Assembly: GCA_934162265.1 (NCBI GenBank)
Contig: CAKPHZ010000004.1
Span: 1 to 63,418 of the forward strand
Source of the DNA: an uncultured Bacilli bacterium
GTDB taxonomy: Bacteria; Bacillota_I; Bacilli_A; RF39; UBA660
DNA length: 63,418 nucleotides
Direction: 5' to 3'
Below the pieces are notes generated by a model. The model was not told the origin of the DNA and did no database searches. It saw nothing but the letters and a program-made list of their open reading frames with translations. This document shows, one piece after another, positions 1 to 63,418 of the stretch. The translations under genes were made by a program, and so were the position numbers. The stretch's first letter is position 1. Each line of letters starts with the position of its first letter.

Positions 1-60
1 ACCTATAAAAAATAATGAAATAGGATTTAATATATATTTCTTCATAAATTATCTCACTTT

Positions 61-103
61 CAAATTACTATTTATCTAACAAATCACTAAATTGCAATTT
101 TTT
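61..103. repeat. copy 1 of a short dispersed direct repeat (about 37-43 nt) lying just 3' of a minus-strand gene
   Basis: ACTATTTATCTAACAAATCACTAAATTGCAATTTTTT (67..103) matches 1097..1133 at about 31 of 37 positions. The 13-mer CAAATTACTATTT (61..73) recurs exactly at 1022..1034. Confidence 0.4.
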
Positions 104-117
104 AATATTATATATGA

Positions 118-441
118 TTATATTTTTACTATAAAGAATACAAATCCAATTGCACCAATAATCATAAATATAATTCCTACTAATGCAATTTTCTTTCTTC
201 TTTCTATTTCATTTTGTTCTTCTTTCGGAATATTTTTTATTGGATATTTTCTTCTATGCAATAGATAAAGAATAATTCCTTCTGAACTTTTACCACTGGT
301 TGCTAGTAATCCCATTAATTTTGGATGGTTAATTCCTCTTGCTTTTGAATCTATAACAGTTATTTTATAAACTTGATAAACTGTAGCAACTAAACCTATT
401 AGATATATTGCTATAAATATTGCTAATAAAATATAATTCAT
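118..441 (-). CDS. small integral membrane protein, function unknown
   Basis: 107-aa ORF with a hydrophobic N-terminal segment (ILLAIFIAIYLIGLVATV) and C-terminal segment (IALVGIIFMIIGAIGFVFFIV). It starts 9 nt after the stop of the co-directional XRE gene. Confidence 0.5.
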   Translation of the reverse strand: MNYILLAIFIAIYLIGLVATVYQVYKITVIDSKARGINHPKLMGLLATSGKSSEGIILYLLHRRKYPIKNIPKEEQNEIERRKKIALVGIIFMIIGAIGFVFFIVKI

Positions 442-450
442 AATTTCCTC

Positions 451-858
451 CTATATTTTTTTTATGATTTGATAAAATAAATAAGAAAAACTAATAATAG
501 AAATAGTAAATACTATTACTATAATTGAAATACTTTCATTTGCCGTTATTCCTATTATTATAAATAGAATAATAATTAAAATATTTAATAAAATTGCATA
601 AAGCAATTTCTTATTACTTTTTACAACATCTGTGCTATCTTTTAAATATTGTAAAACTTTATTATCGTAACTTAGTAAGTCATCTAACGAAATATTAAAA
701 CATTTACTAATTTTAACTAATGCATCAATATCAGGATAAAATTTGCCATTTTCCCAATTAGATATTGTTTGTCTGGTAACATCTAGTTTTTCTGCAAGTT
801 GTTCTTGTGAAAGCTTTGCTTTTTTTCTCATTTCAATAATTTTTTTGCCTAAATTCAT
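451..858 (-). CDS. XRE-family helix-turn-helix regulator with a C-terminal membrane anchor
   Basis: HTH_3-type motif LSQEQLAEKLDVTRQTISNWENGKFYPDIDALVKISKCFNISLDDLL, followed by two hydrophobic helices. I place the start at ATG 858 (MNLGKK) because AAAGGAG lies 8-9 nt upstream. The longer 888 start in the track lacks an SD. Confidence 0.8.
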   Translation of the reverse strand: MNLGKKIIEMRKKAKLSQEQLAEKLDVTRQTISNWENGKFYPDIDALVKISKCFNISLDDLLSYDNKVLQYLKDSTDVVKSNKKLLYAILLNILIIILFIIIGITANESISIIVIVFTISIISFSYLFYQIIKKI

Positions 859-1096
859 AATTTTTCTCCTTTCACAAAAACTATACATTTTTAATTATTA
901 TTTTACTATCAAATATATTTTACATTTTGAAAAATGTAAACAACTTTACTATTTAATACAAAATATTATTTTTTCATCCTCTTAATTATTAATACAAATC
1001 TATTAAGAGAGAACTAAATTACAAATTACTATTTTTCTTTCTCTCTAATTATATCAAAAAAAGAGTAAATCTTAAAACTGATCTACTCGATAAATG

Positions 1097-1133
1097 ACTA
1101 TTTTTCTAACTGATTACTAAATTGTAATTTTTA
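1097..1133. repeat. copy 2 of the short dispersed direct repeat
   Basis: ACTATTTTTCTAACTGATTACTAAATTGTAATTTTTA overlaps the stop codon of the lipoprotein gene. See the feature at 61..103. Confidence 0.4.
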
Positions 1134-1589
1134 TTTAATAGTAAATTCAACTGCTATGTTGGAAGTTTCGTATTTTCCTTCTTTATATTCATAGTCAATT
1201 TCTTTTATAATTCTGTAAGTTCCTTTTGCAAGTTTGCCATATCCATTTTCCCAATCAAGTTCAATTTCTTTACTTTCTTTTGCTGAAAGTTGAAAAGCTG
1301 GCATATCGAAATCTAATTCCGCATTTATTTTATGCCATTCTCCATCTTTTTTAATCTCTATTTCATATGGATTTCCATATTGAAAATTTTTATCACTATG
1401 ATTAGTTAAAACTAAAGTTGCACTTTTATTTGTTAATGTTCCTTCTTTAATAGTCATTATAACATCATTTTGTGAAACCTTGATATCAGATTTATCTCCT
1501 ATATCAAATTCATTTTTTGATTTACCACAACCTGTCACTCCTAGTGCCATAACTCCACACAGGAAAATAATAAGTAATCTCTTTTTCAT
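1131..1589 (-). CDS. secreted lipoprotein with a single beta-rich (Ig-like) domain
   Basis: Signal peptide plus lipobox MKKRLLIIFLCGVMALGVTGC. The mature part resembles the small Ig-like domain proteins of Firmicutes (pattern ...TLVLTNHSDKNFQYGNPYEIEIKKDGEWHKI...GTYRIIKEI). Confidence 0.65.
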   Translation of the reverse strand: MKKRLLIIFLCGVMALGVTGCGKSKNEFDIGDKSDIKVSQNDVIMTIKEGTLTNKSATLVLTNHSDKNFQYGNPYEIEIKKDGEWHKINAELDFDMPAFQLSAKESKEIELDWENGYGKLAKGTYRIIKEIDYEYKEGKYETSNIAVEFTIK

Positions 1590-1743
1590 CGTCTTCCTCC
1601 ATTAAAAAATTATTTTTAGATTTTATTTTTTATAATCTTATCTAGTTATAATTCTAGTTTATCAGATTTCCTTATTTTGTCAAACGCCATAACCTACTTT
1701 TTTCTATAAAATAAGTACTTTTCTACGTCAGTACTTTACATAC

Positions 1744-1777
1744 AAAAAAATGAAACACCCAAATTAAGATGTCTCAT
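1744..1777 (-). terminator. intrinsic terminator after the oleate hydratase gene
   Basis: Minus-strand hairpin ATGAGACA-N12-TGTTTCAT (one G-U pair) followed by a T7 run, 10 nt after the stop. Confidence 0.5.
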
Positions 1778-1786
1778 TTTTCTTTT

Positions 1787-3580
1787 TTACTCTTTAAATA
1801 AACCACTTTCTTTTAATAGAAGTTCTAAATCTGTTCCTTTTACTTTTTTCTCCAAGATTTTGATGGCTTGTTTTTCGGCAAATGTTAAAGGAAGTTCGTC
1901 TACTGATTTTTTATCTACTGCATAGAAGCAAGCTTTTAATAATTCTCGAACATCATATTTACTTCCCCATACTTCTGGTACAGCTCTATCAACTTTAAGT
2001 AGTGTATATACAGCTTCCATACCTGTTCGAATAGAATATTCGGTTGTAAAGATTGTATCTCTAGGTGTTTCTGCAAATTGACCAATAAAGGCAAAATTAA
2101 CTGCGTCTTTTGGTACGACAAGTGGTCTATCTTTTTCTTCTCTTGGTTGGAAGAAAGCGTTAATGTATGGCATATAGCAAGTTGTGGTGTTACATTTATT
2201 AGCATATTCTTCAATCTTATCTGTTGGTATTCCAATATGATATAACCATTCTTCACATACTTCGCGACCAGTACAATTTTGAATTGGTTTTTTTACAAAA
2301 TTTCCTTCACGATTAGTATTTAGGGCATATACCCATACTAATACACTATTTTTCTTTTGGGATTTAAATTGTGGTTGGCGATTGATTGTCCAAGATAAAT
2401 ACCAGTTTTCCATACTATCTTTTACAGTTACAATTCCTCCTGTTGTTACCTTTCCTTCTCTAGGATCTCTTTTGCAAATATTAATGATATGTTTAATTAT
2501 TTCTTCATCACTTACTTCAACTGTAGCACTCATCCAATTGGTTTCATCCGTATTACTACAGAATTTATCTGGATTACCAAATTCACCATTAATAGCTTGA
2601 GATGCAATATTTTTCCATAAGTTCCAAGATTCTCCTTCTCCATTCTTAACTTTTGATAAATCTGGTATTGTATTTTGATCTCCATAACAAGAAGTATCTG
2701 TACAGCAACCATTGGTAATAAAGACTAAATCGTTTTCTGTTAAGATAAATTCCTTTTCTTCCTTATCTTTTTCATAAATGATTTTTGTAGCGACTTTTTT
2801 CTCTTCTTTATTATCAAATAGGACATTTTTAACATCTATGCCATATTCGATTTTTACACCATGATTTTCTAAATATTTTGTTAGTGGTAAAATCATGGAT
2901 TCATATTGATTATATTTTGTAAAACGTAGAGCTGAAAAATCTGGTAAACCATCAATATGATGAACATATCGACATAAATATCTTTTCATCTCTAAGGCAG
3001 AAGACCATTTCTGAAAAGCAAACATAGTCTGCCAATATAGCCAAAAGTTTGTCTCCCAAAAAGAATCTGGTAGGACATCAGAGATTTTTTTATTTTCTAA
3101 ATCTTCTTCTTTAGTAATAAATAATTTTGATAATGCTAATGCTGATTTTTTATCTAATTTAAATAACTTATCCGTATGAGCATCTTCTCCACAATTGATT
3201 GTTGCTCGACAAAGAGAATAATTTGGGTCATGTTTATTTAACCAGTAATATTCATCTAATATCGAAACTTCTGGTGTTTCTATAGAAGGAACGCTTCTAA
3301 ACATATCCCACATACATTCAAAGTGGTTATCCATCTCCCTTCCCCCACGCATATAAAATCCTTTGGTAACATCTCTTCTTCCATCACAAGAGCCACCTGC
3401 TAAGTCTAATTTTTCTAATAAATGGATATTTTCTCCCTTCATTTGTCCATCTCTTACAAGATAGAACGCTGCTGAAAGCCCAGCTAGACCAGTTCCAATA
3501 ATATAGGCAGACTTTTTATCTACATCAATTGGCTTCTCTGGACGAGCAAAAGCCTCATATGTTCCAGCACCATAATACAT
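1787..3580 (-). CDS. ohyA: oleate hydratase (MCRA family, FAD-dependent fatty-acid double-bond hydratase)
   Basis: Characteristic N-terminus MYYGAGTYEAFARPEKP, FAD fold IIGTGLAGLSAAFYLVRDG and about 600 aa length. AAGGAGGG lies 7 nt upstream of ATG 3580, so the 14 extra codons in the ORF track are probably not translated. Confidence 0.85.
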   Translation of the reverse strand: MYYGAGTYEAFARPEKPIDVDKKSAYIIGTGLAGLSAAFYLVRDGQMKGENIHLLEKLDLAGGSCDGRRDVTKGFYMRGGREMDNHFECMWDMFRSVPSIETPEVSILDEYYWLNKHDPNYSLCRATINCGEDAHTDKLFKLDKKSALALSKLFITKEEDLENKKISDVLPDSFWETNFWLYWQTMFAFQKWSSALEMKRYLCRYVHHIDGLPDFSALRFTKYNQYESMILPLTKYLENHGVKIEYGIDVKNVLFDNKEEKKVATKIIYEKDKEEKEFILTENDLVFITNGCCTDTSCYGDQNTIPDLSKVKNGEGESWNLWKNIASQAINGEFGNPDKFCSNTDETNWMSATVEVSDEEIIKHIINICKRDPREGKVTTGGIVTVKDSMENWYLSWTINRQPQFKSQKKNSVLVWVYALNTNREGNFVKKPIQNCTGREVCEEWLYHIGIPTDKIEEYANKCNTTTCYMPYINAFFQPREEKDRPLVVPKDAVNFAFIGQFAETPRDTIFTTEYSIRTGMEAVYTLLKVDRAVPEVWGSKYDVRELLKACFYAVDKKSVDELPLTFAEKQAIKILEKKVKGTDLELLLKESGLFKE

Positions 3581-4075
3581 ATTTATCCCTCCTTTATGAT
3601 TAACAAAGTTCATTATAATCATTTTTATTATTTTCTACAATCTACAAATTTTTATACTTGTTAGAAAATAAACTTATTTATAGTTTTAGAGGGATATTAA
3701 TACAAAAATAAAAAAATGTTTATTATAGTAATTTTAAATATATGAATACATATTTTAGTAAAATACTGATCAGTACTTTTCTATAAAATATAAAAAAAAC
3801 TATTAACAAAACTTTCTTTGTCAACAGTTTAATTTTATTTCTTTTCAATAAAAAAGCAAAAAAATACATTTTAATTTCTCTTCTTAATATGAAAAATATA
3901 TCATATACTCTTCCTATAATTTTTTAAATATACTTCTTAATTTCTTTAATAAACTCAAAGTAACAATAATAGAAAAATTATTAAGAAAGGGATAATACTT
4001 AATAAGTATTTTATTGAATGATTTAAAATTTTACTATTATTTATTTTTGGTTTTAGAATAGAGATAAATTAAATA

Positions 4076-4480
4076 TCAATTATCCCTATTATTTTTAGTT
4101 TCATAGTTCCATATTCCTAATTTTCCTTTAGCAGAGATTGGTTCTTCTAAAACTTCAATCAATTCTAACTTCCAAGCGTACCTTCCTACTTCGTAGCGTC
4201 CATAATCACTTTCGTTAGTAGTATTTTTAATTTTTTGGATAAATTCTTCTGTCATATAAATACAATCCACTAAATTACATTTACATAAAATATATCCTGG
4301 CTTTAATTCACTTTTTAAATAAGGCATTGCTTTTTCTACATTTTCAGATTTACTCATTGCTTTACTGGCATGAATATAAATTTCTCCTCGGTAATTGGTT
4401 TTAAAGCTTCTTGTTTCATATATTTTTACCCCATCTTTAATTAAGGTAGCAAATGGCTCTTTTATCGATAAAACTTTCAT
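4076..4480 (-). CDS. ASCH (PUA-like) domain protein
   Basis: MKVLSIKEPFATLIKDGVKIYETRSFKTNYRGEIYIHASK matches the ASCH N-terminal pattern. GAGGAAG precedes the second ATG (4480). Confidence 0.65.
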   Translation of the reverse strand: MKVLSIKEPFATLIKDGVKIYETRSFKTNYRGEIYIHASKAMSKSENVEKAMPYLKSELKPGYILCKCNLVDCIYMTEEFIQKIKNTTNESDYGRYEVGRYAWKLELIEVLEEPISAKGKLGIWNYETKNNRDN

Positions 4481-4551
4481 TTTCTTCCTCACTTTCATGT
4501 CTTAATTATATCATGAAAAAAAGCAAATTTTTTAATTTTTGCTTTTTGTTA

Positions 4552-4776
4552 GTTTATTGCTTTTCCATTTACATATAAAGTATCTCCTTTGTTAGTTGTA
4601 ATTTTACTATTACTTGATTTGAATGTGGCAACGCCTGTATCGGCATCTCCACTCATCGACTGATAAAGAAAGATATTTTTATAAGTAGTCGATTTCCCAT
4701 TTAATTTATTATTTGTATCCTCAATGGTTACGTTATCTAGGGTAACAGAGTTTTTTCCTAAGTATCTTGACTTAAA
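4552..4776 (-). pseudogene. 3' remnant of a beta-helix/adhesin-like protein gene (no start codon)
   Basis: My manual translation gives ...FKSRYLGKNSVTLDNVTIEDTNNKLNGKSTTYKNIFLYQSMSGDADTGVATFKSSNSKITTNKGDTLYVNGKAIN-stop. It is bounded upstream by TAG and has no initiator. It is not in the ORF track. Confidence 0.3.
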
Positions 4777-4797
4777 CTAATAATAATCAATCTATTT

Positions 4798-5373
4798 TTA
4801 AGAAAAATAGCCATAATCTCTATGCAAACTTTTTCTTAATTTAACTTCTTTTTCTTTATTTTGTTGAATAATTTTTTTGGTTGTTTCAGTTGATGCTTTA
4901 TTATAATTAAAGATACTAATATAATGAAGAACGTAGGCATCTATTTTAGATAAATTATTATAATCCGAATTTTTTTCCTGAATATAATTTTTAATTTCTG
5001 ATGAGGACAAGTTTTTTAATTCATCTAAAAGTATCTTTGCTTGGTTTAATTCTTTTTCATTCATTTTACTTTCCATCAACTCTTCAATAGAATGATTTAT
5101 CATATAGTAATATACCAAATCATGTTCTAGTTCTGTACATTCTTTGTTTTGGTATTTGAAAAATAATTCAGCCATTTTTACTTGTTCAAATTGTTCTTTA
5201 TATTCCTTTAGTTCTTCTAGGGACATGTTTTCAATATTTTTATGAGAAGTACTTCTTTCAATTGGATAAAGTAACCATTTTATCCATTCTTCTAAAGGCA
5301 AAATACAGCATCCATTTATTCCTTTAACGACATAAAGTAACTTTTTTTGATTTTGATTATTTAATTTCATCAT
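4798..5373 (-). CDS. hypothetical protein (helical, K/E-rich)
   Basis: 191-aa ORF with no recognisable motif. Confidence 0.45.
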   Translation of the reverse strand: MMKLNNQNQKKLLYVVKGINGCCILPLEEWIKWLLYPIERSTSHKNIENMSLEELKEYKEQFEQVKMAELFFKYQNKECTELEHDLVYYYMINHSIEELMESKMNEKELNQAKILLDELKNLSSSEIKNYIQEKNSDYNNLSKIDAYVLHYISIFNYNKASTETTKKIIQQNKEKEVKLRKSLHRDYGYFS

Positions 5374-5436
5374 GTATCCTCCAATCTAATTAGATACTGT
5401 CTTCAAAATATTTTTGTTTGCAGTTGTTTGCAGTTG

Positions 5437-6087
5437 TTAACACTGCAAACAAAAATATTTTTTAATTACCCATTGGGGTTTATTTTTTGTTCCTTTATTA
5501 TAAATTAAATCTCTTTCCCTTAAAAAATTTATGATATATCTAGTTTTGTTATTTAATTCGTTTTCATTTTTGGTATCAAATAAAGGATACATATATTTAT
5601 TAATCTCTTGGCGATTTACACCACTATTATTTTTAATATAATTAAGTAATTTAATTTTTAATTCATCCATTTCTTCAATGACTTCTAATGATATATCCTT
5701 CAATTTTTCTGTTAATGGAACTATAACAGTAAAAATCTCATCATCTTTAAAACTTGGAACTTACCCACTATATATTTTATTGTATTTTGTTATAGTTTTT
5801 ATTCCAGAACCTAATTCCTCTGCCAAACCAATTTCTTTAAAAAAATTAGCAATTTTAGGATTTTTAGGATACGGAGAATAATTATTAATATCTATATAAC
5901 CAATATTTCTTGGTCTATTAGCATTCTCAGTCGTTATTGATTCTTTAGTTATAATTAGCCTTGCTGGAACTGGATTGGAGTATTCTCTATGAATTAATAA
6001 ATTCACACATAATTCACGAGCTATTACATCCCTAATATTAATTCTTTGAGTGCCATTCATATAGAATTTTTCATTTAAATGTTTTTT
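5437..6087 (-). pseudogene. remnant of a Schlafen/AlbA_2-HATPase_c_4-type putative DNA-binding regulator (RecG-like annotation family)
   Basis: ORFs 5761..6060 (HREYSNP...NPKIANFFKEIGLAEELGSGIKTI, HATPase_c_4-like) and 5437..5703 (winged-helix-like tail) are in the same frame. They are separated only by an in-frame TAA at 5761..5763. The N-terminal roughly 250 aa (AlbA_2 domain) is absent, and stops lie immediately upstream of 6087. Confidence 0.6.
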
Positions 6088-6105
6088 TTAAATCAATAAT
6101 TACAG

Positions 6106-6711
6106 TTAATCATTTTTATATGTTTCTAAGTCATCAATTATATTTTCAATTTCATGATAAATTTTAAAAATGTTTTTTCTTCTTTTTATTATATTTTTAA
6201 GTCTATAGAATCTTCCTAATATTTTACCATGCTTTTCAATTTCTTGATTTATGTAATATTTAATTGGATAATCTCTCTTCACTGCTCGTACAAAGCATTT
6301 TATTATCCCAGTTCTTTTAATAATTACAGTACCTTTTAATAATGTTATTGGTTTAATATCATAGATTACATTACCTTCAATTAATGCTTTTTTCTTTTTA
6401 CTTTTGATAAAATCTAATATGTCATTATAGCAATTTATAAACTCTTCACCCTCACATATTTTTCCATATTTATTTTTTAAAAAATCTTTTATTTCAGTTA
6501 AATATTTATCCTCAACAACTTTATCAGTTGGCATTTCATATAATCTATCACAATTAATAACAATATAATTATCATCATTAATATATTTCAGTGTACTTGT
6601 TGTTTTACCGGAACCTTTTGTACCAATAACATTTATTACATCATCATTAGTCATTTTCTTTATATAATCTTTTCTATCTCTAAATAAATATAATTTTGAT
6701 TTCTTTGACAT
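6106..6711 (-). CDS. P-loop NTPase/kinase-like protein (zeta-toxin/AAA_18-like size class)
   Basis: Walker A IGTKGSGKTTST near the N-terminus, about 200 aa, no other motif recognised. Confidence 0.55.
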   Translation of the reverse strand: MSKKSKLYLFRDRKDYIKKMTNDDVINVIGTKGSGKTTSTLKYINDDNYIVINCDRLYEMPTDKVVEDKYLTEIKDFLKNKYGKICEGEEFINCYNDILDFIKSKKKKALIEGNVIYDIKPITLLKGTVIIKRTGIIKCFVRAVKRDYPIKYYINQEIEKHGKILGRFYRLKNIIKRRKNIFKIYHEIENIIDDLETYKND

Positions 6712-6742
6712 ATAACCACGTCCTGTAATTATTATATCACAA

Positions 6743-6997
6743 TCATAATGAGTTTTTATCTTGAAGTAGCTTATTTGAATCTTTTTTCTCTCTTTCTAAT
6801 TCTTTTAAACTTTTTTCTGGAGTTGGTAAATTTTCTGGCATTATTCTATGATTTTTTTTAATTGTTTCTCTAATATTTTTACCTATATCATAGTGAGTTT
6901 TATTAGCATTATTTTCTCCTATAATATTATCTTCTCCTAAAGCTGTCTCTGTTTGAGTAATTCTAAATAAATTATCTCCTAATTCTTCACTTCCCAT
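6743..6997 (-). pseudogene. C-terminal fragment of a DNA-damage-inducible protein D (DinD)-like gene
   Basis: MGSEELGDNLFRITQTE...ANKTHYDIGKNIRETIKK...MPENLPTPEKSLKELE matches the conserved DinD tail as I remember it. Only 84 aa remain, and about 100 nt separate it from cadA. Confidence 0.5.
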
Positions 6998-7102
6998 ATT
7001 ATCTCCCGACTTTTTCAGTCAGTAACTAACAAAAACATCATTTTACCAAGTATTTTTTATTTAACTTAGAGAAAAGTACTTATTAAGTATTTTATTCCTA
7101 TA

Positions 7103-9142
7103 TTATTTATATTTTTTCATAATTCTTAATGTATTAATTACCGTTAATAAAGTAACACCAGTATCGGCGAATACTGCTAACCACATATTAGCAAGACCAA
7201 ACACACTAAGGAGTAAGATAATTGCTTTTACCATAAGAGCAAAGATTAAGTTTTCTTGAATAATTTTTTTGGTGTATTTTGAAATATCAATAGCAAGGGG
7301 AATTTTAGTTAAATCATCTTTCATTAAGACAACGTCGCTGGCTTCTATTGCTGAATCACTGCCAACTCCTCCCATAGAAATTCCAATATCAGCTCTTTTT
7401 AAAACAGGGGCATCATTAATTCCATCTCCTACAAAGATAGTGATTTTTCCTTCTTGACTAACTTGTTCGAAATGTTCAAATTTATCTGTTGGAAGCATTT
7501 CTGTATAAATTTCATCTATTGCAAGTTTTTTCCCAATTTCTTCTGATACTTCCTTTTTATCTCCAGTAAACATATAAGTTTTAATCCCGTAGGATTTTAA
7601 TTTTTTGATGACTTCTTCTGAATTTTCTTTAATTCCATCATCAATGGTAACGGACGCTACATGCTCTCCATCAATATTTAAGTGAAGCATTGCTTCTTCT
7701 TTGCAATGACAAAGTTTTTGATTGCCAATAAATATTTTTTTATTATCTAAAGTAAATTCAATTCCTTTTCCGGCATTTTCTTTAAAATCTAAAACATCTT
7801 TATTATCTACTTTTTCCTTTTTTAAGTTTAGAATAGATTTTGCAATTGGGTGGTTAGAGAATGATTCCCCTTTTCTTAAAATATCAACAATTTCATCATA
7901 AGAATACTTATTTTTAAATTTATCCATAATTTCAATTGAAGATACTTTAAATGAACCATTGGTTAGGGTTCCAGTTTTATCAAAGATGATATGACTTACA
8001 TTGCTTAAATTATCTAGATAATTGCTTCCTTTAATTAAAATTCCTTTCTTACTAGCAACACCTATTCCTGTAAAATAAGATAAGGGTACAGAAATAGCGA
8101 TTGCACATGGGCAAGAAATAACTAGAAAGGTAAGGCCTCGATAAATGCCTTCTTTTATAGAAATTTGAAAAATAAGTGGTAATAAAACCATAACTAGTAT
8201 TGCTGTGATAATGACAAATGGCGTATAAATTTTACTAATTTTAGAAACTAATGTTTCTGTTTTGGTTTTTTTATCCGTAGCACTTTCTAGTAAGTTTAGG
8301 ATTTTTGAAACTGTAGAGTTTGAAAACAATGATGTTGCTTTCATCTCAATAATATCCCCTAAGTTAATGCTTCCGGATAGAATTTCAGTTCCTTCTTTAA
8401 TAGATACTTCTTCACTTTCACCTGTTAAGGCTGAGGTATCTAGTTTGCTTTCTCCTTTGGTAACGATTCCATCAACAGGAATTTTTTCTCCTTTCTTGAC
8501 CATTAAAATATCATTTATTTTTACTTCTTCAACGGGAATTTTTTTGATTTCTTCTTTATCTTTTCTATTTACATAATCCTCTTTTATGTTTAATAAGTTT
8601 TTTATTGAATTTCTAGAATTATTGATTGCTTTTTCTTCTAATATTTTTCCAATTGTATATAAAGAAATAACCATCATTCCTTCTAATACTTCTCCAATAC
8701 ATAAAGCACCAATACAAGATATTGTCATTAAGGCATTTTCATTTATTCCATTTCCTTTTCGTAATAGTTTTAAAGCATTTATACTGGTTCGATATAATAA
8801 AATAATATAAGAAACTAGATAAAAAATCCATTTAATTATTTTAGGAAGTGGGATAAAGTAACCAATTAATCCAATAGATAAACCTATGATAAGGCTTGAA
8901 AGATGAAATTCTTTCTTATTATCTTCTTTAGTTTCTGTAATATAAGCTTCTGGCTCGACTTTTTGAATGAATTCATTTAATTCTTCTATACTGTAGTTTT
9001 TTTCTGATTCATAAGAAATTTTACAAGTATTAAAATTTACAATGGCATGATTAAAATTATCATTTTTATTTAATGCTTCTTCTACTTCTCTAGCACAATC
9101 AGCACAGTCTAGGTTGTTGATATGATATTGATATTTACGCAT
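7103..9142 (-). CDS. cadA: heavy-metal (Cd/Zn/Co-type) translocating P1B-type ATPase
   Basis: N-terminal HMA domain with CADC, the transmembrane CPC motif (SCPCAIAISVP), phosphorylation site DKTGTLT and hinge GDGINDAP. It overlaps cadC by 8 nt. Confidence 0.9.
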   Translation of the reverse strand: MRKYQYHINNLDCADCAREVEEALNKNDNFNHAIVNFNTCKISYESEKNYSIEELNEFIQKVEPEAYITETKEDNKKEFHLSSLIIGLSIGLIGYFIPLPKIIKWIFYLVSYIILLYRTSINALKLLRKGNGINENALMTISCIGALCIGEVLEGMMVISLYTIGKILEEKAINNSRNSIKNLLNIKEDYVNRKDKEEIKKIPVEEVKINDILMVKKGEKIPVDGIVTKGESKLDTSALTGESEEVSIKEGTEILSGSINLGDIIEMKATSLFSNSTVSKILNLLESATDKKTKTETLVSKISKIYTPFVIITAILVMVLLPLIFQISIKEGIYRGLTFLVISCPCAIAISVPLSYFTGIGVASKKGILIKGSNYLDNLSNVSHIIFDKTGTLTNGSFKVSSIEIMDKFKNKYSYDEIVDILRKGESFSNHPIAKSILNLKKEKVDNKDVLDFKENAGKGIEFTLDNKKIFIGNQKLCHCKEEAMLHLNIDGEHVASVTIDDGIKENSEEVIKKLKSYGIKTYMFTGDKKEVSEEIGKKLAIDEIYTEMLPTDKFEHFEQVSQEGKITIFVGDGINDAPVLKRADIGISMGGVGSDSAIEASDVVLMKDDLTKIPLAIDISKYTKKIIQENLIFALMVKAIILLLSVFGLANMWLAVFADTGVTLLTVINTLRIMKKYK

Positions 9143-9515
9143 AATCTTCTCCTTTCAATTTATGGTTAATATGTTCTAGTCCAATTTCATATAAACGACT
9201 GATATGTTCATCATCTAGGGTATAATAGACTTCCTTACCATTTCTTCTAAATCGTACAATTCCTGCTTCTCTTAAGATGGCTAATTGATGAGAGATGGAT
9301 GACTTTGTCATATTTAGAACATTAGCAATATCACAAACACACATTTCATGATGATCTAATATCCATAAAATTTTTGTTCTTGTACTATCCCCTAATATTT
9401 TGAAAAGCGTTGTTAAATTTTCTAATTCTTTTTCTTTGGGTTTATTTTTTAAAGCAATATTAACAGCATTTTGATGGATGATATTACAGTCACACATGAA
9501 TTCTTTTTTTTCCAT
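9135..9515 (-). CDS. cadC: ArsR/SmtB-family metal-sensing repressor
   Basis: HEMCVCDIANVLNMTKSSISHQLAILREAGIVRFRRNGKEVYYTL (wHTH with a CVC metal site) plus N-terminal Cys residues (MCDC). An SD AGGAGGAAAAA precedes the ATG. Confidence 0.85.
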   Translation of the reverse strand: MEKKEFMCDCNIIHQNAVNIALKNKPKEKELENLTTLFKILGDSTRTKILWILDHHEMCVCDIANVLNMTKSSISHQLAILREAGIVRFRRNGKEVYYTLDDEHISRLYEIGLEHINHKLKGEDYA

Positions 9516-9541
9516 TTTTTCCTCCTTACTTAACTATATTC

Positions 9542-9571
9542 ATTATAGTTGAATGGTTATTCAATTGTCAA
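9542..9571 (-). promoter_or_regulatory. sigma-A-type promoter with an embedded ArsR/SmtB-type operator for cadC-cadA
   Basis: The minus strand reads TTGACA-N18-TATAAT. The spacer contains the dyad TTGAAT-AACC-ATTCAA (+ strand 9549..9564), i.e. a TGAA-N6-TTCA core as in SmtB/CadC operators. Confidence 0.55.
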
Positions 9572-9612
9572 GAGTTAAATGAAGCAAATATTCTTCTTCA
9601 GTATTTTAAGCA

Positions 9613-9641
9613 ACAAAAAAAGTAGATTATTTCATCTACTT
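9613..9641 (-). terminator. intrinsic terminator ending the six-gene operon 9649..13792
   Basis: Minus-strand hairpin AAGTAGAT-GAAATA-ATCTACTT followed by a T7 run, 8 nt after the stop of 9649..10056. Confidence 0.6.
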
Positions 9642-9648
9642 AAAGTGC

Positions 9649-10056
9649 TTATTTTTCTTCATTATTTAGTATAAAGTTTATTTTTTCATTTAATACAATA
9701 CTAAACTCTTCTTCATCATCCATTGTATTACAGTAAAAATCTATGAGATAAAACTCATTGTCTATCCGTTCTAAAAAACATTTATATGTTCCATAAATTA
9801 GAGAAATCCATCCTTTACTATCATTATATATAATATCTGTTACATACTTAGATATATCTTTTTTATCATTTATTTTTAATTCTTTAATCCACTTTTTATC
9901 ATACACTAGTTCTAATCCTAATTCAAAATCATCTAATATAAAAGTAATATATGGTGCTTTACCCGATCTTTTTTTACCATTTTGTTTTACTTGATAATCT
10001 CCAAAAGATACTTGATATGAAAGTTTACTATATATCTTGTTATTTAATTTAATCAT
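9649..10056 (-). CDS. hypothetical protein (135 aa), last gene of the six-gene operon
   Basis: ORF only; no motif recognised. There is a 19-nt gap to the upstream gene. Confidence 0.5.
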   Translation of the reverse strand: MIKLNNKIYSKLSYQVSFGDYQVKQNGKKRSGKAPYITFILDDFELGLELVYDKKWIKELKINDKKDISKYVTDIIYNDSKGWISLIYGTYKCFLERIDNEFYLIDFYCNTMDDEEEFSIVLNEKINFILNNEEK

Positions 10057-10075
10057 ATTGATTATATCTCCTTTA

Positions 10076-10366
10076 TTATTTTAAATTTTTCATGATTTTG
10101 TAATAATCTAAATTATTAAGTGAAATACTTGCTATTTTCTTTAAAAATTGATAATTATATGTATGATATAAGTCGTAATATATATTTGTTATTTCAATAA
10201 AATCTTTTTCAGTTAATTCTAATTTTATATTATTTTCTATACATTTATTTAATATTTCTAATATTTTTTTATTTATTTCTTTAGTTGAATGTACATTCAG
10301 TGTTTTTCCTTCAAAATGATTGGCTTTTTTTTCTATTTCTTTTAAAGTCATTTTAGTTTTCTCCAA
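10076..10366 (-). CDS. hypothetical small helical protein (96 aa)
   Basis: ORF only. There is an 8-nt gap to the upstream HExxH gene. Confidence 0.5.
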   Translation of the reverse strand: MEKTKMTLKEIEKKANHFEGKTLNVHSTKEINKKILEILNKCIENNIKLELTEKDFIEITNIYYDLYHTYNYQFLKKIASISLNNLDYYKIMKNLK

Positions 10367-10374
10367 TCTTTATT

Positions 10375-11529
10375 TTAAATTTGTTTTTTTCTACAATAGT
10401 TTTTGCTTACTTTATGTTTTTTTGAATAGCTACCAATTTCTTTACTTAACTCTAATAATACTTGATCTGGTAAATTAATGTTAGAAAAATCAGGTTTTTT
10501 ATCTTTAGGTAAGGTATTTTTAACAATGATCTTTAGGCTATTTAATCCTATATTATAATCTAGACAAATTTGTTTATATATTCCATATGAAATAATGCCA
10601 GATTCTAATTCAAGTAAGTTTCTTATTATATTCATATCTAAAATATCCATGACATCTTGTACTTTGTATTCTTTTATGAAATCTATTTCTTTTTTGTTGC
10701 AAATCTTTTCTCTAATTAATCCTCTTATTGATTTTGCAAGAGATTGTAAGTAATTATCTTTCATCATTCTTAATTTTTGTACTTCACCATATTTAACGCC
10801 AATACTTTCTAGATAATCTATAAATAAATAATCTATTGCATATGTTGGGATTTCATGAAATCCATAATATGTTTCATTTGGAATTTTTGGCTTAAAATAA
10901 AAATCAATACAATGCATTATTTCATGGTTAAAGGCTTGAAAATCAATAATTAGGTTATTTCTTTTTATGGTACAAAAAGCCTTTCCATTAATATAATCGC
11001 AAAATGTTATTCCAGCGGCATTACTATATAATCTTGAATATGTATTTGAAAAATTGATATTTTCTTTATCGTTAAAAGTTTTTAATGCCATTTGATAGAT
11101 ATCATTATCTTTTAAATTTTGATAAAATTGTTTTGATATATTTAATAATGTTGCATTACTTGATGGGAAAAAATCAAAATTAAAGTTTTCATTTGGCGTT
11201 ATTGCTGGTTCTGTATTAATAACATTTTCCACAATATCTAATAAAAATTCTAGATAAGTTTTATCCATATAATAATCAGTATTGGTAATTATTTTTTCAA
11301 AATTACCTGTATATTTAGCACTTGGTCTGTTTAAAGAAAATTTTCCTTTAGATAAAGTATCTAGAATATTATACATTTTAGTATTTTTGATAGTTCCACA
11401 GTTATCAATCATACTTATATATGAACCTAGAGTTATTTCTAATATTTCTTTTCTACTTTTATCAGTGCAAGTTTTAAGTTCATCTAATATTTGTTTTTTT
11501 TGGGTTTTTAGTTTTTGTATATTCCACAT
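10375..11529 (-). CDS. putative zinc metallopeptidase (single HExxH motif), family not recognised
   Basis: FQAFNHEIMHCIDFY contains HEIMH, in a 384-aa soluble protein. Confidence 0.5.
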   Translation of the reverse strand: MWNIQKLKTQKKQILDELKTCTDKSRKEILEITLGSYISMIDNCGTIKNTKMYNILDTLSKGKFSLNRPSAKYTGNFEKIITNTDYYMDKTYLEFLLDIVENVINTEPAITPNENFNFDFFPSSNATLLNISKQFYQNLKDNDIYQMALKTFNDKENINFSNTYSRLYSNAAGITFCDYINGKAFCTIKRNNLIIDFQAFNHEIMHCIDFYFKPKIPNETYYGFHEIPTYAIDYLFIDYLESIGVKYGEVQKLRMMKDNYLQSLAKSIRGLIREKICNKKEIDFIKEYKVQDVMDILDMNIIRNLLELESGIISYGIYKQICLDYNIGLNSLKIIVKNTLPKDKKPDFSNINLPDQVLLELSKEIGSYSKKHKVSKNYCRKKQI

Positions 11530-11556
11530 ATAAATTTCTCCATTTTGTATGATATT

Positions 11557-12003
11557 TTATTTTTTATTAATAACTTTGTAATATTTTTTGTATTCTTGAT
11601 ATTTAACTTTGATAATATCTATGGGAACTAATTGATGATAGCATTTATACTGATAAGTATTATTGTCTTTTATCATTGAATTATCTTTTTTAAATACATA
11701 AATATATCCAATTATATCATCAAATACATTTACATTTTCCATTATCATTAATGGGTAGGTATTATTATTAGATATTTCAAAATTCCAATCTAGTTCCGAA
11801 CTTAATTTTTTTATTGTATCTTTGAAAGCATATGGTGTAGATTTTAAAAAGCTAGGAAATAAAAAAATAGCTGTAGCAATATTATTTTTATTGTGATTTG
11901 AATCATTAGTTAATTTTGGTTCTAAGATACTTAATTTTTTTGGACTACCATGAAATAAATATTTAGGGTTATTTATATCTTGATTTAAATATTCTTCTAT
12001 CAT
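11557..12003 (-). CDS. hypothetical protein (148 aa) with an N-terminal YLFHGSP motif
   Basis: ORF only. The H-G-S start is reminiscent of the H-Y-E ADP-ribosyltransferase-like/DUF3990-like folds, but I cannot support that from sequence alone. Confidence 0.45.
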   Translation of the reverse strand: MIEEYLNQDINNPKYLFHGSPKKLSILEPKLTNDSNHNKNNIATAIFLFPSFLKSTPYAFKDTIKKLSSELDWNFEISNNNTYPLMIMENVNVFDDIIGYIYVFKKDNSMIKDNNTYQYKCYHQLVPIDIIKVKYQEYKKYYKVINKK

Positions 12004-12004
12004 T

Positions 12005-13228
12005 TTATTTCCTTTTACTGTTAAAATTTTTTTCTTGATTATTTTTGTATGGTATAATTTCTTTGGTAATATCTATTGAATTTTTACTAAATATATTTTT
12101 TAAATATCCTTGGTTATTAACTCCTTTTTCTGGTGGAAGAAATTCATATATTCTAATCCAACTTATTACTTCATCATTCATTGGCAATCCTAAACTTTTA
12201 TTGTATTCTATATGAGTTTTCATTTGTGCTAAAATAGCTTCTTCTTCGTTTTTGAATTCATGTATTCCTTTATTTTGGTTATCAGCATGTTCAAACCAAT
12301 ACCATTTATCATTGTTCTTATTCTTGTAAATTAAATATGTATGACATCCGTATGGATATTTGGTATTATGTTCAAAAAAGATAAATATTGTTTTTATTTT
12401 ATAATTATTTTGTTTAAACCAAGTTCTTTCTAATTCTGTTTGATCCCAACAATGACCAATACCTATTGTTGCTATTTCTCTTCCCTCTCTAAATTGCCAA
12501 TCATGATTACATACTTTTTGAAAATCATCTAAATTCCAATCATAATATTTTCCTGTTTTATCCAAAACACCATACTTGATATTTTTTTCCATAAATTCAA
12601 ATAATTCTTCTGGAGTTTTTACTGTTTCAAATAAAGTTTTCCTTTTATACATTTCTTTTGTTAAATAGTACTGATAATTTTCAACTGTTTCATCTAAATA
12701 TGTATATTCTACTAATTTGGTTTCATTTTTTCTTATGAAGCCACATTTTTCCATAAGCATCCATGAGGATGGATTTTTTACTGCTGCTGATGTTTTTATC
12801 TCTTTAATTTCACATTCGTTAAACATATAATCAATCATCTTTTTTGCTGCTTCTGTAGCATATCCCATTCCTTGATATTTTGGATCAATAAACCATCCGA
12901 CACCTCTAATACTGGGGTCATTTATTTGATTATCCTCATCATGGGCTTCATGGCAAGTTATTCTTCCTATACATTGATTAGTATCTTTTAAATAGATGCT
13001 CCATTTAAAAGTATCTTTATCATTTGCATGTTTCATTTCTTCAATGTAGTATTGTTCCTGTGTTTCCCATATTTTTAATTTTTCTCTAAATTTTCTAGGA
13101 ACAGTTAAATAATACTTATTGATTTCAGGATGCATCAAAAGTTGCCATAAGTAGTATTGTTCTTTCATTGTTTGAGGTCTTAATTCTAATCTTTTTGTTC
13201 TCAGTAATTTACTTCCTAAATATTTCAT
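12005..13228 (-). CDS. GNAT N-acetyltransferase fused to a C-terminal Cys/His/acidic papain- or transglutaminase-like module
   Basis: N-terminal half: RLELRPQT... and GNAT motif A KYQGMGYATEAAKKMIDYMF. C-terminal half: GIGHCWDQTELERTWF ... GCHTYLIY ... WYWFEHAD (ordered C, H, E/D). Confidence 0.65.
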   Translation of the reverse strand: MKYLGSKLLRTKRLELRPQTMKEQYYLWQLLMHPEINKYYLTVPRKFREKLKIWETQEQYYIEEMKHANDKDTFKWSIYLKDTNQCIGRITCHEAHDEDNQINDPSIRGVGWFIDPKYQGMGYATEAAKKMIDYMFNECEIKEIKTSAAVKNPSSWMLMEKCGFIRKNETKLVEYTYLDETVENYQYYLTKEMYKRKTLFETVKTPEELFEFMEKNIKYGVLDKTGKYYDWNLDDFQKVCNHDWQFREGREIATIGIGHCWDQTELERTWFKQNNYKIKTIFIFFEHNTKYPYGCHTYLIYKNKNNDKWYWFEHADNQNKGIHEFKNEEEAILAQMKTHIEYNKSLGLPMNDEVISWIRIYEFLPPEKGVNNQGYLKNIFSKNSIDITKEIIPYKNNQEKNFNSKRK

Positions 13229-13249
13229 TTTCTCATTCCTTTCTGATTA

Positions 13250-13792
13250 TTAATCTAATGTTTTTTTTACTTTAACAAACTCTATTTGTTTATTAAACTT
13301 TGTACAATAAAACCTATCAACTATTTTAAATCCTATAGATAAAAAAGCTTGATAAGTAGTTGTTCTAGTGATTTCAAATTCATCATATAATTCTTTTATC
13401 TTTTTTTCTTTTGCTTTATTAAATAACAAGTTCATACTTTCTTTAAAATAACCTTTTCCTCTATACTTTGATTGAATTACTATTCCCATGTTATAAATAT
13501 CCTTTTCTAAATAATAATATATTTCACCTATAGGTTCTTTACCATTATTTTCATATATGTAAGCAAAGTATTTGTCTTTAGGTTCTTTAATCCATTTTAT
13601 ATACCAACTTATCATTTCTTCTTTGGTCTTAGTAATAGTACCGGTTTTCTTATTGTAACCTTTTAAATTGATATCATACCCAGCATTATATGACATTGTT
13701 TCTGCGTCCATCATCCATTTTTGACGATAATATAATTCATTGATTGTTGGCTGTTCTAGGTATAGTTTTGGCCGATTTAAATCTTTCTTCAT
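13250..13792 (-). CDS. GNAT-family N-acetyltransferase
   Basis: Motif A IQSKYRGKGYFKESMNLLF, 180 aa. It is the first gene of the operon, with a 112-nt untranslated gap upstream. Confidence 0.7.
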   Translation of the reverse strand: MKKDLNRPKLYLEQPTINELYYRQKWMMDAETMSYNAGYDINLKGYNKKTGTITKTKEEMISWYIKWIKEPKDKYFAYIYENNGKEPIGEIYYYLEKDIYNMGIVIQSKYRGKGYFKESMNLLFNKAKEKKIKELYDEFEITRTTTYQAFLSIGFKIVDRFYCTKFNKQIEFVKVKKTLD

Positions 13793-13904
13793 TTTTTACT
13801 CCTTTTGAAAAATTTTTATATTATTTTTTTTTGATTAACTTCTTTTACTATTTCTATTACTTTGATTTTTCCATTTACTAATACTTCAATAATTGGTTCT
13901 TTTC

Positions 13905-14378
13905 CTAATTGATTTTTTTACTGCTCCAATATCTTTTAGCTAATTTTAAATTGTTTTCTTGATTGATTGTTCCTTCAAAGCAATTCCAAGAGTCTCCAAT
14001 ATATATTTGTCCATCTACTTCAACTTTTACAATTGCATATGTTGGTCTTTTTAAATCAATGAATATTTTGTACCATTTTTCTGCTTCTTCTAAAGTTTGA
14101 GAAACATATAATGATGCAAGGCTTGATGGGTATTTTGGATAATTTTTCTTTCTTACTTCTTCCAAAGCTAATTCTCTTAATGCTACTTTGAGATGATGAT
14201 CGAGGTTAATATTTTTGTATTGATTAGGATTTTGGTAAATATCATTTACTTTGTCTTTTAATTTATGTACTCTATTATATACATTGTTATGATGTGTATC
14301 ATCAAATATTAGTTCTTGCCCTAATTCTAATGTTTTTTCAGTAACAACATGGTAAAAAATTTGTTTCATTGTATTCAC
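13905..14378 (-). CDS. hypothetical protein (157 aa)
   Basis: ORF only; no family assigned. Confidence 0.45.
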   Translation of the reverse strand: MNTMKQIFYHVVTEKTLELGQELIFDDTHHNNVYNRVHKLKDKVNDIYQNPNQYKNINLDHHLKVALRELALEEVRKKNYPKYPSSLASLYVSQTLEEAEKWYKIFIDLKRPTYAIVKVEVDGQIYIGDSWNCFEGTINQENNLKLAKRYWSSKKIN

Positions 14379-14427
14379 CTTTTAATTTGATAGTATTCTT
14401 ATTTATATTATATAAAGTTTATTTTTC

Positions 14428-14973
14428 CTACCAATTTCTATCTTTATTAAATTGTAATTTTTTTTGCCTTATTAATTTTTTGGCATTTTCATCTTCTTTT
14501 TTATCAATATAATATAGGGAAGTATATTTTTCTTCAAATAATTTCATTTGATCTCTGTTATATGGTTCAAAATATAGGAATTCTATGATATTATCACTAT
14601 TAATAAATCTTCTTGGTAAGCGATATTCTATTCTATAGTCTATATAGTTTCCTACACCAATGTATTGATTTAAAATATTTTCATCAATGTTACATACCAT
14701 AATATAATTTTCTTCATCAGTGTTATGGCAAAATTCTAAGACTGCTTGTAAATATTTAGCTAAAAAAATATATTGTTGGTAAAAGCAGTTTTCAGATATA
14801 TATCTTTTAAAAATATGAAGAGGAGCATCATACAATTCTTTTGGTACATAATCAAAAGTATTTTCTCCTCCAGCACGAGCTTCTTTATATGGTATTTTTT
14901 CATAAATAATTGGCTCATTATTTTTTAATTTTTCTACTTGTTCTTTAGTAAATCCCCCGTGAAATACTATCAT
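14428..14973 (-). CDS. hypothetical protein (about 181 aa)
   Basis: ACGGAGAA precedes ATG 14973 (MIVFHGG...). The longer start at 15033 has no SD. Confidence 0.45.
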   Translation of the reverse strand: MIVFHGGFTKEQVEKLKNNEPIIYEKIPYKEARAGGENTFDYVPKELYDAPLHIFKRYISENCFYQQYIFLAKYLQAVLEFCHNTDEENYIMVCNIDENILNQYIGVGNYIDYRIEYRLPRRFINSDNIIEFLYFEPYNRDQMKLFEEKYTSLYYIDKKEDENAKKLIRQKKLQFNKDRNW

Positions 14974-15067
14974 CTTTATTCTCCGTTCTTTAATGTTGAT
15001 TTTATGATAAAAAAGACTACTAATAAAATACAATGACTATGTACTATTTTTAGTAGTCTCAACAAAT

Positions 15068-15742
15068 CTATTTTATTTTTCTTTTTCGTTTCATGTCATA
15101 AATCATATTATCAAATTCTGCTATACTTTGAATTTCATATCTCATTTCTTGTAATCCTTCTTTAAAAGAACTATCACCAAGTTGTTTTACTTTTTCTAAA
15201 GATTTAATAAGTTCCTCTCGATGAGGTAAAGTTTCTTCAATATATATTGTTTTAAGTTTATCATTCACTACAAGTGTGTTGTTTTCTACTTGTGATATAA
15301 CCAAATTTTCTTTTGAATATTTTTTTATCTTGTCTTGAAAATCTTTTAATGAGTCAACTTGGCAAAAATTTAAATTATATTCTTTAGGTACCACCCAAAA
15401 TATTTTACCTGATAATAATTCTTGTATACGATTATCGTTTAATTTTTGAAATATTAATGGTTTGAATCCATCCTCTTCTAGTAAGAAATCTTTAGTACTC
15501 AATACATTTATGTTTCTTCCACATATTACATTTATAAAGTTACCATGTGTATTATAATTGTATTCAGGCGTTAAAGAATATATATTGATTTGATTGGGCA
15601 TTAATCCAAATAACATTCCCTCTTCAAGTTCACAAATATCTGATATATCATATTTCAATAAAAAATCTTGGTATTCTTTATTAATATCAAAGCATATATT
15701 AACTTCTTCCATTATATATGTTTTATCTTTTTTTTCAGCCAT
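15068..15742 (-). CDS. hypothetical protein (about 224 aa)
   Basis: GGAGG lies 7 nt upstream of ATG 15742 (MAEKKDK...). No motif recognised. Confidence 0.45.
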   Translation of the reverse strand: MAEKKDKTYIMEEVNICFDINKEYQDFLLKYDISDICELEEGMLFGLMPNQINIYSLTPEYNYNTHGNFINVICGRNINVLSTKDFLLEEDGFKPLIFQKLNDNRIQELLSGKIFWVVPKEYNLNFCQVDSLKDFQDKIKKYSKENLVISQVENNTLVVNDKLKTIYIEETLPHREELIKSLEKVKQLGDSSFKEGLQEMRYEIQSIAEFDNMIYDMKRKRKIK

Positions 15743-15897
15743 AACAAACCTCCAATTCACTTGTAGTATAATACTGAGAGTGAGAAAAATCAAGTATTTT
15801 TTACAAAAAGTTAATTTTTGTTTCTTTTTTAAATTAAAATTTAATGGATATTGGTCTTGATCAGTATTTTAATTCAAAAAAAAGCAAACCACTAAGT

Positions 15898-16542
15898 TTA
15901 CTTTACTTTCTTTAATTCATATACTTCATCTACCATTTCACAGACTTCTTTGGAGTGTGTTACAATAATGATGCATTTGTTTTCTTCATGAGCTAGTTTT
16001 TTTAAGATATCTAATATTTCTTTTTCGGTTTCTTTATCTAAGTTGCCTGTTGGTTCATCGGCGATAATCATTTTTGGATAGTAAGATAAGCTTCTGGCGA
16101 TAGCTACTCTTTGTTGTTCTCCTCCTGATAGTTTTAATATTTTTCTTGTTGCGTAACTTTCTTTTAGTCCTACTTGTTTCATTAATTCTAGGGCTCTTTT
16201 CTTTTTATTTTCTATTTTTATGCCACTGATATCCATAGAAAGAATAATGTTTTCTATTGTACTCATAAAGGGAAGTAGATTATAACTTTGGAAAACTATA
16301 CCAATTTCATGATTTCTATAGGTATCTAAATTCATCTGGTTTAAATCTTTATGATTAAAAATAATTCGGCCTTCACTACATCTTTCTAATCCACTGATTA
16401 GTGATAAAAGTGTTGTTTTTCCTGATCCACTTCTTCCTTTTATTGCATAAATTTTTCCCTGCTCAACTTCATAGTTGATATTTTTTATGGAAAATACTTC
16501 ATTAGAATTAAACTTTAAAAATATTTTTTGGTTTGAAATCAA
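15898..16542 (-). CDS. ABC transporter ATP-binding protein (MacB/BceA/FtsE-like), orphan: no permease gene nearby
   Basis: Walker A GRSGSGKTT, signature LSGGEQQRVAIARS, Walker B IIADEPTGNLD, H-loop VTHS. It has a TTG start with no obvious SD. Confidence 0.8.
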   Translation of the reverse strand: MISNQKIFLKFNSNEVFSIKNINYEVEQGKIYAIKGRSGSGKTTLLSLISGLERCSEGRIIFNHKDLNQMNLDTYRNHEIGIVFQSYNLLPFMSTIENIILSMDISGIKIENKKKRALELMKQVGLKESYATRKILKLSGGEQQRVAIARSLSYYPKMIIADEPTGNLDKETEKEILDILKKLAHEENKCIIIVTHSKEVCEMVDEVYELKKVK

Positions 16543-16618
16543 TAAAATTTCTAGGGTATATAAATATAAAATAATATGTTATAATTTAATTAATCAATGG
16601 AAAGAGAGTTGGTAAAAA

Positions 16619-17407
16619 ATGAGAAAGATTTTTCTAAAACATTATAATGTTTGTATTTATTGTTATTATGGTTTTATATTGTTAGTTTTAGATCAATTTG
16701 TTACTTATAATTTGACTGATATTTTTCTTTTTATTCCTTTTTTTCTTTCAAATATTTTTCTAACAATTTGGATTAATTATCCTATTATTAATTATAATAA
16801 ACTTTTTTGTAAAACATTGAATTCTGCTCCTTTGTTAGATCAACTTTCTTTTGAACTTAAAAATTGTAGTAATTTAAAAAGAAAAGAAAGTTTAAAATAT
16901 ATATTTTATTCAAAAAAGTGTGTTTTAGATTTAAATGAGGATTATTTAAAAAAATTAGAATTGATTAATATAAATTTACTCGATAAAAATACTATATTAA
17001 ATTTAAATATTGACTTAGTTTATTTTTATCTTTTAAATAATAATTTGGATTTAGCAAATAAAAGGTTAATTAATATTAATATGGTGGATAGGACTACTAA
17101 AAAGTTAGATTTTATAAAAAAAGTTTATGCTTTATATAGTGATGATTTAGATAACATTGAATCCTGGCTATTGAATGAATTAAAAAGTCAAAATAAAGAC
17201 AATATTCTTCATTGTGCAAATTTGAATTTTTTATTAGGAATTTATTATTATAAAGTAAATGATAGAAAAAAAGCATTAAGTTATTTTCAATTTGTAATAA
17301 ATAATGCAAAGAATATTTATATCTATAAATTATCTATTAATTATAAAGAAAAAATCAAATCAAATATTAACAAAAAAAGTAATCAATCAATTAAAGGAGA
17401 TTGCTAA
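16619..17407 (+). CDS. hypothetical protein with an N-terminal membrane segment and a helical-repeat (TPR-like) C-terminal part
   Basis: 262-aa ORF, extremely AT-rich. It lies opposite in orientation between the ABC ATPase gene and the kinase remnant. Whether it is really coding is uncertain. Confidence 0.35.
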   Translation: MRKIFLKHYNVCIYCYYGFILLVLDQFVTYNLTDIFLFIPFFLSNIFLTIWINYPIINYNKLFCKTLNSAPLLDQLSFELKNCSNLKRKESLKYIFYSKKCVLDLNEDYLKKLELININLLDKNTILNLNIDLVYFYLLNNNLDLANKRLININMVDRTTKKLDFIKKVYALYSDDLDNIESWLLNELKSQNKDNILHCANLNFLLGIYYYKVNDRKKALSYFQFVINNAKNIYIYKLSINYKEKIKSNINKKSNQSIKGDC

Positions 17408-17497
17408 GATTGCTAATGTTTCTGTTGATGAAATAAAGAAGATAGGAAAATCAAATGATGACTAATCCTATCTCTTTTTATTTGGAATTTTTCCATA

Positions 17498-18138
17498 TTA
17501 CTTTAAAAGTTGTATATCCTTCTTTAGAGGCGCAGAAATTTCTCCTTTATGGTTTATCACAATATTTTTAGCTATTGCAAGACCTAATCCATAGTGGTTA
17601 TGATTTCCATTTCTTGATTTATCAGAACGATAAAATCTTTCAAAAATATTTTTTTCTTCGCCTTTTTTATTGGTAATCCTTTATTCTTTACTTCAAGGAT
17701 AATTGTCTTATTATTTTTTTCTAATAGTACTATAATTTCTCCTTCTTTTTTGCTGTGTTCTACAGCATTGTCTAGTAGAATATGAATTAATTTTTCTATC
17801 TGTTCTTTTATCATAAGTAAATAAATATCTTTTTCGATAGTAGTGGTTAATTTAATTTTTTTATCAAACATCATACTTTCAAAGGTTAAAATATTTTTCT
17901 CTAGAATAGTGGATAAATTTTCCTTGGTATAGACTTCTTTGGTAATTTTATCTGTTTTTGCGAGTTCTAGCATCTCTAAGACTAGCTTTGTCATTCGATT
18001 TGCTTCTTCTTGAATATTTTTTACCCATCTATCTTCTTTTTTGATGAAATAAGCATCTGTACTTGCTAAAATTACGGAAAGTGGTGTCTTTAATTCATGT
18101 GAGGCATCTTCAATAATTAATATTTTCATCTTTATCAC
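17498..18138 (-). pseudogene. histidine kinase remnant: 5'-truncated and frameshifted
   Basis: It begins at the H-box (IIEDASHELKTPLS) with no TM/HAMP region. The N-box LLDNAVEHS is present. After VKNKG the frame breaks in an A7/T7 run (17649..17655). The +1 frame continues NIFERFYRSDKSRNGNHNHYGLGLAIAKNIVINHKGEISAPLKKDIQLLK-stop (G1/G2 boxes). Confidence 0.75.
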
Positions 18139-18325
18139 CTTTTTAATATAAATCAGTATTCTTAAATTAATCTTAAAAGAATAATTGATAAAATTATAAC
18201 AAAAAAGAGATTTTTTTCATCTTTTGAAAATACTTATAGAGATTTGTTTTTAATATTATTTTATTTGTGGTATTTTTTCTTTTATTTTTAATACTATTAA
18301 TTATGGTAAAGGAGATAAGTAATTA

Positions 18326-18481
18326 ATGTCTAAAAAAGATATTTGTTATATTTATTCAGAAGAGTTTATTTTTTCTTCAAATAATTTATCTGAAGAAAAA
18401 ATAAGAGAATTATTTAATCAAAAGATGTATTCTATAATTTTGAAAATAGAGGATTATAATGCTTTAGAGGATGATGAGTAA
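18326..18481 (+). CDS. small acidic-tailed protein (51 aa) translationally coupled to the recombinase gene
   Basis: AAAGGAGATAAG SD lies 6 nt upstream of ATG 18326. It encodes MSKKDICYIYSEEFIFSSNNLSEEKIRELFNQKMYSIILKIEDYNALEDDE, and its stop at 18479..18481 overlaps the recombinase start region (18471). It is below the size cutoff of the ORF track. Confidence 0.35.
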   Translation: MSKKDICYIYSEEFIFSSNNLSEEKIRELFNQKMYSIILKIEDYNALEDDE

Positions 18482-20576
18482 AAAAATGAATGCGATACAA
18501 AAAAATAGTAAAAAGAGATTAAGGGTAGTTTTATATTTACGATTATCTAAAGAAGATTTGTATAAATTAAGTCCATCTGAGAAATCTCAAAGTATTAAAA
18601 ATCAAGAGATAATACTTAGAACTTATGCATTAGAAAATGGTTGGAATATTGTTGGGGTTTTTGATGATGAAGATTATTCTGGTTCTGATCGAGAAAGGCC
18701 TAATTTTAATAAAATGATTAATGAATGTAAAGAAGGGAATGTTGATATTGTTTTAGTAAAAACACAGGCTAGATTTGCTCGTGATATTGGACTGGTGAAT
18801 GAATATGTTCATAATAAGTTCAGACAATGGAATGTTAGATTTGTTACTTATATTGAAAAAATTGATAATACTAAAGATGAAACTAAGAAGACAAGTCAGA
18901 TTATTGCGATGAAAGATGAATGGCTTCTTGAAGATACTTCTAAAAATATTAGGGAAACTTTAAAATCAAAAAGAGCAAAGGGACAATTTACGGGAAGTTT
19001 TGCCCCTTATGGTTATATAAAAGATAGGGAAAATAAAAATCATTTATTGATTGATCCGATAGCATCTTTAAATATAATTAGGATATTTGAAGAATATAAT
19101 ATGGGATATGGAATGGATAAAATTGCTAATAGATTATCTAGAGATAATATCTTAAGTCCTTTAGAGTATAAGATATTTAATGGTAGTAAAATTAAAATTC
19201 CTATAAAAAGAAAAGATTATGTTAATTATATTAATAAAGCTGGTACTTATGTTATTGATATTAATTATACAAATAATCAGAAGAAAATATTAAAAAATAT
19301 AACTACTATTGAGGTTATTTCTAATGAGTTATTATTTAATAATACTTTTAATATAAAACTTTTAAAAAAGAAAAATAGTAAAATTAAAATTTATTATTCA
19401 ATAAAGGATTTAAATAAGTTAGATATTATTATTGATAATGGTAAATATTTATTTAAAAATAAACCAAATTTTAATCATGATAATTGTTGGAAGGAATTTA
19501 AATTAAATGATATACTGCCTAAAGATGTTACTTGTATTGCTACTTATATAACGGAATTAGATAGAATGCATAATATTTTTTATAGTTTTGAAATTACATT
19601 AAAAGAGAATAGAAATCATTTAAAATATTATTATTATATATTTGCTTATGCTGATTATTATAATACTCATTTAAATTATCATATTAAAGTTAGAAATAAA
19701 TACAATTGGAGTGCTACTACTATTAGAAAAATATTATTTGATGAGGTATATATTGGAAATTTGGTACAGTTTAAGACTACTACTGTCAGTTATAAAAATC
19801 ATACTCTTATTTATAATAATAGTGATGAACAAATAAGAGTAGAAAATACTCATGAGGCTATTATTAATTTAAAGTTATGGAATGCAGTTCAAATAAAATT
19901 ATCTCATAATAAAAGATGTTGTAAAGATGGAAAAGTTCATTTATTATCTAATAAGGTTTACTGTCAATGCTGTCAAAAAATATTTTATAAATGTGGAAAG
20001 AGCATAGATGGGATGGGATATTTATGTTGTAAAGATAAGTTAACTAGTTGGTCTAATTGTGATAATAAAAAATGGATTAATGAAAGGTTTTTACACGAAT
20101 ATATTTTACAAAAGTTTAATATTTTATTAGATAAGTATTATTCTATAAATAAACAGATTAAATATGATAATTCTTTTGTTGAAAATAATTTATTTCAAGA
20201 AAAAATTAAAGTTTTACTTAAGGAAAAGAAAGAGATTAGTTTTGATTTGGATAATAAAAAAGGGTATTTTAAAACTTTATATTTAGATTTTAAAAATGGT
20301 ATTCTAAATAAAAAACAATACTTTTATTTAAAAGAAGAAGATGAGGTAGAAATAAAACGATTGGAACAAAGGTTAAAAATTATTGAGAGAAATTTGAAAA
20401 GTATTTATAAAGAAAAAAATGAGAGAAAAAATAGATATTTATTATTTAATAAATATAAAGAAATCAATACTTTAAATAGTTTTATTGTAGATAATTTTAT
20501 TGATAAGATTATTATAGGGAAATATGATTTAATAACGAATAGTCGTAATATTAAAATTATTTGGAATTTTTTATAA
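18471..20576 (+). CDS. large serine recombinase (resolvase catalytic domain + recombinase domain + zinc ribbon + coiled coil)
   Basis: VVLYLRLSKED...SIKNQ (catalytic Ser region), VDIVLVKTQARFARD, FAPYGYIKD, WSATTIRKILFDEVYIGN, Cys cluster CQCCQKIFYKCGK...CCKDK...C, and a K/E-rich coiled-coil tail. It carries an unusual insert of about 170 aa. Confidence 0.85.
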   Translation: MMSKKMNAIQKNSKKRLRVVLYLRLSKEDLYKLSPSEKSQSIKNQEIILRTYALENGWNIVGVFDDEDYSGSDRERPNFNKMINECKEGNVDIVLVKTQARFARDIGLVNEYVHNKFRQWNVRFVTYIEKIDNTKDETKKTSQIIAMKDEWLLEDTSKNIRETLKSKRAKGQFTGSFAPYGYIKDRENKNHLLIDPIASLNIIRIFEEYNMGYGMDKIANRLSRDNILSPLEYKIFNGSKIKIPIKRKDYVNYINKAGTYVIDINYTNNQKKILKNITTIEVISNELLFNNTFNIKLLKKKNSKIKIYYSIKDLNKLDIIIDNGKYLFKNKPNFNHDNCWKEFKLNDILPKDVTCIATYITELDRMHNIFYSFEITLKENRNHLKYYYYIFAYADYYNTHLNYHIKVRNKYNWSATTIRKILFDEVYIGNLVQFKTTTVSYKNHTLIYNNSDEQIRVENTHEAIINLKLWNAVQIKLSHNKRCCKDGKVHLLSNKVYCQCCQKIFYKCGKSIDGMGYLCCKDKLTSWSNCDNKKWINERFLHEYILQKFNILLDKYYSINKQIKYDNSFVENNLFQEKIKVLLKEKKEISFDLDNKKGYFKTLYLDFKNGILNKKQYFYLKEEDEVEIKRLEQRLKIIERNLKSIYKEKNERKNRYLLFNKYKEINTLNSFIVDNFIDKIIIGKYDLITNSRNIKIIWNFL

Positions 20577-20599
20577 TATATTTCAAGAAAACTTTATAT

Positions 20600-20803
20600 G
20601 TGGCTACTGGTCCAACTGGACCTACTGGACCTCAGGGAGCTGCTGGTCCTCAAGGAACTGCAGGAGCTACACCAACTTTGACAATTGGAACAGTAACAAC
20701 AGGAAATCCCGGTACACAGGCTGCTGCTACAATAACAGGAACAGAACCAAATTTCATTTTAAATTTAACTATTCCTCAGGGACCTACTGGACCTACAGGT
20801 TAA
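20600..20803 (+). pseudogene. collagen-like (G-X-Y repeat) protein fragment lacking its own start/SD
   Basis: (V)ATGPTGPTGPQGAAGPQGTAGATPTLTIGTVTTGNPGTQAAATITGTEPNFILNLTIPQGPTGPTG-stop. It is visibly GC-richer than its surroundings. The only in-frame ATG (20561) is inside the recombinase gene, and GTG 20600 has no SD. Confidence 0.55.
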
Positions 20804-20808
20804 TTTAG

Positions 20809-21906
20809 ATGAACAAATATAAAGTATGCGTTTATGCAATTTGTAAAAATGAGGAAAAGTTTGTTACTAAATGGGTAAATTCAATGAAAGAGGCTGATAA
20901 AATATTTGTATTAGATACTGGATCAGAAGATAATTCTGTTTCTTTACTGAAAGAATTAGGCGTTATTGTAAAGAAAAAAATTATCAAACCATGGAGGTTT
21001 GATGTTGCTAGAAATATTTCTTTAAATATGGTAGATAAAGATACTGATATTTGTGTTTGTACTGATTTAGACGAAATATTATTACCTGGCTGGCGGGAAA
21101 ATTTAGAGAAAAATTGGGAAAAAGAATTAAATTGTCTTTTTTATCGATATAATTGGAGTTTAGATAAAAATGATGTTCCTAAAGTTAGTTTCTATTTAGG
21201 AAACATTCATGATAGGGTTCATTATCAATGGACTCATCCTGTTCATGAAGTTTTATCTTATTTAGGAAACGATGAAGAAAAAATAAAATATACTGATGAT
21301 ATTACTTTAAATCATTATCCAGATGTTTTTAAAAGTAGAAGTAGTTATCTTCCTTTGTTAGAATTATCCGTTAAAGAAGATAGTACTGATGATCGAAATA
21401 TGCATTATCTCGGAAGAGAATATATGTATTATGGTAAATATCAAGAATGTATTGATACATTAATTCATCATTTATCAATGAAAAAAGCAACTTGGAAAGA
21501 TGAAAGATGTGCTTCTATGCGATTTATTGGAAGATGTTATAAATTCTTAAAAAGATATGATGAAGCTAAAATGTGGTATGAAAAGGCAATTAAAGAAGCG
21601 CCTTATTTAAGAGATGCTTACGTGGAATTAGCATTACTTTATTATGAACTACATGATTATGGAAATATGATTAAGTATTGTCATCAAGCTCTTAGGATAA
21701 AAGAAAAGAAGGATACTTATATTAATGAAGTTTTTAGTTGGGATTATACGATTTATGATTTACTTTCTATAGGATTTTTTGAAATAGAAGATTTTGAAAA
21801 AGCACTCTCTTATTCTAAGATGGCTGTTGATATGGACCCTGATAATCAAAGATTAATTGATAATTATCAAACTATTTTGGATACAGTAAACCGATATACA
21901 GATTAA
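20809..21906 (+). CDS. family-2 glycosyltransferase with a C-terminal TPR-like domain
   Basis: VCVYAICKNEEKFVTKWVNSMKEADKIFVLDTGSEDNS and a DxD-like TDLDE motif. The C-terminal part has helical repeats (YEKAIKEAPYLRDAYVELALLYYE...). It starts 5 nt after the collagen-like stop. Confidence 0.7.
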   Translation: MNKYKVCVYAICKNEEKFVTKWVNSMKEADKIFVLDTGSEDNSVSLLKELGVIVKKKIIKPWRFDVARNISLNMVDKDTDICVCTDLDEILLPGWRENLEKNWEKELNCLFYRYNWSLDKNDVPKVSFYLGNIHDRVHYQWTHPVHEVLSYLGNDEEKIKYTDDITLNHYPDVFKSRSSYLPLLELSVKEDSTDDRNMHYLGREYMYYGKYQECIDTLIHHLSMKKATWKDERCASMRFIGRCYKFLKRYDEAKMWYEKAIKEAPYLRDAYVELALLYYELHDYGNMIKYCHQALRIKEKKDTYINEVFSWDYTIYDLLSIGFFEIEDFEKALSYSKMAVDMDPDNQRLIDNYQTILDTVNRYTD

Positions 21907-22946
21907 TGCATATCGGTTTCTTTTAGTGATTGAAAAAAAGGTTTATATGCTGAAGCTAAAGCATAGGTAGTTTCAATCTCTTTTAAAGTATAAAATTGAT
22001 AAGGTAGATTTTTGATGTTTTCTAAGATAATTTTATAAGACTTCATTTGCCATTTTTTATGTGTAAAAATATGGGTATAATTTTTATCTTTTTGAATATT
22101 CTTATAAGAAATTAAATTTTTTTCTAGATAAGAAACAATTTCTTTTTTGGAAACGTTTCCTTCTAATTGGGGAAAAGACCATAAATTTTGAAGAAGACTT
22201 TCTTCTTTTCTTTGATATAAAGCATATTTATTTTGGTACTGATAAAGAAGTACAGTATACAATTCTTCTTTTTTTGTACTTTTCTTTTTCTTCACAGGAA
22301 GTGATAAATAAGTATTTTTTTTATAAGATAAACAATCTTTGTTTAATGGGCATTGTAAACATTTTGGAGTTCCTTTTGGTAAACAGATTGTTTCTCCCAA
22401 TTCCATCATCCCTTGATTAAAATCTCCGGCATCCATGGGTATCACTTGCATTAAATAGTGCCGAATTTCTTTTTTTACTTTTGGTTCATCTATGTTCCTT
22501 TTATCATTGAAAAATCTTGTAAATACTCTTAGAACATTACCATCAATTGTTACTTCTTTTTGGTTGAAACAAATAGAAGAAATAGCACTTGCTGTATATT
22601 CTCCAATTCCAGGAAGTTTTAGGATTTCCACATATTCTGTGGGAAACTTTCCTTGATGTTCTTGTTCGATAATTTGGGCAGTTTTTTTGAGGTTTTTAGC
22701 CCTAGAATAATAACCTAATCCTTCCCATAACTTTAATAATTTTTCTTCATCAATGGTAGCTAAATCATGAATTGTTGGTAAGAATGTGATAAATCTTTCA
22801 TAGTAAGGAATGACAGTTTCTATTCTTGTTTGTTGAAGCATGATTTCTGATATCCAAATATGATAAGGATTGTTGTCTTTTCTCCATGGAAGAACTCTTT
22901 TATTTTTTTGATACCATATACTTAATTTTGCTAATTCGTTTTTCAT
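21903..22946 (-). CDS. mutY: A/G-specific adenine DNA glycosylase
   Basis: HhH-GPD region (LPGIGEYTASAI), WEGLGYYSRAKNL, a four-Cys Fe-S cluster loop (CLPKGTPKCLQCPLNKDC) and a C-terminal NUDIX-like domain. Confidence 0.85.
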   Translation of the reverse strand: MKNELAKLSIWYQKNKRVLPWRKDNNPYHIWISEIMLQQTRIETVIPYYERFITFLPTIHDLATIDEEKLLKLWEGLGYYSRAKNLKKTAQIIEQEHQGKFPTEYVEILKLPGIGEYTASAISSICFNQKEVTIDGNVLRVFTRFFNDKRNIDEPKVKKEIRHYLMQVIPMDAGDFNQGMMELGETICLPKGTPKCLQCPLNKDCLSYKKNTYLSLPVKKKKSTKKEELYTVLLYQYQNKYALYQRKEESLLQNLWSFPQLEGNVSKKEIVSYLEKNLISYKNIQKDKNYTHIFTHKKWQMKSYKIILENIKNLPYQFYTLKEIETTYALASAYKPFFQSLKETDMH

Positions 22947-22956
22947 GTTAAAGTAC

Positions 22957-23844
22957 TTAATAATTCCTTTTTCTATTTATATCATTTGAACCTGGATAGT
23001 TTTTTTTGATTTCCTTTGATAATATTTTTGCTTTTTCTGTTGTATCAAGAATTGGTTCTTGCAATGTTATTGTTGATGGTAATTCTCCAATAAAAGAATA
23101 ATTATTTTGCTGGTTTAATTTTGCTTCTGATACTAAAAAGCAAAACTGTTTTGGGACTCCACTTTTAATATAAGCGGTTGCATCTATTAAAGAAACTTCT
23201 CCATTGGAAAATGTTATTTTGTTTAATGCATGAAAGTCATCATTATGATTTGCTGATATTACCTCTATATTTAATCCTAAAGCTTGACCTGTTATACTAA
23301 GAAAATTGGCAATATCAGAACACAATCCTTGTCCCATTACAAGCACGCTATTATAGTTAGAGTCGATTGGAATATTATCTTTAAAATCAAAGTCATATTC
23401 TGATACAAATGGAATTTGATTGCAATATTTATAACAATCATAAGAATATTTAAAGTACTCTGTAGTAAAATCAAAGAGAAAGGATAGTTTTTCTGATTCG
23501 TTCTTTGGTGTTGATAAAGTACTTAATAAGACTTTCTTCATTTGTAAAGCAATTTGATCGATTGTGTTCTTATTTAATTTAAGTATTGTGTGATAATTTT
23601 GTTGATAAGTATCTAATCTTTCTTTTAATTGCTTGATATTTCTATTTTTTAAATTTTCTAGACTAATTTCTCTTTCTTTGCTAAAAAGAAGAGCTGTTTT
23701 ATATTCTCTTTGAAATTTTTTTTGCATTTCAGTATCTGATTTTTCTATCATATCCTGGTTCTCTTCATATTTTTTGATAGAATAAATTATTAATTCGTCA
23801 TAAATATCTTTAATGTCTTCATCAGTAAAAAACGTTTCGAGCAT
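22957..23844 (-). CDS. hypothetical protein with a transglutaminase-like Cys/His/Asp core in its C-terminal half
   Basis: GQGLCSDIANFLSITGQALGLNIEVI ... FHALNKI ... SLIDAT follows the C...H...D order of the transglutaminase-like thiol peptidase fold. Pattern-level call only. Confidence 0.4.
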   Translation of the reverse strand: MLETFFTDEDIKDIYDELIIYSIKKYEENQDMIEKSDTEMQKKFQREYKTALLFSKEREISLENLKNRNIKQLKERLDTYQQNYHTILKLNKNTIDQIALQMKKVLLSTLSTPKNESEKLSFLFDFTTEYFKYSYDCYKYCNQIPFVSEYDFDFKDNIPIDSNYNSVLVMGQGLCSDIANFLSITGQALGLNIEVISANHNDDFHALNKITFSNGEVSLIDATAYIKSGVPKQFCFLVSEAKLNQQNNYSFIGELPSTITLQEPILDTTEKAKILSKEIKKNYPGSNDINRKRNY

Positions 23845-23860
23845 TTTATCCTCCTTAATT

Positions 23861-23892
23861 TAAGAAAAGCGTAAGGATAAGCCATACGCTTT
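23861..23892 (-). terminator. intrinsic terminator after eno
   Basis: Minus-strand hairpin AAAGCGTA-N11-TACGCTTT followed by TTCTTA, 5 nt after the eno stop. Confidence 0.5.
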
Positions 23893-23896
23893 CATA

Positions 23897-25182
<1,286 letters not shown>

Positions 25183-25260
25183 AATTTTTAATAAATAGTT
25201 AATTATCTTCTTTAGAATTGACATTTTTATGTAAAATATATATAATTTTAATAAATAGAA

Positions 25261-25767
25261 ATGAGTGATGATATGGAAAGTTTAGTTAATTTTTTTATAG
25301 GATTATTTGGAGGTGCTGCTAAGGAAGTGGTTATTTTTATTATTTCCTTAATGCCTATTTTAGAACTTAGAGGTGGTCTCTTGGCAGCATCTCTTCTTCA
25401 TGTAGAGTATATAAGAGCTGCAATGATTTGTGTAATTGGTAATGTATTACCTATTCCTTTCGTACTTTTATTTTTAGAAAAGATATTAGATTTATTTGAA
25501 AAATGGAAAGTTACGAAAAAAGTAGTTGTTTGGTTAGAGAAAAAGGTCGATAATAAAAGAGAACAAATTGATAAATATGGCTATTTAGGACTGGCTTTAT
25601 TTGTTGGTATTCCTCTACCTGGTACAGGTGCTTGGACTGGCTCTTTACTTGCTGTTATGCTTGGGATGAATAAGAAAAAATCGTTTTTATTTATTTTAAT
25701 CGGTGTATTAATGGCAGCTATTATTATGAGTATTTTATCTTATGGAATTTTAGGGAGTATTCTCTAA
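25261..25767 (+). CDS. small multidrug-export-like membrane protein (COG2426-like)
   Basis: PILELRGGLLAA motif and four hydrophobic helices. The start codon is uncertain (25261 or 25273). Confidence 0.5.
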   Translation: MSDDMESLVNFFIGLFGGAAKEVVIFIISLMPILELRGGLLAASLLHVEYIRAAMICVIGNVLPIPFVLLFLEKILDLFEKWKVTKKVVVWLEKKVDNKREQIDKYGYLGLALFVGIPLPGTGAWTGSLLAVMLGMNKKKSFLFILIGVLMAAIIMSILSYGILGSIL

Positions 25768-25800
25768 TTTTTTTATAGAATAGAAAGGTAAGATATTAAA

Positions 25801-27495
25801 ATGAAGAAAGATATAAATATTTTAATTGATGAGATAGTTTCAAATGTAAAAGATGAGTGGCCTATTCTTTATAAAATTAGATATGTTTATTTAGCAGTGG
25901 GAAAACAATTAATGAGAGATACTGATTTCTTTTTATCAGTAGATGGAAAACTAGGAAATGCCAATTTATCTAATCAAGAAATTATTGATATTTATAATAG
26001 TGATAAAGGAAGAGATCTTGCAGTAATTTGCAAATCTGCCTCTTCTATTTTAAAGATGGCTTATGATAGATTAGGAATTCATTCTGAATTAATTGAAACT
26101 AATACTTCTTTAGCAACAATTTATGATGAAGGAGAATTTTTAATTAATCATTGGTTTTTAGCAGTATATGATGATAAAGGAAAAGCCTATTTTATGACAT
26201 TAACTCCAGATTTAGGTTATATTCAAATGAATATGGAAACCAGACATTTTGCTTCTAATATTCCTTATATTAGAGATTTTGGTTCTAAGAAGATGCAAGT
26301 ATATAAGGGAGAAGAAATCAAACCCAGTTTTATTTCTAGAAATGAATTAAAAGAAATTGATATTGCTATTGGTTATATAAAAAATGAATATCTATATAAT
26401 GATAAATATCAAAAAGGAAAACAATGGAAAAAGAACTATGATAATGCAGCCTTTGCTATGTTAAAAAATGAAATACATGACAATAAACTTTTTTATGAAC
26501 TTGCTTTGCAAAAATCTTCTTTTTATCAAACTTGTACAAATTTTAAAGGAGAAAATGGCAAATCTATTTCTTTTATTCAAGATGATTTAACCAAATTGAC
26601 AGATGAAGATTGGAAATATTTTAATAAAGCTGTATGTGAACAAGTTTTAAACAAAATAAATCAGATTTTAGGATATGAGATATTTATCATTCCAAATATT
26701 GATAGTAAACATTGGAATTATGAATCTTGGTTATTAAATCTTTGTGTTCAATTACAAGATGAAATATTAAAAAGGATGATTCCTAAAGATGAAATAGATA
26801 CTAACATAACTATTGATTTAGATTATTTTGAATATAGTAAATGGTCTAGAGAGATAAAATCAAAATATAAATTTAATCAATCTTATGATGATATCTTAAA
26901 TATTTTAGATAAAATGAATTCTTTAGTAAAAAGTACAGAGAAAAAAGAAACAAGAAAGAATATTGGGGTTTTACTTCATAAACTAGGTTATCATTTTATT
27001 TCTCAAAAATATGTTTATGAAAAAAATATTGATAAAGATGGATATTTATCTAATCATTATATTGCAAATAAGTTTAATCTTTTATTTCCATACGTATTTA
27101 GTTGCAATGATGTTATTACCGATTTTAATAAAATGGGTTATAGTGAGCAAGTTGCTATTATGAAAGAAACTGTACTGTTAATGTTTTCTGAAATAACTAA
27201 AAATAATTCTAGTAAATTTAATGGATATAATGAAAATTATAATGCTATTTTTAATCGGATACAGATGTATACTGTTAGAAACAAAACAACACAGGAATAT
27301 TCAATTGTTTTTAATATTCCTAGTAATAAAGATGAAAATGATTATTATTTCTTTTATAATCCTGGAAAGAACTTATTTAGAACTTTTAATTTTTTAGATT
27401 TTTGTAATGATTATATTATTGTTAGTGATCGACTTAAAAATAAAATAAGTATTATGGATTTAGAAAACATCGAAAAAAACAGAAAGAAATTTTAA
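25801..27495 (+). CDS. hypothetical 564-aa protein with an N-terminal transglutaminase-like Cys/His/Asp core
   Basis: AVICKSASSILKMAYDRLGIHSELIE ... INHWFLAVYDD ... MTLTPD shows the ordered C, H, D. The remaining 400 aa are unrecognised. Confidence 0.4.
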   Translation: MKKDINILIDEIVSNVKDEWPILYKIRYVYLAVGKQLMRDTDFFLSVDGKLGNANLSNQEIIDIYNSDKGRDLAVICKSASSILKMAYDRLGIHSELIETNTSLATIYDEGEFLINHWFLAVYDDKGKAYFMTLTPDLGYIQMNMETRHFASNIPYIRDFGSKKMQVYKGEEIKPSFISRNELKEIDIAIGYIKNEYLYNDKYQKGKQWKKNYDNAAFAMLKNEIHDNKLFYELALQKSSFYQTCTNFKGENGKSISFIQDDLTKLTDEDWKYFNKAVCEQVLNKINQILGYEIFIIPNIDSKHWNYESWLLNLCVQLQDEILKRMIPKDEIDTNITIDLDYFEYSKWSREIKSKYKFNQSYDDILNILDKMNSLVKSTEKKETRKNIGVLLHKLGYHFISQKYVYEKNIDKDGYLSNHYIANKFNLLFPYVFSCNDVITDFNKMGYSEQVAIMKETVLLMFSEITKNNSSKFNGYNENYNAIFNRIQMYTVRNKTTQEYSIVFNIPSNKDENDYYFFYNPGKNLFRTFNFLDFCNDYIIVSDRLKNKISIMDLENIEKNRKKF

Positions 27496-27788
27496 CGTTG
27501 CTTTCTGTTTTTTAATAGTTCTTGTACTTTATCATAATAAACTAAAAACCGTAAGTATTGAGAATCGTTAACATCTTTCTTGACCTCAGTGATATGAATA
27601 TTTTGATTTTGAAAAATTTGAATAATATTAGGAATTTGTTTATCTATTAAATCATCATTTTGAGATTTCGTTAAAATATGATACTCATATCCCAAATCAT
27701 CAACTTTTTTAGAATATAGATATGTTTCATGATTATTTTCATCTACATAAACAAAAATATTAAAAATATTATCTTTCATTTTTAACAC
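27492..27788 (-). CDS. hypothetical protein (98 aa)
   Basis: ORF only. It is convergent with the previous gene and overlaps its stop by 4 nt. Confidence 0.4.
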   Translation of the reverse strand: MLKMKDNIFNIFVYVDENNHETYLYSKKVDDLGYEYHILTKSQNDDLIDKQIPNIIQIFQNQNIHITEVKKDVNDSQYLRFLVYYDKVQELLKNRKQR

Positions 27789-27862
27789 CTTATTTCTTAA
27801 TACATTGTAGCATTTTTCTTGAGAGAATGCAACTTATCAAAAAATATTAAGTGGAATACATT

Positions 27863-28378
27863 TTAGTTCATTACATACATATCAATTAAAGAATTTAAAA
27901 AATCAGATTTTACGTTTAATTGATTTGAATTTTTCTTTAAATTTGCATTTACTCCTGAAGCAAAGAGAGTATATTCATTTTCTGTGCCACTAATAGTATT
28001 ATTTTCAAAATTATATTCGATTGTTTGATTTAATTTTTCTCCCATTTTCTGATCAGCAGGTGTACTAAATTTATAATTTAATTTAAGTTTGTCTCCAGTA
28101 ATTTCATAAGTTCCATAATACCAGTTTTTCATCGTCTCAGTTTGACTTGCATAAAATGTCCCATCAGACTCTAAATCAATTATTGCAGTATATGGTACAT
28201 CATCATTATTTGTACTAAAAGTATATTCTCCTACATAACTTTTTTCATTTTCTTCTTTTGAAGTATCATTAATTACTTCATTATTGAAATCAACTTTTAT
28301 CTCCTTATTATTAAAGTTAATTGTACCACTTGCAAATAGGATACATAATACTCCTAGTATGATTATAATTACTCCCAT
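27863..28378 (-). CDS. membrane-anchored hypothetical protein
   Basis: N-terminal TM MGVIIIILGVLCILFASG followed by a beta-rich domain. In-frame K-rich codons continue upstream without a canonical start, so the true start is uncertain. Confidence 0.45.
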   Translation of the reverse strand: MGVIIIILGVLCILFASGTINFNNKEIKVDFNNEVINDTSKEENEKSYVGEYTFSTNNDDVPYTAIIDLESDGTFYASQTETMKNWYYGTYEITGDKLKLNYKFSTPADQKMGEKLNQTIEYNFENNTISGTENEYTLFASGVNANLKKNSNQLNVKSDFLNSLIDMYVMN

Positions 28379-28920
28379 TAGAAAAATAATTATATGATTA
28401 TTTTTCTTATTCTTTCTTCACTCCTCCTATTTTAAGGATAGCAAATTCATTTTATTATTTCAATTGAAAAAAAGGACTTTACAGAATGAAAATATAGTTT
28501 AAAATCCATATATTGCTTTAAGTCTTATTTTAAAAGGATTTATTTAAATATTTTATCTTAAAAACCGAACGTATATTTTCCAAAAAACATAAGATTTTTT
28601 TAATAAAACCATATTCTCTTACTATAATTTTTACAAAAATATTTACTTTTGAGTCAAAATCAATAATAAAATTTGCATACTCGACAGATAAAAGCTACTA
28701 ATTATGATAATTAATTATACTAGAAATGACCAATAAACAAGGAATTAATCATATACGAAGTTAACGATTTTTCAAGTATAAATTTCTCATTAGTCCTTTA
28801 TTTAAAAGAATTTAACAAGGTTTTAAAATAAATTTATATTTTTATCCTGAGAACTTTACAAAAGATAACATCTCTTCTGTAAAGTTATTTTTATTTAAGG
28901 AAAGATAAAATTTAAGTATT

Positions 28921-30576
28921 TTATTTTTCAAAGTAACTATCCCCAATAAATTCTCTTAATATAGATAATTTAGGAATATCATTACTTGGTACTGGTAAAA
29001 CTAATTTTAAAATTTCTAGTAAACGAATTGCTGTATGATATTCTGGATCTTCTGGTGGTACTGAGTATAATAAAGGTTCTACATAAGTTTTTAAAACACT
29101 TAATTCGTAAACTAAGAATGTATTAAAGATAACATTTGCTTCATCTTGGTAAGGAAAAACATATTTTTCTTCACCTTTTCTAACATCTTGCCAAGAAGAT
29201 AGTGTCTTTGATGGGCTATGCCCTCTTGTTCGGTAGTCTCTTACCATTCTACGAAGTAATCTAATATCTGTTAAGCTAATACGATTATCATTATCAATAT
29301 TTAAATAAATTAATGGACTAATATAGATTTTATATTTATTTTTCTTAGGGATTTCTTTACTTATCTCTTCATTTAGTGCGTGCAAGCCTTCTACAATTAG
29401 AATATCATTTTCAGATAATTTTAATGGGCGATTGAATTCTTTTTTGCCTGTGATAAAATTATATGTTGGTGTTACTACAGATACTCCTTTTAAAAGTTTT
29501 TCCATTTGATTATTAAATAGTTTAGTATCTATTGCTTTTATTCCTTCATAATCTGGTTTCCCATTTTCATCTAAAGGTGTTTTTTCTCTTTCTTGGAAAT
29601 AATCATCTAAAGATAAATGATGAGGACTTAGACCTAATGTTCTTAAATATAATGCAAGTTTTTTTGCTGTAGTGGTTTTTCCTGATGAAGATGGACCTGA
29701 TAATAAAACTACTTTTATATTTTCTTTACTAGAAGCAATTTCATTGGCAATAGATAAAAGTTTATAATCTTGTAAAATTTCTGCTAAGTTGATGATTTCG
29801 CCTGCTCCTCTTTCAATAATTGCTTCATTTAATTCTCCAATATTATTAATATTTAATAAATTTCCCCATTTTGCATATTCTTCTAGACTGTTTACATACT
29901 TTTCATGATAAGTAAATTTTGTTATTTTTCCATTTGTATGAGTAAAGGGAAATCTAAGAACAATGCCTTTATCTTCTAATAAAGTTAAATCAAACTTCTT
30001 TAAAATACTAGCATCATTTGGTAAATCTCCAATAATATAATTATAAATACCATCAAATTTATATAATTTTACAAAATTAGAAATGGTATAAGATAAAGTT
30101 TTTACTTTGTCTTCTCTTTTTAATTTCTTAAAATACTCTATTGCTTCTATTCTTGAAGTTTCTAATTGTTCAAATGGAAGAGCTGCTTTTACTTTAGAAT
30201 ACATTAATTCTTTTATTTTTTCTACATCTTCATCTGTTATTTTTTTATCAATTTCACAATAAATTCCCTTATCTATTGGATGTCTTATTTTGATTTTTGT
30301 ATCTTTTCCTAAAACTCTTAACGTGCAAGTTTCAAATAAGAAAATAAGACCTCTTTCATAAATTTTATTTCCTTGGGGAGTAGTAATATCATATAATTCT
30401 AATGTTCCACTTTTCATAATTGCATCATCATAGCCAATTAGTTGATTTTTAAATTTAGCACTGATGATATCGAAAGGATAGTTTTGCTTTATATCTTCAA
30501 TAATTTCTTTTAACTTAACACCTTTTTTATATTCTTTTTTATCTCCGTTTGAGAAAGTTATGATTATATTATCCAT
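28921..30576 (-). CDS. nucleoside kinase of the uridine kinase/phosphoribulokinase family with an N-terminal TGS/ThrRS-like extension
   Basis: P-loop LLSGPSSSGKTTTAKKLALYL and the kinase core ...ILIVEGLHALN...ISLTDIRLLRRMVRDYRTRG, with an N-terminal ubiquitin-like TGS-type start (IIITFSNGDKKEY). Confidence 0.7.
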   Translation of the reverse strand: MDNIIITFSNGDKKEYKKGVKLKEIIEDIKQNYPFDIISAKFKNQLIGYDDAIMKSGTLELYDITTPQGNKIYERGLIFLFETCTLRVLGKDTKIKIRHPIDKGIYCEIDKKITDEDVEKIKELMYSKVKAALPFEQLETSRIEAIEYFKKLKREDKVKTLSYTISNFVKLYKFDGIYNYIIGDLPNDASILKKFDLTLLEDKGIVLRFPFTHTNGKITKFTYHEKYVNSLEEYAKWGNLLNINNIGELNEAIIERGAGEIINLAEILQDYKLLSIANEIASSKENIKVVLLSGPSSSGKTTTAKKLALYLRTLGLSPHHLSLDDYFQEREKTPLDENGKPDYEGIKAIDTKLFNNQMEKLLKGVSVVTPTYNFITGKKEFNRPLKLSENDILIVEGLHALNEEISKEIPKKNKYKIYISPLIYLNIDNDNRISLTDIRLLRRMVRDYRTRGHSPSKTLSSWQDVRKGEEKYVFPYQDEANVIFNTFLVYELSVLKTYVEPLLYSVPPEDPEYHTAIRLLEILKLVLPVPSNDIPKLSILREFIGDSYFEK

Positions 30577-30710
30577 ATTCTTATCACCGTTTTCCTTTTT
30601 ATTCTTTTACTATTAGTCTATTTTTATTATACAATACTTATGTGGATTTTGTCAAAAAAAAATCTGAATAAAATCATGATTAACAGATTAAACTATTTAT
30701 AGGTGATAAT

Positions 30711-31289
30711 ATGAATTTAGTTCCAACAGTTATTGAAAAGTCTAATTACGGAGAGAGAGCTTATGATATTTATTCTAGACTTCTTAAAGATAGAATTATT
30801 ATTTTAAGTGGAGAAATTAATGATGTAATGTCTAATAGTATTGTTGCACAACTTTTGTATTTAGATGGAATTAATCATGATGATATTAGTATTTATATTA
30901 ATTCTCCTGGTGGATCGATTACAGCTGGGATGGCAATTTATGATACGATGAATTTTGTTACAAGTAATGTTAGTACAATATGCATCGGCATGGCTGCTTC
31001 AATGGCTGCATTTCTTTTGTCTAGTGGGGAAAAGGGAAAGAGGTATTGTTTAGAAAATGCTGAGGTAATGATTCACCAGCCATTAGGCGGAGCTCAAGGT
31101 CAAGCAACGGAAATTAAGATTGCAGCAGAAAGAATACTGAAATTAAAAAAGAGATTAAATAAAATTCTTTCTGAAAATACTGGTAAAAGTTTACGTAAAG
31201 TAGAAAAAGATACAGAGAGAGATTACTTTATGGAAAGTAATGAAGCCTTAAAATATGGAATTATTGATAAAATATTAAAGAAAAGGTGA
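30711..31289 (+). CDS. clpP: ATP-dependent Clp protease proteolytic subunit
   Basis: [16 protein letters not shown], active-site Ser in [11 protein letters not shown] and His in MIHQPLGG. 192 aa. Confidence 0.93.
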
Positions 31290-31313
31290 TTTTCCTTTTC
31301 TTTTGTTATGATT

Positions 31314-32903
31314 TTATAAATTTTGATAGGTAGAAATGATGGATTCGGCTACTTTTAGTCCATCCATTGCTGAGGTGGTTATTCCACCAGCATATCCTGC
31401 ACCTTCTCCACAAGGATAAATTCCTTTTATTGATGACTCTAAATTTTCATTTCTAGGAATTCTAATAGGAGATGAAGTTCTACTTTCCACACCTGCTAAA
31501 ATCGCATTATCATCATTAAATCCTTGAATTTTTTGTTCAAAATTAGGAAGCGCTTCTTTGATAGAATCCGTGATATACCTTGGAAATAATTTATTTAAAT
31601 CGGCTAATTGATATTCTCCTTTAAAGATTGGTTTGATGTTTCCTAATTTTTGATTTTCCACAGAATTGTGGAAATCTTTTATTGTTTGAATTGGAATTTT
31701 ACCGTTTCCTAAAGTATAAGCTTTTTCTTCTAGACTTCTTTGAAACGCCAGACCATCTAGTGGATTACTTCCATAATCCTTTGGAGAGACGGTTACAACA
31801 ATAGCACTATTGGCATTTTGGCTATTTCTATCATGATAACTCATGCCATTAATGGCTAATCTTCTTTCTTCAGATGAGGCATTTACTACATATCCTCCTG
31901 GACACATACAAAATGAATATACTCCTCTTCCATCTTTTGTTTGATAAGTTAGTTTATAACTTGCTGGTGGAAGAAGTTTGCTATTTTTTCCATATTGATT
32001 AATATTAATTAACTCTTGAGAATGTTGTATTCTAAGTCCTATAGCAAATGGTTTTGGTTCTAAAGAAAATGCTTTTTTATCTAGCATTTCAAAGGTATCT
32101 CTAGCGCTGTGACCAATGGCTAAAACTAAAATATCGGTTTCTATTATTTCTTTATGATTAATTTCAATAGAAGTCATTTTATTTTCTTTCGTGTTAATAT
32201 TGGTAAGTGTTGTTTTATAGCGAAATTCTCCCCCAAAGTCAATTATTTTTTTTCTTAAGTTAATGATGACTTTTCTTAAAACATCTGTTCCAATATGAGG
32301 ATTATTGGTATATAAAATATCTTTATCAGCACCTGATTCAACAAATATTTCAAAAACTTTTTTCATTCGAAAACTTTTATCTTTTACTAAAGTATTTAAT
32401 TTTCCATCAGAAAAAGTTCCTGCTCCACCTTCTCCAAATTGGACATTTGAGTTTTTATTTAGCACTCCTGTTTTCCAAAAATTTTCAACAGACTTAACTC
32501 GTTCTTCTATCTTTTCTCCTCTTTCAATAATAATTGGACGGTAACCTAATTCTGCTAAAAGATAAGCACAAAACAGTCCTGCAGGACCGCTGCCTACAAT
32601 GATAGGTCGATGTTTCAATTTTTTGTTTCCTATTTTTGGATAAACATATTTTTCTTCAGGAGTTAAAAATATATCTTTATTTGATTGATGTTTCTTTAAT
32701 AAATGTTCTTCATTTTTTACGTCAACATCTATTTCATAGATGTAAAATATATTTGGCTTTTTTCTGGCATCTAATGATTTTTTTGAGATAGATATTTTTT
32801 GGATATCAGACTCTGGACATTTTAGAATGGTGGAGACTTTTTTCTTTAAGTGGTTAATGTTATCTTTTTCTATGGGAATTTTAATTTGTCTTATTCTAAT
32901 CAT
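31314..32903 (-). CDS. FAD-dependent protein (COG2509-type NAD(P)/FAD oxidoreductase)
   Basis: Dinucleotide fold IIVGSGPAGLFCAYLLAELGYRPIIIERG and C-terminal GIYPCGEGAGYAGGI. It overlaps the upstream flavoprotein gene by 8 nt. Confidence 0.75.
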   Translation of the reverse strand: MIRIRQIKIPIEKDNINHLKKKVSTILKCPESDIQKISISKKSLDARKKPNIFYIYEIDVDVKNEEHLLKKHQSNKDIFLTPEEKYVYPKIGNKKLKHRPIIVGSGPAGLFCAYLLAELGYRPIIIERGEKIEERVKSVENFWKTGVLNKNSNVQFGEGGAGTFSDGKLNTLVKDKSFRMKKVFEIFVESGADKDILYTNNPHIGTDVLRKVIINLRKKIIDFGGEFRYKTTLTNINTKENKMTSIEINHKEIIETDILVLAIGHSARDTFEMLDKKAFSLEPKPFAIGLRIQHSQELININQYGKNSKLLPPASYKLTYQTKDGRGVYSFCMCPGGYVVNASSEERRLAINGMSYHDRNSQNANSAIVVTVSPKDYGSNPLDGLAFQRSLEEKAYTLGNGKIPIQTIKDFHNSVENQKLGNIKPIFKGEYQLADLNKLFPRYITDSIKEALPNFEQKIQGFNDDNAILAGVESRTSSPIRIPRNENLESSIKGIYPCGEGAGYAGGITTSAMDGLKVAESIISTYQNL

Positions 32904-34134
32904 TGTCTTCTCCTCTTATATTTGAACCTACAATAATTCCTGATATCCAAGCAAACCCTAAGTTATAGCCACCACAGTCTCCATCCACATCTAATAGTTC
33001 TCCTGTTAGATATAATCCTTTTGTTTTGGTAGATTCTAATGTATTTGGATTAATTTCTGTTAAGGGGATACCTCCCGTTGTAACTTGAGCATGGTCGAAA
33101 GAATTCGTTCCTGTAATGGTAAGTGTAAAATTAGTGAGATTATCTCCTAATAAGTATTTTTTGTCATTAGATAGATGGCTCCAACTGTCCTCTCTTTTTA
33201 TTTTGGAATGTTTTAAAATTAAGTTTACTAATTTATAATTTAAGATGCCATCTAGTAAATCGGCAATATTTCTATTTTTCACGGTTTTATTTCTTTCTTC
33301 CATAAATTCAAGAAAAGAATTTTTATCATGGATATTTAATTGGTGAAGGAAATTTATTTTTACTTCTGTTTTTTTGTTTTGTGATAGGGATAAAGCGGCT
33401 CTTCCACTTAAGCATAGGGTACAAATTCCACTGATTCCATAATCTGTTAATTGAATTTCTCCTACTTTTGTATCAATATATTTGTTGTTTTCAAATAAAG
33501 AAATTTTTACATCTGCTCGAATTCCATGCCATTCTTTTAAAAAAGGAGCATCTGCTTTTAATTGAACTAAAGCTGGTAATGGGGGAATTATACTATGGTT
33601 TAAGGACTTTGCGATATCATATCCACTTCCTGTTGATCCAGTTTTGGGTGCTGCTTTAGAACCGGTTGCTAAAATAATTTTTTTACTTTTGAATATGCCA
33701 TTATTAGTGTTGATTTTAAAAATATGATTTTCTTTTTTGATAGAAATTACTTCTGTATTGGTTAGAATTTCTACATGATTAATCTGTGCTTCTTTGATAA
33801 GGGCTGTTTGAATACTTACCGCTTGATTAGATGTTGGATAAAAGTATCCATCTTTTATTCTGGGTATGATTCCTATAGAATTAAAGAAAGATAATACTTC
33901 TTTAGAATAATCTTTTTGTAAGATTTTTTCTAATATTTCTTTATTTCTTGTATGATAGTGATTAATTGATTGATCACTATTCCAATAGTTGCATCTTCCG
34001 TTTCCTGTGATTAGTATTTTTTTACCACAAGTATTATTTTTTTCAAGTAAGCATACATTTAGTCCTGCTTTATCAGCATAAATTGCCGATACTAATCCAG
34101 AAGCACCCCCGCCTATTACAATAACATCTTTCAT
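32896..34134 (-). CDS. HI0933/BaiN-like flavoprotein (aminoacetone-oxidase-family FAD enzyme)
   Basis: VIVIGGGASGLVSAIYADKAG, CGKKILITGNGRCNYWN and C-terminal LYLTGELLDVDGDCGGYNL. Confidence 0.8.
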   Translation of the reverse strand: MKDVIVIGGGASGLVSAIYADKAGLNVCLLEKNNTCGKKILITGNGRCNYWNSDQSINHYHTRNKEILEKILQKDYSKEVLSFFNSIGIIPRIKDGYFYPTSNQAVSIQTALIKEAQINHVEILTNTEVISIKKENHIFKINTNNGIFKSKKIILATGSKAAPKTGSTGSGYDIAKSLNHSIIPPLPALVQLKADAPFLKEWHGIRADVKISLFENNKYIDTKVGEIQLTDYGISGICTLCLSGRAALSLSQNKKTEVKINFLHQLNIHDKNSFLEFMEERNKTVKNRNIADLLDGILNYKLVNLILKHSKIKREDSWSHLSNDKKYLLGDNLTNFTLTITGTNSFDHAQVTTGGIPLTEINPNTLESTKTKGLYLTGELLDVDGDCGGYNLGFAWISGIIVGSNIRGEDND

Positions 34135-34206
34135 TTTATCACTTCCCTTGATTGCTATTATATCATGAATTTTATAATGATTAAAAATATTATCGATTGT
34201 TTTTTC

Positions 34207-34470
34207 TTACTTCTTGTTACTTTTTACTTTCTTTTTTGTAATAGATAAAGCCTGATCATAATAGACAATATTCCCTTTTTCTTCACCTGAAAGAAGTCTA
34301 AAAAGTTCCTTTTCTGTAATTTGTAAATTTTCTGTAATTTCAAGTAATAAGCTATAATCTTTTTGAATTGCAGAAATAATTTCTTTTGAATATTCTAGAA
34401 TTGTCTTTTCTAATAATCTTTTTCCTTCGGCATTTTTTAATTTTCTTTTAATATTAATTTCTTCTTTCAT
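34207..34470 (-). CDS. small putative HTH protein, antitoxin-like partner of 34467..35246
   Basis: 87 aa. Its ATG overlaps the upstream stop (ATGA). The helical segment ITEKELFRLLSGEEKGNIVYYDQALSI is compatible with a short HTH. Weak call. Confidence 0.35.
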   Translation of the reverse strand: MKEEINIKRKLKNAEGKRLLEKTILEYSKEIISAIQKDYSLLLEITENLQITEKELFRLLSGEEKGNIVYYDQALSITKKKVKSNKK

Positions 34471-35246
34471 TTCCGACCTCTTTTATTTTTGTTCAAGTAT
34501 TCTATTAAGTTATTTTCTATTTCTTGATTTTTTTCAATCAATTCTGTTTTTTTCTTTTCATCTTTGATTAATTCTTTTAATTTTTGAAATTCTGCTCCCA
34601 CTTTACTATTTCTGTTAATTAAGTCTCCCCTATCTTGGCTAGAGTTATCTGATTTTTTTGTTTTTGCTAAAATAATAAAAGTTAAATTTGAATCTAAATT
34701 CAGGTATCCTACTCTAATTTTAAATTTTTTAATTTCATGAAGGCCTTTTAATCTAGCATTATTTTTTAAACTTTTCCCTTTTACTTCATTACTTTCTATA
34801 AAACCATTTTTTAATGACTCCAAACATTCAATAATTTCTACATAATATTCTTCTGGAATATCTTTTAGATCTTCTTCTAAATATACCTTTCCTCTACCAG
34901 TTGTGGCAAAAATTAAATTTTTGGGACTACCTTTTTCTGCTATTTCTTCCTCTTGTTCTTCTTTCCTTGCCTCTTTAATTAATTTTGCACATAAACTCTT
35001 TTTGAAGTTATTTAATTCTAATTCTTCTTTCAAGTATTCTAACATTTCTTTATCTTGATTATCTATCTTATTTAACTCTTTAATTAATTCCTTTTCCACA
35101 AGTGATAATTTTTCTATTAATCCATACATGATTTGAAAAAATGAAGTAAATTCTGGTTGAGGAAGAGCACTTTTTATATCTTCTTCATCTTGTAAAAATT
35201 GAATTGCTTCATAATATTGATTTCTTAAAATTTCTATTGCTTCCAT
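34467..35246 (-). CDS. protein with a C-terminal RelE/HigB/Gp49-like toxin-fold motif and a roughly 110-aa helical N-terminal extension
   Basis: The C-terminal segment KSLKNNARLKGLHEIKKFKIRVGYLNLDSNLTFIILAKTKKSDN follows the Gp49/HigB pattern L.G...L.E.K....R..Y......I.L....KK. Confidence 0.4.
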   Translation of the reverse strand: MEAIEILRNQYYEAIQFLQDEEDIKSALPQPEFTSFFQIMYGLIEKLSLVEKELIKELNKIDNQDKEMLEYLKEELELNNFKKSLCAKLIKEARKEEQEEEIAEKGSPKNLIFATTGRGKVYLEEDLKDIPEEYYVEIIECLESLKNGFIESNEVKGKSLKNNARLKGLHEIKKFKIRVGYLNLDSNLTFIILAKTKKSDNSSQDRGDLINRNSKVGAEFQKLKELIKDEKKKTELIEKNQEIENNLIEYLNKNKRGRK

Positions 35247-35396
35247 ATTCTCTCCTACTTTACATAAGAATATTTTATCATAGATATTTAGAAATACTAT
35301 TGTTTTTTGCTTTAATTGACATTAATTCTAAAGGAATTGTCATTTTTTTAGAGAAAATACTTACTTAGAAGTTAGTTTTGTATCAGTACTTTTGGC

Positions 35397-35424
35397 AAAA
35401 AGAAAAAGAGTAACCAAGTTACTC
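35397..35424 (-). terminator. intrinsic terminator of rpoC
   Basis: Minus-strand GAGTAAC-TTG-GTTACTC followed by TTTTTCTTTTT. The stem includes the rpoC stop codon. Confidence 0.65.
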
Positions 35425-38400
35425 CATAAATTCTTCTTCTAGAACTTCTGATGGTTCTTCATCATAAAATTCTTTTTCTAAGGTATAACCAATATCCATA
35501 TATTCTTTGGCACCTGTTCCTGCTGGGATTAATTTACCAATGATAACATTTTCTTTTAATCCATGTAACTTATCTGTACTTCCTTTTACAGCTGCTTCTG
35601 TTAAGATTCTTGTTGTTTCTTGGAAGGATGCTGATGATAAGAATGAATCAGTTTGTAATGCGGCCTTGGTAATTCCAAGTAAGATTGGTTGACCAATGGC
35701 TGGTTTTTTACCTTGAATAATAACATCTCTGTTTCCTTTGGTAAAGTCTGATAGTGATACTACAGTACTAGGTACAAAGTTAGTATCTCCAGCATCCATT
35801 ACACGGATTAGAGAAATCATTCTTTTAGCAATTAACTCAACGTGTTTATCATTAATATCAACACCTTGTGATCTATATACTTTCTGTACTTCTTTTAAGA
35901 TATATTGTTGTACAGTATTCGGATCAGTTACTGCTAATAATTCTTTTGGAGAGACACTTCCTTCTGTTAATTGGTCTCCTGCATTTACTTTGTCGCCTTT
36001 TTCAACTCTAAGTTTTGCACCATACATTGTTAAGTGTTCTCTTACTTCTTTATCGTTCTTAACATAAATCTTGAATCTTCCGTTGACATCTTCAATTTTT
36101 TGGACAGTTCCATCAATTTCAGAGATTGTTGCTTTTCCTTTTGGAATACGTGCTTCAAATAACTCTTCAACACGAGGAAGACCTTGTGTAATATCGGTTC
36201 CAGCAACTCCACCTGTGTGGAATGTTCTCATGGTTAACTGTGTACCTGGTTCACCGATTGATTGTGCTCCCATGATACCTACAGCTTCTCCAATTTCTAC
36301 TAAGTTACCAGTTGCTAAGTTTCTACCATAACATTTTTGACATACGCCATGTGGTGTACGACAAGTTAGAACAGTACGAATCTCAACGGCTTTAATACCT
36401 GCTTTGATAATTTTATCTGCAATTGCTTCTGTAATGTAAGTATCTTTTTCACAGATAACTTCTTTTGTTTCTGGATTAATTACTTTTTTACTTGTAAATC
36501 TTCCTAAGATTCTATCGTACAATGGTTCAATGATACCATCTTTATCATCCATGAATGCTTCTACCAATGAACCTTGTGTTGTTCCACAATCTTCTTCTCT
36601 TACAATCATATCTTGAGCAACATCTACTAGACGTCTAGTCATATATCCAGAGTCCGCTGTTTTTAATGCTGTATCAGCACTACCTTTACGAGCACCATGT
36701 GTTGATAAGAAAAATTCTGATACGGATAATCCATCATTAAATGATGATAGGATAGGAATTTCTACTGGGTCACCATTAGGTTTTGCCATGATACCACGCA
36801 TACCTGCTAATTGAACGAAGTTAGAAATTGATCCACGGGCTTTAGAATTCATCATGATGAAGATTGGGTTATCTTCGTATTCTTTTGCACCTGCATATTC
36901 ACTTAACTCTGTTTCAATATCTTTTTTGGCTTTATTCCATACTTCAATTACTAAATCTAATCTTTCTTTATCCGTAATTAAACCTCTTTGGAATTGTTTA
37001 TTAATTTTCTTAACTTCTTTATTACTTTCTTCTACGATTTTTGCTTTATTTTTACTTGTTACGATATCAGAATAAGCAATAGTAATTCCTGAATAAGTTG
37101 AAAATTTAAATCCTTGGTCTTTTAATTTATCTAGGAAAATTGAAGTTTCAGTTGTACGATAACGTTTAAACATTTGAGCGATAATTTTTTCTAGAGCACC
37201 TTTATTAAAGGCTTTTGCTCTTTTCATATTTTTAATTTCTTCTTTGATATCTTTACCATAATCAATGAAATATCTTGCTGGTGTTACCCCTTCGATATTT
37301 TCAGAAGTTGGTTCATTCAAATATGGGAATGAATCTGGTAGGATTTCATTGAAGATAATTTTTCCTGGAGTGGTTACTAAATATTTGTTTTTATAAGTAT
37401 CTAAGAATACTTTATGTTTAAATGAGTTTACTGGAATAGCAATTCTTGTATGAAGATTGATTTCTCTTCTTTGATATGCCATTAGCGCTTCATTTGTATT
37501 TTTGAATATTCTTCCTTCTCCTGGTTGTTCATCTTTTTCCATTGTAATATAGTAGTTACCTAAAATCATATCCTGTGAAGGTGTTACGATTGGAGAACCA
37601 TCTTTTGGACTTAAGATGTTATTAGCTCCTAGCATTAAGATTCTTGCTTCTGCTTTTGCTTCTTCCGATAATGGTACGTGAACAGCCATCTGGTCTCCGT
37701 CGAAGTCAGCATTAAATCCAGTTGTTACTAATGGGTGCAAACGAATTGCTTTACCTGAAATTAGTTTTGGTTCGAATGCTTGAATACCAAGTCTATGTAG
37801 TGTTGGTGCACGGTTTAACATTACTGGATGTTCTTTAATTACTTCTTCTACAACATCCCAAACTTTTTCATCTTTATTTTCAATCATTTTCTTAGCTGCT
37901 TTGATGTTATTGGCTAATTCTTTATTCACAAGTCCATTAATAACATGTGGTTTGAATAATTCTAGAGCCATATCTTTTGGAATACCACATTGATACATCT
38001 TTAAGTCTGGTCCTACAACGATTACGGAACGTCCAGAATAGTCAACACGTTTTCCTAATAAGTTTTGACGGAAACGTCCTTGTTTTCCTTTTAGCATACT
38101 AGATAGTGATTTTAAAGCTCTGTTTCCAGCACCTGTTACACTTCTACCACGACGTCCGTTATCAAATAAGGCATCTACAGCTTCTTGTAACATACGCTTT
38201 TCATTTTGAATAATGATAGAAGGTGCTCCTAATTCAATTAATTTCTTTAAACGATTATTACGATTAATAACACGACGATATAAATCATTTAAGTCGGAAG
38301 TAGCAAATCTTCCACCATCTAATTGAATCATTGGACGAAGTTCTGGTGGAATAACTGGTAGTGCTTCTAGAATCATCCATTCTGGTTTGTTTCCTGAGGT

Positions 38401-39051
38401 TGCAAAAGCATTTAAGACATCTAGTCTTTTTACAAGACGAATTCTTCTTTGTCCTGTTGCATTTTCTAATTCTTTTTGTAATTCTTCTAATTCTTTATTG
38501 ATATCTACTTCACTTAATAGTTGCTTGATTGCTGCTGCTCCCATTCCTACTTTGAAAGTATTTCCATACTTTTCATAGTAAACACGGTATTCTTTATCGG
38601 ATAGAGTTTGTTTCTTTACTAAAGTTGTTGCTCCTGGGTCCAAAACAACATAAGATACGAAATAAATAACTTCTTCCAAATCTCTTGGAGACATATCAAG
38701 AGTAAGTCCGATGTAAGAAGGGATACCTTTTACATACCAAATGTGACTTACTGGAGTTGCTAATTCGATGTGTCCCATTCTTTCACGTCTTACTTTTGAT
38801 TTTGTTACTTCTACACCACATCTATCACAGATGATTCCTTTGTATCTTAATCTTTTGTATTTTCCACAATTACATTCATAGTCCCTTGTTGGTCCAAATA
38901 TTTTTTCGCAGAATAGTCCATCTCTTTCTGGTTTTAGTGTTCTATAATTGATCGTTTCTGGTTTTTTTACTTCTCCATAAGACCAATCACGGATGGTTTC
39001 AGGAGAGGCTATTCCAATTTTTAAAGCTTTAAAATTATTTGCTTCTACCAT
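35419..39051 (-). CDS. rpoC: DNA-directed RNA polymerase subunit beta'
   Basis: Zn finger [23 protein letters not shown] and catalytic [14 protein letters not shown]. 1210 aa. Its start overlaps the rpoB stop (TAATG). Confidence 0.97.
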
Positions 39052-42000
39052 TAGAACTCACCTCCTATTTTTTCATCTAAATTATTTTCGAAATCTTCAT
39101 CAAAGTCTGTTTCAACTTCTTCTAATTCTTCGTAATCTTCATCCTCATTATTCTCTTCTTCATCAAAACTTTCCTCTTCATCTTCTACATCTTCGAACTC
39201 ATCTTCTAGAGAATCTTCTGATTCAAGTTCATTTTCTATTGAAGGGGTATTTTTATTGTCCTTTACTTCTTCAATGGAAGGTGTATCATCCTCTTCTTCA
39301 TCATCAGTCATTTCTAATTCTTTAAATCCTACAACTTCATCGTTGTTATCAATAACAGAAATATTTAATCCTAATGCTTGGAATTCTTTAATTAATACTC
39401 TAAATGCTTCTGGAATTCCTGGATTTGGTAGTGGTGTTCCTTTTACGATAGATTCATACACTTTGACACGACCAACCACATCATCTGACTTATAAGTTAA
39501 GATTTCTTGTAATACATGAGATGCTCCATATGCTTCTAGAGCCCAGATTTCCATTTCTCCAAAACGTTGTCCACCGAATTGTGCTTTACCACCTAATGGT
39601 TGTTGTGTTACTAATGAGTAAGGTCCTGTTGATCTTGCATGTAATTTATCATCAACCATGTGATGTAGTTTTACGAAATACATGACACCTACACTGATTC
39701 TATGATCAAATGGTTCTCCTGTTCTACCATCATATAAAACAGTTTTTCCATCTTCATCCATGCCAGCTTCTTTCATCATAGCTTTTACGTCTTCTGTACT
39801 AGCACCATCTAATACTGGAGTTGCTACATGAACACCTAATTTTTTACAAGCCATTCCCATATGTAGTTCAAGAATTTGTCCAATATTCATACGAGATGGA
39901 ACACCTTGTGGGTTTAACATGATGTCAATTGGCGTACCGTCTGGTAAGTAAGGCATATCTTCTGATGGTAGGATTAGGGAAATAACACCTTTATTTCCAT
40001 GTCGTCCAGACATTTTATCTCCAACTTGAATTTTACGTTTTTGAATAATATATACTCTAACTACTTTACTTACACCACTTGGTAAGTCTTCGTTATCTTC
40101 TTTTGTATAAACTTTAACGTCATGAACAATTCCTTCTCCACCATGTGGAACAGTAAGAGATGAATTTCTTACTTCTCTAGTCTTTTCTCCAAAGATAGCG
40201 TGCAATAATTTTTCTTCACTTGTTAAATCAGCCATTCCTTTAGGGGTTACTTTACCTACTAGAATATCTCCTTCTTTTACTTCTGTACCAATTTTAATGA
40301 TACCATTTTCATCAAGATTTTTTCTAGCATCTTCACTTACGTTTGGAATATCTCTAGTAATTTCTTCAGGTCCTAATTTTGTATCACGACATTGAGTTTC
40401 ATAATCTTCAATATGTAATGATGTATAAACATCTTCTTTGACTAATCTTTCATTCATGATAACGGCATCTTCAAAGTTATATCCATTGAATGTCATGAAT
40501 GCGATTGTCATATTTTTACCTAAGGCAAGTTCACCTTTATCTGTACTTGGTCCATCTGCGATGATTTGACCACGTCTAATTTTATCACCTTTTCTTACGA
40601 TTGGACGATGATTTGCGGTTTCACCTTGGTTAGAGCGCTCAAAAGTAGATAATTCATAAGTATCTGTTCCTTTAGCATTTTTAACAATAATTTTCTTGGC
40701 ATCAACATAATCTACAATACCATCAGCTTTAGAAACAACTACAGCACCACTATCACGAGCTGCTACATATTCTACACCAGTTCCAACATATGGGGCCTCT
40801 GTTGTTAATAATGGTAATGCCTGACGTTGCATGTTTGCTCCCATTAAAGCACGTGTTGCGTCATCATGCTCTAGGAATGGAATCAAACTTGTTGTAACCG
40901 ATACAACTTGTTGTGGTGATACATCAATATAGTCTACTTGTTCTGCTGGAATGATTACATTCTCGCCGTTAAATCTACCAGCAACGGTTGCGTCAGTAAT
41001 TTCCATATCATCGTTTACATTTACAGTTGCTTGAGAAATATAGAAATCTTGTTCCTCGTTTGCTGTTAAGTATTCTACTTTATCGGTTAATTTTTTGTTT
41101 TCTACTTTACGATATGGTGTTTGAATAAATCCATATTTATCAATCTTGGCATAACTTGCTAATGAAGTAATCAAACCAATGTTTTGTCCTTCTGGAGACT
41201 CGATTGGACAAATTCTACCATAGTGAGATGGGTTAACATCACGAACTTCCATACCAGCACGATCTCTTGATAATCCACCTGGTCCTAATGCTGATAATCT
41301 TCTCTTATGTGTTAATTCAGCGATTGGATTAACCTGATCCATAAATTGTGATAATTGGCTGGAACCAAAAAATTCTTTGATTACTGCAGTAACTGGTCTG
41401 ATATTAATTAATGTTTTAGGGGTTACTGTTTCAATGTCTTGAGTAGTCATTCTTTCTCTTACTACTCTTTCCATTCTAGATAATCCAATCTTTAATTGGT
41501 TTTGCAATAATTCTCCTACTTGTCTTACACGTCTATTTCCTAAATGGTCAATTTCATCATCATGTCCTACACCATCTAATAAATTTAAGTAGTAAGAAAT
41601 TGATGCATATACATCTGAAATCGTTAAAGTTCTTGTATCAAGTGTTTGATCATTACCCATCAATTTTACTTTTTTATCTGGGAATTTTTCAGGATGAACA
41701 TATAATACTTGAACAATATTGTGATTATCTAATTCTTCGTTTACTTTAACTTCTTCTCTACCATAGCCATTTTTTAAAATTTCTTGTAATTTAGAATAAA
41801 CTTCTTTTGTGATTTTTGTTCCTTCGGTAAATATTGTTTCTCCATCTACAATAATATCTTGAGCTAAAGTATTGTTAAGTAATCTATCTGTAATATTTAA
41901 TCTTTTATTAAATTTATAACGACCAACTTTTGCTAAGTCGTAACGGAAATTATCAAAAAATCTTGTAATTAATTGGTTTTTTGATGAATCAAGTGTTGTT

Positions 42001-42734
42001 GGTTCTCCTGGTCTTAATTTTTCATAAATTTCAATTAAGGCTTCATCTGTATTTTTAGTTGTATCTTTTTCAATTGTATTTTTTAAATAAGCATTGTTAT
42101 CAAATACAGATAAAATTTCTTCATCACTAGAAAGTCCAAATGCTCTTAAAAGAGTAGTTACTGGTACTTTTCTAGTTCTATCAATTCTAACATAGATGAC
42201 ATCTTTAGCATCTGTTTCATATTCTAGCCAAGTTCCTCTTGTTGGAATAACTTTTGCTGCATATACAGGTTTTCCATTTTTATCAATTTCTTTTGAGTAA
42301 TATACACTTGGTGAACGTACTAGTTGGGATACGATTACTCTTTCAGCTCCATTGATAATGAATGTACCACTATCTGTCATCAAAGGCATATCACCTAAGA
42401 ATATTTCTTGTTCTTTTACTTCACCTGTTTCATTGTTAAATAATCTAGTTTGTACTTTTAAAGGTGATGCGTAAGTAATTTGTCTGTCTTTGCATTCTTT
42501 TAAAGAATATCTTGGCGTATCAAATTCATAATCGCCAAATTCTAATGATAGACTTCCCGAAAAACTTTCGATTGGAAATAAATCTTCGAATACTTCTTTG
42601 ATTCCTTCTTTTGCAAACCATTGATATGATTCTTTTTGAATTTGTAGTAAATTATCAAGTTCTAATGAATTTTTGATCATAGAGAAATTTCTTCTTTGTC
42701 TATAATCACCACTTTGCTTTAATTTATAAGCCAT
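39051..42734 (-). CDS. rpoB: DNA-directed RNA polymerase subunit beta, with an 86-aa acidic C-terminal extension
   Basis: Conserved blocks throughout, e.g. [15 protein letters not shown] and [19 protein letters not shown]. The tail begins at MTDDEEEDD. Confidence 0.97.
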
Positions 42735-42777
42735 TATTTTTTCACCCCTATGCCTTTATTATTCGCTCTTCCACGTC

Positions 42778-42815
42778 AAAAAAAGATGCGTTTCCAATAT
42801 ATAATGTTAGCATCT
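42778..42815 (-). terminator. terminator-like hairpin/attenuator in the rpoB leader
   Basis: Minus-strand AGATGC-N20-GCATCT followed by T7, about 45 nt upstream of the rpoB start. The stem is short, hence low confidence. Confidence 0.35.
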
Positions 42816-42881
42816 CTCTTGATAAAAGTCAATGGAAAAGTTCACTTTTTCTAAACTTTTCCACTGTTCTGTTGAAAACTT

Positions 42882-43154
42882 TTACTCACCGTTTTTCTCT
42901 ATTCCTTCTCGTAGTAAATTTAAGAATTTCTTTGCTAATTTTTTATTTAATTCTTCATCAATTTCTTCTACGATTGTTTTACTGTTTTCTTCTTTTAACT
43001 CTACTATTTTTATGGCTTCCATGTCTGGTTCTTCTTCTTCATCCACTGGTGCTAATAGACAATACATTTTATTTTCTTCTAGTAACATTTTTAAAACCGT
43101 ATATTCTGTATTATCCTCCAAAGTAATAATATCATATAATTCTATTTTTTTCAT
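42882..43154 (-). CDS. DUF1292-family small acidic protein
   Basis: IITLEDNTEYTVLKMLLEENKMYCLLAPVDEEEEPDMEAIKIVELKEE fits the DUF1292 pattern. Its ATG overlaps the upstream stop (ATGA). Confidence 0.6.
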   Translation of the reverse strand: MKKIELYDIITLEDNTEYTVLKMLLEENKMYCLLAPVDEEEEPDMEAIKIVELKEENSKTIVEEIDEELNKKLAKKFLNLLREGIEKNGE

Positions 43155-45490
43155 CTTGATAATCCTTTCACATTATTTATACTTACATCGTTTATATTAT
43201 ACCATCCTTCAGCATAGGCTTTGATTTCTTCTGGCGTTAACGTTGTACTTCCGTCATAGTTTTGAAGATATTTTTCTTTGTTGGCAGTTAAAATACTTAC
43301 CATTTCTCCACCTTTGTTTAATAATTCATCTATTTTCTGATTGGCATCTGGATTATAGGCATAAATAACATTCATTCCATCATTATTAACAATTCCGGTT
43401 CCGATTACAACCCTTTTAGGCTTTGTTCCATAATATAATGTTTGACCGTTTTCATTGTAATATGCGTCATATTCGTCATCATGAATATTGCCATCTACTG
43501 TTACTTCACTACCAATTCGAATTGAATTTTCATTAAGATTGTTATATTCATTGGCTTCATAAGAAGTATATGTTTCTACATCATCATCAAGATATGTTAA
43601 GTTAGATGAATCATTTTCTGTATATAAATTGGTATCATCATATTCAGATAAACCAATATTATCGTCACTATCATTAATTAAAAATTCCTCATTACTAGTT
43701 GAATAATCATTTAATACATCATTTTTGTCTAACGATGATTGTGTACCTGCAAGATTTATCTCTGAATTTTCATCATTGCTTTCAGCTGCATTAGGATTTG
43801 GGTTAGTGTTTTTTTTGAAAATTGCTGTTCTTTCAGCACATATCAAAACTAGATTCACTGCAACGGAAGATATTTTTGTTATCAATCTTCTAAAAATATT
43901 TTTCTTTGGTTTCCTAACTGATGTTACTTCTTTTTTCTTTTTTGTTTTTTTATCTTGCGTATCTTTTTTATTTTTTTCTTTTGAAGAATCCAAATCATCT
44001 GTTGTTGGTGAAATATCTGAAATTTCACTTGAACTCTTACTTTCTTTTTTTATTGATTCTGTTTTTTTTAAATCTTCTTTATGTATTTTATCAGCTTCTT
44101 GTTGCTGCTGTCTTTCTAAATTTCTTAAGTTACTTTGAAATAATTCATTAAATTGTCTTATTAAATCTTCATCAGTGGTAGACACATTTTTGTTAACAGA
44201 TTGTTTATCATTCGTGCTTAGATTTGCAATTGTTGTATTTAATGCATCATTCAAATCCTTACTAAAACTAGTGATTGGTTTCATAACTGGTTCTGAAGGT
44301 TCAACCTCTGGCTCTACTTCTTCTGAGATATTATTTTTCTCAAAATTATCTTGTAATGGAAGTGGGACACCCCTTGATACCAATAGATCGGCAATTGCTT
44401 CTGCTTCGTTGGCTACTTCGGCAAAATCCTCTGGTAAATTTTTTTCTGTTTCATCTTTGTAATCTTCTAATATTTTTGTTAATTGATTATACCTCATTTG
44501 CAGGTCTTCTGACGATAAATTTTTTAAATTTTCATAGCTCATCGTCGAATCTTGAGTAGGAATACCTTCTATCTCGTTGTTATTATCATTATTGGCATTT
44601 ATAATTGGAGTATTTTCATTAAAATAGTCAATATTCTGAGATTGAATAATTTGGTTATCTAGGTTATTTATAAGACTTTCAGGAAGAAATTTCTTATTTC
44701 TATCAATTTCATTTTGGAGAATAATTCTGTCTCTTGACATTTCTTTACTCTCTTGCTCATCTCTAGCAATAGTAGTATCAATCTCTTGCATTTTTTCTAA
44801 ATTGTTTAAAACAATTTCGTAGCAATTGATAATTTGTGTGTTTTTTAATAATTTTCTTTTTTCTTTTCTAATACAACTTTCTAAAAAATGTAAATTTTTG
44901 ATATATTCTTCTCTAGAAATTGTATCCTTTTCTGACTCCAACATTTGGATTTCTTCTGCTAAATGTTTTAATTCATTTTGACTTACTACTATCTCATTTT
45001 GATAATCCTCTATTTTCTCTGGTGATTTTTCAACTAAATTAGGTTCTTCGGGTAAGTTTTTATTGGAATTTTCTTTGTTATTTTTGGCATTAATAGTATT
45101 TTTAGATATTGCATTCTGTAATTCTTGTGGTAAAATTGTCATATTTTGTTCTATAAGATTTTGTAATCTTTTTCTGTCATTTTCTAATTCATTTTTCTCT
45201 TGTAAACTACTAACTTTTATTTTTTCTAAGTTTTCTAGACTTTCTTGATATATTTTTAACATATCATAAGCTTTTGTAATACGTTCTAAAGTTTCTTTTC
45301 TCTCTAAGAGACGATTTCTATAATTCACTGCTTGATTCTCTTCAATTTTCCACTTTGAATCATATTCATATTTACTTATTTTGTTTTTTTCAATTTCTAA
45401 TTCATTTAATGTGTGATTAATACTTTTTAAGTTTTCTTCTATTTCATTTAATTCTTTTTGGTAAGTCTCCAATATTATTTTTTCTTCCAT
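43151..45490 (-). CDS. 779-aa coiled-coil/low-complexity protein with a tandemly duplicated N-terminal module and a globular C-terminal domain, function unknown
   Basis: Two similar modules of about 150 aa (…YQKELNEIEENLK…DRKRLQNLIEQNMTILPQELQNAISKN and …YQNEIVVSQNELK…DRIILQNEIDRNKKFLPESLINNLDNQ). The middle is K/S/D-rich with one moderately hydrophobic stretch (ISSVAVNLVLICA). The last 130 aa or so look globular. Confidence 0.6.
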   Translation of the reverse strand: MEEKIILETYQKELNEIEENLKSINHTLNELEIEKNKISKYEYDSKWKIEENQAVNYRNRLLERKETLERITKAYDMLKIYQESLENLEKIKVSSLQEKNELENDRKRLQNLIEQNMTILPQELQNAISKNTINAKNNKENSNKNLPEEPNLVEKSPEKIEDYQNEIVVSQNELKHLAEEIQMLESEKDTISREEYIKNLHFLESCIRKEKRKLLKNTQIINCYEIVLNNLEKMQEIDTTIARDEQESKEMSRDRIILQNEIDRNKKFLPESLINNLDNQIIQSQNIDYFNENTPIINANNDNNNEIEGIPTQDSTMSYENLKNLSSEDLQMRYNQLTKILEDYKDETEKNLPEDFAEVANEAEAIADLLVSRGVPLPLQDNFEKNNISEEVEPEVEPSEPVMKPITSFSKDLNDALNTTIANLSTNDKQSVNKNVSTTDEDLIRQFNELFQSNLRNLERQQQQEADKIHKEDLKKTESIKKESKSSSEISDISPTTDDLDSSKEKNKKDTQDKKTKKKKEVTSVRKPKKNIFRRLITKISSVAVNLVLICAERTAIFKKNTNPNPNAAESNDENSEINLAGTQSSLDKNDVLNDYSTSNEEFLINDSDDNIGLSEYDDTNLYTENDSSNLTYLDDDVETYTSYEANEYNNLNENSIRIGSEVTVDGNIHDDEYDAYYNENGQTLYYGTKPKRVVIGTGIVNNDGMNVIYAYNPDANQKIDELLNKGGEMVSILTANKEKYLQNYDGSTTLTPEEIKAYAEGWYNINDVSINNVKGLSR

Positions 45491-45511
45491 AGTGTTTCAC
45501 CTCTTGATAAG

Positions 45512-45540
45512 ATTTTAACATAAAGTTTAATTTTATTCAA
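45512..45540 (-). promoter_or_regulatory. candidate sigma-A promoter for the 779-aa gene/DUF1292/rpoBC unit
   Basis: The minus strand reads TTGAAT-N17-TAAAAT. It lies between the rplL terminator and the AAGAGGTG SD of the 779-aa ORF. Confidence 0.4.
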
Positions 45541-45580
45541 TTATTCTCTTTATGATTTACATTAAGTTTTTTATTTTGTC

Positions 45581-45605
45581 AAAAAAAGAATCGGTGACCC
45601 GATTC
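45581..45605 (-). terminator. intrinsic terminator of rplJ-rplL
   Basis: Minus-strand GAATCGG-GTCA-CCGATTC followed by T7, 15 nt after the rplL stop. Confidence 0.7.
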
Positions 45606-45619
45606 CATTTCATGAATTA

Positions 45620-45988
45620 TTATTGTAATTCTACTGAAGCTCCAGCTTCCTCTAATTGAGCTTTTAATGCGTCTGCTTCTTCTTTTGCTACGCCTTCCTT
45701 AATTGCTCCACCATTGTCAGCGATTTCTTTTGCTTCTTTTAATCCTAAACCAGTTACTTCTTTAATAATTTTGATTACTGGTAATTTGTTTGCTCCTGCT
45801 GCTGTTAATACAACATTAACTTTAGAAGGACCAGTTTCTTCAGCTGCTGCAACTGGTGCTGCTGCTACTGCTACTGCACTTGGATCTACACCAAGTTCCT
45901 CCTTCATTGCGTCTACTAATTCTTTAATTTCAAGAATTGTCATTTCTTTTAATGAACTAATAAATTCATCTCTTGTTAATTTTGCCAT
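45620..45988 (-). CDS. rplL: 50S ribosomal protein L7/L12
   Basis: Ala-rich hinge AVAVAAAPVAAAEE and C-terminal KIIKEVTGLGLKEAKE...EEAGASVELQ. Confidence 0.95.
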   Translation of the reverse strand: MAKLTRDEFISSLKEMTILEIKELVDAMKEELGVDPSAVAVAAAPVAAAEETGPSKVNVVLTAAGANKLPVIKIIKEVTGLGLKEAKEIADNGGAIKEGVAKEEADALKAQLEEAGASVELQ

Positions 45989-46015
45989 TATAAATTCCTC
46001 CTCATATTTTTATTA

Positions 46016-46510
46016 TTAATTTTCTTCTTTTTCTTTTGAATATAAATCTAGACAGATAGATAAGTCTCTTACTGTAGCCATTAATCCACCTGCTAACATT
46101 GTTAATAATCCTTCTCTTGATGGGATTGCAGCATAAGAATTTAACTCTTCTTTATTTGCAACTTTTCCTTCTACTACTCCAGCTTTTAATTCTAAAGCTT
46201 CATGCTTTTTTGCAAATTCACTAATAATTTTTACTGGAGCAAGTTCATCACTAGAGAATGAAATTGCTGTTGGTCCTTCTAGATAATTATCTAATTCTAG
46301 ACCACTATCTGCGATCGCTCTTTTTGCTAAAGTATTTTTATATACTTTATAGTCAGATTCTGATTCTCTTAAACTTCTTCTTAATTCAGTTACTTCTGAT
46401 ACTTTTAATCCACGAGGATCAAATAAAACGATCGATTTTGCATTGGCGAATTTTTCTTTTATTTCGTCAATAACAACTTGCTTTTGTTCTAGGATTTTAG
46501 CATTTGCCAT
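46016..46510 (-). CDS. rplJ: 50S ribosomal protein L10
   Basis: VLFDPRGLKVSEVTELRRSLRE...YKVYKNTLAKRA. It sits upstream of rplL. Confidence 0.93.
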   Translation of the reverse strand: MANAKILEQKQVVIDEIKEKFANAKSIVLFDPRGLKVSEVTELRRSLRESESDYKVYKNTLAKRAIADSGLELDNYLEGPTAISFSSDELAPVKIISEFAKKHEALELKAGVVEGKVANKEELNSYAAIPSREGLLTMLAGGLMATVRDLSICLDLYSKEKEEN

Positions 46511-46686
46511 CTATAACAACTCCTTTCTGTTCTTTATGCCTTAAAAAATCTCTCAGAAACAATATTCCCGAGAGATAAAAAGATTTTTCTACTTTATTCC
46601 TCGGTAAGATTATTAAACACTTTTTGTGTCCTTACTGTCTTGGGCATAAATTTCTGATTACGCGTTATATTATATAATACTTAAAA
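46511..46686 (-). promoter_or_regulatory. putative L10 (rplJ) leader region
   Basis: 176-nt untranslated spacer between rplA and rplJ. It contains hairpins such as minus-strand TCTCTCGGGAATATTGTTTCTGAGAGA. Its position matches the Firmicutes L10 leader, but I did not align it to a covariance model. Confidence 0.4.
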
Positions 46687-47382
46687 TTATTTGTCAACAC
46701 TTGTTAAATCAATTTTTACTCCAGGTCCCATTGTAGATGAGATAGAGATATTTTTAACATAGTTTCCTTTAGCAGTTGATGGTTTTGCTTTAAGTATTAC
46801 TTCGATAAATGCTTTTAAGTTTTCTGCTAATTTTACATCTTCGAAACTAGTTTTTCCGAAAATACCATGAACGTTACCATAACTATCTGTTCTATAGTTT
46901 ACTTTTCCTTTTTTTGTTTCTTCTATTGCTTTTGCTACATCTGTAGTAACTGTACCTGTTTTAGGGTTAGGCATCAATCCTTTAGGTCCTAATAATTTAC
47001 CAATTTTACCTAATTGAGGCATCATTTCTGGAGTGGCAATGATAACATCAAAGTCAAACCAATTTTCTTTAGCAATTTTGTCAATCATGTCTGCATCTCC
47101 TACATAATCTGCTCCAGCAGCAGTAGCAGCTTTAGCTTGGTCTCCTTTTGCTAATACTAAGATTTTCTTTGTTTTACCTGTTCCGTGTGGTAATACAACA
47201 GCGCCTCTTAATTGTTGGTCAGCTTTTTTTACATCTAAGTTTAAGTTCATTGCTACTTCTAAAGTTTCATCAAATTTAGAATTTGATGTTTTCTTTACTA
47301 ATGCAACGGCTTCTTCAATAGAATAACTTTTATTTTTATCAACTTGTTCTAAGTTAGCAACGTATCTCTTGCTCTTTTTCAT
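46687..47382 (-). CDS. rplA: 50S ribosomal protein L1
   Basis: [27 protein letters not shown] and [16 protein letters not shown]. Confidence 0.95.
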
Positions 47383-47455
47383 TTTTTTACCTCCTTTGTG
47401 GTTCGTGCGGACTTTAATCCTTCCACTTAATAGGAATTATCCTATTTAGGAATTA

Positions 47456-47875
47456 TTAATCTTTAATTTCGATTCCCATGTTACGAGCTGTTCCTTCTAC
47501 AATTTTCATTGCAGCTTCAACATCGTAAGCATTTAAATCTGGCATTTTAGTTTCAGCAACTTCTTTTAATTGGTCACGAGTAATTGTTGCAACTGTTTCT
47601 CCTTTAGTTGTTCCTTTTGCAACTTTGGCAACCTTTTTAAGTAAGAATGGTGCTGGTGGAGTTTTTAATACCAAATCAAAACTTCTATCATCATAGATAG
47701 TGATTTCAACTGGTAATACATCTCCCATTTTGTCTTTTGATAAGTCATTAAATTTTGTACAAAACTCTTGTAAGTTAATTCCTGCAGGTCCTAATACTGT
47801 TCCAACTGGTGGAGCAGGTGTAGCACGTCCAGCAGGGATTTGTAATTTAATTTTCTTCGTAATTTCTTTTGCCAC
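47456..47875 (-). CDS. rplK: 50S ribosomal protein L11
   Basis: [28 protein letters not shown] place the start at GTG 47875 (VAKEITKK), 8 nt after AGGAGG. The start given in the track lies within the SD itself. Confidence 0.92.
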
Positions 47876-48086
47876 GAAAAACACCTCCTAATTAAATTTG
47901 TTATTTTTTCGCGAGTGGTTCAAACGGGTGGAAAAGTTAGATTCGGTAAGTGTCCGCCCTCTTCTTTTTACTTTTCTCTCCTTCCACTTATTAAACCTAA
48001 TACTTGCTGCGGTTATAATCATAACATACTTTTTTTTCATTTTCAACTATTATTTGCTTTTATTTCAGTAAATACATATATCTTTA

Positions 48087-48623
48087 TTAGTCTATACTAG
48101 AAATTTCTGATAAATCTACTTCAACTTTCGTAGCTTGACCAAATAAATCGACATTTACGTTTAACTTTTGGGTTTTCATATCTACACTTTCGATTGTACC
48201 TTCCATATCTTTGAACGGTCCTTCTAAGATACGTACTTTTTTTCCTGGTTCTAATTCTTTAGAAGCATCTATTCTACTTAATCCCATCTTACCTAGAATG
48301 TCATCCACTTCATTCGGTAATAATGGAATTGGTTTTGCTCCCTTTCCTGATGAGCCGATAAATCCAGTTACTCCTTGCGTATTTCTTACGATGTACCACG
48401 CTTCATCTGACATTACCATTTCTACTAAAACGTATCCTGGTAACATCTTTTTTACTTTTTCTTTTCTTACTCCATCTTTTACTTCAACGATTTTTTGTTC
48501 TGGAACAACGACACGATAAATATTTTTGTGAAGTTCCATAGAGTTAATCATCATTTCTAATTTTTCTTTTACTTTATATTCGTAACCTGTTACTGTTGTT
48601 ACTACATACCATTCTTTTTTCAT
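48087..48623 (-). CDS. nusG: transcription termination/antitermination factor NusG
   Basis: KEWYVVTTVTGYEYKVKEKLE (NGN domain) and the KOW motif GKKVRILEGPFKDMEGTIESVD. Confidence 0.93.
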   Translation of the reverse strand: MKKEWYVVTTVTGYEYKVKEKLEMMINSMELHKNIYRVVVPEQKIVEVKDGVRKEKVKKMLPGYVLVEMVMSDEAWYIVRNTQGVTGFIGSSGKGAKPIPLLPNEVDDILGKMGLSRIDASKELEPGKKVRILEGPFKDMEGTIESVDMKTQKLNVNVDLFGQATKVEVDLSEISSID

Positions 48624-48814
48624 TATGCCTTCACACTCCTTAATAGGGATACTAATAGGTCAATTACATAGAAATATGCACCTAGTGCTACCATAAAACT
48701 TACTGTTGTCAAAGAGTACTTTACTAAGTCCTTGCCGTTTGTCCACCGAATACGACTGATTTCTTTTTTTACTCCTTTGAAATAATTTTTGATTCCATTG
48801 ATTATTTTTTTCAT
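48623..48814 (-). CDS. secE: preprotein translocase subunit SecE
   Basis: KEISRIRWTNGKDLVKYSLTTVSFMVALGAYFYVIDLLV is a single TM segment. It sits upstream of nusG. AAGGAGG lies 6 nt before ATG 48814. Confidence 0.8.
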   Translation of the reverse strand: MKKIINGIKNYFKGVKKEISRIRWTNGKDLVKYSLTTVSFMVALGAYFYVIDLLVSLLRSVKA

Positions 48815-48871
48815 CAAAATCCTCCTTAATCTTGCATTTGACTAAAATAAAAACACCTTCGTGTTGGTATA

Positions 48872-48900
48872 AATATAGCACTAGTAAGTATTTTTGTCAA
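48872..48900 (-). promoter_or_regulatory. sigma-A promoter for secE-nusG
   Basis: The minus strand reads TTGACA-N17-TATATT, about 55 nt upstream of the secE start. Confidence 0.5.
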
Positions 48901-49093
48901 TTCTATCCTTATATTTTATTAAAAAATACTTCATTATCTTTTTCCTATTATATATGGAGATATTTAATTTAGGTATTTTTCTCTTCTTTATTGGTAATAA
49001 TAATACCGATATAGGTAATATTTAATTCATATTATTTTTTGAAATGAAAAGTATGTTTATAATATTTTTATTGTTGTTTTAGGAGTTGATGAT

Positions 49094-49429
49094 ATGGAGT
49101 TTGGTGATAAAGTTAAATTACTTAGAAAGAAACACGATTTATCACAAGATAGTTTAGCTACCATTTTGAAAATTAATCGAAATTGTTTATCTAGGATAGA
49201 AACTGGAAAATCAGAACCTTCTTTGTCAGTAATTCGTGATATTGCTGAATATTTTAAAGTAGACGTAGCAAGTTTAATGGATATTCAGAGTAAAAAAATA
49301 GATACCAAAGATAAAATTAAAAAGATAGCAGATGGTTGTCAATATCTTATGGATGATGATTTAGATTTTTTAATTCGTGTTATTTCTGTAATGAGAGAAG
49401 AATATGTAAAATACAATGGCAATGAATAA
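49094..49429 (+). CDS. XRE-family HTH transcriptional regulator
   Basis: VKLLRKKHDLSQDSLATILKINRNCLSRIETGKSEPSLSVIRDIAEYFKVDVASLMD. Confidence 0.75.
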   Translation: MEFGDKVKLLRKKHDLSQDSLATILKINRNCLSRIETGKSEPSLSVIRDIAEYFKVDVASLMDIQSKKIDTKDKIKKIADGCQYLMDDDLDFLIRVISVMREEYVKYNGNE

Positions 49430-49546
49430 AAAGAAAGGTTGTTATAAGTATTTTCCGTTTAATATATATTGTAAAACAATACGAGATGTATTGTTTTTTC
49501 TTGTTTTTTTGATTATAATTTTTATAGAAAGAGGGGAGAATTAAAG

Positions 49547-50407
49547 ATGAAAGTTAGTAATCATTGGCAGGAATACTCTTGTCTTGCTAGTGGAGATGGA
49601 GAAAAAATTGAAAAGTGGGGAAATATTATTTTAAGAAGACCTGATCCGCAAATTATTTGGAAAAAATCAAAAGATAATATTTGGAATGAATGGGATGCAT
49701 GGTACCATAGAAGTAATAAAGGAGGAGGGAATTGGGAATTTAAGAAAACTCTTCCTTCTGAATGGAAAATTCATTATAAAGATTTAACTTTTAAAGTTAG
49801 TCCTACTAATTTTAAACATACTGGTATTTTTCCTGAGCAAGCTACTAATTGGGATTATGTGATGGAAAAAATTCAATCATCTTCGCAAGATGAATTTAGA
49901 GTTTTAAATTTATTTGCTTATACTGGTTGTGCTACAATGGCTGCTTCTTTTGCTGGAGCTAGCGAGGTGGTTCACGTTGATGCTTCTAAAGGAATGATCG
50001 AATGGGCAAAAGAGAATATGCATTTGTGTGGACTGGAACAACATAAGATTCGTTTTATTGTAGATGATGTGATTAAATTTTTGGAAAGAGAGAAGAGAAG
50101 GGGAAGGACATATCATGGAATTATTATGGATCCTCCTAGTTATGGAAGAGGTCCAAAGGGGGAAGTATGGAGATTAGAGGATAATTTACAAGAATTATTG
50201 GATAAAGTTAAAGATGTATTAGATGATGATTTTTCTTTTCTATTAATCAATTCTTACACTACTGGGATTTCTCCCACTTCTTTAGAAAATATTTTAAAAA
50301 TAACTTTTCCTCATACTAATATTGATACTGGAGAAATAGGATTACCAATTATTGAAAATGATTTGGTACTTCCTTGTGGAATATATGGAAGAATTACGAA
50401 AGATTAA
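49547..50407 (+). CDS. class I SAM-dependent methyltransferase (RlmI/RlmK-like catalytic domain)
   Basis: LNLFAYTGCATMAASFAGASEVVHVDASKGMIEWAKEN and IIMDPPSYGRG (the DPP motif of RNA m5C/m2G-type methyltransferases). Confidence 0.75.
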   Translation: MKVSNHWQEYSCLASGDGEKIEKWGNIILRRPDPQIIWKKSKDNIWNEWDAWYHRSNKGGGNWEFKKTLPSEWKIHYKDLTFKVSPTNFKHTGIFPEQATNWDYVMEKIQSSSQDEFRVLNLFAYTGCATMAASFAGASEVVHVDASKGMIEWAKENMHLCGLEQHKIRFIVDDVIKFLEREKRRGRTYHGIIMDPPSYGRGPKGEVWRLEDNLQELLDKVKDVLDDDFSFLLINSYTTGISPTSLENILKITFPHTNIDTGEIGLPIIENDLVLPCGIYGRITKD

Positions 50408-51053
50408 TGTTATTTTTGAAGATAATCACTTACTTGTTGTTGAGAAACCTATAAATATTCCTGTATGTGCAGATAGTTCCATGGATAGAGATTTGCTTTC
50501 TATATTGAAAGATTATTTGAAAGAGAAATATCATAAACCTGGAAATGTTTATTTAGGTTTAGTTCATCGTTTAGATAGACCTGTTTCTGGAGTTATGGTT
50601 TTTGCTAAAACAAGTAAGGCTGCTAGTAGGCTTGGAAAACAAGTAAGTGATCATACTTTAAAGAAAGAATATGTTGCTGTTGTAGAGGGAAAAGTTCCTG
50701 TTAAGGGAGAATTTGTTGATTATTTAAGAAAAGATGAAAAGAAAAATATTTCTTATGTTACGGATAAAAATCATGGGAAAGAAGCTAGGCTTTATTATAA
50801 AAGATTGGATTATAAAAATGGTTTTAGTTTAGTAGAAATTCATTTGGAAACTGGTCGTAGTCATCAGATTCGTGTGCAATTTTCTTCAAGAGGTTTTCCA
50901 TTAGTTGGAGATGCTAAATATAATAAAAACCATGATGGAAAGACTAGTATTGCTTTGTTTGCTAAAAAATTATCTTTTTATCATCCTATTACGAATGAAT
51001 TATTACAGTTTGAAATTGATATACCAAAAAGATACCCTTTTTCTTTGTTTTAG
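50385..51053 (+). CDS. RluA-family pseudouridine synthase
   Basis: LLVVEKPINIPV, catalytic HRLDRPVSGVMVFAKT and GRSHQIRVQF. The start is probably ATG 50385 (MEELRK), overlapping the methyltransferase gene end. Confidence 0.85.
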   Translation: MEELRKINVIFEDNHLLVVEKPINIPVCADSSMDRDLLSILKDYLKEKYHKPGNVYLGLVHRLDRPVSGVMVFAKTSKAASRLGKQVSDHTLKKEYVAVVEGKVPVKGEFVDYLRKDEKKNISYVTDKNHGKEARLYYKRLDYKNGFSLVEIHLETGRSHQIRVQFSSRGFPLVGDAKYNKNHDGKTSIALFAKKLSFYHPITNELLQFEIDIPKRYPFSLF

Positions 51054-51183
51054 GGTGTTTTTTATTTTATTATAATACTTATGAAGATTAAAGATTTTTG
51101 TAAGAATTAAATTATAATATAGCATAATTTTATTGTATTTTATGTTATACTTTTTGTAAGATACACAAAAAATTATTTTCTAC

Positions 51184-51220
51184 TTGACTCTCCTGTTTAC
51201 TGGAGTGATAAGTTTATCAC
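51184..51220 (+). promoter_or_regulatory. MerR-type promoter/operator (19-nt spacer with dyads)
   Basis: TTGACT (51184..51189), a 19-nt spacer, then TAAGTT (51209..51214). The spacer holds the dyad CTCCTG-TTTA-CTGGAG. A second dyad, GTGATAA-GT-TTATCAC (51205..51220), overlaps the -10. A GGGGAGGA SD precedes ATG 51237. Confidence 0.55.
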
Positions 51221-51236
51221 GAGGGGAGGAAAATAG

Positions 51237-51503
51237 ATGAGTTGTTCTAGTTGTAAATTTTTAAAAGAAAACAACAAAAGGGAAGGTTGTGTATCTGGAG
51301 CATGTTATTTTTGTTCTAAAAATAATTGTTATGTGAATGGAGCAAATAATAAATGTAATCATTTTCAAAAGTCTTATCGTAGTAGTTATATTTGTGATAA
51401 AATTTTTGAGGATGGAGAAATTTACTATGACAATAGTAAAGGGAATGGTTTTTACTTGTTTATTCTAATAATTATGCTTCTGATGTGTATATTATTTAAT
51501 TGA
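51237..51503 (+). CDS. Cys-rich small protein with a C-terminal membrane anchor
   Basis: 88 aa, with eight Cys in the first 53 residues (CSSC, C-x4-C-x2-C-x4-C, ...). C-terminal TM FYLFILIIMLLMCILF. Confidence 0.55.
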   Translation: MSCSSCKFLKENNKREGCVSGACYFCSKNNCYVNGANNKCNHFQKSYRSSYICDKIFEDGEIYYDNSKGNGFYLFILIIMLLMCILFN

Positions 51504-51528
51504 TGGTAGGAGGTATGTAATAGATGTT

Positions 51529-51954
51529 ATGTATAAAATAGGCGAACTTTCAAAAATAGTTGATATCTCTATTAAAACTTTGAGATATTACGATGAGATT
51601 GGAATACTACCTCCAGCTCATATTGATCAATTTACTGGATATCGCTACTATGATGATGAAAGTATACTTAATATTGAAATGATTAAATCATTGAAATCTG
51701 TTAATTTTACTTTACAAGAAATTAAAGAATATATGATAAATAAAGATGATAAATTATTTTTGAATAAGCAAGAAGAGATTAAAAATGAAATTCGTTTTTT
51801 AGAAGAAAGATATAGAAAATTATCGATTATGATAAAGAAAGAACAAAATGAAAAAGTAAAAGTGAGAAGTCTTTTACCAAAAGAGTTAGATACAAATAAA
51901 GAAAGAAAGGAAAGAAGATATTATGAAAAGAGAAAATTTAGAGACTATTTATGA
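51529..51954 (+). CDS. MerR-family transcriptional regulator
   Basis: MYKIGELSKIVDISIKTLRYYDEIGILPPAHIDQFTGYRYYDDESI followed by a coiled-coil dimerisation helix. The effector domain is short and K/E-rich. Confidence 0.85.
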   Translation: MYKIGELSKIVDISIKTLRYYDEIGILPPAHIDQFTGYRYYDDESILNIEMIKSLKSVNFTLQEIKEYMINKDDKLFLNKQEEIKNEIRFLEERYRKLSIMIKKEQNEKVKVRSLLPKELDTNKERKERRYYEKRKFRDYL

Positions 51955-53470
51955 AGGGAAAAAAAATGTTATCATTGATGGAACCATGTCTGTTGGAAAA
52001 ACTGTAAATTTAGGTTTTTCATTTGTTGATAAAATGGTTGATGATGGAAATAATTTGTTAATTTTAGATTCTAGAAAAGAATACTTAAATAGATTTTATT
52101 CAAAGTTAAAAAAAGAAGGTTATGAAATATTAATTCTTAATTTTGATGATTTTTCTAAGAGTGAAGGTTGGAATTTATTTGATTATCCTTATGAATTATA
52201 TAAATATAAAGATATTGATAGAGCAACTCTATGTTTGGAAAAAATTGCTAAGGAAATATTTTTTGAAAATAATAATGAAGATTCTTTTTGGATAAATTCT
52301 GCTAGAGACTTTTTTGTAGGATGCTGTTTAGCGTTATTTGAAGATGGAAAAAAGGAAGAAATTAACCTTAATAGTATTATTTCATTTTTAAATGAAGATA
52401 ATTCAAATTACATAGAAGAATATTTTAGAACAAAAGATAAAACAAATATAGCCTATACTTGTGTTTCGGGAACTGTATTTTCACCAATAGAAACTAGGGG
52501 AGGAATTATCTCAACTGCAAAGCAAAGATTAACGCCTATTACAAGTAAAAGAGGATTAATGCAATTACTTAGTCAAACAACTTTTTCTTTTAAAGAAATA
52601 AATAAGAAAAAATTGGCATTTTTTCTTATCAACTCTGAAGAAGAATCTATATTAAGCTCATTGGTTTCTATTTTTATACAAGAAATTTTTATGATGCTTT
52701 CTAAAAATAAACAAGAAAGAGAATTTGATGTTGTTTTAGATAATTTTGATACAATTGATAATATTAGTAATTTAAAAGGAATTCTTAGTTCTTGCATTTC
52801 AAAAAATATTAAATTTTATTTAATGACAAGAGATAGAGAATTATTAGAAAATAAATACTCTTCTTATATTAATCAATTAACTAATAGTATTTCTATTCAT
52901 TCTAAAGAAATTATAATTAATGTAGATGATGATTATACTAAAATAGATAATATTATTCCTCAAGAATATATTCAAGAAGAAAATGATATTTTGTATCCTA
53001 CTAGATATACAAACGAAATTAAAGTATTTAATTTAAAAAGATTTATGCTTTTGAATTTTCAAAGTGATAATGAAAAATATAAAAATTATACTCTTGAAGA
53101 AGTTAATTATGAAAAATATAAAGAAGTAAATGGTGAAAATAAATCTTTAAGTCCTCAAGGAATTGCTGTTAAGGAAGGAAGAGCAAAATTTTATATTGTT
53201 AAAAATGAAAATAAAATTGTTGATTCTTTTGTTATATTTTTAGATAGTAATAATTGGATTACTTTAGACTTGAAAAAATTTATCGATGTTATTTATACTA
53301 GTTTTATTTTCAATACTTTAAGCAACTTTGGTTATGAATTTGTTTCTTGTTTCTTACCAAATGATAATGAAAATCTTTTAAACACGATTAAAGATAATTT
53401 TGATGTGATTAAAACTGAAAATTGTAAACAAGGAATGTTTAACTATAAAAAAGTTACTATTGAAGTTTAA
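51923..53470 (+). CDS. type IV coupling protein (VirD4/TraG/TraD)-like P-loop NTPase lacking TM helices, with an extra C-terminal domain
   Basis: The T4CP motif order is kept: Walker A-like IIDGTMSVGKT, LILDSRKEY, SEGWNLFDYP, DSFWINSARDFFVGCCLAL, then the Walker B region FDVVLDNFDTI (Asn where T4CPs have the catalytic Glu of DEF). There is no N-terminal hydrophobic segment, and about 150 aa of unrecognised C-terminal sequence. It overlaps merR by 32 nt. Confidence 0.55.
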   Translation: MKRENLETIYEGKKNVIIDGTMSVGKTVNLGFSFVDKMVDDGNNLLILDSRKEYLNRFYSKLKKEGYEILILNFDDFSKSEGWNLFDYPYELYKYKDIDRATLCLEKIAKEIFFENNNEDSFWINSARDFFVGCCLALFEDGKKEEINLNSIISFLNEDNSNYIEEYFRTKDKTNIAYTCVSGTVFSPIETRGGIISTAKQRLTPITSKRGLMQLLSQTTFSFKEINKKKLAFFLINSEEESILSSLVSIFIQEIFMMLSKNKQEREFDVVLDNFDTIDNISNLKGILSSCISKNIKFYLMTRDRELLENKYSSYINQLTNSISIHSKEIIINVDDDYTKIDNIIPQEYIQEENDILYPTRYTNEIKVFNLKRFMLLNFQSDNEKYKNYTLEEVNYEKYKEVNGENKSLSPQGIAVKEGRAKFYIVKNENKIVDSFVIFLDSNNWITLDLKKFIDVIYTSFIFNTLSNFGYEFVSCFLPNDNENLLNTIKDNFDVIKTENCKQGMFNYKKVTIEV

Positions 53471-53502
53471 AAAATAAGAGTAATTTCAACCTGAAATTAC
53501 TC

Positions 53503-56475
53503 TTATTTACTTTCTAATAAATTTAAGCTATTTACAATAATTTGGTACTGATCAAATCTTTTTTCGACACGGCCTAAAATACGAATGATATCTTTTTTCT
53601 TAATATTATTATATTGTTTATAAGTTTTAGGAAACAGTGTTAGAGAGATTTGTCCATATTCATCGGATGCTGTTACAAAGGACATAATATCATTATTTTT
53701 GGTGGTTACTTCTTTGATATTATCGATTGATAATACCATAGAGATAGTTCTATCGAAGTATTTTTCAATAGATAATGTATCAATGTCAGAGTCTTTTTTA
53801 TAAATATTTGTAGGGTGATTGCTAAGATAAAAACCAAATGTATCTAATTGATTTTCTATTTTTTCTTCTTTTGTATATTCTTCATATTGTTTTAAACTAA
53901 GAGGAGGTAAGTCAATCATTCCTGCATTTTTAGAGATAAGAATATAATTAAAAATTTCTTCCAGATTATTGATTAGTGTTTTTTCATTGGTACCAAAAGA
54001 ATTAAAGCAGCCAGACTTGATTAAAGAAATAATTGCTTTTTTGTTTAGACTACCTGGTTTATTTTCAGTTAAAGGAGAAGGATTTTTTGAAGAAGGAGAA
54101 TAATTTCTTTCTAAGAAGTTAATAAAAGAAGTGTATGGAGCTAGTTTTCTTTCTTCAATGATTTGCTTAGAAATTGTTGTACCTACATTTTTAATGATTG
54201 ATAGGGGACAAATTATTTTTTTGTCTTGTACTTGGTAATTTGTTGTACTTTCGTTAATATCAGGAGGTAAGATTTCGATTTTATTCTGTCTTATTTCTGA
54301 TAAGTAAAGTTTGGTTTTGTAATCATTACCAATGACATTATTTAAAATGGCTGTTTCAAAATATCGAAAGAAGTATGTTTTTAAAAATGCCATCTTGTAA
54401 GCAACAGTAGCGTAGCCAACGGAATGGGATTTATTGAATCCATAATTTGCAAATTTTAAAATTAAGTTATAGATTTGTTCTGCTTGCATTTTGGTATGTC
54501 CATTAGAAAGAGATTTTTCTAAAAATTTTGGTTTTTCTTCTAAAAGGATTTGTTCTTTCTTTTTAGAGATTGCTCTTCTTAAAATATCAGCTTCTCCTAG
54601 AGTATATCCTGCATAAGTTCTAGCGATTTCTAAGATTTGTTCTTGATAGATAATAATGCCGTAAGTTGGTTTTAAGATTTTTTCTAAGCATTTATCTGGG
54701 TAAGTTACTATTTCTAATCCTTCTTTTCTTCTTATATAGTTATCAATAAACTCCATAGCACCTGGTCTGTAAAGAGCGATAGCAGCCACTAAATCATCAA
54801 AGCTAGCAACTTTTAATTTTTCTAAGAAACGTTTCATTCCTGGTGACTCAAATTGGAAGATTCCATCTGTTTTTACTTTTGAAAATACTTCTAGTGTTTT
54901 TTGGTCATCTAAAGGGATATTTTGAAAGGTAATGTTTATTTTTTCTTGTTTTCTAATATTTGTTAAGACTTCTTGAATTAAAGTTAAGTTGGATATTCCT
55001 AAGAAATCCATTTTTAAGAGACCTAATGGTTCTAGGTAATTCATTGAGTATGCAGTTGTGTAAATTCCTCTATTATTTTTGTAAAGAGGGATGGTTTCAT
55101 CAATTGGGATACGGCTGATGACTATTCCTGATGCATGAATTCCAATGTTTCTTGGTAAGCCTTCTAGATGGATGGCAATGTTAAATAGTTTTTGATAAGA
55201 AGAATTTTCTGCTAATAAGCGTTTTAATTTGACATTATTTGACATTATTTCTTGTAAAGTTTCTTTGGGAGAAAATAATTTTGTTAGGTTATCCACTTCT
55301 GGTATAGGTATATTTAATGTTCTTGCTACATCTCTTACTACTTGTTTTGCTGCTAGGGTATCAAAGGTAATAATACCGGCTACTTTTTTTTCTCCATATT
55401 TATTTATGCAATAGTTGATAACATCTTGACGTTTTTCACTGTCAAAATCAATATCAATATCGGGCATTGTTATCCTTTCAGGATTTAGAAAGCGTTCAAA
55501 TAATAAATCATATTTTATGGGGTCTATATCAATAATTCCTAGGGTATAACTAACGAGACTACCAGCAGCAGATCCTCTTCCTGGACCTACTAGAATATTA
55601 TTTTTTTTGGCATATTTGACATAATCCCAGACGATTAAAAAGTAATTACAAAAGTTCATTTTATTAATAATATTTAATTCTTTTTCTAAACGGGTAATAT
55701 AAATTTCTGGTATATTGTTATTCAGTCTTCTTTTTAATCCTTTTTGACATAAGTATTTTAGATAATCATAAGCATTTATTTTTTCATCATAAACAGGTAA
55801 TAAATTATTGGTATAGCCAATTTCTACGTTGCATAAGTCTGCTATTTCTTTTGTTATATTTATATCTATTGTAGTAGTATGTTCTAATAATTCTTGTTCA
55901 TTCATTAAATAATGACCATTATTTTCATTTAAGTGATATTCTCCTATTACTTTTTGTTCTTTTATCATTATTAAATAGTCTAAGTATTTATGGTCTTCTT
56001 TTTCTAGATAAGAAACATTATTTATAAATACTTTGTCTTCTTTTATTTTATCTTGTTCTTCTTTTGTAGAATATCCAATATAATGATATTTATATATATT
56101 ATAGATTTCTTCATTAAAGAAAGAATAGGGGATAACTAAAATTAAGTCATTTTTATAGAGAGTTAGATCTTCTAATGTAATATTTCTTTCTGATACAATT
56201 GTGGATAATTTTATTAGATTTTTGTAACCTTGATTATTCATAGCATATAATAAAATATTTTTATCTTCTACTTCTAACTCTAGTCCTATTACTGGTTTGA
56301 TATTGTTTTTTTTACATTCTTGATAAAACGCTGGTACTCCGAACATATTGTTGTGATCTGTAATAGCAAGAGATTGATATCCTAATGATTTTGCTTTTTG
56401 AATAAGAGCAGGGATGCGAATTAAACTGCTTAATAGAGTGTAACTTGTTTTTAATTGAAGGGGTATGTAAATCAT
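53503..56475 (-). CDS. dnaE: DNA polymerase III alpha subunit (DnaE type)
   Basis: PHP domain LAITDHNNMFG, MPDIDIDF, GLLKMDFLG, FNKSHSVGYA and a C-terminal OB fold. Confidence 0.93.
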   Translation of the reverse strand: MIYIPLQLKTSYTLLSSLIRIPALIQKAKSLGYQSLAITDHNNMFGVPAFYQECKKNNIKPVIGLELEVEDKNILLYAMNNQGYKNLIKLSTIVSERNITLEDLTLYKNDLILVIPYSFFNEEIYNIYKYHYIGYSTKEEQDKIKEDKVFINNVSYLEKEDHKYLDYLIMIKEQKVIGEYHLNENNGHYLMNEQELLEHTTTIDINITKEIADLCNVEIGYTNNLLPVYDEKINAYDYLKYLCQKGLKRRLNNNIPEIYITRLEKELNIINKMNFCNYFLIVWDYVKYAKKNNILVGPGRGSAAGSLVSYTLGIIDIDPIKYDLLFERFLNPERITMPDIDIDFDSEKRQDVINYCINKYGEKKVAGIITFDTLAAKQVVRDVARTLNIPIPEVDNLTKLFSPKETLQEIMSNNVKLKRLLAENSSYQKLFNIAIHLEGLPRNIGIHASGIVISRIPIDETIPLYKNNRGIYTTAYSMNYLEPLGLLKMDFLGISNLTLIQEVLTNIRKQEKINITFQNIPLDDQKTLEVFSKVKTDGIFQFESPGMKRFLEKLKVASFDDLVAAIALYRPGAMEFIDNYIRRKEGLEIVTYPDKCLEKILKPTYGIIIYQEQILEIARTYAGYTLGEADILRRAISKKKEQILLEEKPKFLEKSLSNGHTKMQAEQIYNLILKFANYGFNKSHSVGYATVAYKMAFLKTYFFRYFETAILNNVIGNDYKTKLYLSEIRQNKIEILPPDINESTTNYQVQDKKIICPLSIIKNVGTTISKQIIEERKLAPYTSFINFLERNYSPSSKNPSPLTENKPGSLNKKAIISLIKSGCFNSFGTNEKTLINNLEEIFNYILISKNAGMIDLPPLSLKQYEEYTKEEKIENQLDTFGFYLSNHPTNIYKKDSDIDTLSIEKYFDRTISMVLSIDNIKEVTTKNNDIMSFVTASDEYGQISLTLFPKTYKQYNNIKKKDIIRILGRVEKRFDQYQIIVNSLNLLESK

Positions 56476-56941
56476 TTTGTCATCTCCTTAAAATACTTAT
56501 CTAGAACTTCTCTTTTTATTATTATATCATAAAAAAAGAATCTTACTTTATTTTGTTAAAGATCGATGGTATAAAATATTTTGTAGTAGATATAAAAATA
56601 CTATATTTAAGTAAATTAACAAACTTCTCTGTAATTAATGAATGTAATACTAAAAATCAATGCAAATAAAATAATATTTCCTACTGATATAAAAACTAAT
56701 AAATATTTAAATAAATTTTATAATACTGAAATGGATATATTTGACTACACGCAAAAAGAAGAAATTAATTCTATTTAACTAATTTCTATAAAAATTAAAA
56801 ATTTAACTTTTTGCCACAAAACTCTTTACACTAACACACAATTTATAAGAATAATTAATAACTTTAGATACTACTATCAATTTACCATATATTATATTTA
56901 TGTTCATATATGTTCATATTTTTATTTAGTATTATTAATTT

Positions 56942-57865
56942 TTAATAAAATATTGTAACAGTGTGGTGAGTATTGCTTTTTTTATTTTTCTTTCCCATCC
57001 ACCAAATTAAATTATCTAATTCTACAGAATTAACAATTATTCCCTTTTGTTCTAAAGCTTCTTTAATAATTTCAATAACATATAACATATTTGCTCTTAT
57101 TTCAATTTCCATTTCACTATCATGTGATATTTCTTTTTCATTATCAACCATTTCAGAAAGTTCCTCATTATATATTAAAATATTATAATCCCTAAATATT
57201 CTTGGAATAGCATAATCTGCACATCCACTTAAATTATTAACATTACCTAAGTTATTATTAATAGTTTTAGATAAATAAAATAAGTCATTTGTTAGCAATG
57301 TAGCACGTTTATTGAAGTGAATAGTTCTATTTTTATATGTTGATTTATCGTCAAAACTATTAAAATTATCAGTTATATATTTTAATAATTCTCTATCACT
57401 TTTAATCGAAAATAAATCATCATAAAATTTTTCATTATCATATATGTAGTTTACTACCTCTTTAAAATTATTATATCTTTCTTCAAAAAGGGGAATTTTC
57501 CCTTCAATACTATTAAATATTTTTATAAATTTTTCTTTGCTTATACTATGTAAATAATCAATATTTAAAAAGTCTTCGTTAATTTCTACTTCTCTAATTA
57601 CAGAATAAAATAATGCATTTGAACCATTCATTATTTCATTATTATATTCAATTTTCCATTTAGGTTTTTTCCAAAAACAGAAGTTCATAGATTCGATTAT
57701 AAAAGCAAGCAATATCCATTCTTTTTCTGATAAATCTAGATTTAATTCATTGGACCAATGATTATAATTCGTATCTCCTAAGTCATTTATGAATCCTTCT
57801 ATTTCATTTTGATTTATGGATACATATTTACTATTATTAACAACATATTTAAATTCTTCTCTCAT
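56942..57865 (-). CDS. queuosine salvage family protein (DUF2419/Qng1-like)
   Basis: IIESMNFCFW and GCADYAIPRIFRDYNIL match the two signature blocks of the family as I recall them. Confidence 0.65.
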   Translation of the reverse strand: MREEFKYVVNNSKYVSINQNEIEGFINDLGDTNYNHWSNELNLDLSEKEWILLAFIIESMNFCFWKKPKWKIEYNNEIMNGSNALFYSVIREVEINEDFLNIDYLHSISKEKFIKIFNSIEGKIPLFEERYNNFKEVVNYIYDNEKFYDDLFSIKSDRELLKYITDNFNSFDDKSTYKNRTIHFNKRATLLTNDLFYLSKTINNNLGNVNNLSGCADYAIPRIFRDYNILIYNEELSEMVDNEKEISHDSEMEIEIRANMLYVIEIIKEALEQKGIIVNSVELDNLIWWMGKKNKKSNTHHTVTIFY

Positions 57866-57968
57866 ATATATATCCTCCTCGCATATTAACTACTTTTATA
57901 AGTAAAAATAGTAAAAACTTAGACTATTTATTAAATCCATGTGTTATTATATTTCTATTTAAATTTCT

Positions 57969-58003
57969 TTATCAAAATTTGGGATACACCCACTATTTGA
58001 TAA
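57969..58003 (-). terminator. hairpin after the dnaB-dnaI-small ORF unit (possible terminator)
   Basis: Minus-strand TTATCAAA...GGG-N5-CCC...TTTGATAA lies 6 nt after the stop at 58009. The U-tract is weak. Confidence 0.35.
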
Positions 58004-58008
58004 AAAAC

Positions 58009-58290
58009 CTATATTCTCCACATTAGGAATGCAATTAAAACAACGCCAAGGGCTATGATTAATGCTAGGGTAAAGATTGGAGCGAATCCATCACTTTTTA
58101 CACCGATATCTGATGTAAATGTTCCTTTGGCTTTTGCTCCTTTTTTCATATATTTGTTATTACTTTCTGGTCTTTGTAATTTATAGTTTGGTTTTAAGTT
58201 TACTTTTTCGTCTGTATCTGATGTGATAATCATTTCTGATTTTCTTCCTTTTTCATCAACAAAATCTTGCACAACACTATTTTTCATTCT
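58009..58290 (-). CDS. small protein with a C-terminal TM anchor
   Basis: GTGAGGAAAAAAGA precedes ATG 58290 (MKNSVVQDF...). C-terminal TM FAPIFTLALIIALGVVLIAFLMW. It follows dnaI. Confidence 0.45.
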   Translation of the reverse strand, partial: RMKNSVVQDFVDEKGRKSEMIITSDTDEKVNLKPNYKLQRPESNNKYMKKGAKAKGTFTSDIGVKSDGFAPIFTLALIIALGVVLIAFLMWRI

Positions 58291-58297
58291 TTTTTCC

Positions 58298-59221
58298 TCA
58301 CTTTCGTTTATTTTCACTGACTAAAGTCATTTCTGTTGTCAGTTGTTTTATTCTTTCGATAATTCTTTTGGCTTTTACTCGGTCGATTCCTTTGGTTGTT
58401 GTTCCAAAGTGTTCTTCTAAATCTTTAATGGTTAGGTTGGAAGTAAAAAAAGTGGTTAATCCTTCTTGGCTTCTATGTTGAAGAATATTTCCTAATACTT
58501 CATCTCGACTCCATTCAGTCATTGTTTCTGCTCCAATATCATCGATTAATAGAACTTCAACATTTTTTAGTAATTTAAATTTTTCATTGTAAGCTTCTGA
58601 ATTACCAAAAGATTCTTTTAGGCTTCTTAGTAATTCTGGATAATAAATAATTGCGACTTTATGATTCTTTTTGGCTAGTTCATTTAAGGTTGCCGAGATA
58701 AGATAAGTCTTTCCACATCCAAAATTACCATTTAGGTATAATCCTTTCATTCCTGTTTTGGGGTGATAAGTATCAAGAAAATTTTTCAACCATTTGATAA
58801 TTTCAAAGCGATTTGGATCATTAATATCTATATTTTTCATACTAGCTTCTTTAATTTCTTTAGGGATATCGAAAAGATAAATGTTTTCTTTATATTTGTT
58901 TCTTTTGTCTAATTCTTTTTTATATTTACAGGGAATATAATCAAATACTAAATTATTATTTAAAAGTTCTGGATAGTAAACATATCCTGGATAGGAGTTT
59001 TTACATTCTAAAATATTTTTACAATGTTTACAATTTTTTAATTCTTTTGCTGTTTCTTCTAAAGAGGTTGTATATTTCATTAGGTATGACTTTGGCAAGT
59101 CGAGTTTTTCTACAACTTTTTTGAAGGTAGTATTACTTTCTAGTGTTTTTTCATAATCTTCGTCTAGTTTTTGGAGATTTAGATTATATGTTTCATTTAA
59201 AACCTCTTTTATTCCTTTCAT
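58298..59221 (-). CDS. dnaI: primosomal helicase loader DnaI
   Basis: N-terminal Cys cluster CKHCKN...C, AAA+ Walker A GNFGCGKTYL and Walker B LLIDDIGAE. Confidence 0.85.
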   Translation of the reverse strand: MKGIKEVLNETYNLNLQKLDEDYEKTLESNTTFKKVVEKLDLPKSYLMKYTTSLEETAKELKNCKHCKNILECKNSYPGYVYYPELLNNNLVFDYIPCKYKKELDKRNKYKENIYLFDIPKEIKEASMKNIDINDPNRFEIIKWLKNFLDTYHPKTGMKGLYLNGNFGCGKTYLISATLNELAKKNHKVAIIYYPELLRSLKESFGNSEAYNEKFKLLKNVEVLLIDDIGAETMTEWSRDEVLGNILQHRSQEGLTTFFTSNLTIKDLEEHFGTTTKGIDRVKAKRIIERIKQLTTEMTLVSENKRK

Positions 59222-59222
59222 T

Positions 59223-60524
59223 TTATCGATACTCCTTTAGTAAATCTTGCATTTCTTTTTGTTCTTCTATGCTTGCTTCTTTTTTTTCTATATTTTTATT
59301 AAACCATTCTGGTACTTTTCCTTCTTTAGGGGTTCTTGTTTTTGTAGGACTTCCTTTTTTATATTTTTTATGTTCTTTTTCTGCTAAACGCATTGCGTCA
59401 TCAACAGTTTCTATTTTTTGTCGTTGCCATTGTCCAGCGATTGTTTCTGCTAATCCGCGGGTTAATTTATTATTATTTGTCTTTAGGATATAATCTATTA
59501 GTACATTGACAACTCCTGCTTTTAATCCATAATTGAAGATTAAATCTTCTGCTAATTTTAAGTCTCTTGAAGTTGGTTCTGCACCATTATTTTTACTTTT
59601 TAATAAATCGTAAGGGCTAACGGTTTCAAATGTATAAATCATTTTAGCTCTTTTAGAAGTATCACCGACTGGTTCTTTTAAGTATTCTGGTTGTGTATTA
59701 TAAACTACTGTTGGTAGTAATCCGTGATTATCGAATTGATAGTAATTGCGGCAAGTTTTTCTTAATTCTTCTTTATTTAGAGTTCCTCTTTCTGTGATAC
59801 AAATAGGGATAATATCTTGCATTTTTACGACGTCTAAATTATATAAGAAAGAGAGTTGTAAAATTAATTCTTGTGTATCTTTAGTAAAAATTTTATTTTT
59901 ATCTAGACCACTTGGTAAAGAATTGGCTAAGAATTCGAAATCAAAGTTAGTATTAATATTTAATTTTTGGACATTATTTTTCCTAATATCACTATTTACT
60001 ACTTCATAAGAGGTTAATGGTACAGTAGAAAATATTTCTGTAAATGATACAGTTATATCTTGATAATTGTTGGTTGATAATCTTGGTGCTTTGAAGTAAT
60101 CTAAAACTTTTTCATATTCTTTTTTTCCTACATTATTATATAAAACAACATTTAAGATTGGATGATTAAAAAAATCATTTGCTTTAATTGGAGAATATAA
60201 TTGATAAATATAATTTCCTGTTGTATCTTCTTTAAAATATGTTTTTAAAAGTCCGATTGCTTCTAGTTTAAGTCTTGCTTTTTCGATTTCTGATAGCGAT
60301 ATTTGCATATTTGTTACTAAGTGATGATGTGTGTATTCTGTGCTGATTAATTTTGATTTGTCTAAATCAGACCAAAATGTAAAATATAGCATAACCGCAA
60401 GAGGGCCTATGATTGGTTGATATAACATGGTTAGTATGAGTCTATCTTCTGCTGTAATTATGCTTTTGTTTACTACAATATAAGTATCTGCAGGAGATAT
60501 TCCTTTTAAATTTAATTCTTTCAT
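59223..60524 (-). CDS. dnaB: replication initiation and membrane attachment protein (Firmicutes DnaB, DnaD-like domains; not the helicase)
   Basis: It lies directly upstream of dnaI. The C-terminal DnaB_2/DnaD-type segment is GLKAGVVNVLIDYILKTNNNKLTRGLAETIAGQWQRQKI. Confidence 0.75.
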   Translation of the reverse strand: MKELNLKGISPADTYIVVNKSIITAEDRLILTMLYQPIIGPLAVMLYFTFWSDLDKSKLISTEYTHHHLVTNMQISLSEIEKARLKLEAIGLLKTYFKEDTTGNYIYQLYSPIKANDFFNHPILNVVLYNNVGKKEYEKVLDYFKAPRLSTNNYQDITVSFTEIFSTVPLTSYEVVNSDIRKNNVQKLNINTNFDFEFLANSLPSGLDKNKIFTKDTQELILQLSFLYNLDVVKMQDIIPICITERGTLNKEELRKTCRNYYQFDNHGLLPTVVYNTQPEYLKEPVGDTSKRAKMIYTFETVSPYDLLKSKNNGAEPTSRDLKLAEDLIFNYGLKAGVVNVLIDYILKTNNNKLTRGLAETIAGQWQRQKIETVDDAMRLAEKEHKKYKKGSPTKTRTPKEGKVPEWFNKNIEKKEASIEEQKEMQDLLKEYR

Positions 60525-60657
60525 ACAACCACTGTCCTCTTAGTTACATTTTATAATAAAAGTGGGGAAAAGTAAAGGTTTATCAAAATAGAAAAAAGAA
60601 CTTTTGGTGTTCTTTTAAATATTTAAATTACTTATTTATATTTTTATATTTATTAGG

Positions 60658-62835
60658 CTAATTTTGAGGTTTTAGTACTTTTCTTAGTTCTTTATTATTT
60701 TCATTTCTTACTTGATAAGGAGTATAGTTTGTTTTATTTAATTTTTCTAATAAATAAGATATTGTTTTAATTGCTTCTTCTTGAGAGTATGTTCCTTCTT
60801 TAATTTTATGAATTGTACTTAATAGATAAATTCCTAGTGAAGTATCTGGATTTAATTCTATTGTACTTGTAGTATTGTTTTTCATTGTATAATATTTATC
60901 TTTATTTTCATCAATAATATTAAATATAGTATGAGCTTCTTCTTTATCTATTTCAGATAATACTTGACATATTTGATTATGATTTCTATGTGTTAAACTT
61001 TTGTCAGTTATTTCTTCTTGATAAATAAAAGGAATATTATTTTTTTGAAATATTTCTTTGATATTAGAGCAAAGAACATAGTCTACTAATTGGAAGAAAC
61101 TGGATACTGTGATAATTTCTTCAGAAGTATTATTCAACTTCTGTAATATAGATATACTATCTTTTAAAATTGGGTTTTGGGGATTAGTTTGAATGTCTTT
61201 TTCAGAAAATACTTCATTGATATTGACTAAAGATGATGTAATTTTTAATGGGAGAAGAACGTTATCTTTGGTTAAGGAATAGGAGAAAGATAAGACTGGA
61301 TAAGTCGTTTCTTTTTCTAATTTAATTAGTTTATCTTGATGAGATAATAATTCACTTTCAAATGATAGAAGTTTACTGTTATCTAAAAGATGGGTAGTAA
61401 AGGTGATTGTTCCATTTTCATCACAAGAAATAGAAAAGGCTGTATTTTTTCTTTTATTAAACATGAATGTATTTTCTTTTACTATTTCTTTAGATGATCT
61501 TTGATAATAATTAACTAAGTTAGGGAAAGCAACATTTTTTAAAATGTTTTCTTGTTCTAAAATATTGTATTCTTCTTTTTCTGCTTTTTCTTGATGAAGT
61601 GATGAAATAATTTCTGATATATCTTCATTTACTTCTGATAAAGATATATAATTTCTTTTCTTACAATAATTTATAAAATCAGATATTTTATCTAAGAATT
61701 GCTCTATTTCTATCTCTGATAATGGGTTTGTTTGATTGAATATTAATTTTATTATTTCTTTATAAAAACTTGGATCTGTATATTGAATTCCTTGATTGAC
61801 TAACTTTACCTTATAATTTTGAATAAATTTATCTAAAAGATAGAATAATATATGATTATCTTGTCTTGCATATTTAAAATTATCTATTTGTAAGATTAAT
61901 TTTTCTATTATAGAATAATTTTTATCATCTTCTGATAAGTAAGATAAGATATTGTAATAAGATGATGTATCTAATGTATTATTTTTTACTTCTAATGGTA
62001 GGTTTTCTTCAAATAAATGAATAATTTTTTTGATAAAGTTTTTTTCTGTAGTATTTTCTTTAGGTAGAGTACGAAGATAGTTTTTTAAAACATCTTTTCC
62101 CAGTAAACATACTTCTTCTTTTGCAAATTCTGGTAATTTATTTATTTCTTTAAATATTTTAGTAATATCTTCTGGTATAAAATGATTTAATCCTTCACCA
62201 TACTTTTTTAAATAAATTCCATGACATAATTCATTTAATAAATCAGATAATTTTTGATTTAAGTTTGTTTGGTAAGTAAAATAGTCAGTAAAGTCTTTTA
62301 ATTGTTTTATATTTTCTTGTTCTTTAGATTGTTTATTCATTTCTTCTTGTTTTTTCTCTATTTTGATTAACTTATTGATGTATTTTAAGATTAACTTACT
62401 TTTTTTGTATTCTAGATTTGCTATGGATACTTTTTCTTTTAATTGTTGATATTTTTCTAGTTCTAGATGTTGTCGTAATACTTTTTTGTTTTTTCGTAAA
62501 TCTAATGAAATATTATTTTCTTTAGCAATTTTTTGAATTACTTCATTGATTATTTCTTTTTTCTTTTGATAGTTTTTTATATTATTTAGTAAATAAATAT
62601 CTTTTAATTTATATAAACTAGATAGTCTTTTTGATATTTTTTCTTCATCTAAATAATTAATAAATAAAGTTAATTCTTCTTCAGATAAAAAATAATTTAT
62701 CATTAAGATATTTAATAAATATTTTCTTTTTATTGTTTCTTTTTTTCCGTTTTGATCTTTATTTTTCTGTTCTAATTCGCTTATTTTTTTTAATAGTTCT
62801 TGTACTTTTGTTACATATACATCTTTAGACATCAT
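60658..62835 (-). CDS. 725-aa K/E/N-rich hypothetical protein
   Basis: Long uninterrupted ORF with no motif recognised. It lies between aspS and dnaB. Confidence 0.5.
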   Translation of the reverse strand: MMSKDVYVTKVQELLKKISELEQKNKDQNGKKETIKRKYLLNILMINYFLSEEELTLFINYLDEEKISKRLSSLYKLKDIYLLNNIKNYQKKKEIINEVIQKIAKENNISLDLRKNKKVLRQHLELEKYQQLKEKVSIANLEYKKSKLILKYINKLIKIEKKQEEMNKQSKEQENIKQLKDFTDYFTYQTNLNQKLSDLLNELCHGIYLKKYGEGLNHFIPEDITKIFKEINKLPEFAKEEVCLLGKDVLKNYLRTLPKENTTEKNFIKKIIHLFEENLPLEVKNNTLDTSSYYNILSYLSEDDKNYSIIEKLILQIDNFKYARQDNHILFYLLDKFIQNYKVKLVNQGIQYTDPSFYKEIIKLIFNQTNPLSEIEIEQFLDKISDFINYCKKRNYISLSEVNEDISEIISSLHQEKAEKEEYNILEQENILKNVAFPNLVNYYQRSSKEIVKENTFMFNKRKNTAFSISCDENGTITFTTHLLDNSKLLSFESELLSHQDKLIKLEKETTYPVLSFSYSLTKDNVLLPLKITSSLVNINEVFSEKDIQTNPQNPILKDSISILQKLNNTSEEIITVSSFFQLVDYVLCSNIKEIFQKNNIPFIYQEEITDKSLTHRNHNQICQVLSEIDKEEAHTIFNIIDENKDKYYTMKNNTTSTIELNPDTSLGIYLLSTIHKIKEGTYSQEEAIKTISYLLEKLNKTNYTPYQVRNENNKELRKVLKPQN

Positions 62836-63007
62836 TCATTCTCCTTTTTTTCAATTTTACTATAGCACAAAATATTTGTATTAGGAATAATATTTACTAG
62901 GAAGTAAAAAGATTTTTATATTATTTAAATAAAATACTTCATTTTATTTTTCTTCATTATTTATCTTTTTGGTGGAAAATAGAAAAAATAAGACAACTTT
63001 TTTAAAG

Positions 63008-63418
63008 CTATCTTATTTTAATGTGTAATTCTCTTAATTGGGCCTCTGTTAATTCAGAAGGTGAACCCATTAGGTTATCAATGCCGCTGGCACTTGTTGG
63101 GAAGGCTTGTACTTCTCTTAAGTTATCAACATCATTTAGAAGCATAATCATTCTATCAATTCCTGGAGCCATTCCTCCATGAGGGGGAGCGCCATATTTA
63201 AAGGCATTGTATAAAGAAGAAAATCTTTCTTTAACAATATCTTTAGAGTATCCTACTTTTTCAAAGGCTAATTCTAGGCAATCTAAGTCATGATTTCTTA
63301 AAGCTCCACTAGACATTTCGTATCCGTTGCATACAAAATCATATTGGTACGCTACGATATCATCTAAATTGTCGGTTTTTAAGGCTTCTATTCCTCCTTT
63401 AGGCATACTAAATGGATT
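63008..63418 (-). CDS. aspS: aspartate--tRNA ligase, C-terminal part (the gene continues beyond the window end)
   Basis: Class II motif 3 region GAPPHGGMAPGIDRMIMLL and FPTSASGIDNLMGSP. The ORF is open at the window edge. Confidence 0.9.
   Translation of the reverse strand, partial: NPFSMPKGGIEALKTDNLDDIVAYQYDFVCNGYEMSSGALRNHDLDCLELAFEKVGYSKDIVKERFSSLYNAFKYGAPPHGGMAPGIDRMIMLLNDVDNLREVQAFPTSASGIDNLMGSPSELTEAQLRELHIKIR

Follow-up and report, generated by a model that had tools for sequence, protein, structure and literature searches.

An integrated element with its large serine recombinase splits a collagen-like gene that is cut twice in an uncultured gut Bacilli genome

The window analyzed here, the whole stretch of 63,418 nucleotides (contig C4), contains one end of an integrated element, E2, with its attR site, its large serine recombinase (rec2) and a small partner gene; E2 interrupts a collagen-like gene. 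A second element, E1, is an independent insertion in the same gene, which therefore exists as three pieces. We propose that E1 and E2 are gene-intervening elements comparable to skin, SPbeta and gin, that the lineage retains them in this role, and that their excision in the sporulating mother cell would allow a surface protein to be made there. The structural part of this explanation is held with high confidence, while the explanation as a whole, including sporulation-linked excision, seems to us evenly balanced. The features of the window are summarized in Table 1.

Table 1 Features at the rec2 end of E2 in the window
Feature	Position	Strand	Basis or remark
Right-hand part of E2 cargo	1..18263		ORF lists, Pfam, collinearity with G003:C3
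Two-component-system pseudogene	17484..18138	-	blastn and tblastn against G012:C9
Response-regulator promoter and 5' region	18107..18263	-	78% identity to L024:8529-8690
rec2 cassette, 2.36 kb (small ORF, recombinase, attP-type arm, crossover core)	18264..20627	+	
51-aa ORF, overlapping the rec2 start	18326..18481	+	ORF list
rec2, large serine recombinase, 701 aa	18471..20576	+	ORF and Pfam
attR2 element-side (P) arm, including codons GTG GCT ACT GGT (20600-20611)	20577..20611	+	
16-bp crossover core CCAACTGGACCTACTG	20612..20627		Second copy at C3:42286-42301
15-nt repeat GGACCTACTGGACCT, GPTGP coding, not an att site	20618-20632 and 20780..20794	+	
3' segment of the collagen-like gene, (G)PQGAAGPQGTAGATPTLTIGTVTTGNPGTQAAATITGTEPNFILNLTIPQGPTGPTG then stop	20628..20803	+	
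GT2-TPR glycosyltransferase, conserved downstream partner of the collagen-like gene	20809..21906	+	Pfam

Collagen-coding DNA occurs in the assembly solely at C3:30692-31073, C3:41911-42301 and window positions 20612-20803. On contig C3, a second large serine recombinase gene (rec1) lies directly against the 5' piece, and the middle piece has neither a start nor an end of its own. In the window, the G-X-Y stretch begins about 25 nt past the rec2 stop codon without an ATG or SD, and its GC content is 0.475 vs 0.14-0.27 in the surroundings. When the three pieces are joined, they form a single open frame of 311 codons with a continuous G-X-Y register. All three remain open, although the assembly has no other collagen-like gene, and the frame of the 3' segment is open in all four E2-carrying species. 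Two relatives, G012 and G003, carry the gene uninterrupted (263 and 230 aa) among the same neighbors as here, namely a holin-like gene and the GT2-TPR, MutY and enolase genes.

The original prediction had correctly located the recombinase, the kinase, the G-X-Y stretch, the 15-nt repeats and the glycosyltransferase, and had proposed, as the first of two readings, that this is the recombinase-proximal end of a gene-splitting element. This reading is borne out by the assembly-wide search for the missing 5' half, which turned up on C3, by the in-frame join of the 5' and middle parts to the window fragment, and by the uninterrupted gene in the congeners G003 and G012. The gene is indeed split, but at two places, each by a recombinase element of its own. 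The GTG 20600 fragment is collagen-like gene as supposed, except that its first four codons belong to the element arm. It is highly improbable that the junctions are assembly chimeras formed at collagen repeats or that the fragment is a recombinase-mediated deletion scar. Assemblies are often broken or misjoined at collagen repeats, and relatives have contigs that end in them; however, the same attL2 and attR2 junctions recur contig-internally in four MAGs, which are independent and come from different studies, and every part of the gene exists and is in frame. The deletion scar, which the original prediction had offered as its second reading, is refuted by the gene parts on C3, their in-frame joining and the intact gene of G003 and G012.

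The junctions carry direct repeats of 13 bp (E1) and 16 bp (E2) within Gly-Pro-Thr coding DNA. The 16-bp core, with its symmetry center at CCA-AC-TGG (20615-20616), is the relevant repeat, and the 15-nt repeats once thought to frame the fragment are simply GPTGP coding. Attachment sites (attP) of large serine recombinases span about 40-60 bp and form an imperfect palindrome around a central dinucleotide, of which attL and attR are hybrids. The rebuilt attP1 and attP2 are likewise imperfect palindromes, as judged from their sequences. The P arm of attR2 shows dyad symmetry with the arm that runs from C3:42302 onward, and the symmetry score of rebuilt attP2 is 10, compared with a shuffle mean of 2.8 ± 1.4. 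Rebuilt attP1 scores 16-17 (shuffles, 4.4 ± 1.7), and none of 3000 shuffles reached the score of either site. The P arm is identical in the relatives G011 and G017.

The resolvase-type catalytic domain of rec2 (PF00239) was matched at residues 19-172 (E = 3.3e-22) and the recombinase domain (PF07508) with E = 6.4e-17. The latter is divided by a lineage-specific insert of about 170 aa. The Zn_ribbon_recom match (E = 0.0054) is weak and falls under the cut-off, with Cys clusters visible, and DUF4368 is also matched weakly. The nearest solved structure is the catalytic domain of TnpX (2mhc, E = 4e-14), in which LYERLSRDD aligns with the LYLRLSKED motif containing the catalytic Ser of rec2. The identity between rec2 and rec1 is 52-54%. 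Purifying selection acts on rec2, which is uninterrupted in four species with a pN/pS of 0.06-0.21. The 51-aa ORF gave no match in a Pfam search and belongs to a small-protein family kept upstream of rec2-family recombinases (..Y.YSEEF....N.T.EELK.IFNKKYF.YIKR.E). It is a likely candidate for a recombination directionality factor.

E1 (10.85 kb, C3:31074-41923) lies entirely on C3 with its own recombinase, rec1, and cuts the gene further upstream than E2. E2 spans at least 45.2 kb, from C3:42302-66856 (its left-hand cargo) across a gap to window positions 1-20611, with rec2 at its right end. The adjacency of C3 and C4 is based on collinearity with G003, whose contig C3 passes directly from the homologue of the right part of our C3 into that of window positions 1244-3788; the contig ends of C3 and C4 share no overlap, and the join is not an assembled one. 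The element is thus far larger than the 2.46-kb cassette of the original prediction, of which a recognizable recombinase cassette of 2.36 kb (18264-20627) stands; this cassette is the counterpart of the entire 2.3-3.1-kb mini-elements of the rec2 family. The right-hand cargo is of accessory type, comprising an oleate hydratase (MCRA), a P-type metal ATPase with an ArsR-like regulator, GNAT acetyltransferases, an ABC ATPase and unknowns. The ten large cargo ORFs that were tested (MCRA, GNAT, AAA or no match) included no mobilization, conjugation or resistance genes, the tested cargo showed no phage genes, and the right-hand part holds no tyrosine recombinase.

Cargo genes are decaying, as exemplified by the two-component pseudogene next to the cassette. 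Compared with the intact response regulator (RR, 228 aa) and histidine kinase (HK, 406 aa) of the congener G012 (contig C9), response-regulator codons 1-8 (MKILIIED) are fused to the kinase H-box by a 1.25-kb internal deletion at a ATTGAAGA microhomology, and frameshifts follow near 17668 and at about 17532. The kinase ORF (17584..18138, minus strand) starts at the H-box region, with HisKA matched from profile position 5 and HATPase_c covering just 4-58 of 111. The missing 5' end of the kinase, formerly taken as a cassette border, is due to this deletion and the frameshifts instead.

The same cargo is present without any recombinase elsewhere in the chromosomes of G003 and G012, where the tag gene adjoins spoIIP or DUF1848 and the RR-HK pair adjoins polA-side genes. 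It is therefore possible that E2 is a mini-element with arms that have been moved apart, and that it can no longer be excised. According to this explanation, a rearrangement of the chromosome split a 2.4-kb mini-element and left about 45 kb between the left arm and the cassette, and the gene is permanently broken in this clade. The decay of the cargo is consistent with such a relic, as is the end of homology to the recombinase-free arrangements. On the cassette side, the response-regulator 5' region is the last stretch homologous to G012, and homology ends at 18263, just 62 nt before the small ORF; on the other side it stops about 20-70 nt short of the left arm. The sequence native to the upstream side of the rec2 operon was apparently replaced at the 62-nt boundary. 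However, both arms and both copies of the core are intact and symmetric, and rec2 and the small ORF are intact under purifying selection. In skin and SPbeta, large serine recombinases recombine sites that are 48-134 kb distant from each other, so that distance alone is no bar to excision. We consider an immobilized relic quite unlikely.

Among 41 loci, defined as close rec2 homologues with enough flanking sequence, 27 have G-X-Y repeats that start 22-72 nt past the recombinase stop codon and run in either orientation; in the out-group, 0 of 29 loci have them. The rec2 clade prefers collagen-repeat targets. Contigs of relatives break off inside collagen repeats. The mini-elements (2.3-3.1 kb) hold nothing but the small ORF and the recombinase, and one and the same element arm occurs next to many different collagen flanks, in both orientations. 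Close species differ in whether they carry E1: G011 has E2 but not E1, and G014 has the right end of E1 plus E2. This presence and absence, together with one arm on many flanks, is the behavior of an ordinary mobile element. E1 and E2 could accordingly be selfish integrative elements of the Tn4451/Tn5397 kind for which collagen-repeat DNA is a tolerated landing site, the gene being inactivated and any excision serving element transfer alone, without a tie to sporulation. The relationship to TnpX of Tn4451, including the weak DUF4368 match, agrees with this possibility, and no sporulation-type promoter was visible upstream of the rec2 operon. On the other hand, the ten cargo proteins tested and the mini-elements contain no mobilization or conjugation genes, and rec2 is under purifying selection even though E2 occupies a single site in the four species that carry it. 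The gene pieces and the partner glycosyltransferase (pN/pS 0.06-0.13, strong purifying selection) are also intact, which is unexpected for a gene dead over the time needed to reach 4-8% synonymous divergence. We regard purely selfish elements as possible but doubtful.

The mechanism we favor instead is excision. rec2 would recombine attL2 on C3 with attR2 in the window within the shared 16-bp core, rec1 would act likewise at its 13-bp core, and the 51-aa protein would probably set the direction. Each element would leave as a circle, restoring the 311-codon gene without a scar. That excision still occurs, and that it is timed to sporulation, is our inference. The GT2-TPR gene adjoins the collagen-like gene in five relatives (G012, G003, G002, G019 and G018). 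In favor of a link to sporulation, a -10-like CATAnnnTA box lies at the same position upstream of the collagen-like gene in six relatives, genes for SpoIVA and SpoIIP were found in this genome, and Spo0A (Spo0A_C) was found in 16 of 18 congeners. Against the explanation, Spo0A was not found in this assembly, which is 88.8% complete, and two metagenome scans for attP2 and the rejoined attB2 found neither. A more far-reaching version seems unlikely to us: that a lone spore-surface collagen gene is kept in three germ-line pieces and assembled in the terminal mother cell alone, through two different serine recombinases that each use a different core of the same repeat array. Every 63-bp repeat unit would recreate a core-like site, making the array a multi-copy landing pad, and the choice of unit for recombination could change how long the collagen stalk is, and hence the spore surface nap, with each sporulation event.

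The Tn4451/Tn4453 (TnpX) and Tn5397 (TndX) elements resemble E2 in the terminal position of the recombinase and in having several related insertion sites. They carry genes for resistance and for mobilization or conjugation, and a short target suffices for them, whereas the arms here run on into about 13-16 bp of collagen-coding identity, and the ten cargo ORFs tested hold no transfer genes. The split gene resembles those of BclA-type exosporium glycoproteins in its GPT-rich G-X-Y repeats (PF01391 in the intact orthologues), in the glycosyltransferase gene alongside and in a host that is, from its gene content, probably spore-forming. The BclA-type label of the original prediction holds for these features but not for the C-terminal part, which is only about 45 aa (TPTLTIGTVTTG...NLTIPQGPTGPTG) and lacks a BclA_C or C1q-like domain. 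BclA_C was not matched in the G003 and G012 orthologues, and a weak match (E = 0.0046) appeared solely in the more distant G019 gene; PDB matches span the triple helix only. The Cys-rich N-terminus (MGCFDKA..CK..YICC) is also unlike the BclA targeting motif.

In Bacillus subtilis, SPbeta in spsM (SprA/SprB) and skin in sigK (SpoIVCA), of 48-134 kb, are, like E2, large elements with serine-recombinase att sites and the recombinase at one end, and the gene that they split is rejoined by excision (PMC4191935, PMC5499854). We propose such rejoining here. Those elements split a mother-cell gene of the spore envelope or surface. In our case, two different recombinases act on one gene, the cargo tested has no phage genes, and the host is an uncultured gut Bacilli lineage with a 1.2-1.5-Mb genome. 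The gin element in gerE of Bacillus cereus ATCC 10987, with the GirC recombinase, the 42-aa GirX and a 9-bp core (PMC5595907), is likewise a non-phage element that interrupts a small gene and encodes a recombinase with a tiny partner protein lacking a known motif; the small ORF here and GirX have no demonstrated relationship. The mini-elements of the rec2 family share the simple build of gin, while the copy described here encloses at least 45 kb. In gin, recombination within a short shared core of 9 bp rebuilds the gene, as cores of 13 and 16 bp would do here. Unlike the unique gin site, the target here is the repeat DNA of a collagen triple helix, so that one gene can be hit several times.

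The window carries the attR end of a large serine recombinase element that lies in a collagen-like gene split three ways. All features listed in the original prediction were found again in the window, which is contig C4 of an assembly of 1.25 Mb in 49 contigs with a GC content of 27%. When the entire assembly was scanned in all six frames, G-X-Y runs appeared at three loci only, the window fragment and two on another contig, C3. The missing 5' part of the gene, supposed to lie beyond the far end of an element, was located there together with a middle piece. When C3:30692-31073, C3:41924-42301 and window 20628-20806 are joined, they form a single open frame of 311 codons, and the G-X-Y register is continuous over both joints. 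The gene is interrupted by two independent insertions, by E1, the element of the recombinase rec1 (10.85 kb, C3:31074-41923), and by E2, the element of the window recombinase rec2.

Features of the split collagen-like gene and its two recombinase elements
Feature	Position	Strand or orientation	Remarks
Truncated histidine-kinase ORF	17584-18138 (window)	minus	
rec2	18471-20576 (window)		701 aa; Resolvase and Recombinase domains; Zn-ribbon weak, DUF4368 weak
G-X-Y stretch without start codon	~25 nt past recombinase stop (window)		local GC 0.475 vs 0.14-0.27 around
15-nt repeat of the original prediction	copies at 20618 and 20780 (window)		
GT2-TPR glycosyltransferase	20809-21906 (window)		
5' piece	C3:30692-31073		MGCFDKAIKK...CCIGPTGPTG...GPTGPT, then non-collagen sequence
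rec1	C3:31104-33149	convergent to 5' piece, just beyond	52-54% identity to rec2
Middle piece	C3:41911-42301		six 63-bp units (GPTGPTGPQGEAGAQGVAGAI), neither start nor end
E2 ends	left C3:42302, right window 20611		
attP2 centre	20615-20616 (window)		CCA|AC|TGG
Predicted attB2 (rejoined) junction			contains ATTGGGCCAACTGGACCTACTGGACCTCAGGGAGC
Predicted attP2 (circle) junction			contains ATGTGGCTACTGGTCCAACTGGACCTACTGCTACATTATT

Two congeners, G012 and G003, carry the gene uninterrupted (263 and 230 aa) between the same neighbours, a holin-like gene on one side, as at C3:30565, and GT2-TPR, MutY and enolase on the other, as at window 20809. Both share with the split gene the N-terminus, the 21-aa units and the C-terminal TP.LTIGT.TTGAPG...NLTIPQGPTGP. 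These empty sites, together with the C3 pieces and their in-frame joining, bear out the proposal that an element splits a collagen-like gene. In G011, the 5' part and the repeats are in one piece as far as attL2, the left end of E2 in place, and E2 is therefore present without E1. The right end of E1, three repeat units and attL2 are found in G014, and rec2 and the 3' fragment recur in G011, G014 and G017, each at 97-98% identity. Since the same junctions lie inside contigs of four independent MAGs, an assembly chimera is excluded. The holin-like gene (C3:30293-30565, minus strand; 2294-2566 of L013, an extracted stretch of C3) encodes an 88-aa three-TM protein, is divergent from the collagen-like gene and is kept at that place in all relatives; its Phage_holin_5_2 match is weak (E 6e-5). 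A phage database search with window 17400-22000 gave no match.

The direct repeat ACTGGACCTACTG lies at the E1 junctions (C3:31061 and C3:41911) and CCAACTGGACCTACTG at the E2 junctions (C3:42286 and window 20612). The element-side sequences beyond each direct repeat are mutual inverted repeats, and the rebuilt element junctions, attP1 and attP2, are imperfect palindromes equalled by none of 3000 shuffles. A crossover at the GC dinucleotide beside the conserved arms, which would give GPT-AT-GPT joints, was rejected because the G-X-Y register is continuous in the uninterrupted orthologues and in the G011 allele, which lacks E1, and because the symmetry centre falls within the 13- and 16-bp repeats. 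Direct-repeat comparison of the window and C3 also led us to reject the 15-nt repeats as att sites.

On the left, the absent 5' end of the kinase gene had been predicted to coincide with the cassette border, which comparison with G012 did not confirm. While the response regulator (228 aa) and histidine kinase (406 aa) are both intact in G012, in window 17484-18263 the pair has decayed to a pseudogene. It keeps the response regulator promoter, and codon 8 of the regulator leads straight into the kinase H-box, as 1.25 kb between two copies of the microhomology ATTGAAGA has been deleted; two frameshifts in A-runs come after it. The kinase 5' end was rejected as a border, since the missing part is an internal deletion. 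Homology to G012 stops at window 18263, and the recombinase cassette is therefore 18264-20627. The predicted 2.46-kb cassette is thus recognisable but measures 2.36 kb, and the kinase truncation is unconnected with its border.

On a single contig of G003, the homologue of C3:44001-61356 continues into the homologue of window 1244-3788, which supports the order C3(+) then window contig (+). A search for a contig-end overlap joining the two found none. From this one comparison we infer that the contigs are adjacent, and the size of E2 would then be at least 24,555 + 20,611 = 45.2 kb. Its cargo is of accessory type (Tag glycosylase, GNATs, regulators, ABC transporters, a P-type ATPase and oleate hydratase), and rec2 is its sole recombinase. 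Two congeners have the cargo but no recombinase with it: in G003 it adjoins spoIIP and is 96-98% identical, and in G012 it is 77-92% identical, tag lying beside a DUF1848 gene and the response regulator-kinase pair beside polA-side genes. E2 may be a mini-element that took in ~45 kb or a mini-element whose arms were parted by rearrangement. The neighbours of tag and the regulator-kinase pair in G003, G012 and G002 reveal a gene order in the genus too heavily rearranged to favour either insertion or arm separation. An att-like left arm was sought in G003 and was not demonstrable, as high identity ends ~70 nt from the core. Over C3:42302-42371 (L013:14303-14372), the last ~12 Tag glycosylase codons continue into the left arm of attL2, and identity to G003 falls from ~98% to ~65%.

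Across the island C3:44001-64000 plus window 601-10100, DNA identity between this genome and G003 is 96-98%, far above the 69-87% of core proteins (SpoIIP 69%, GT2-TPR 83%, PgsA 87%), which suggests that the island has recently passed from one species to another. The assemblies of this genome, G011 and G014 all break at about the same island point (~window 1-1400 or the C3 right end), which suggests a repeat or strain-variable segment.

In a survey of 80 related loci from genome contigs, 41 were closely related, of full length and followed by a sufficient stretch of sequence, and 27 of these have at least four G-X-Y triplets, in either orientation, that start 22-72 nt past the stop codon. Several further relatives lie right at the edge of a collagen region, and downstream triplets are found in none of 29 shorter out-group recombinases from Clostridia. 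The recombinases appear to be a clade specialised for collagen-repeat DNA in uncultured gut Bacilli. Mini-elements of 2.3-3.1 kb consist of a small ORF and the recombinase and nothing else, and this small ORF, a candidate directionality factor that has 51 aa in the rec2 cassette, is kept across the whole family. Among solved structures, the nearest catalytic domain to that of rec2 is that of TnpX. Residues ~236-408 of rec2 (window 19176-19694) form a ~170-aa insert inside the recombinase domain, which is rich in N, K, I and Y and poorly conserved between rec1 and rec2. Three more serine-recombinase-like genes (C18:22510-23877, C15:28495-29904 and C13:36876-37511) share 25-35% identity with rec1 and rec2.

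The TCATAAGTTA box is conserved in rec1-type cassettes, which also carry a hairpin; the rec2 cassette has neither. In the rec1-type cassettes of L013 (minus strand), L034, L046, L054 and L055, a conserved box GTTATCAAATTTAATTTTATCTCATAAGTTA lies 5' of the small ORF, followed by the imperfect palindrome AACTATTAATTATAGTT and a T-run. The box and palindrome could be a promoter plus operator or attenuator; the box is lost from the rec2 cassette.

The genome has SpoIVA and SpoIIP; Spo0A is present in 16 of 18 congeners and was not found in this assembly (88.8% complete). In six relatives, CATAnnnTA lies 5' of the collagen-like gene, with constant spacing to the ribosome-binding site. We take this motif to match the -10 of mother-cell sigma factors, although in such AT-rich DNA the assignment is only suggestive. 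The target protein is collagen-like and lacks a BclA_C domain. GT2-TPR always lies 3' of a collagen-like gene and is under strong purifying selection, also where that gene is split. Its TPR part shows a sub-threshold match to TPR_P4H (E 4.5e-5), the peptide-substrate-binding domain of prolyl 4-hydroxylase. Since this domain binds collagen-type proline-rich peptides, the match hints at a way in which GT2-TPR may recognise its collagen-like substrate.

By analogy with known elements, excision of E2 may be tied to sporulation, the reading we favour, at about even chances; no convincing sporulation-type promoter was found upstream of rec2. One arm, such as the rec1 type, is joined to many different flanks, and the family is therefore mobile; that E2 is a purely selfish element is possible, if rather doubtful. 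Metagenome scans gave 0 matches for attP2 and 0 for the rejoined attB2. The rec2 gene is intact in four species (pN/pS 0.06-0.21); we consider it quite unlikely that E2 is an immobilised relic. Should sporulation-tied excision hold, a surface glycoprotein would join the genes rebuilt during sporulation, and such a device would persist in genomes of ~1.3 Mb. The clade also offers compact recombinase-partner pairs with defined ~50-bp att sites as possible genome-engineering tools.

A literature search found no description of collagen-repeat targeting by serine recombinases. Gene-intervening elements with a large serine recombinase are known from a few sporulation genes, including sigK, spsM, gerE, spoVFB and yabG. 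In function, the nearest counterpart is gin, where GirC is the recombinase and GirX its small partner; excision here is predicted from sequence. Unlike the known gene-intervening elements, which use a unique site, those described here target collagen triple-helix repeat DNA, and a single gene can therefore take up two elements, each with a different recombinase and different arms.

Follow-up and report, generated by a model that had tools for sequence, protein, structure and literature searches.

Several members of the MerR family, such as MerR, CueR, BmrR, and SoxR, activate promoters in which the spacer between the -35 and -10 elements is 19-20 bp long. The effector domains of MerR proteins normally sit at the C-terminus. 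TnrA and GlnR are short MerR-type proteins without a ligand pocket, whose signal comes from an oligomeric enzyme, glutamine synthetase, via a C-terminal tail; to our knowledge, they do not use the 19-bp-spacer distortion mechanism. In type IV coupling proteins (T4CPs), an all-alpha domain recognizes the relaxosome and DNA. Some T4CPs lack the transmembrane domain (TMD) and form a recognized subfamily; its example is pIP501, where TraJ is accompanied by TraI, a small membrane protein (PMC7434980). Both are encoded within a complete conjugation operon, and conjugation strictly requires ATPase activity (PMC7434980).

The locus described here lies in a window of 63,418 nucleotides, the whole stretch of DNA that was analyzed, from an uncultured Bacilli bacterium. 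One promoter drives three packed genes, g1, merR, and G3, and the operon is bounded by this MerR-type promoter at its start and by a strong hairpin terminator at its end. Judged by sequence comparison, the operon belongs to a previously undescribed family, vertically maintained in uncultured low-GC gut Bacilli.

The promoter carries a -35 hexamer TTGACT (51184-51189, + strand), a 19-nt spacer (51190-51208), and a -10 TAAGTT (51209-51214), as the first-pass annotation had read it. The -10 belongs to an extended element, TGaTAAGTT (51206-51214), whose TG at 51206-51207 was absent from that annotation. A putative MerR operator, the imperfect 16-nt palindrome CTCCTGTTTACTGGAG (51190-51205), occupies the spacer. 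Two dyads had been claimed. The second, GTGATAA-GT-TTATCAC over the -10 (51205-51220), has perfectly matching arms, whereas the spacer dyad CTCCTG-N4-CTGGAG is present but imperfect, with 5/6 matches as written and 6/8 as the 16-nt palindrome. Only L001 and L020, the closest relatives, retain the second dyad, and in L003 it has degenerated; given its position ahead of the expected start of transcription, it would function at the DNA level and not as an RNA hairpin. In this AT-rich window, the promoter pattern alone is not rare (at least one match in 27 of 100 shuffles), while the full operator is unique and is matched in none of 100 shuffles. Since the window-only statistic is weak, the argument for the promoter rests on cross-species conservation. 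The spacer is exactly 19 nt long in 36 of 37 related MerR-bearing loci, which represent 31 distinct promoter sequences. Across these 31, the TTGAC(T) -35 and the -10 pattern TAnnnT are invariant, and the two positions before the -10 are T in 30 and G in 29. From locus to locus, the two dyad arms change in concert (CTCCAG/CTGGAG, CTCTAG/CTAGAG, CTATAG/CTATAG, GGCAG/CTGC). Because this architecture is conserved in 36/37 loci, the promoter goes beyond chance, and the earlier reading of a MerR-type promoter operon is borne out. The 17-bp hairpin terminator that follows G3 (53472-53508, no strand assigned) is common to the operon and to the convergent dnaE gene; it folds with -18.1 kcal/mol (z = -7.15), and none of 200 shuffles was equally stable.

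G3 (51923-53470, + strand) encodes a 515-aa protein which, by profile and by predicted fold, is a genuine T4CP relative. Pfam, AF2, and Foldseek all assign residues 1-376 (51923-53050, + strand) to a T4CP-like nucleotide-binding domain (NBD) with an inserted all-alpha domain and no TM helix. Three Pfam families had been proposed as a check; T4SS-DNA_transf (PF02534, 68.5 bits, threshold 20.1) and TrwB_AAD_bind (PF10412, 50.5 bits, threshold 20.5) pass, and TraG-D_C is not significant. No NCBIfam family is above its cut-off for G3; the score with conju_CD1115 (NF045973, “VirD4-like conjugal transfer protein, CD1115 family”) is 131.7 bits, below the 250-bit cut-off. In the AF2 model (pLDDT 87.3), the all-alpha domain corresponds to a helical block at residues 87-227. 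A structural comparison had also been suggested, and Foldseek indeed matches the model to T4CP folds, with Cagbeta (8dol, E 4.5e-11) and TrwB (1e9r, about 1e-10) on top and alignments spanning about 370-410 columns. The T4CP match came from this fold search; a PDB sequence search with G3 found nothing. Among annotated proteins, coupling proteins of plasmids and ICEs are closest to G3, the nearest plasmid protein being only about 24% identical. The CD1115-family member in pLM5578, an 821-aa protein of a pLS20-like transfer operon, is 24% identical to G3.

The five motifs quoted for G3 in the first-pass annotation are all present in the order given there. They include Walker A (GxxxxGK[ST]), which reads GTMSVGKT at residues 20-27, DSRKEY, and Walker B VVLDNFD; TR replaces the T4CP Gln. 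This TM-less “DN” protein is retained at about 53 related loci of uncultured gut Bacilli, with LDNFD and xTR throughout, the Walker B Glu being replaced in every member. Among 34 sequences of the clade, 26 columns are invariant, including G20, K26, D49, E53, D273, N274, D276, T302, and R303. Membrane-anchored relatives read GSTGSGKT, DPKGE, LDEFAN, and IIQ and carry in addition 150-200 N-terminal residues with TM helices. Their Walker A starts at residues 147-247, vs. residue 20 in G3, which has no N-terminal TM domain or hydrophobic stretch. Of 13 more distant relatives aligned, 12 have LDEFAN and 12 have IIQ, the sole exception being the TM-less P0051 (LDEFDT and VIK); 1-2 hydrophobic stretches are found within the 147-204 N-terminal residues of 11 of them. 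The class-B relatives end in acidic coiled-coil tails, as do many T4CPs. Thus, the description of G3 as a T4CP-derived, TM-less protein with Asn for the Walker B Glu extends to the whole clade. However, the absence of the TMD is not novel by itself, given TraJ of pIP501 (PMC7434980). The qualifier “catalytically altered” also suits the Glu-to-Asn change, but “dead” cannot be claimed, given a new invariant Asp at +3 of the Walker B Asp (D276; DNFD vs. DEFA); the active site would be remodeled.

The C-terminal part of G3 (residues ~385-515, 53075-53467, + strand) had been called unrecognized. It has no Pfam GNAT match even at E = 1, but Foldseek on the predicted structure assigns it a GNAT-like fold (1y9k at E 5.5e-4; PaiA, SpeG; range E 5e-4 to 1e-3, probability 1.0), which viral GNATs also match. 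The acetyl-CoA pyrophosphate loop (Q/R-x-x-G-x-G/A) was not found by inspection of this domain, and its beta4-alpha3 segment reads LDLKKFIDVIYTSF, without Gly. A homologue search with the isolated domain returned nothing; its distribution was judged by hhalign on the loci already gathered. The domain is gained and lost between relatives. In three distant loci (L062, L064, and L066), a GNAT-like domain stands at the C-terminus of a long MerR instead of on G3, and the two domains are homologous (hhalign 95.8%, E 7.5e-9 over 118 columns; BLASTP 2e-5 to 4e-5). This change of fusion partner points to a putative MerR-G3 complex.

The second gene, merR (51529-51954, + strand), encodes a 141-aa MerR-family regulator, as first annotated (PF13411 at 3.8e-19, PF00376 at 2.7e-13), with a winged HTH, a long helix, and a basic tail. 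The protein has no Cys and a single His, and no effector or ligand domain was found in Pfam or NCBIfam searches. It is below the cut-offs of all NCBIfam metal and redox sensor equivalogs, its best partial matches there being metal-sensor families, and in PADLOC-DB v2 it matched only the HTH of mad1. The metal, redox, or drug signal proposed initially is therefore not supported, since MerR has neither Cys nor an effector domain. The 3' end of merR overlaps the start of G3 by 32 nt (51923-51954, + strand), in agreement with the first reading. The same 32-nt overlap is seen in 22-24 distinct loci, including some in which G3 identity has fallen to about 37-40%, and suggests translational coupling. 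The basic MerR tail VLRRKYEKRN was considered as a G3-binding motif and dropped: it overlaps the G3 start codon and ribosome-binding site. The tail is absent where merR and G3 do not overlap, and dual coding, instead of a function in binding, may explain why it is conserved.

The first gene, g1 (51237-51503, + strand), encodes an 88-aa protein, predicted to be tail-anchored, whose N-terminal domain is rich in Cys and whose C-terminus forms a single TM helix. The eight Cys noted in its first 53 residues are confirmed (positions 3, 6, 18, 23, 26, 31, 40, and 53), as is the helix, which contains a further Cys (C83). In the alignment, only C3, C6, C26, and C40 are conserved. The AF2 model is poor (pLDDT 55.7) and confident only in the TM helix (residues 71-87); owing to this low pLDDT, it was left out of the fold search. 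A profile search for g1 gave 100 cluster representatives, almost all of 75-105 aa. No match was found in Pfam, NCBIfam, or PHROG, and the match in PADLOC-DB v2 is at chance level.

Among the related loci, MerR lies directly upstream of the DN protein in 36-37 of ~53 distinct cases, and about 16 DN-clade loci are without MerR. TM-less relatives also pair with AraC regulators consisting of the DNA-binding domain only. The gene g1, gained and lost between relatives, accompanies G3 in 6 of the ~53 loci and is absent from about 47; g1-MerR pairs without G3 also occur. Hence, the three genes are only partly co-conserved, and the conserved core, as seen in these loci, is MerR plus G3. The chromosomal neighbors of MerR-G3 loci differ (dnaE, rpoBC, serS, or dacB), and the module adjoins dnaE even in loci whose DnaE identity has dropped to 47-48%. 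Divergence is much faster in G3 than in DnaE (63% vs. 88% identity to L003). Two cassettes are found in one MAG (L020 with L028; L023 with L025). Several relatives stand beside serS, sometimes duplicated, and this site may be an integration hotspot. Single linkage lumps G3 with unrelated proteins in cluster “c0”, whose members were not counted as extra ATPases. Reading frames are intact, and dN/dS is 0.08-0.28 over all three genes (0.08-0.13 for merR, 0.13-0.15 for g1). “Domesticated” is a fair word for G3 because the gene is under purifying selection. On these sequence criteria, the module is not an isolated case, nor is it a remnant in decay. Variable genes follow the MerR-G3 pair in sister loci, encoding a radical SAM/SPASM enzyme, HExxH and JAB-like proteins, a phosphoesterase, or an ADP-ribosylglycohydrolase. 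The phosphoesterase matches the PADLOC candidate PDC-S10 and the radical SAM enzyme matches pVip models; these defense-related matches are weak and generic.

The 63-kb window contains neither T4SS nor relaxase genes, and the initial observation that relaxase, VirB4, and other T4SS/ICE genes are missing there holds. Likewise, homologues of two Firmicute T4SS gene sets are found in no DN-clade locus within ±10 kb. The check, which also used Pfam lists of the flanks, covered ±10 kb per relative and 63 kb here. G3 thus stands outside a conjugative element here and in about 50 relatives within this range, and the MerR-G3 pair recurs there away from ICEs. PADLOC-DB v2 gave no match for G3, and PHROGs none for G3 or g1. 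Literature searches for a MerR paired with an orphan T4CP or VirD4 found no description, in line with the earlier view that the combination is not a described system. A terminase-like reading, with MerR-like DNA recognition and a packaging ATPase, was rejected, with no nearby phage genes, no PHROG match, and an altered Walker B.

The explanation that we favor, with a probability of roughly 0.45, is that G3, derived from a T4CP, has been exapted as an NTP switch and forms, together with MerR, a sensor/regulator cassette that probably serves an accessory or conflict function. In this model, g1, merR, and G3 would form one autoregulated transcription unit from promoter to terminator. G3 would descend from a T4CP that shed its membrane anchor and parted from the conjugation machinery, and whose catalytic site was remodeled by a DE-to-DN change in Walker B, the replacement of the sensor Gln by Arg, and a new Asp at +3. 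MerR, bound to the palindrome within the over-long spacer, would hold the promoter poised. Since MerR has no sensor of its own, the signal would enter through G3, an NTP-bound switch, with recognition by its all-alpha and GNAT-like domains. MerR would then realign the -35 and -10 elements, and operon transcription would rise. The output would be more MerR, more G3, and more g1, a Cys4 protein tethered to the membrane; in sister loci, variable downstream genes stand behind this cassette. From gene coupling and one domain swap we infer that MerR and G3 are in physical contact; the direction and nature of the signal are also inferred, as is the accessory or conflict (anti-mobile-element or stress) role. 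The fast divergence of G3, the turnover of g1 and of the C-terminal domain, the double cassettes, the variable downstream genes with their defense-related matches, and the pairing of TM-less relatives with AraC regulators argue for such a role. Against the model, DN loci without MerR and g1-MerR pairs without G3 mean that G3 is not an obligate MerR partner. G3 could simply be a regulated product of MerR.

Such a product could be a decoy. MerR, alone or via g1, would sense a cue and switch on a soluble coupling protein that binds DNA, relaxosomes, or the invader's T4CP and blocks transfer in a fertility-inhibition or exclusion-like manner, or that acts on host DNA. This account is possible, if on balance unlikely. 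G3 keeps the all-alpha domain (PF10412; TrwB and Cagbeta fold), and the missing TM segment and the Glu-to-Asn change in Walker B give the protein the look of a naturally occurring dominant-negative or trap form; it is also fast-evolving and confined to one clade, and g1-MerR pairs without G3 indicate that MerR can act without it. However, this MerR has no sensing residues or domain, the alternation of the GNAT-like domain between MerR and G3 argues for a joint complex, and no resident or invading T4SS was found within ±10 kb of the loci. Quite improbable, in our view, is a G3 that still works as a TraJ(pIP501)-type coupling protein, anchored by g1 as a TraI analogue and serving a T4SS and relaxase encoded at another genomic site or by a co-resident element, by analogy with integrative mobilizable elements. 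Small membrane proteins do accompany the recognized TMD-less T4CP subfamily (PMC7434980), g1 is a small tail-anchored protein of the same operon, class-B relatives have T4CP-like acidic tails, and several relatives neighbor the possible serS hotspot. Yet the Walker B Glu of the membrane-anchored relatives is replaced in every DN member, while conjugation requires ATPase activity (PMC7434980). Moreover, relaxase, VirB4, and other T4SS homologues are missing from the 63 kb and from ±10 kb of about 50 loci, g1 from about 47/53 loci, G3 falls short of the CD1115-family cut-off, and the stable position beside dnaE across deep divergence is unlike that of a mobile element.

The locus could also be a classical MerR metal or redox stress operon. 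In that case, g1 would handle the metal or oxidant in the manner of MerT, MerF, or MerE, and G3 would be an unrelated passenger. The promoter type, the metal-sensor families among the partial MerR matches, and the first gene itself, with its eight predicted-cytoplasmic Cys, its TM helix, and its pairing with MerR even where G3 is lacking, fit this idea. It is nevertheless very unlikely: MerR lacks the metal and thiol ligands of CueR, ZntR, MerR, SoxR, and NmlR (0 Cys, one His) and is far below every equivalog cut-off, the four conserved g1 Cys look like a structural Cys4 site, and G3 appears translationally coupled to MerR in more than 20 species without any g1. Finally, a decaying remnant of an integrative conjugative element, without current function, would account for the plasmid and ICE kinship of G3 and for the loss of its N-terminal domain and catalytic Glu. 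Selection and conservation already contradict this idea, which we regard as hardly credible: the frames are intact, dN/dS is low in all three genes, nine named G3 residues including N274 are among the invariant columns, and the promoter and overlap are kept in dozens of species.

Coupling proteins are treated as diagnostic of conjugation, and here a whole clade has left that role, kept by selection in small-genome gut Bacilli and wired to a MerR without its own sensor. Automated ICE/IME and T4SS callers keyed on PF02534 or PF10412 will mis-score such loci. If the NTPase is the sensor, the pair would represent a new way to feed signals into MerR-type promoters, an example of mobile-element hardware recruited by the host, and a handle on uncharacterized gene islands of abundant uncultured gut bacteria. 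A bolder and rather unlikely version is an inducible surveillance cassette, in which a captured T4CP, stripped of its anchor, has become an NTP-gated sensor switching a sensor-less MerR activator. Its trigger would be conjugative or phage DNA-protein complexes, or a small ligand via the GNAT-like domain. Its effector operons would be g1 here and the radical SAM/SPASM, peptidase, JAB, phosphoesterase, and ADP-ribosylglycohydrolase genes elsewhere. If true, the recognition module of the invader would have been turned into an immune or anti-mobile-element system.

Like VirD4, TraG, and TrwB (1E9R, 8DOL), G3 has a RecA-like NBD with an inserted all-alpha domain and the motif order Walker A, D-x-K-x-E, Walker B, and sensor strand. 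In contrast to them, it has no N-terminal TM domain, LDNFD instead of LDEFA, Arg for the sensor Gln, no TraG-D_C match, and no nearby T4SS or relaxase, and it is paired with MerR. Compared by description with TraJ/TraI of pIP501, a soluble T4CP homologue again lies near a small membrane protein, a possible tether, but a transfer operon is missing, Asn takes the place of the catalytic Glu, g1 is absent from most family members, and merR stands between g1 and G3. With MerR, CueR, BmrR, and SoxR, the regulator shares an N-terminal winged HTH, a dyad centered in an over-long 19-nt spacer, good -35 and -10 elements, and probable autoregulation of its own operon. Unlike these proteins, it lacks both a C-terminal effector domain and metal or thiol ligands, its gene overlaps that of an NTPase, and in distant relatives a GNAT-like domain takes the effector-domain position. 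CagZ-Cagbeta (8DOL) provides the top structural match to G3, Cagbeta, and the example of a small partner protein, CagZ, that regulates a coupling-protein ATPase; however, CagZ is no transcription factor, and Cagbeta, unlike G3, has a membrane anchor and belongs to the Cag T4SS. By analogy, the closest precedent for the proposed MerR-G3 logic would be TnrA/GlnR with glutamine synthetase, the difference being that the partner here is a T4CP-derived NTPase and its interaction with MerR is putative.

The pairing of a MerR regulator with G3, a 515-aa TM-less relative of type IV coupling proteins (T4CPs), is a genuine and widespread finding that neither T4SS nor MerR specialists would expect; its function and mechanism are putative. 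In the window, both genes belong to an operon on the forward strand. Its promoter, read from the sequence, is made up of a -35 hexamer TTGACT (51184-51189), a 19-nt spacer (51190-51208) containing an imperfect 16-nt palindrome CTCCTGTTTACTGGAG, and a -10 hexamer TAAGTT (51209-51214) preceded by TG, which makes it an extended -10. A perfect 7-bp inverted repeat, GTGATAA-GT-TTATCAC (51205-51220), overlaps the -10 hexamer. Three packed genes follow: g1 (51237-51503), encoding an 88-aa Cys-rich protein, merR (51529-51954; 141 aa) and G3 (51923-53470), which overlaps merR by 32 nt. Promoter, gene order and overlap agree with the first-pass annotation, which had not noted the extended -10 but had described two dyads; the second is indeed perfect, but the one in the spacer is not. 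Two bases past the G3 stop codon, a 17-bp hairpin begins, whose tail is rich in T (53472-53508; folding energy -18.1 kcal/mol, z = -7.15). Because this hairpin faces the convergent dnaE, the operon forms a unit closed at both ends.

The GC content of the operon region (~23-27%) is similar to that of the remaining window, which is mostly ordinary chromosome, with rpoB/rpoC, the genes of L7/L12, L10, L1 and L11, nusG, secE, enolase, clpP, mutY, dnaE and dnaB/dnaI-like genes. A single large serine recombinase and a CadA/ArsR pair are encoded there as well. The gene inventory confirms the earlier statement that the 63 kb carry no T4SS, relaxase or pilin gene. The 701-aa serine recombinase and, after it, a short ORF with collagen-like GPTGPTGPQG repeats (18471-20803) adjoin a truncated histidine-kinase fragment (17584-18129), and this region may be the scar of a mobile element or prophage. 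The genes of a 679-aa P-type heavy-metal ATPase with an N-terminal CxxC and of a 126-aa ArsR/CadC-type repressor overlap at 7103-9515; they form an ordinary efflux pair of the cadmium/zinc type and have no relation to the MerR operon. The sole Rfam match in the window, where no tRNA gene was found, is the leader of ribosomal protein L10 (RF00557; 74.2 bits; 46534-46662, minus strand), upstream of rplJ-rplL.

The promoter is the most conserved feature of the module. TTGACT-N19-TAnnnT is found in 36 of the 37 MerR-bearing loci, upstream of merR or, where g1 is present, of g1; the 37th locus is truncated by a contig end. Over 31 distinct promoter sequences, the spacer is invariably 19 nt long. 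TG stands ahead of the -10 in almost all related promoters, and the spacer centre is a CAG-N4-CTG core with covarying outer arms (CTCCAG/CTGGAG, CTCTAG/CTAGAG, CTATAG/CTATAG, GGCAG/CTGC). In MerR-type promoters, the regulator binds a dyad within an over-long spacer, and the pattern found here, with its covarying dyad, is the signature of such a promoter. The loose hexamer pattern is not rare in the window (27 of 100 shuffles match); the full operator is unique (0 of 100). The inverted repeat at 51205-51220, retained solely in the closest relatives, may extend the MerR site or serve as another operator.

G3 descends from coupling proteins. The relationship proposed from its motifs holds for two Pfam profiles, T4SS-DNA_transf (68.5 bits) and TrwB_AAD_bind (50.5 bits), which pass their thresholds, and fails for a third, TraG-D_C, which is not significant. 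The best NCBIfam match, "VirD4-like, CD1115 family", reaches 131.7 bits, under the 250-bit cut-off. Structural similarity to T4CPs was found with a confident AlphaFold model based on 34 homologues (pLDDT 87.3), whose best PDB matches are Cagbeta (8DOL; E = 4.5e-11) and TrwB (~1e-10), those to VirB4 being weaker. The C-terminus, initially considered unrecognised, turned out to be GNAT-like: residues ~385-515 match the GNAT acetyltransferases 1Y9K (5.5e-4), PaiA and SpeG, and a viral structure library returned the same two folds (coupling protein and GNAT). Pfam gave no match to this domain, which by inspection is devoid of the glycine-rich acetyl-CoA loop.

G3 and four other TM-less family members were aligned with 13 more distant relatives from the same search (454-746 aa), mostly membrane-anchored. 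One of the 13, P0041, is encoded in a transfer cluster that also contains genes for an M23 peptidase and a VirB4-like ATPase. In the distant relatives, 147-204 residues precede Walker A, with TM helices in 11 of 13, versus ~19 residues without hydrophobic segment in the G3 clade. Walker A reads G[ST]TG[SA]GK[ST] in the former and GxMSxGKT in the latter; the second motif is DPKGE (12/13) versus DSKEEY, Walker B LDEFAN (12/13) versus LDNFD, and the sensor strand IIQ (12/13) versus xTR. The exception is P0051, the single TM-less protein among the 13, with DVMGE, LDEFDT and VIK. In 34 sequences, G20, K26, D49, E53, D273, N274, D276, T302 and R303 are invariant; because N274 is among them, the Glu-to-Asn replacement is a family trait and not a lesion. 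The Asn in Walker B and the missing N-terminal TM helices, first noted for the window protein, are clade-wide. The G3 clade has also gained an Asp, three positions past that of Walker B (DNFD vs. DEFA), which never varies, and on a beta-strand the +3 residue faces the same side as +1. Given this Asp and the Walker B forms DEFD (P0051) and DDFD (locus L034), we would not call G3 dead.

The MerR protein matches PF13411 (3.8e-19) and PF00376 (2.7e-13) in Pfam and scores far under every metal/redox equivalog cut-off of NCBIfam. It has no separate effector domain. With no Cys and one His, it is therefore devoid of the ligands of MerR, CueR, ZntR, SoxR and NmlR. The conserved 32-nt overlap, which is predicted to couple translation of merR and G3, and a domain swap support a joint function of the two proteins. 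Indeed, MerR reaches 271-279 aa in loci L062 and L064 and is frameshift-split in L066, and the additional C-terminal domain of MerR in these three loci shares homology with the GNAT-like domain that ends the window G3 (BLASTP 2e-5 to 4e-5; hhalign probability 95.8%, E = 7.5e-9, 118 columns). G3 is short there (351-373 aa); therefore, the same domain sits on either MerR or G3. A domain swap between two proteins usually marks one complex, and effector domains of the MerR family are normally C-terminal, i.e. where the GNAT-like domain sits on the long MerR. The swap suggests that this domain is a signal-receiving module. The conserved MerR tail was discounted as a G3-binding motif because it overlaps the G3 start and Shine-Dalgarno region. 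In L048, L053 and L054 (about 8950-10020), MerR is absent and a 347-355-aa protein with an Imp-YgjV membrane domain precedes G3; it has a weak GNAT-like C-terminus, and here too G3 is accompanied by a GNAT-type domain. The two genes are 5 nt apart in L048 and overlap by 68 nt in L053 and 20 nt in L054, and dacB-spmA-spmB comes after G3.

The product of g1, the first gene of the operon, has Cys at positions 3, 6, 18, 23, 26, 31, 40 and 53; its C-terminal tail is hydrophobic, and it has no match in Pfam, NCBIfam or PHROGs. In an alignment, C3, C6, C26 and C40 are conserved and the remaining Cys vary. An exhaustive profile search gave ~100 cluster representatives, nearly all of 75-105 aa. The AF2 model is unreliable apart from a C-terminal helix (residues 71-87). 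The g1 protein is presumably tail-anchored, and its Cys4 domain, which probably binds zinc, would face the cytoplasm. Homologues 70% and 49% identical lie at L072 (470-1930) and L075 (878-1472), respectively, between the same type of TTGACT-N19 promoter and a MerR gene (337 aa with another, unassigned C-terminal domain in L072), G3 being absent. About 16 loci of the DN clade, the G3 relatives with LDNFD Walker B, are without MerR. MerR is the hub, and g1 and G3 are each optional partners.

A protein search with G3 returned 53 unnamed metagenomic proteins, and a scan in which each GTDB species was represented by a single genome gave 52 loci. Nearly all of them belong to uncultured Bacilli from the gut of humans (Hadza, Nepal), rabbit, goat and mouse, among them "Acholeplasma sp. 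CAG:878" and "Firmicutes bacterium CAG:582". Neighbourhood analysis found a TM-less DN-type protein in ~53 of 57 distinct loci, with a MerR gene immediately upstream in 36-37 of them and an overlap of exactly 32 nt in 22-24, down to ~37-40% G3 identity. The chromosomal settings vary (adjoining dnaE, rpoBC, serS or dacB-spmAB). That relatives of the module stand away from conjugative elements was borne out within ±10 kb: when two sets of T4SS genes from Firmicutes were compared with these flanks, no DN-type locus had a homologue, and precomputed Pfam lists of the flanks contain no T4SS gene. Co-occurrence of the three genes held in the closest relatives (L001, L002, L020), which are syntenic with the window, but not throughout, since g1 is missing from L003 and g1-MerR occurs elsewhere without G3. 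L003 is also syntenic, with DnaE 88% and G3 only 63% identical, and has lost the G3 C-terminal domain too. In L062 and L066, the module is one or two genes from dnaE (DnaE 47-48%, G3 31-33% identical). Against L001, L020 and L003, dN/dS is 0.13-0.15 for g1, 0.08-0.25 for merR and 0.17-0.28 for G3. From selection, synteny and divergence, the module is therefore selected, fast-evolving and largely vertically held in the window lineage.

In at least 10 loci, the MerR-G3 pair is followed, after 14-40-nt gaps, by further genes. Their products are a radical SAM/SPASM enzyme, an HExxH protein, a multi-TM protein, a large protein of variable sequence with KYDIxPEDNVPQxVYGVPN repeats, and either a metallophosphoesterase or a JAB-like (HTHP) protein; an ADP-ribosylglycohydrolase occurs once. 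In these sister loci, G3 is 440-460 aa long and its C-terminus is an acidic coiled coil. Long co-directional clusters headed by MerR-G3 are found in L006 (7547-16656), L008, L012, L027, L029, L030 and L037; there the variable protein measures 470-1231 aa and has 3-5 of the repeats, and a further gene codes for a protein that contains DUF4272/TPR or is 180-420 aa long. Most proteins of L006-type clusters have no Pfam family, and PADLOC gave generic hits only (radical SAM enzyme to pVip models, phosphoesterase to candidate PDC-S10); such a cluster may encode an effector system, or one for modification, that is as yet uncharacterised. Two cassettes can occur within one MAG (L020 and L028; L023 and L025). 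The constant regulator-NTPase head, variable genes, fast divergence and gain/loss are typical of accessory or conflict systems, which is suggestive only. G3-bearing islands often lie directly downstream of serS (L006, 3306-5990, with two tandem serS copies of 413 and 429 aa; L040, L041, L046, L049, L056), and serS may be an insertion hotspot for these coiled-coil cassettes. Finally, in L011 (7303-9146) and L077 (51-2005), TM-less G3 relatives stand beside 154-156-aa AraC-family proteins, which consist of the DNA-binding domain only (MarA/SoxS-like); Walker B reads DNID in one of these relatives and takes the intermediate form DEFD in the other. Besides MerR, another family of activators without a sensor, unrelated to the first, is thus paired with the same NTPase.

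We tentatively favour, with a probability of about 0.45, a MerR unit under its own control, where MerR and G3, as a soluble T4CP derivative gated by NTP, act together as a sensor/regulator cassette. MerR would poise the 19-nt-spacer promoter, and G3 would deliver, via its all-alpha and GNAT-like domains, a signal that MerR itself cannot sense. In the window, activation would then yield more g1, MerR and G3; in other loci, it would switch on effector operons. It is rather doubtful that G3 is instead the regulated effector, for instance a decoy interfering with conjugative DNA or foreign T4CPs.

According to a review of coupling proteins, VirD4-type mutants without TMD are inactive and conjugation cannot do without ATPase activity; a "T4CP lacking TMD" subfamily that occurs naturally and works with small membrane proteins is also recognised, an example being TraJ with TraI of pIP501 (PMC7434980; PMC7431656). 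G3 could be a working TraJ-like protein anchored by g1 and serving a T4SS encoded elsewhere. This seems improbable, however, as the catalytic Glu is lost invariantly in the clade, T4SS genes are absent nearby, g1 is missing from most loci and the position beside dnaE is stable. Still less credible is a metal or redox operon of the classical kind, in which g1 would confer the resistance; against it stand the ligand-free MerR and the coupling of MerR with G3 in more than 20 species without g1. A decaying ICE remnant is contradicted by the selection data and is very improbable. No named protein, defence model or paper on the MerR-G3 pairing was found in databases and literature, and there is a modest chance that the sensor/regulator cassette is a new type of surveillance system.

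Compared with T4CPs, G3 is devoid of TMD, of DE Walker B and of T4SS/relaxase context; since these three defining features fail, it should not be classed among the T4CPs. Its nearest annotated relatives, 24% identical, are 821-aa CD1115-family T4CPs in pLS20-like transfer operons of Listeria plasmids. Compared with textbook MerR systems, promoter and DNA-binding domain are alike, whereas the effector domain is missing and an NTPase partner is present. By analogy, the nearest precedent in logic would be TnrA and GlnR, regulators controlled by glutamine synthetase.
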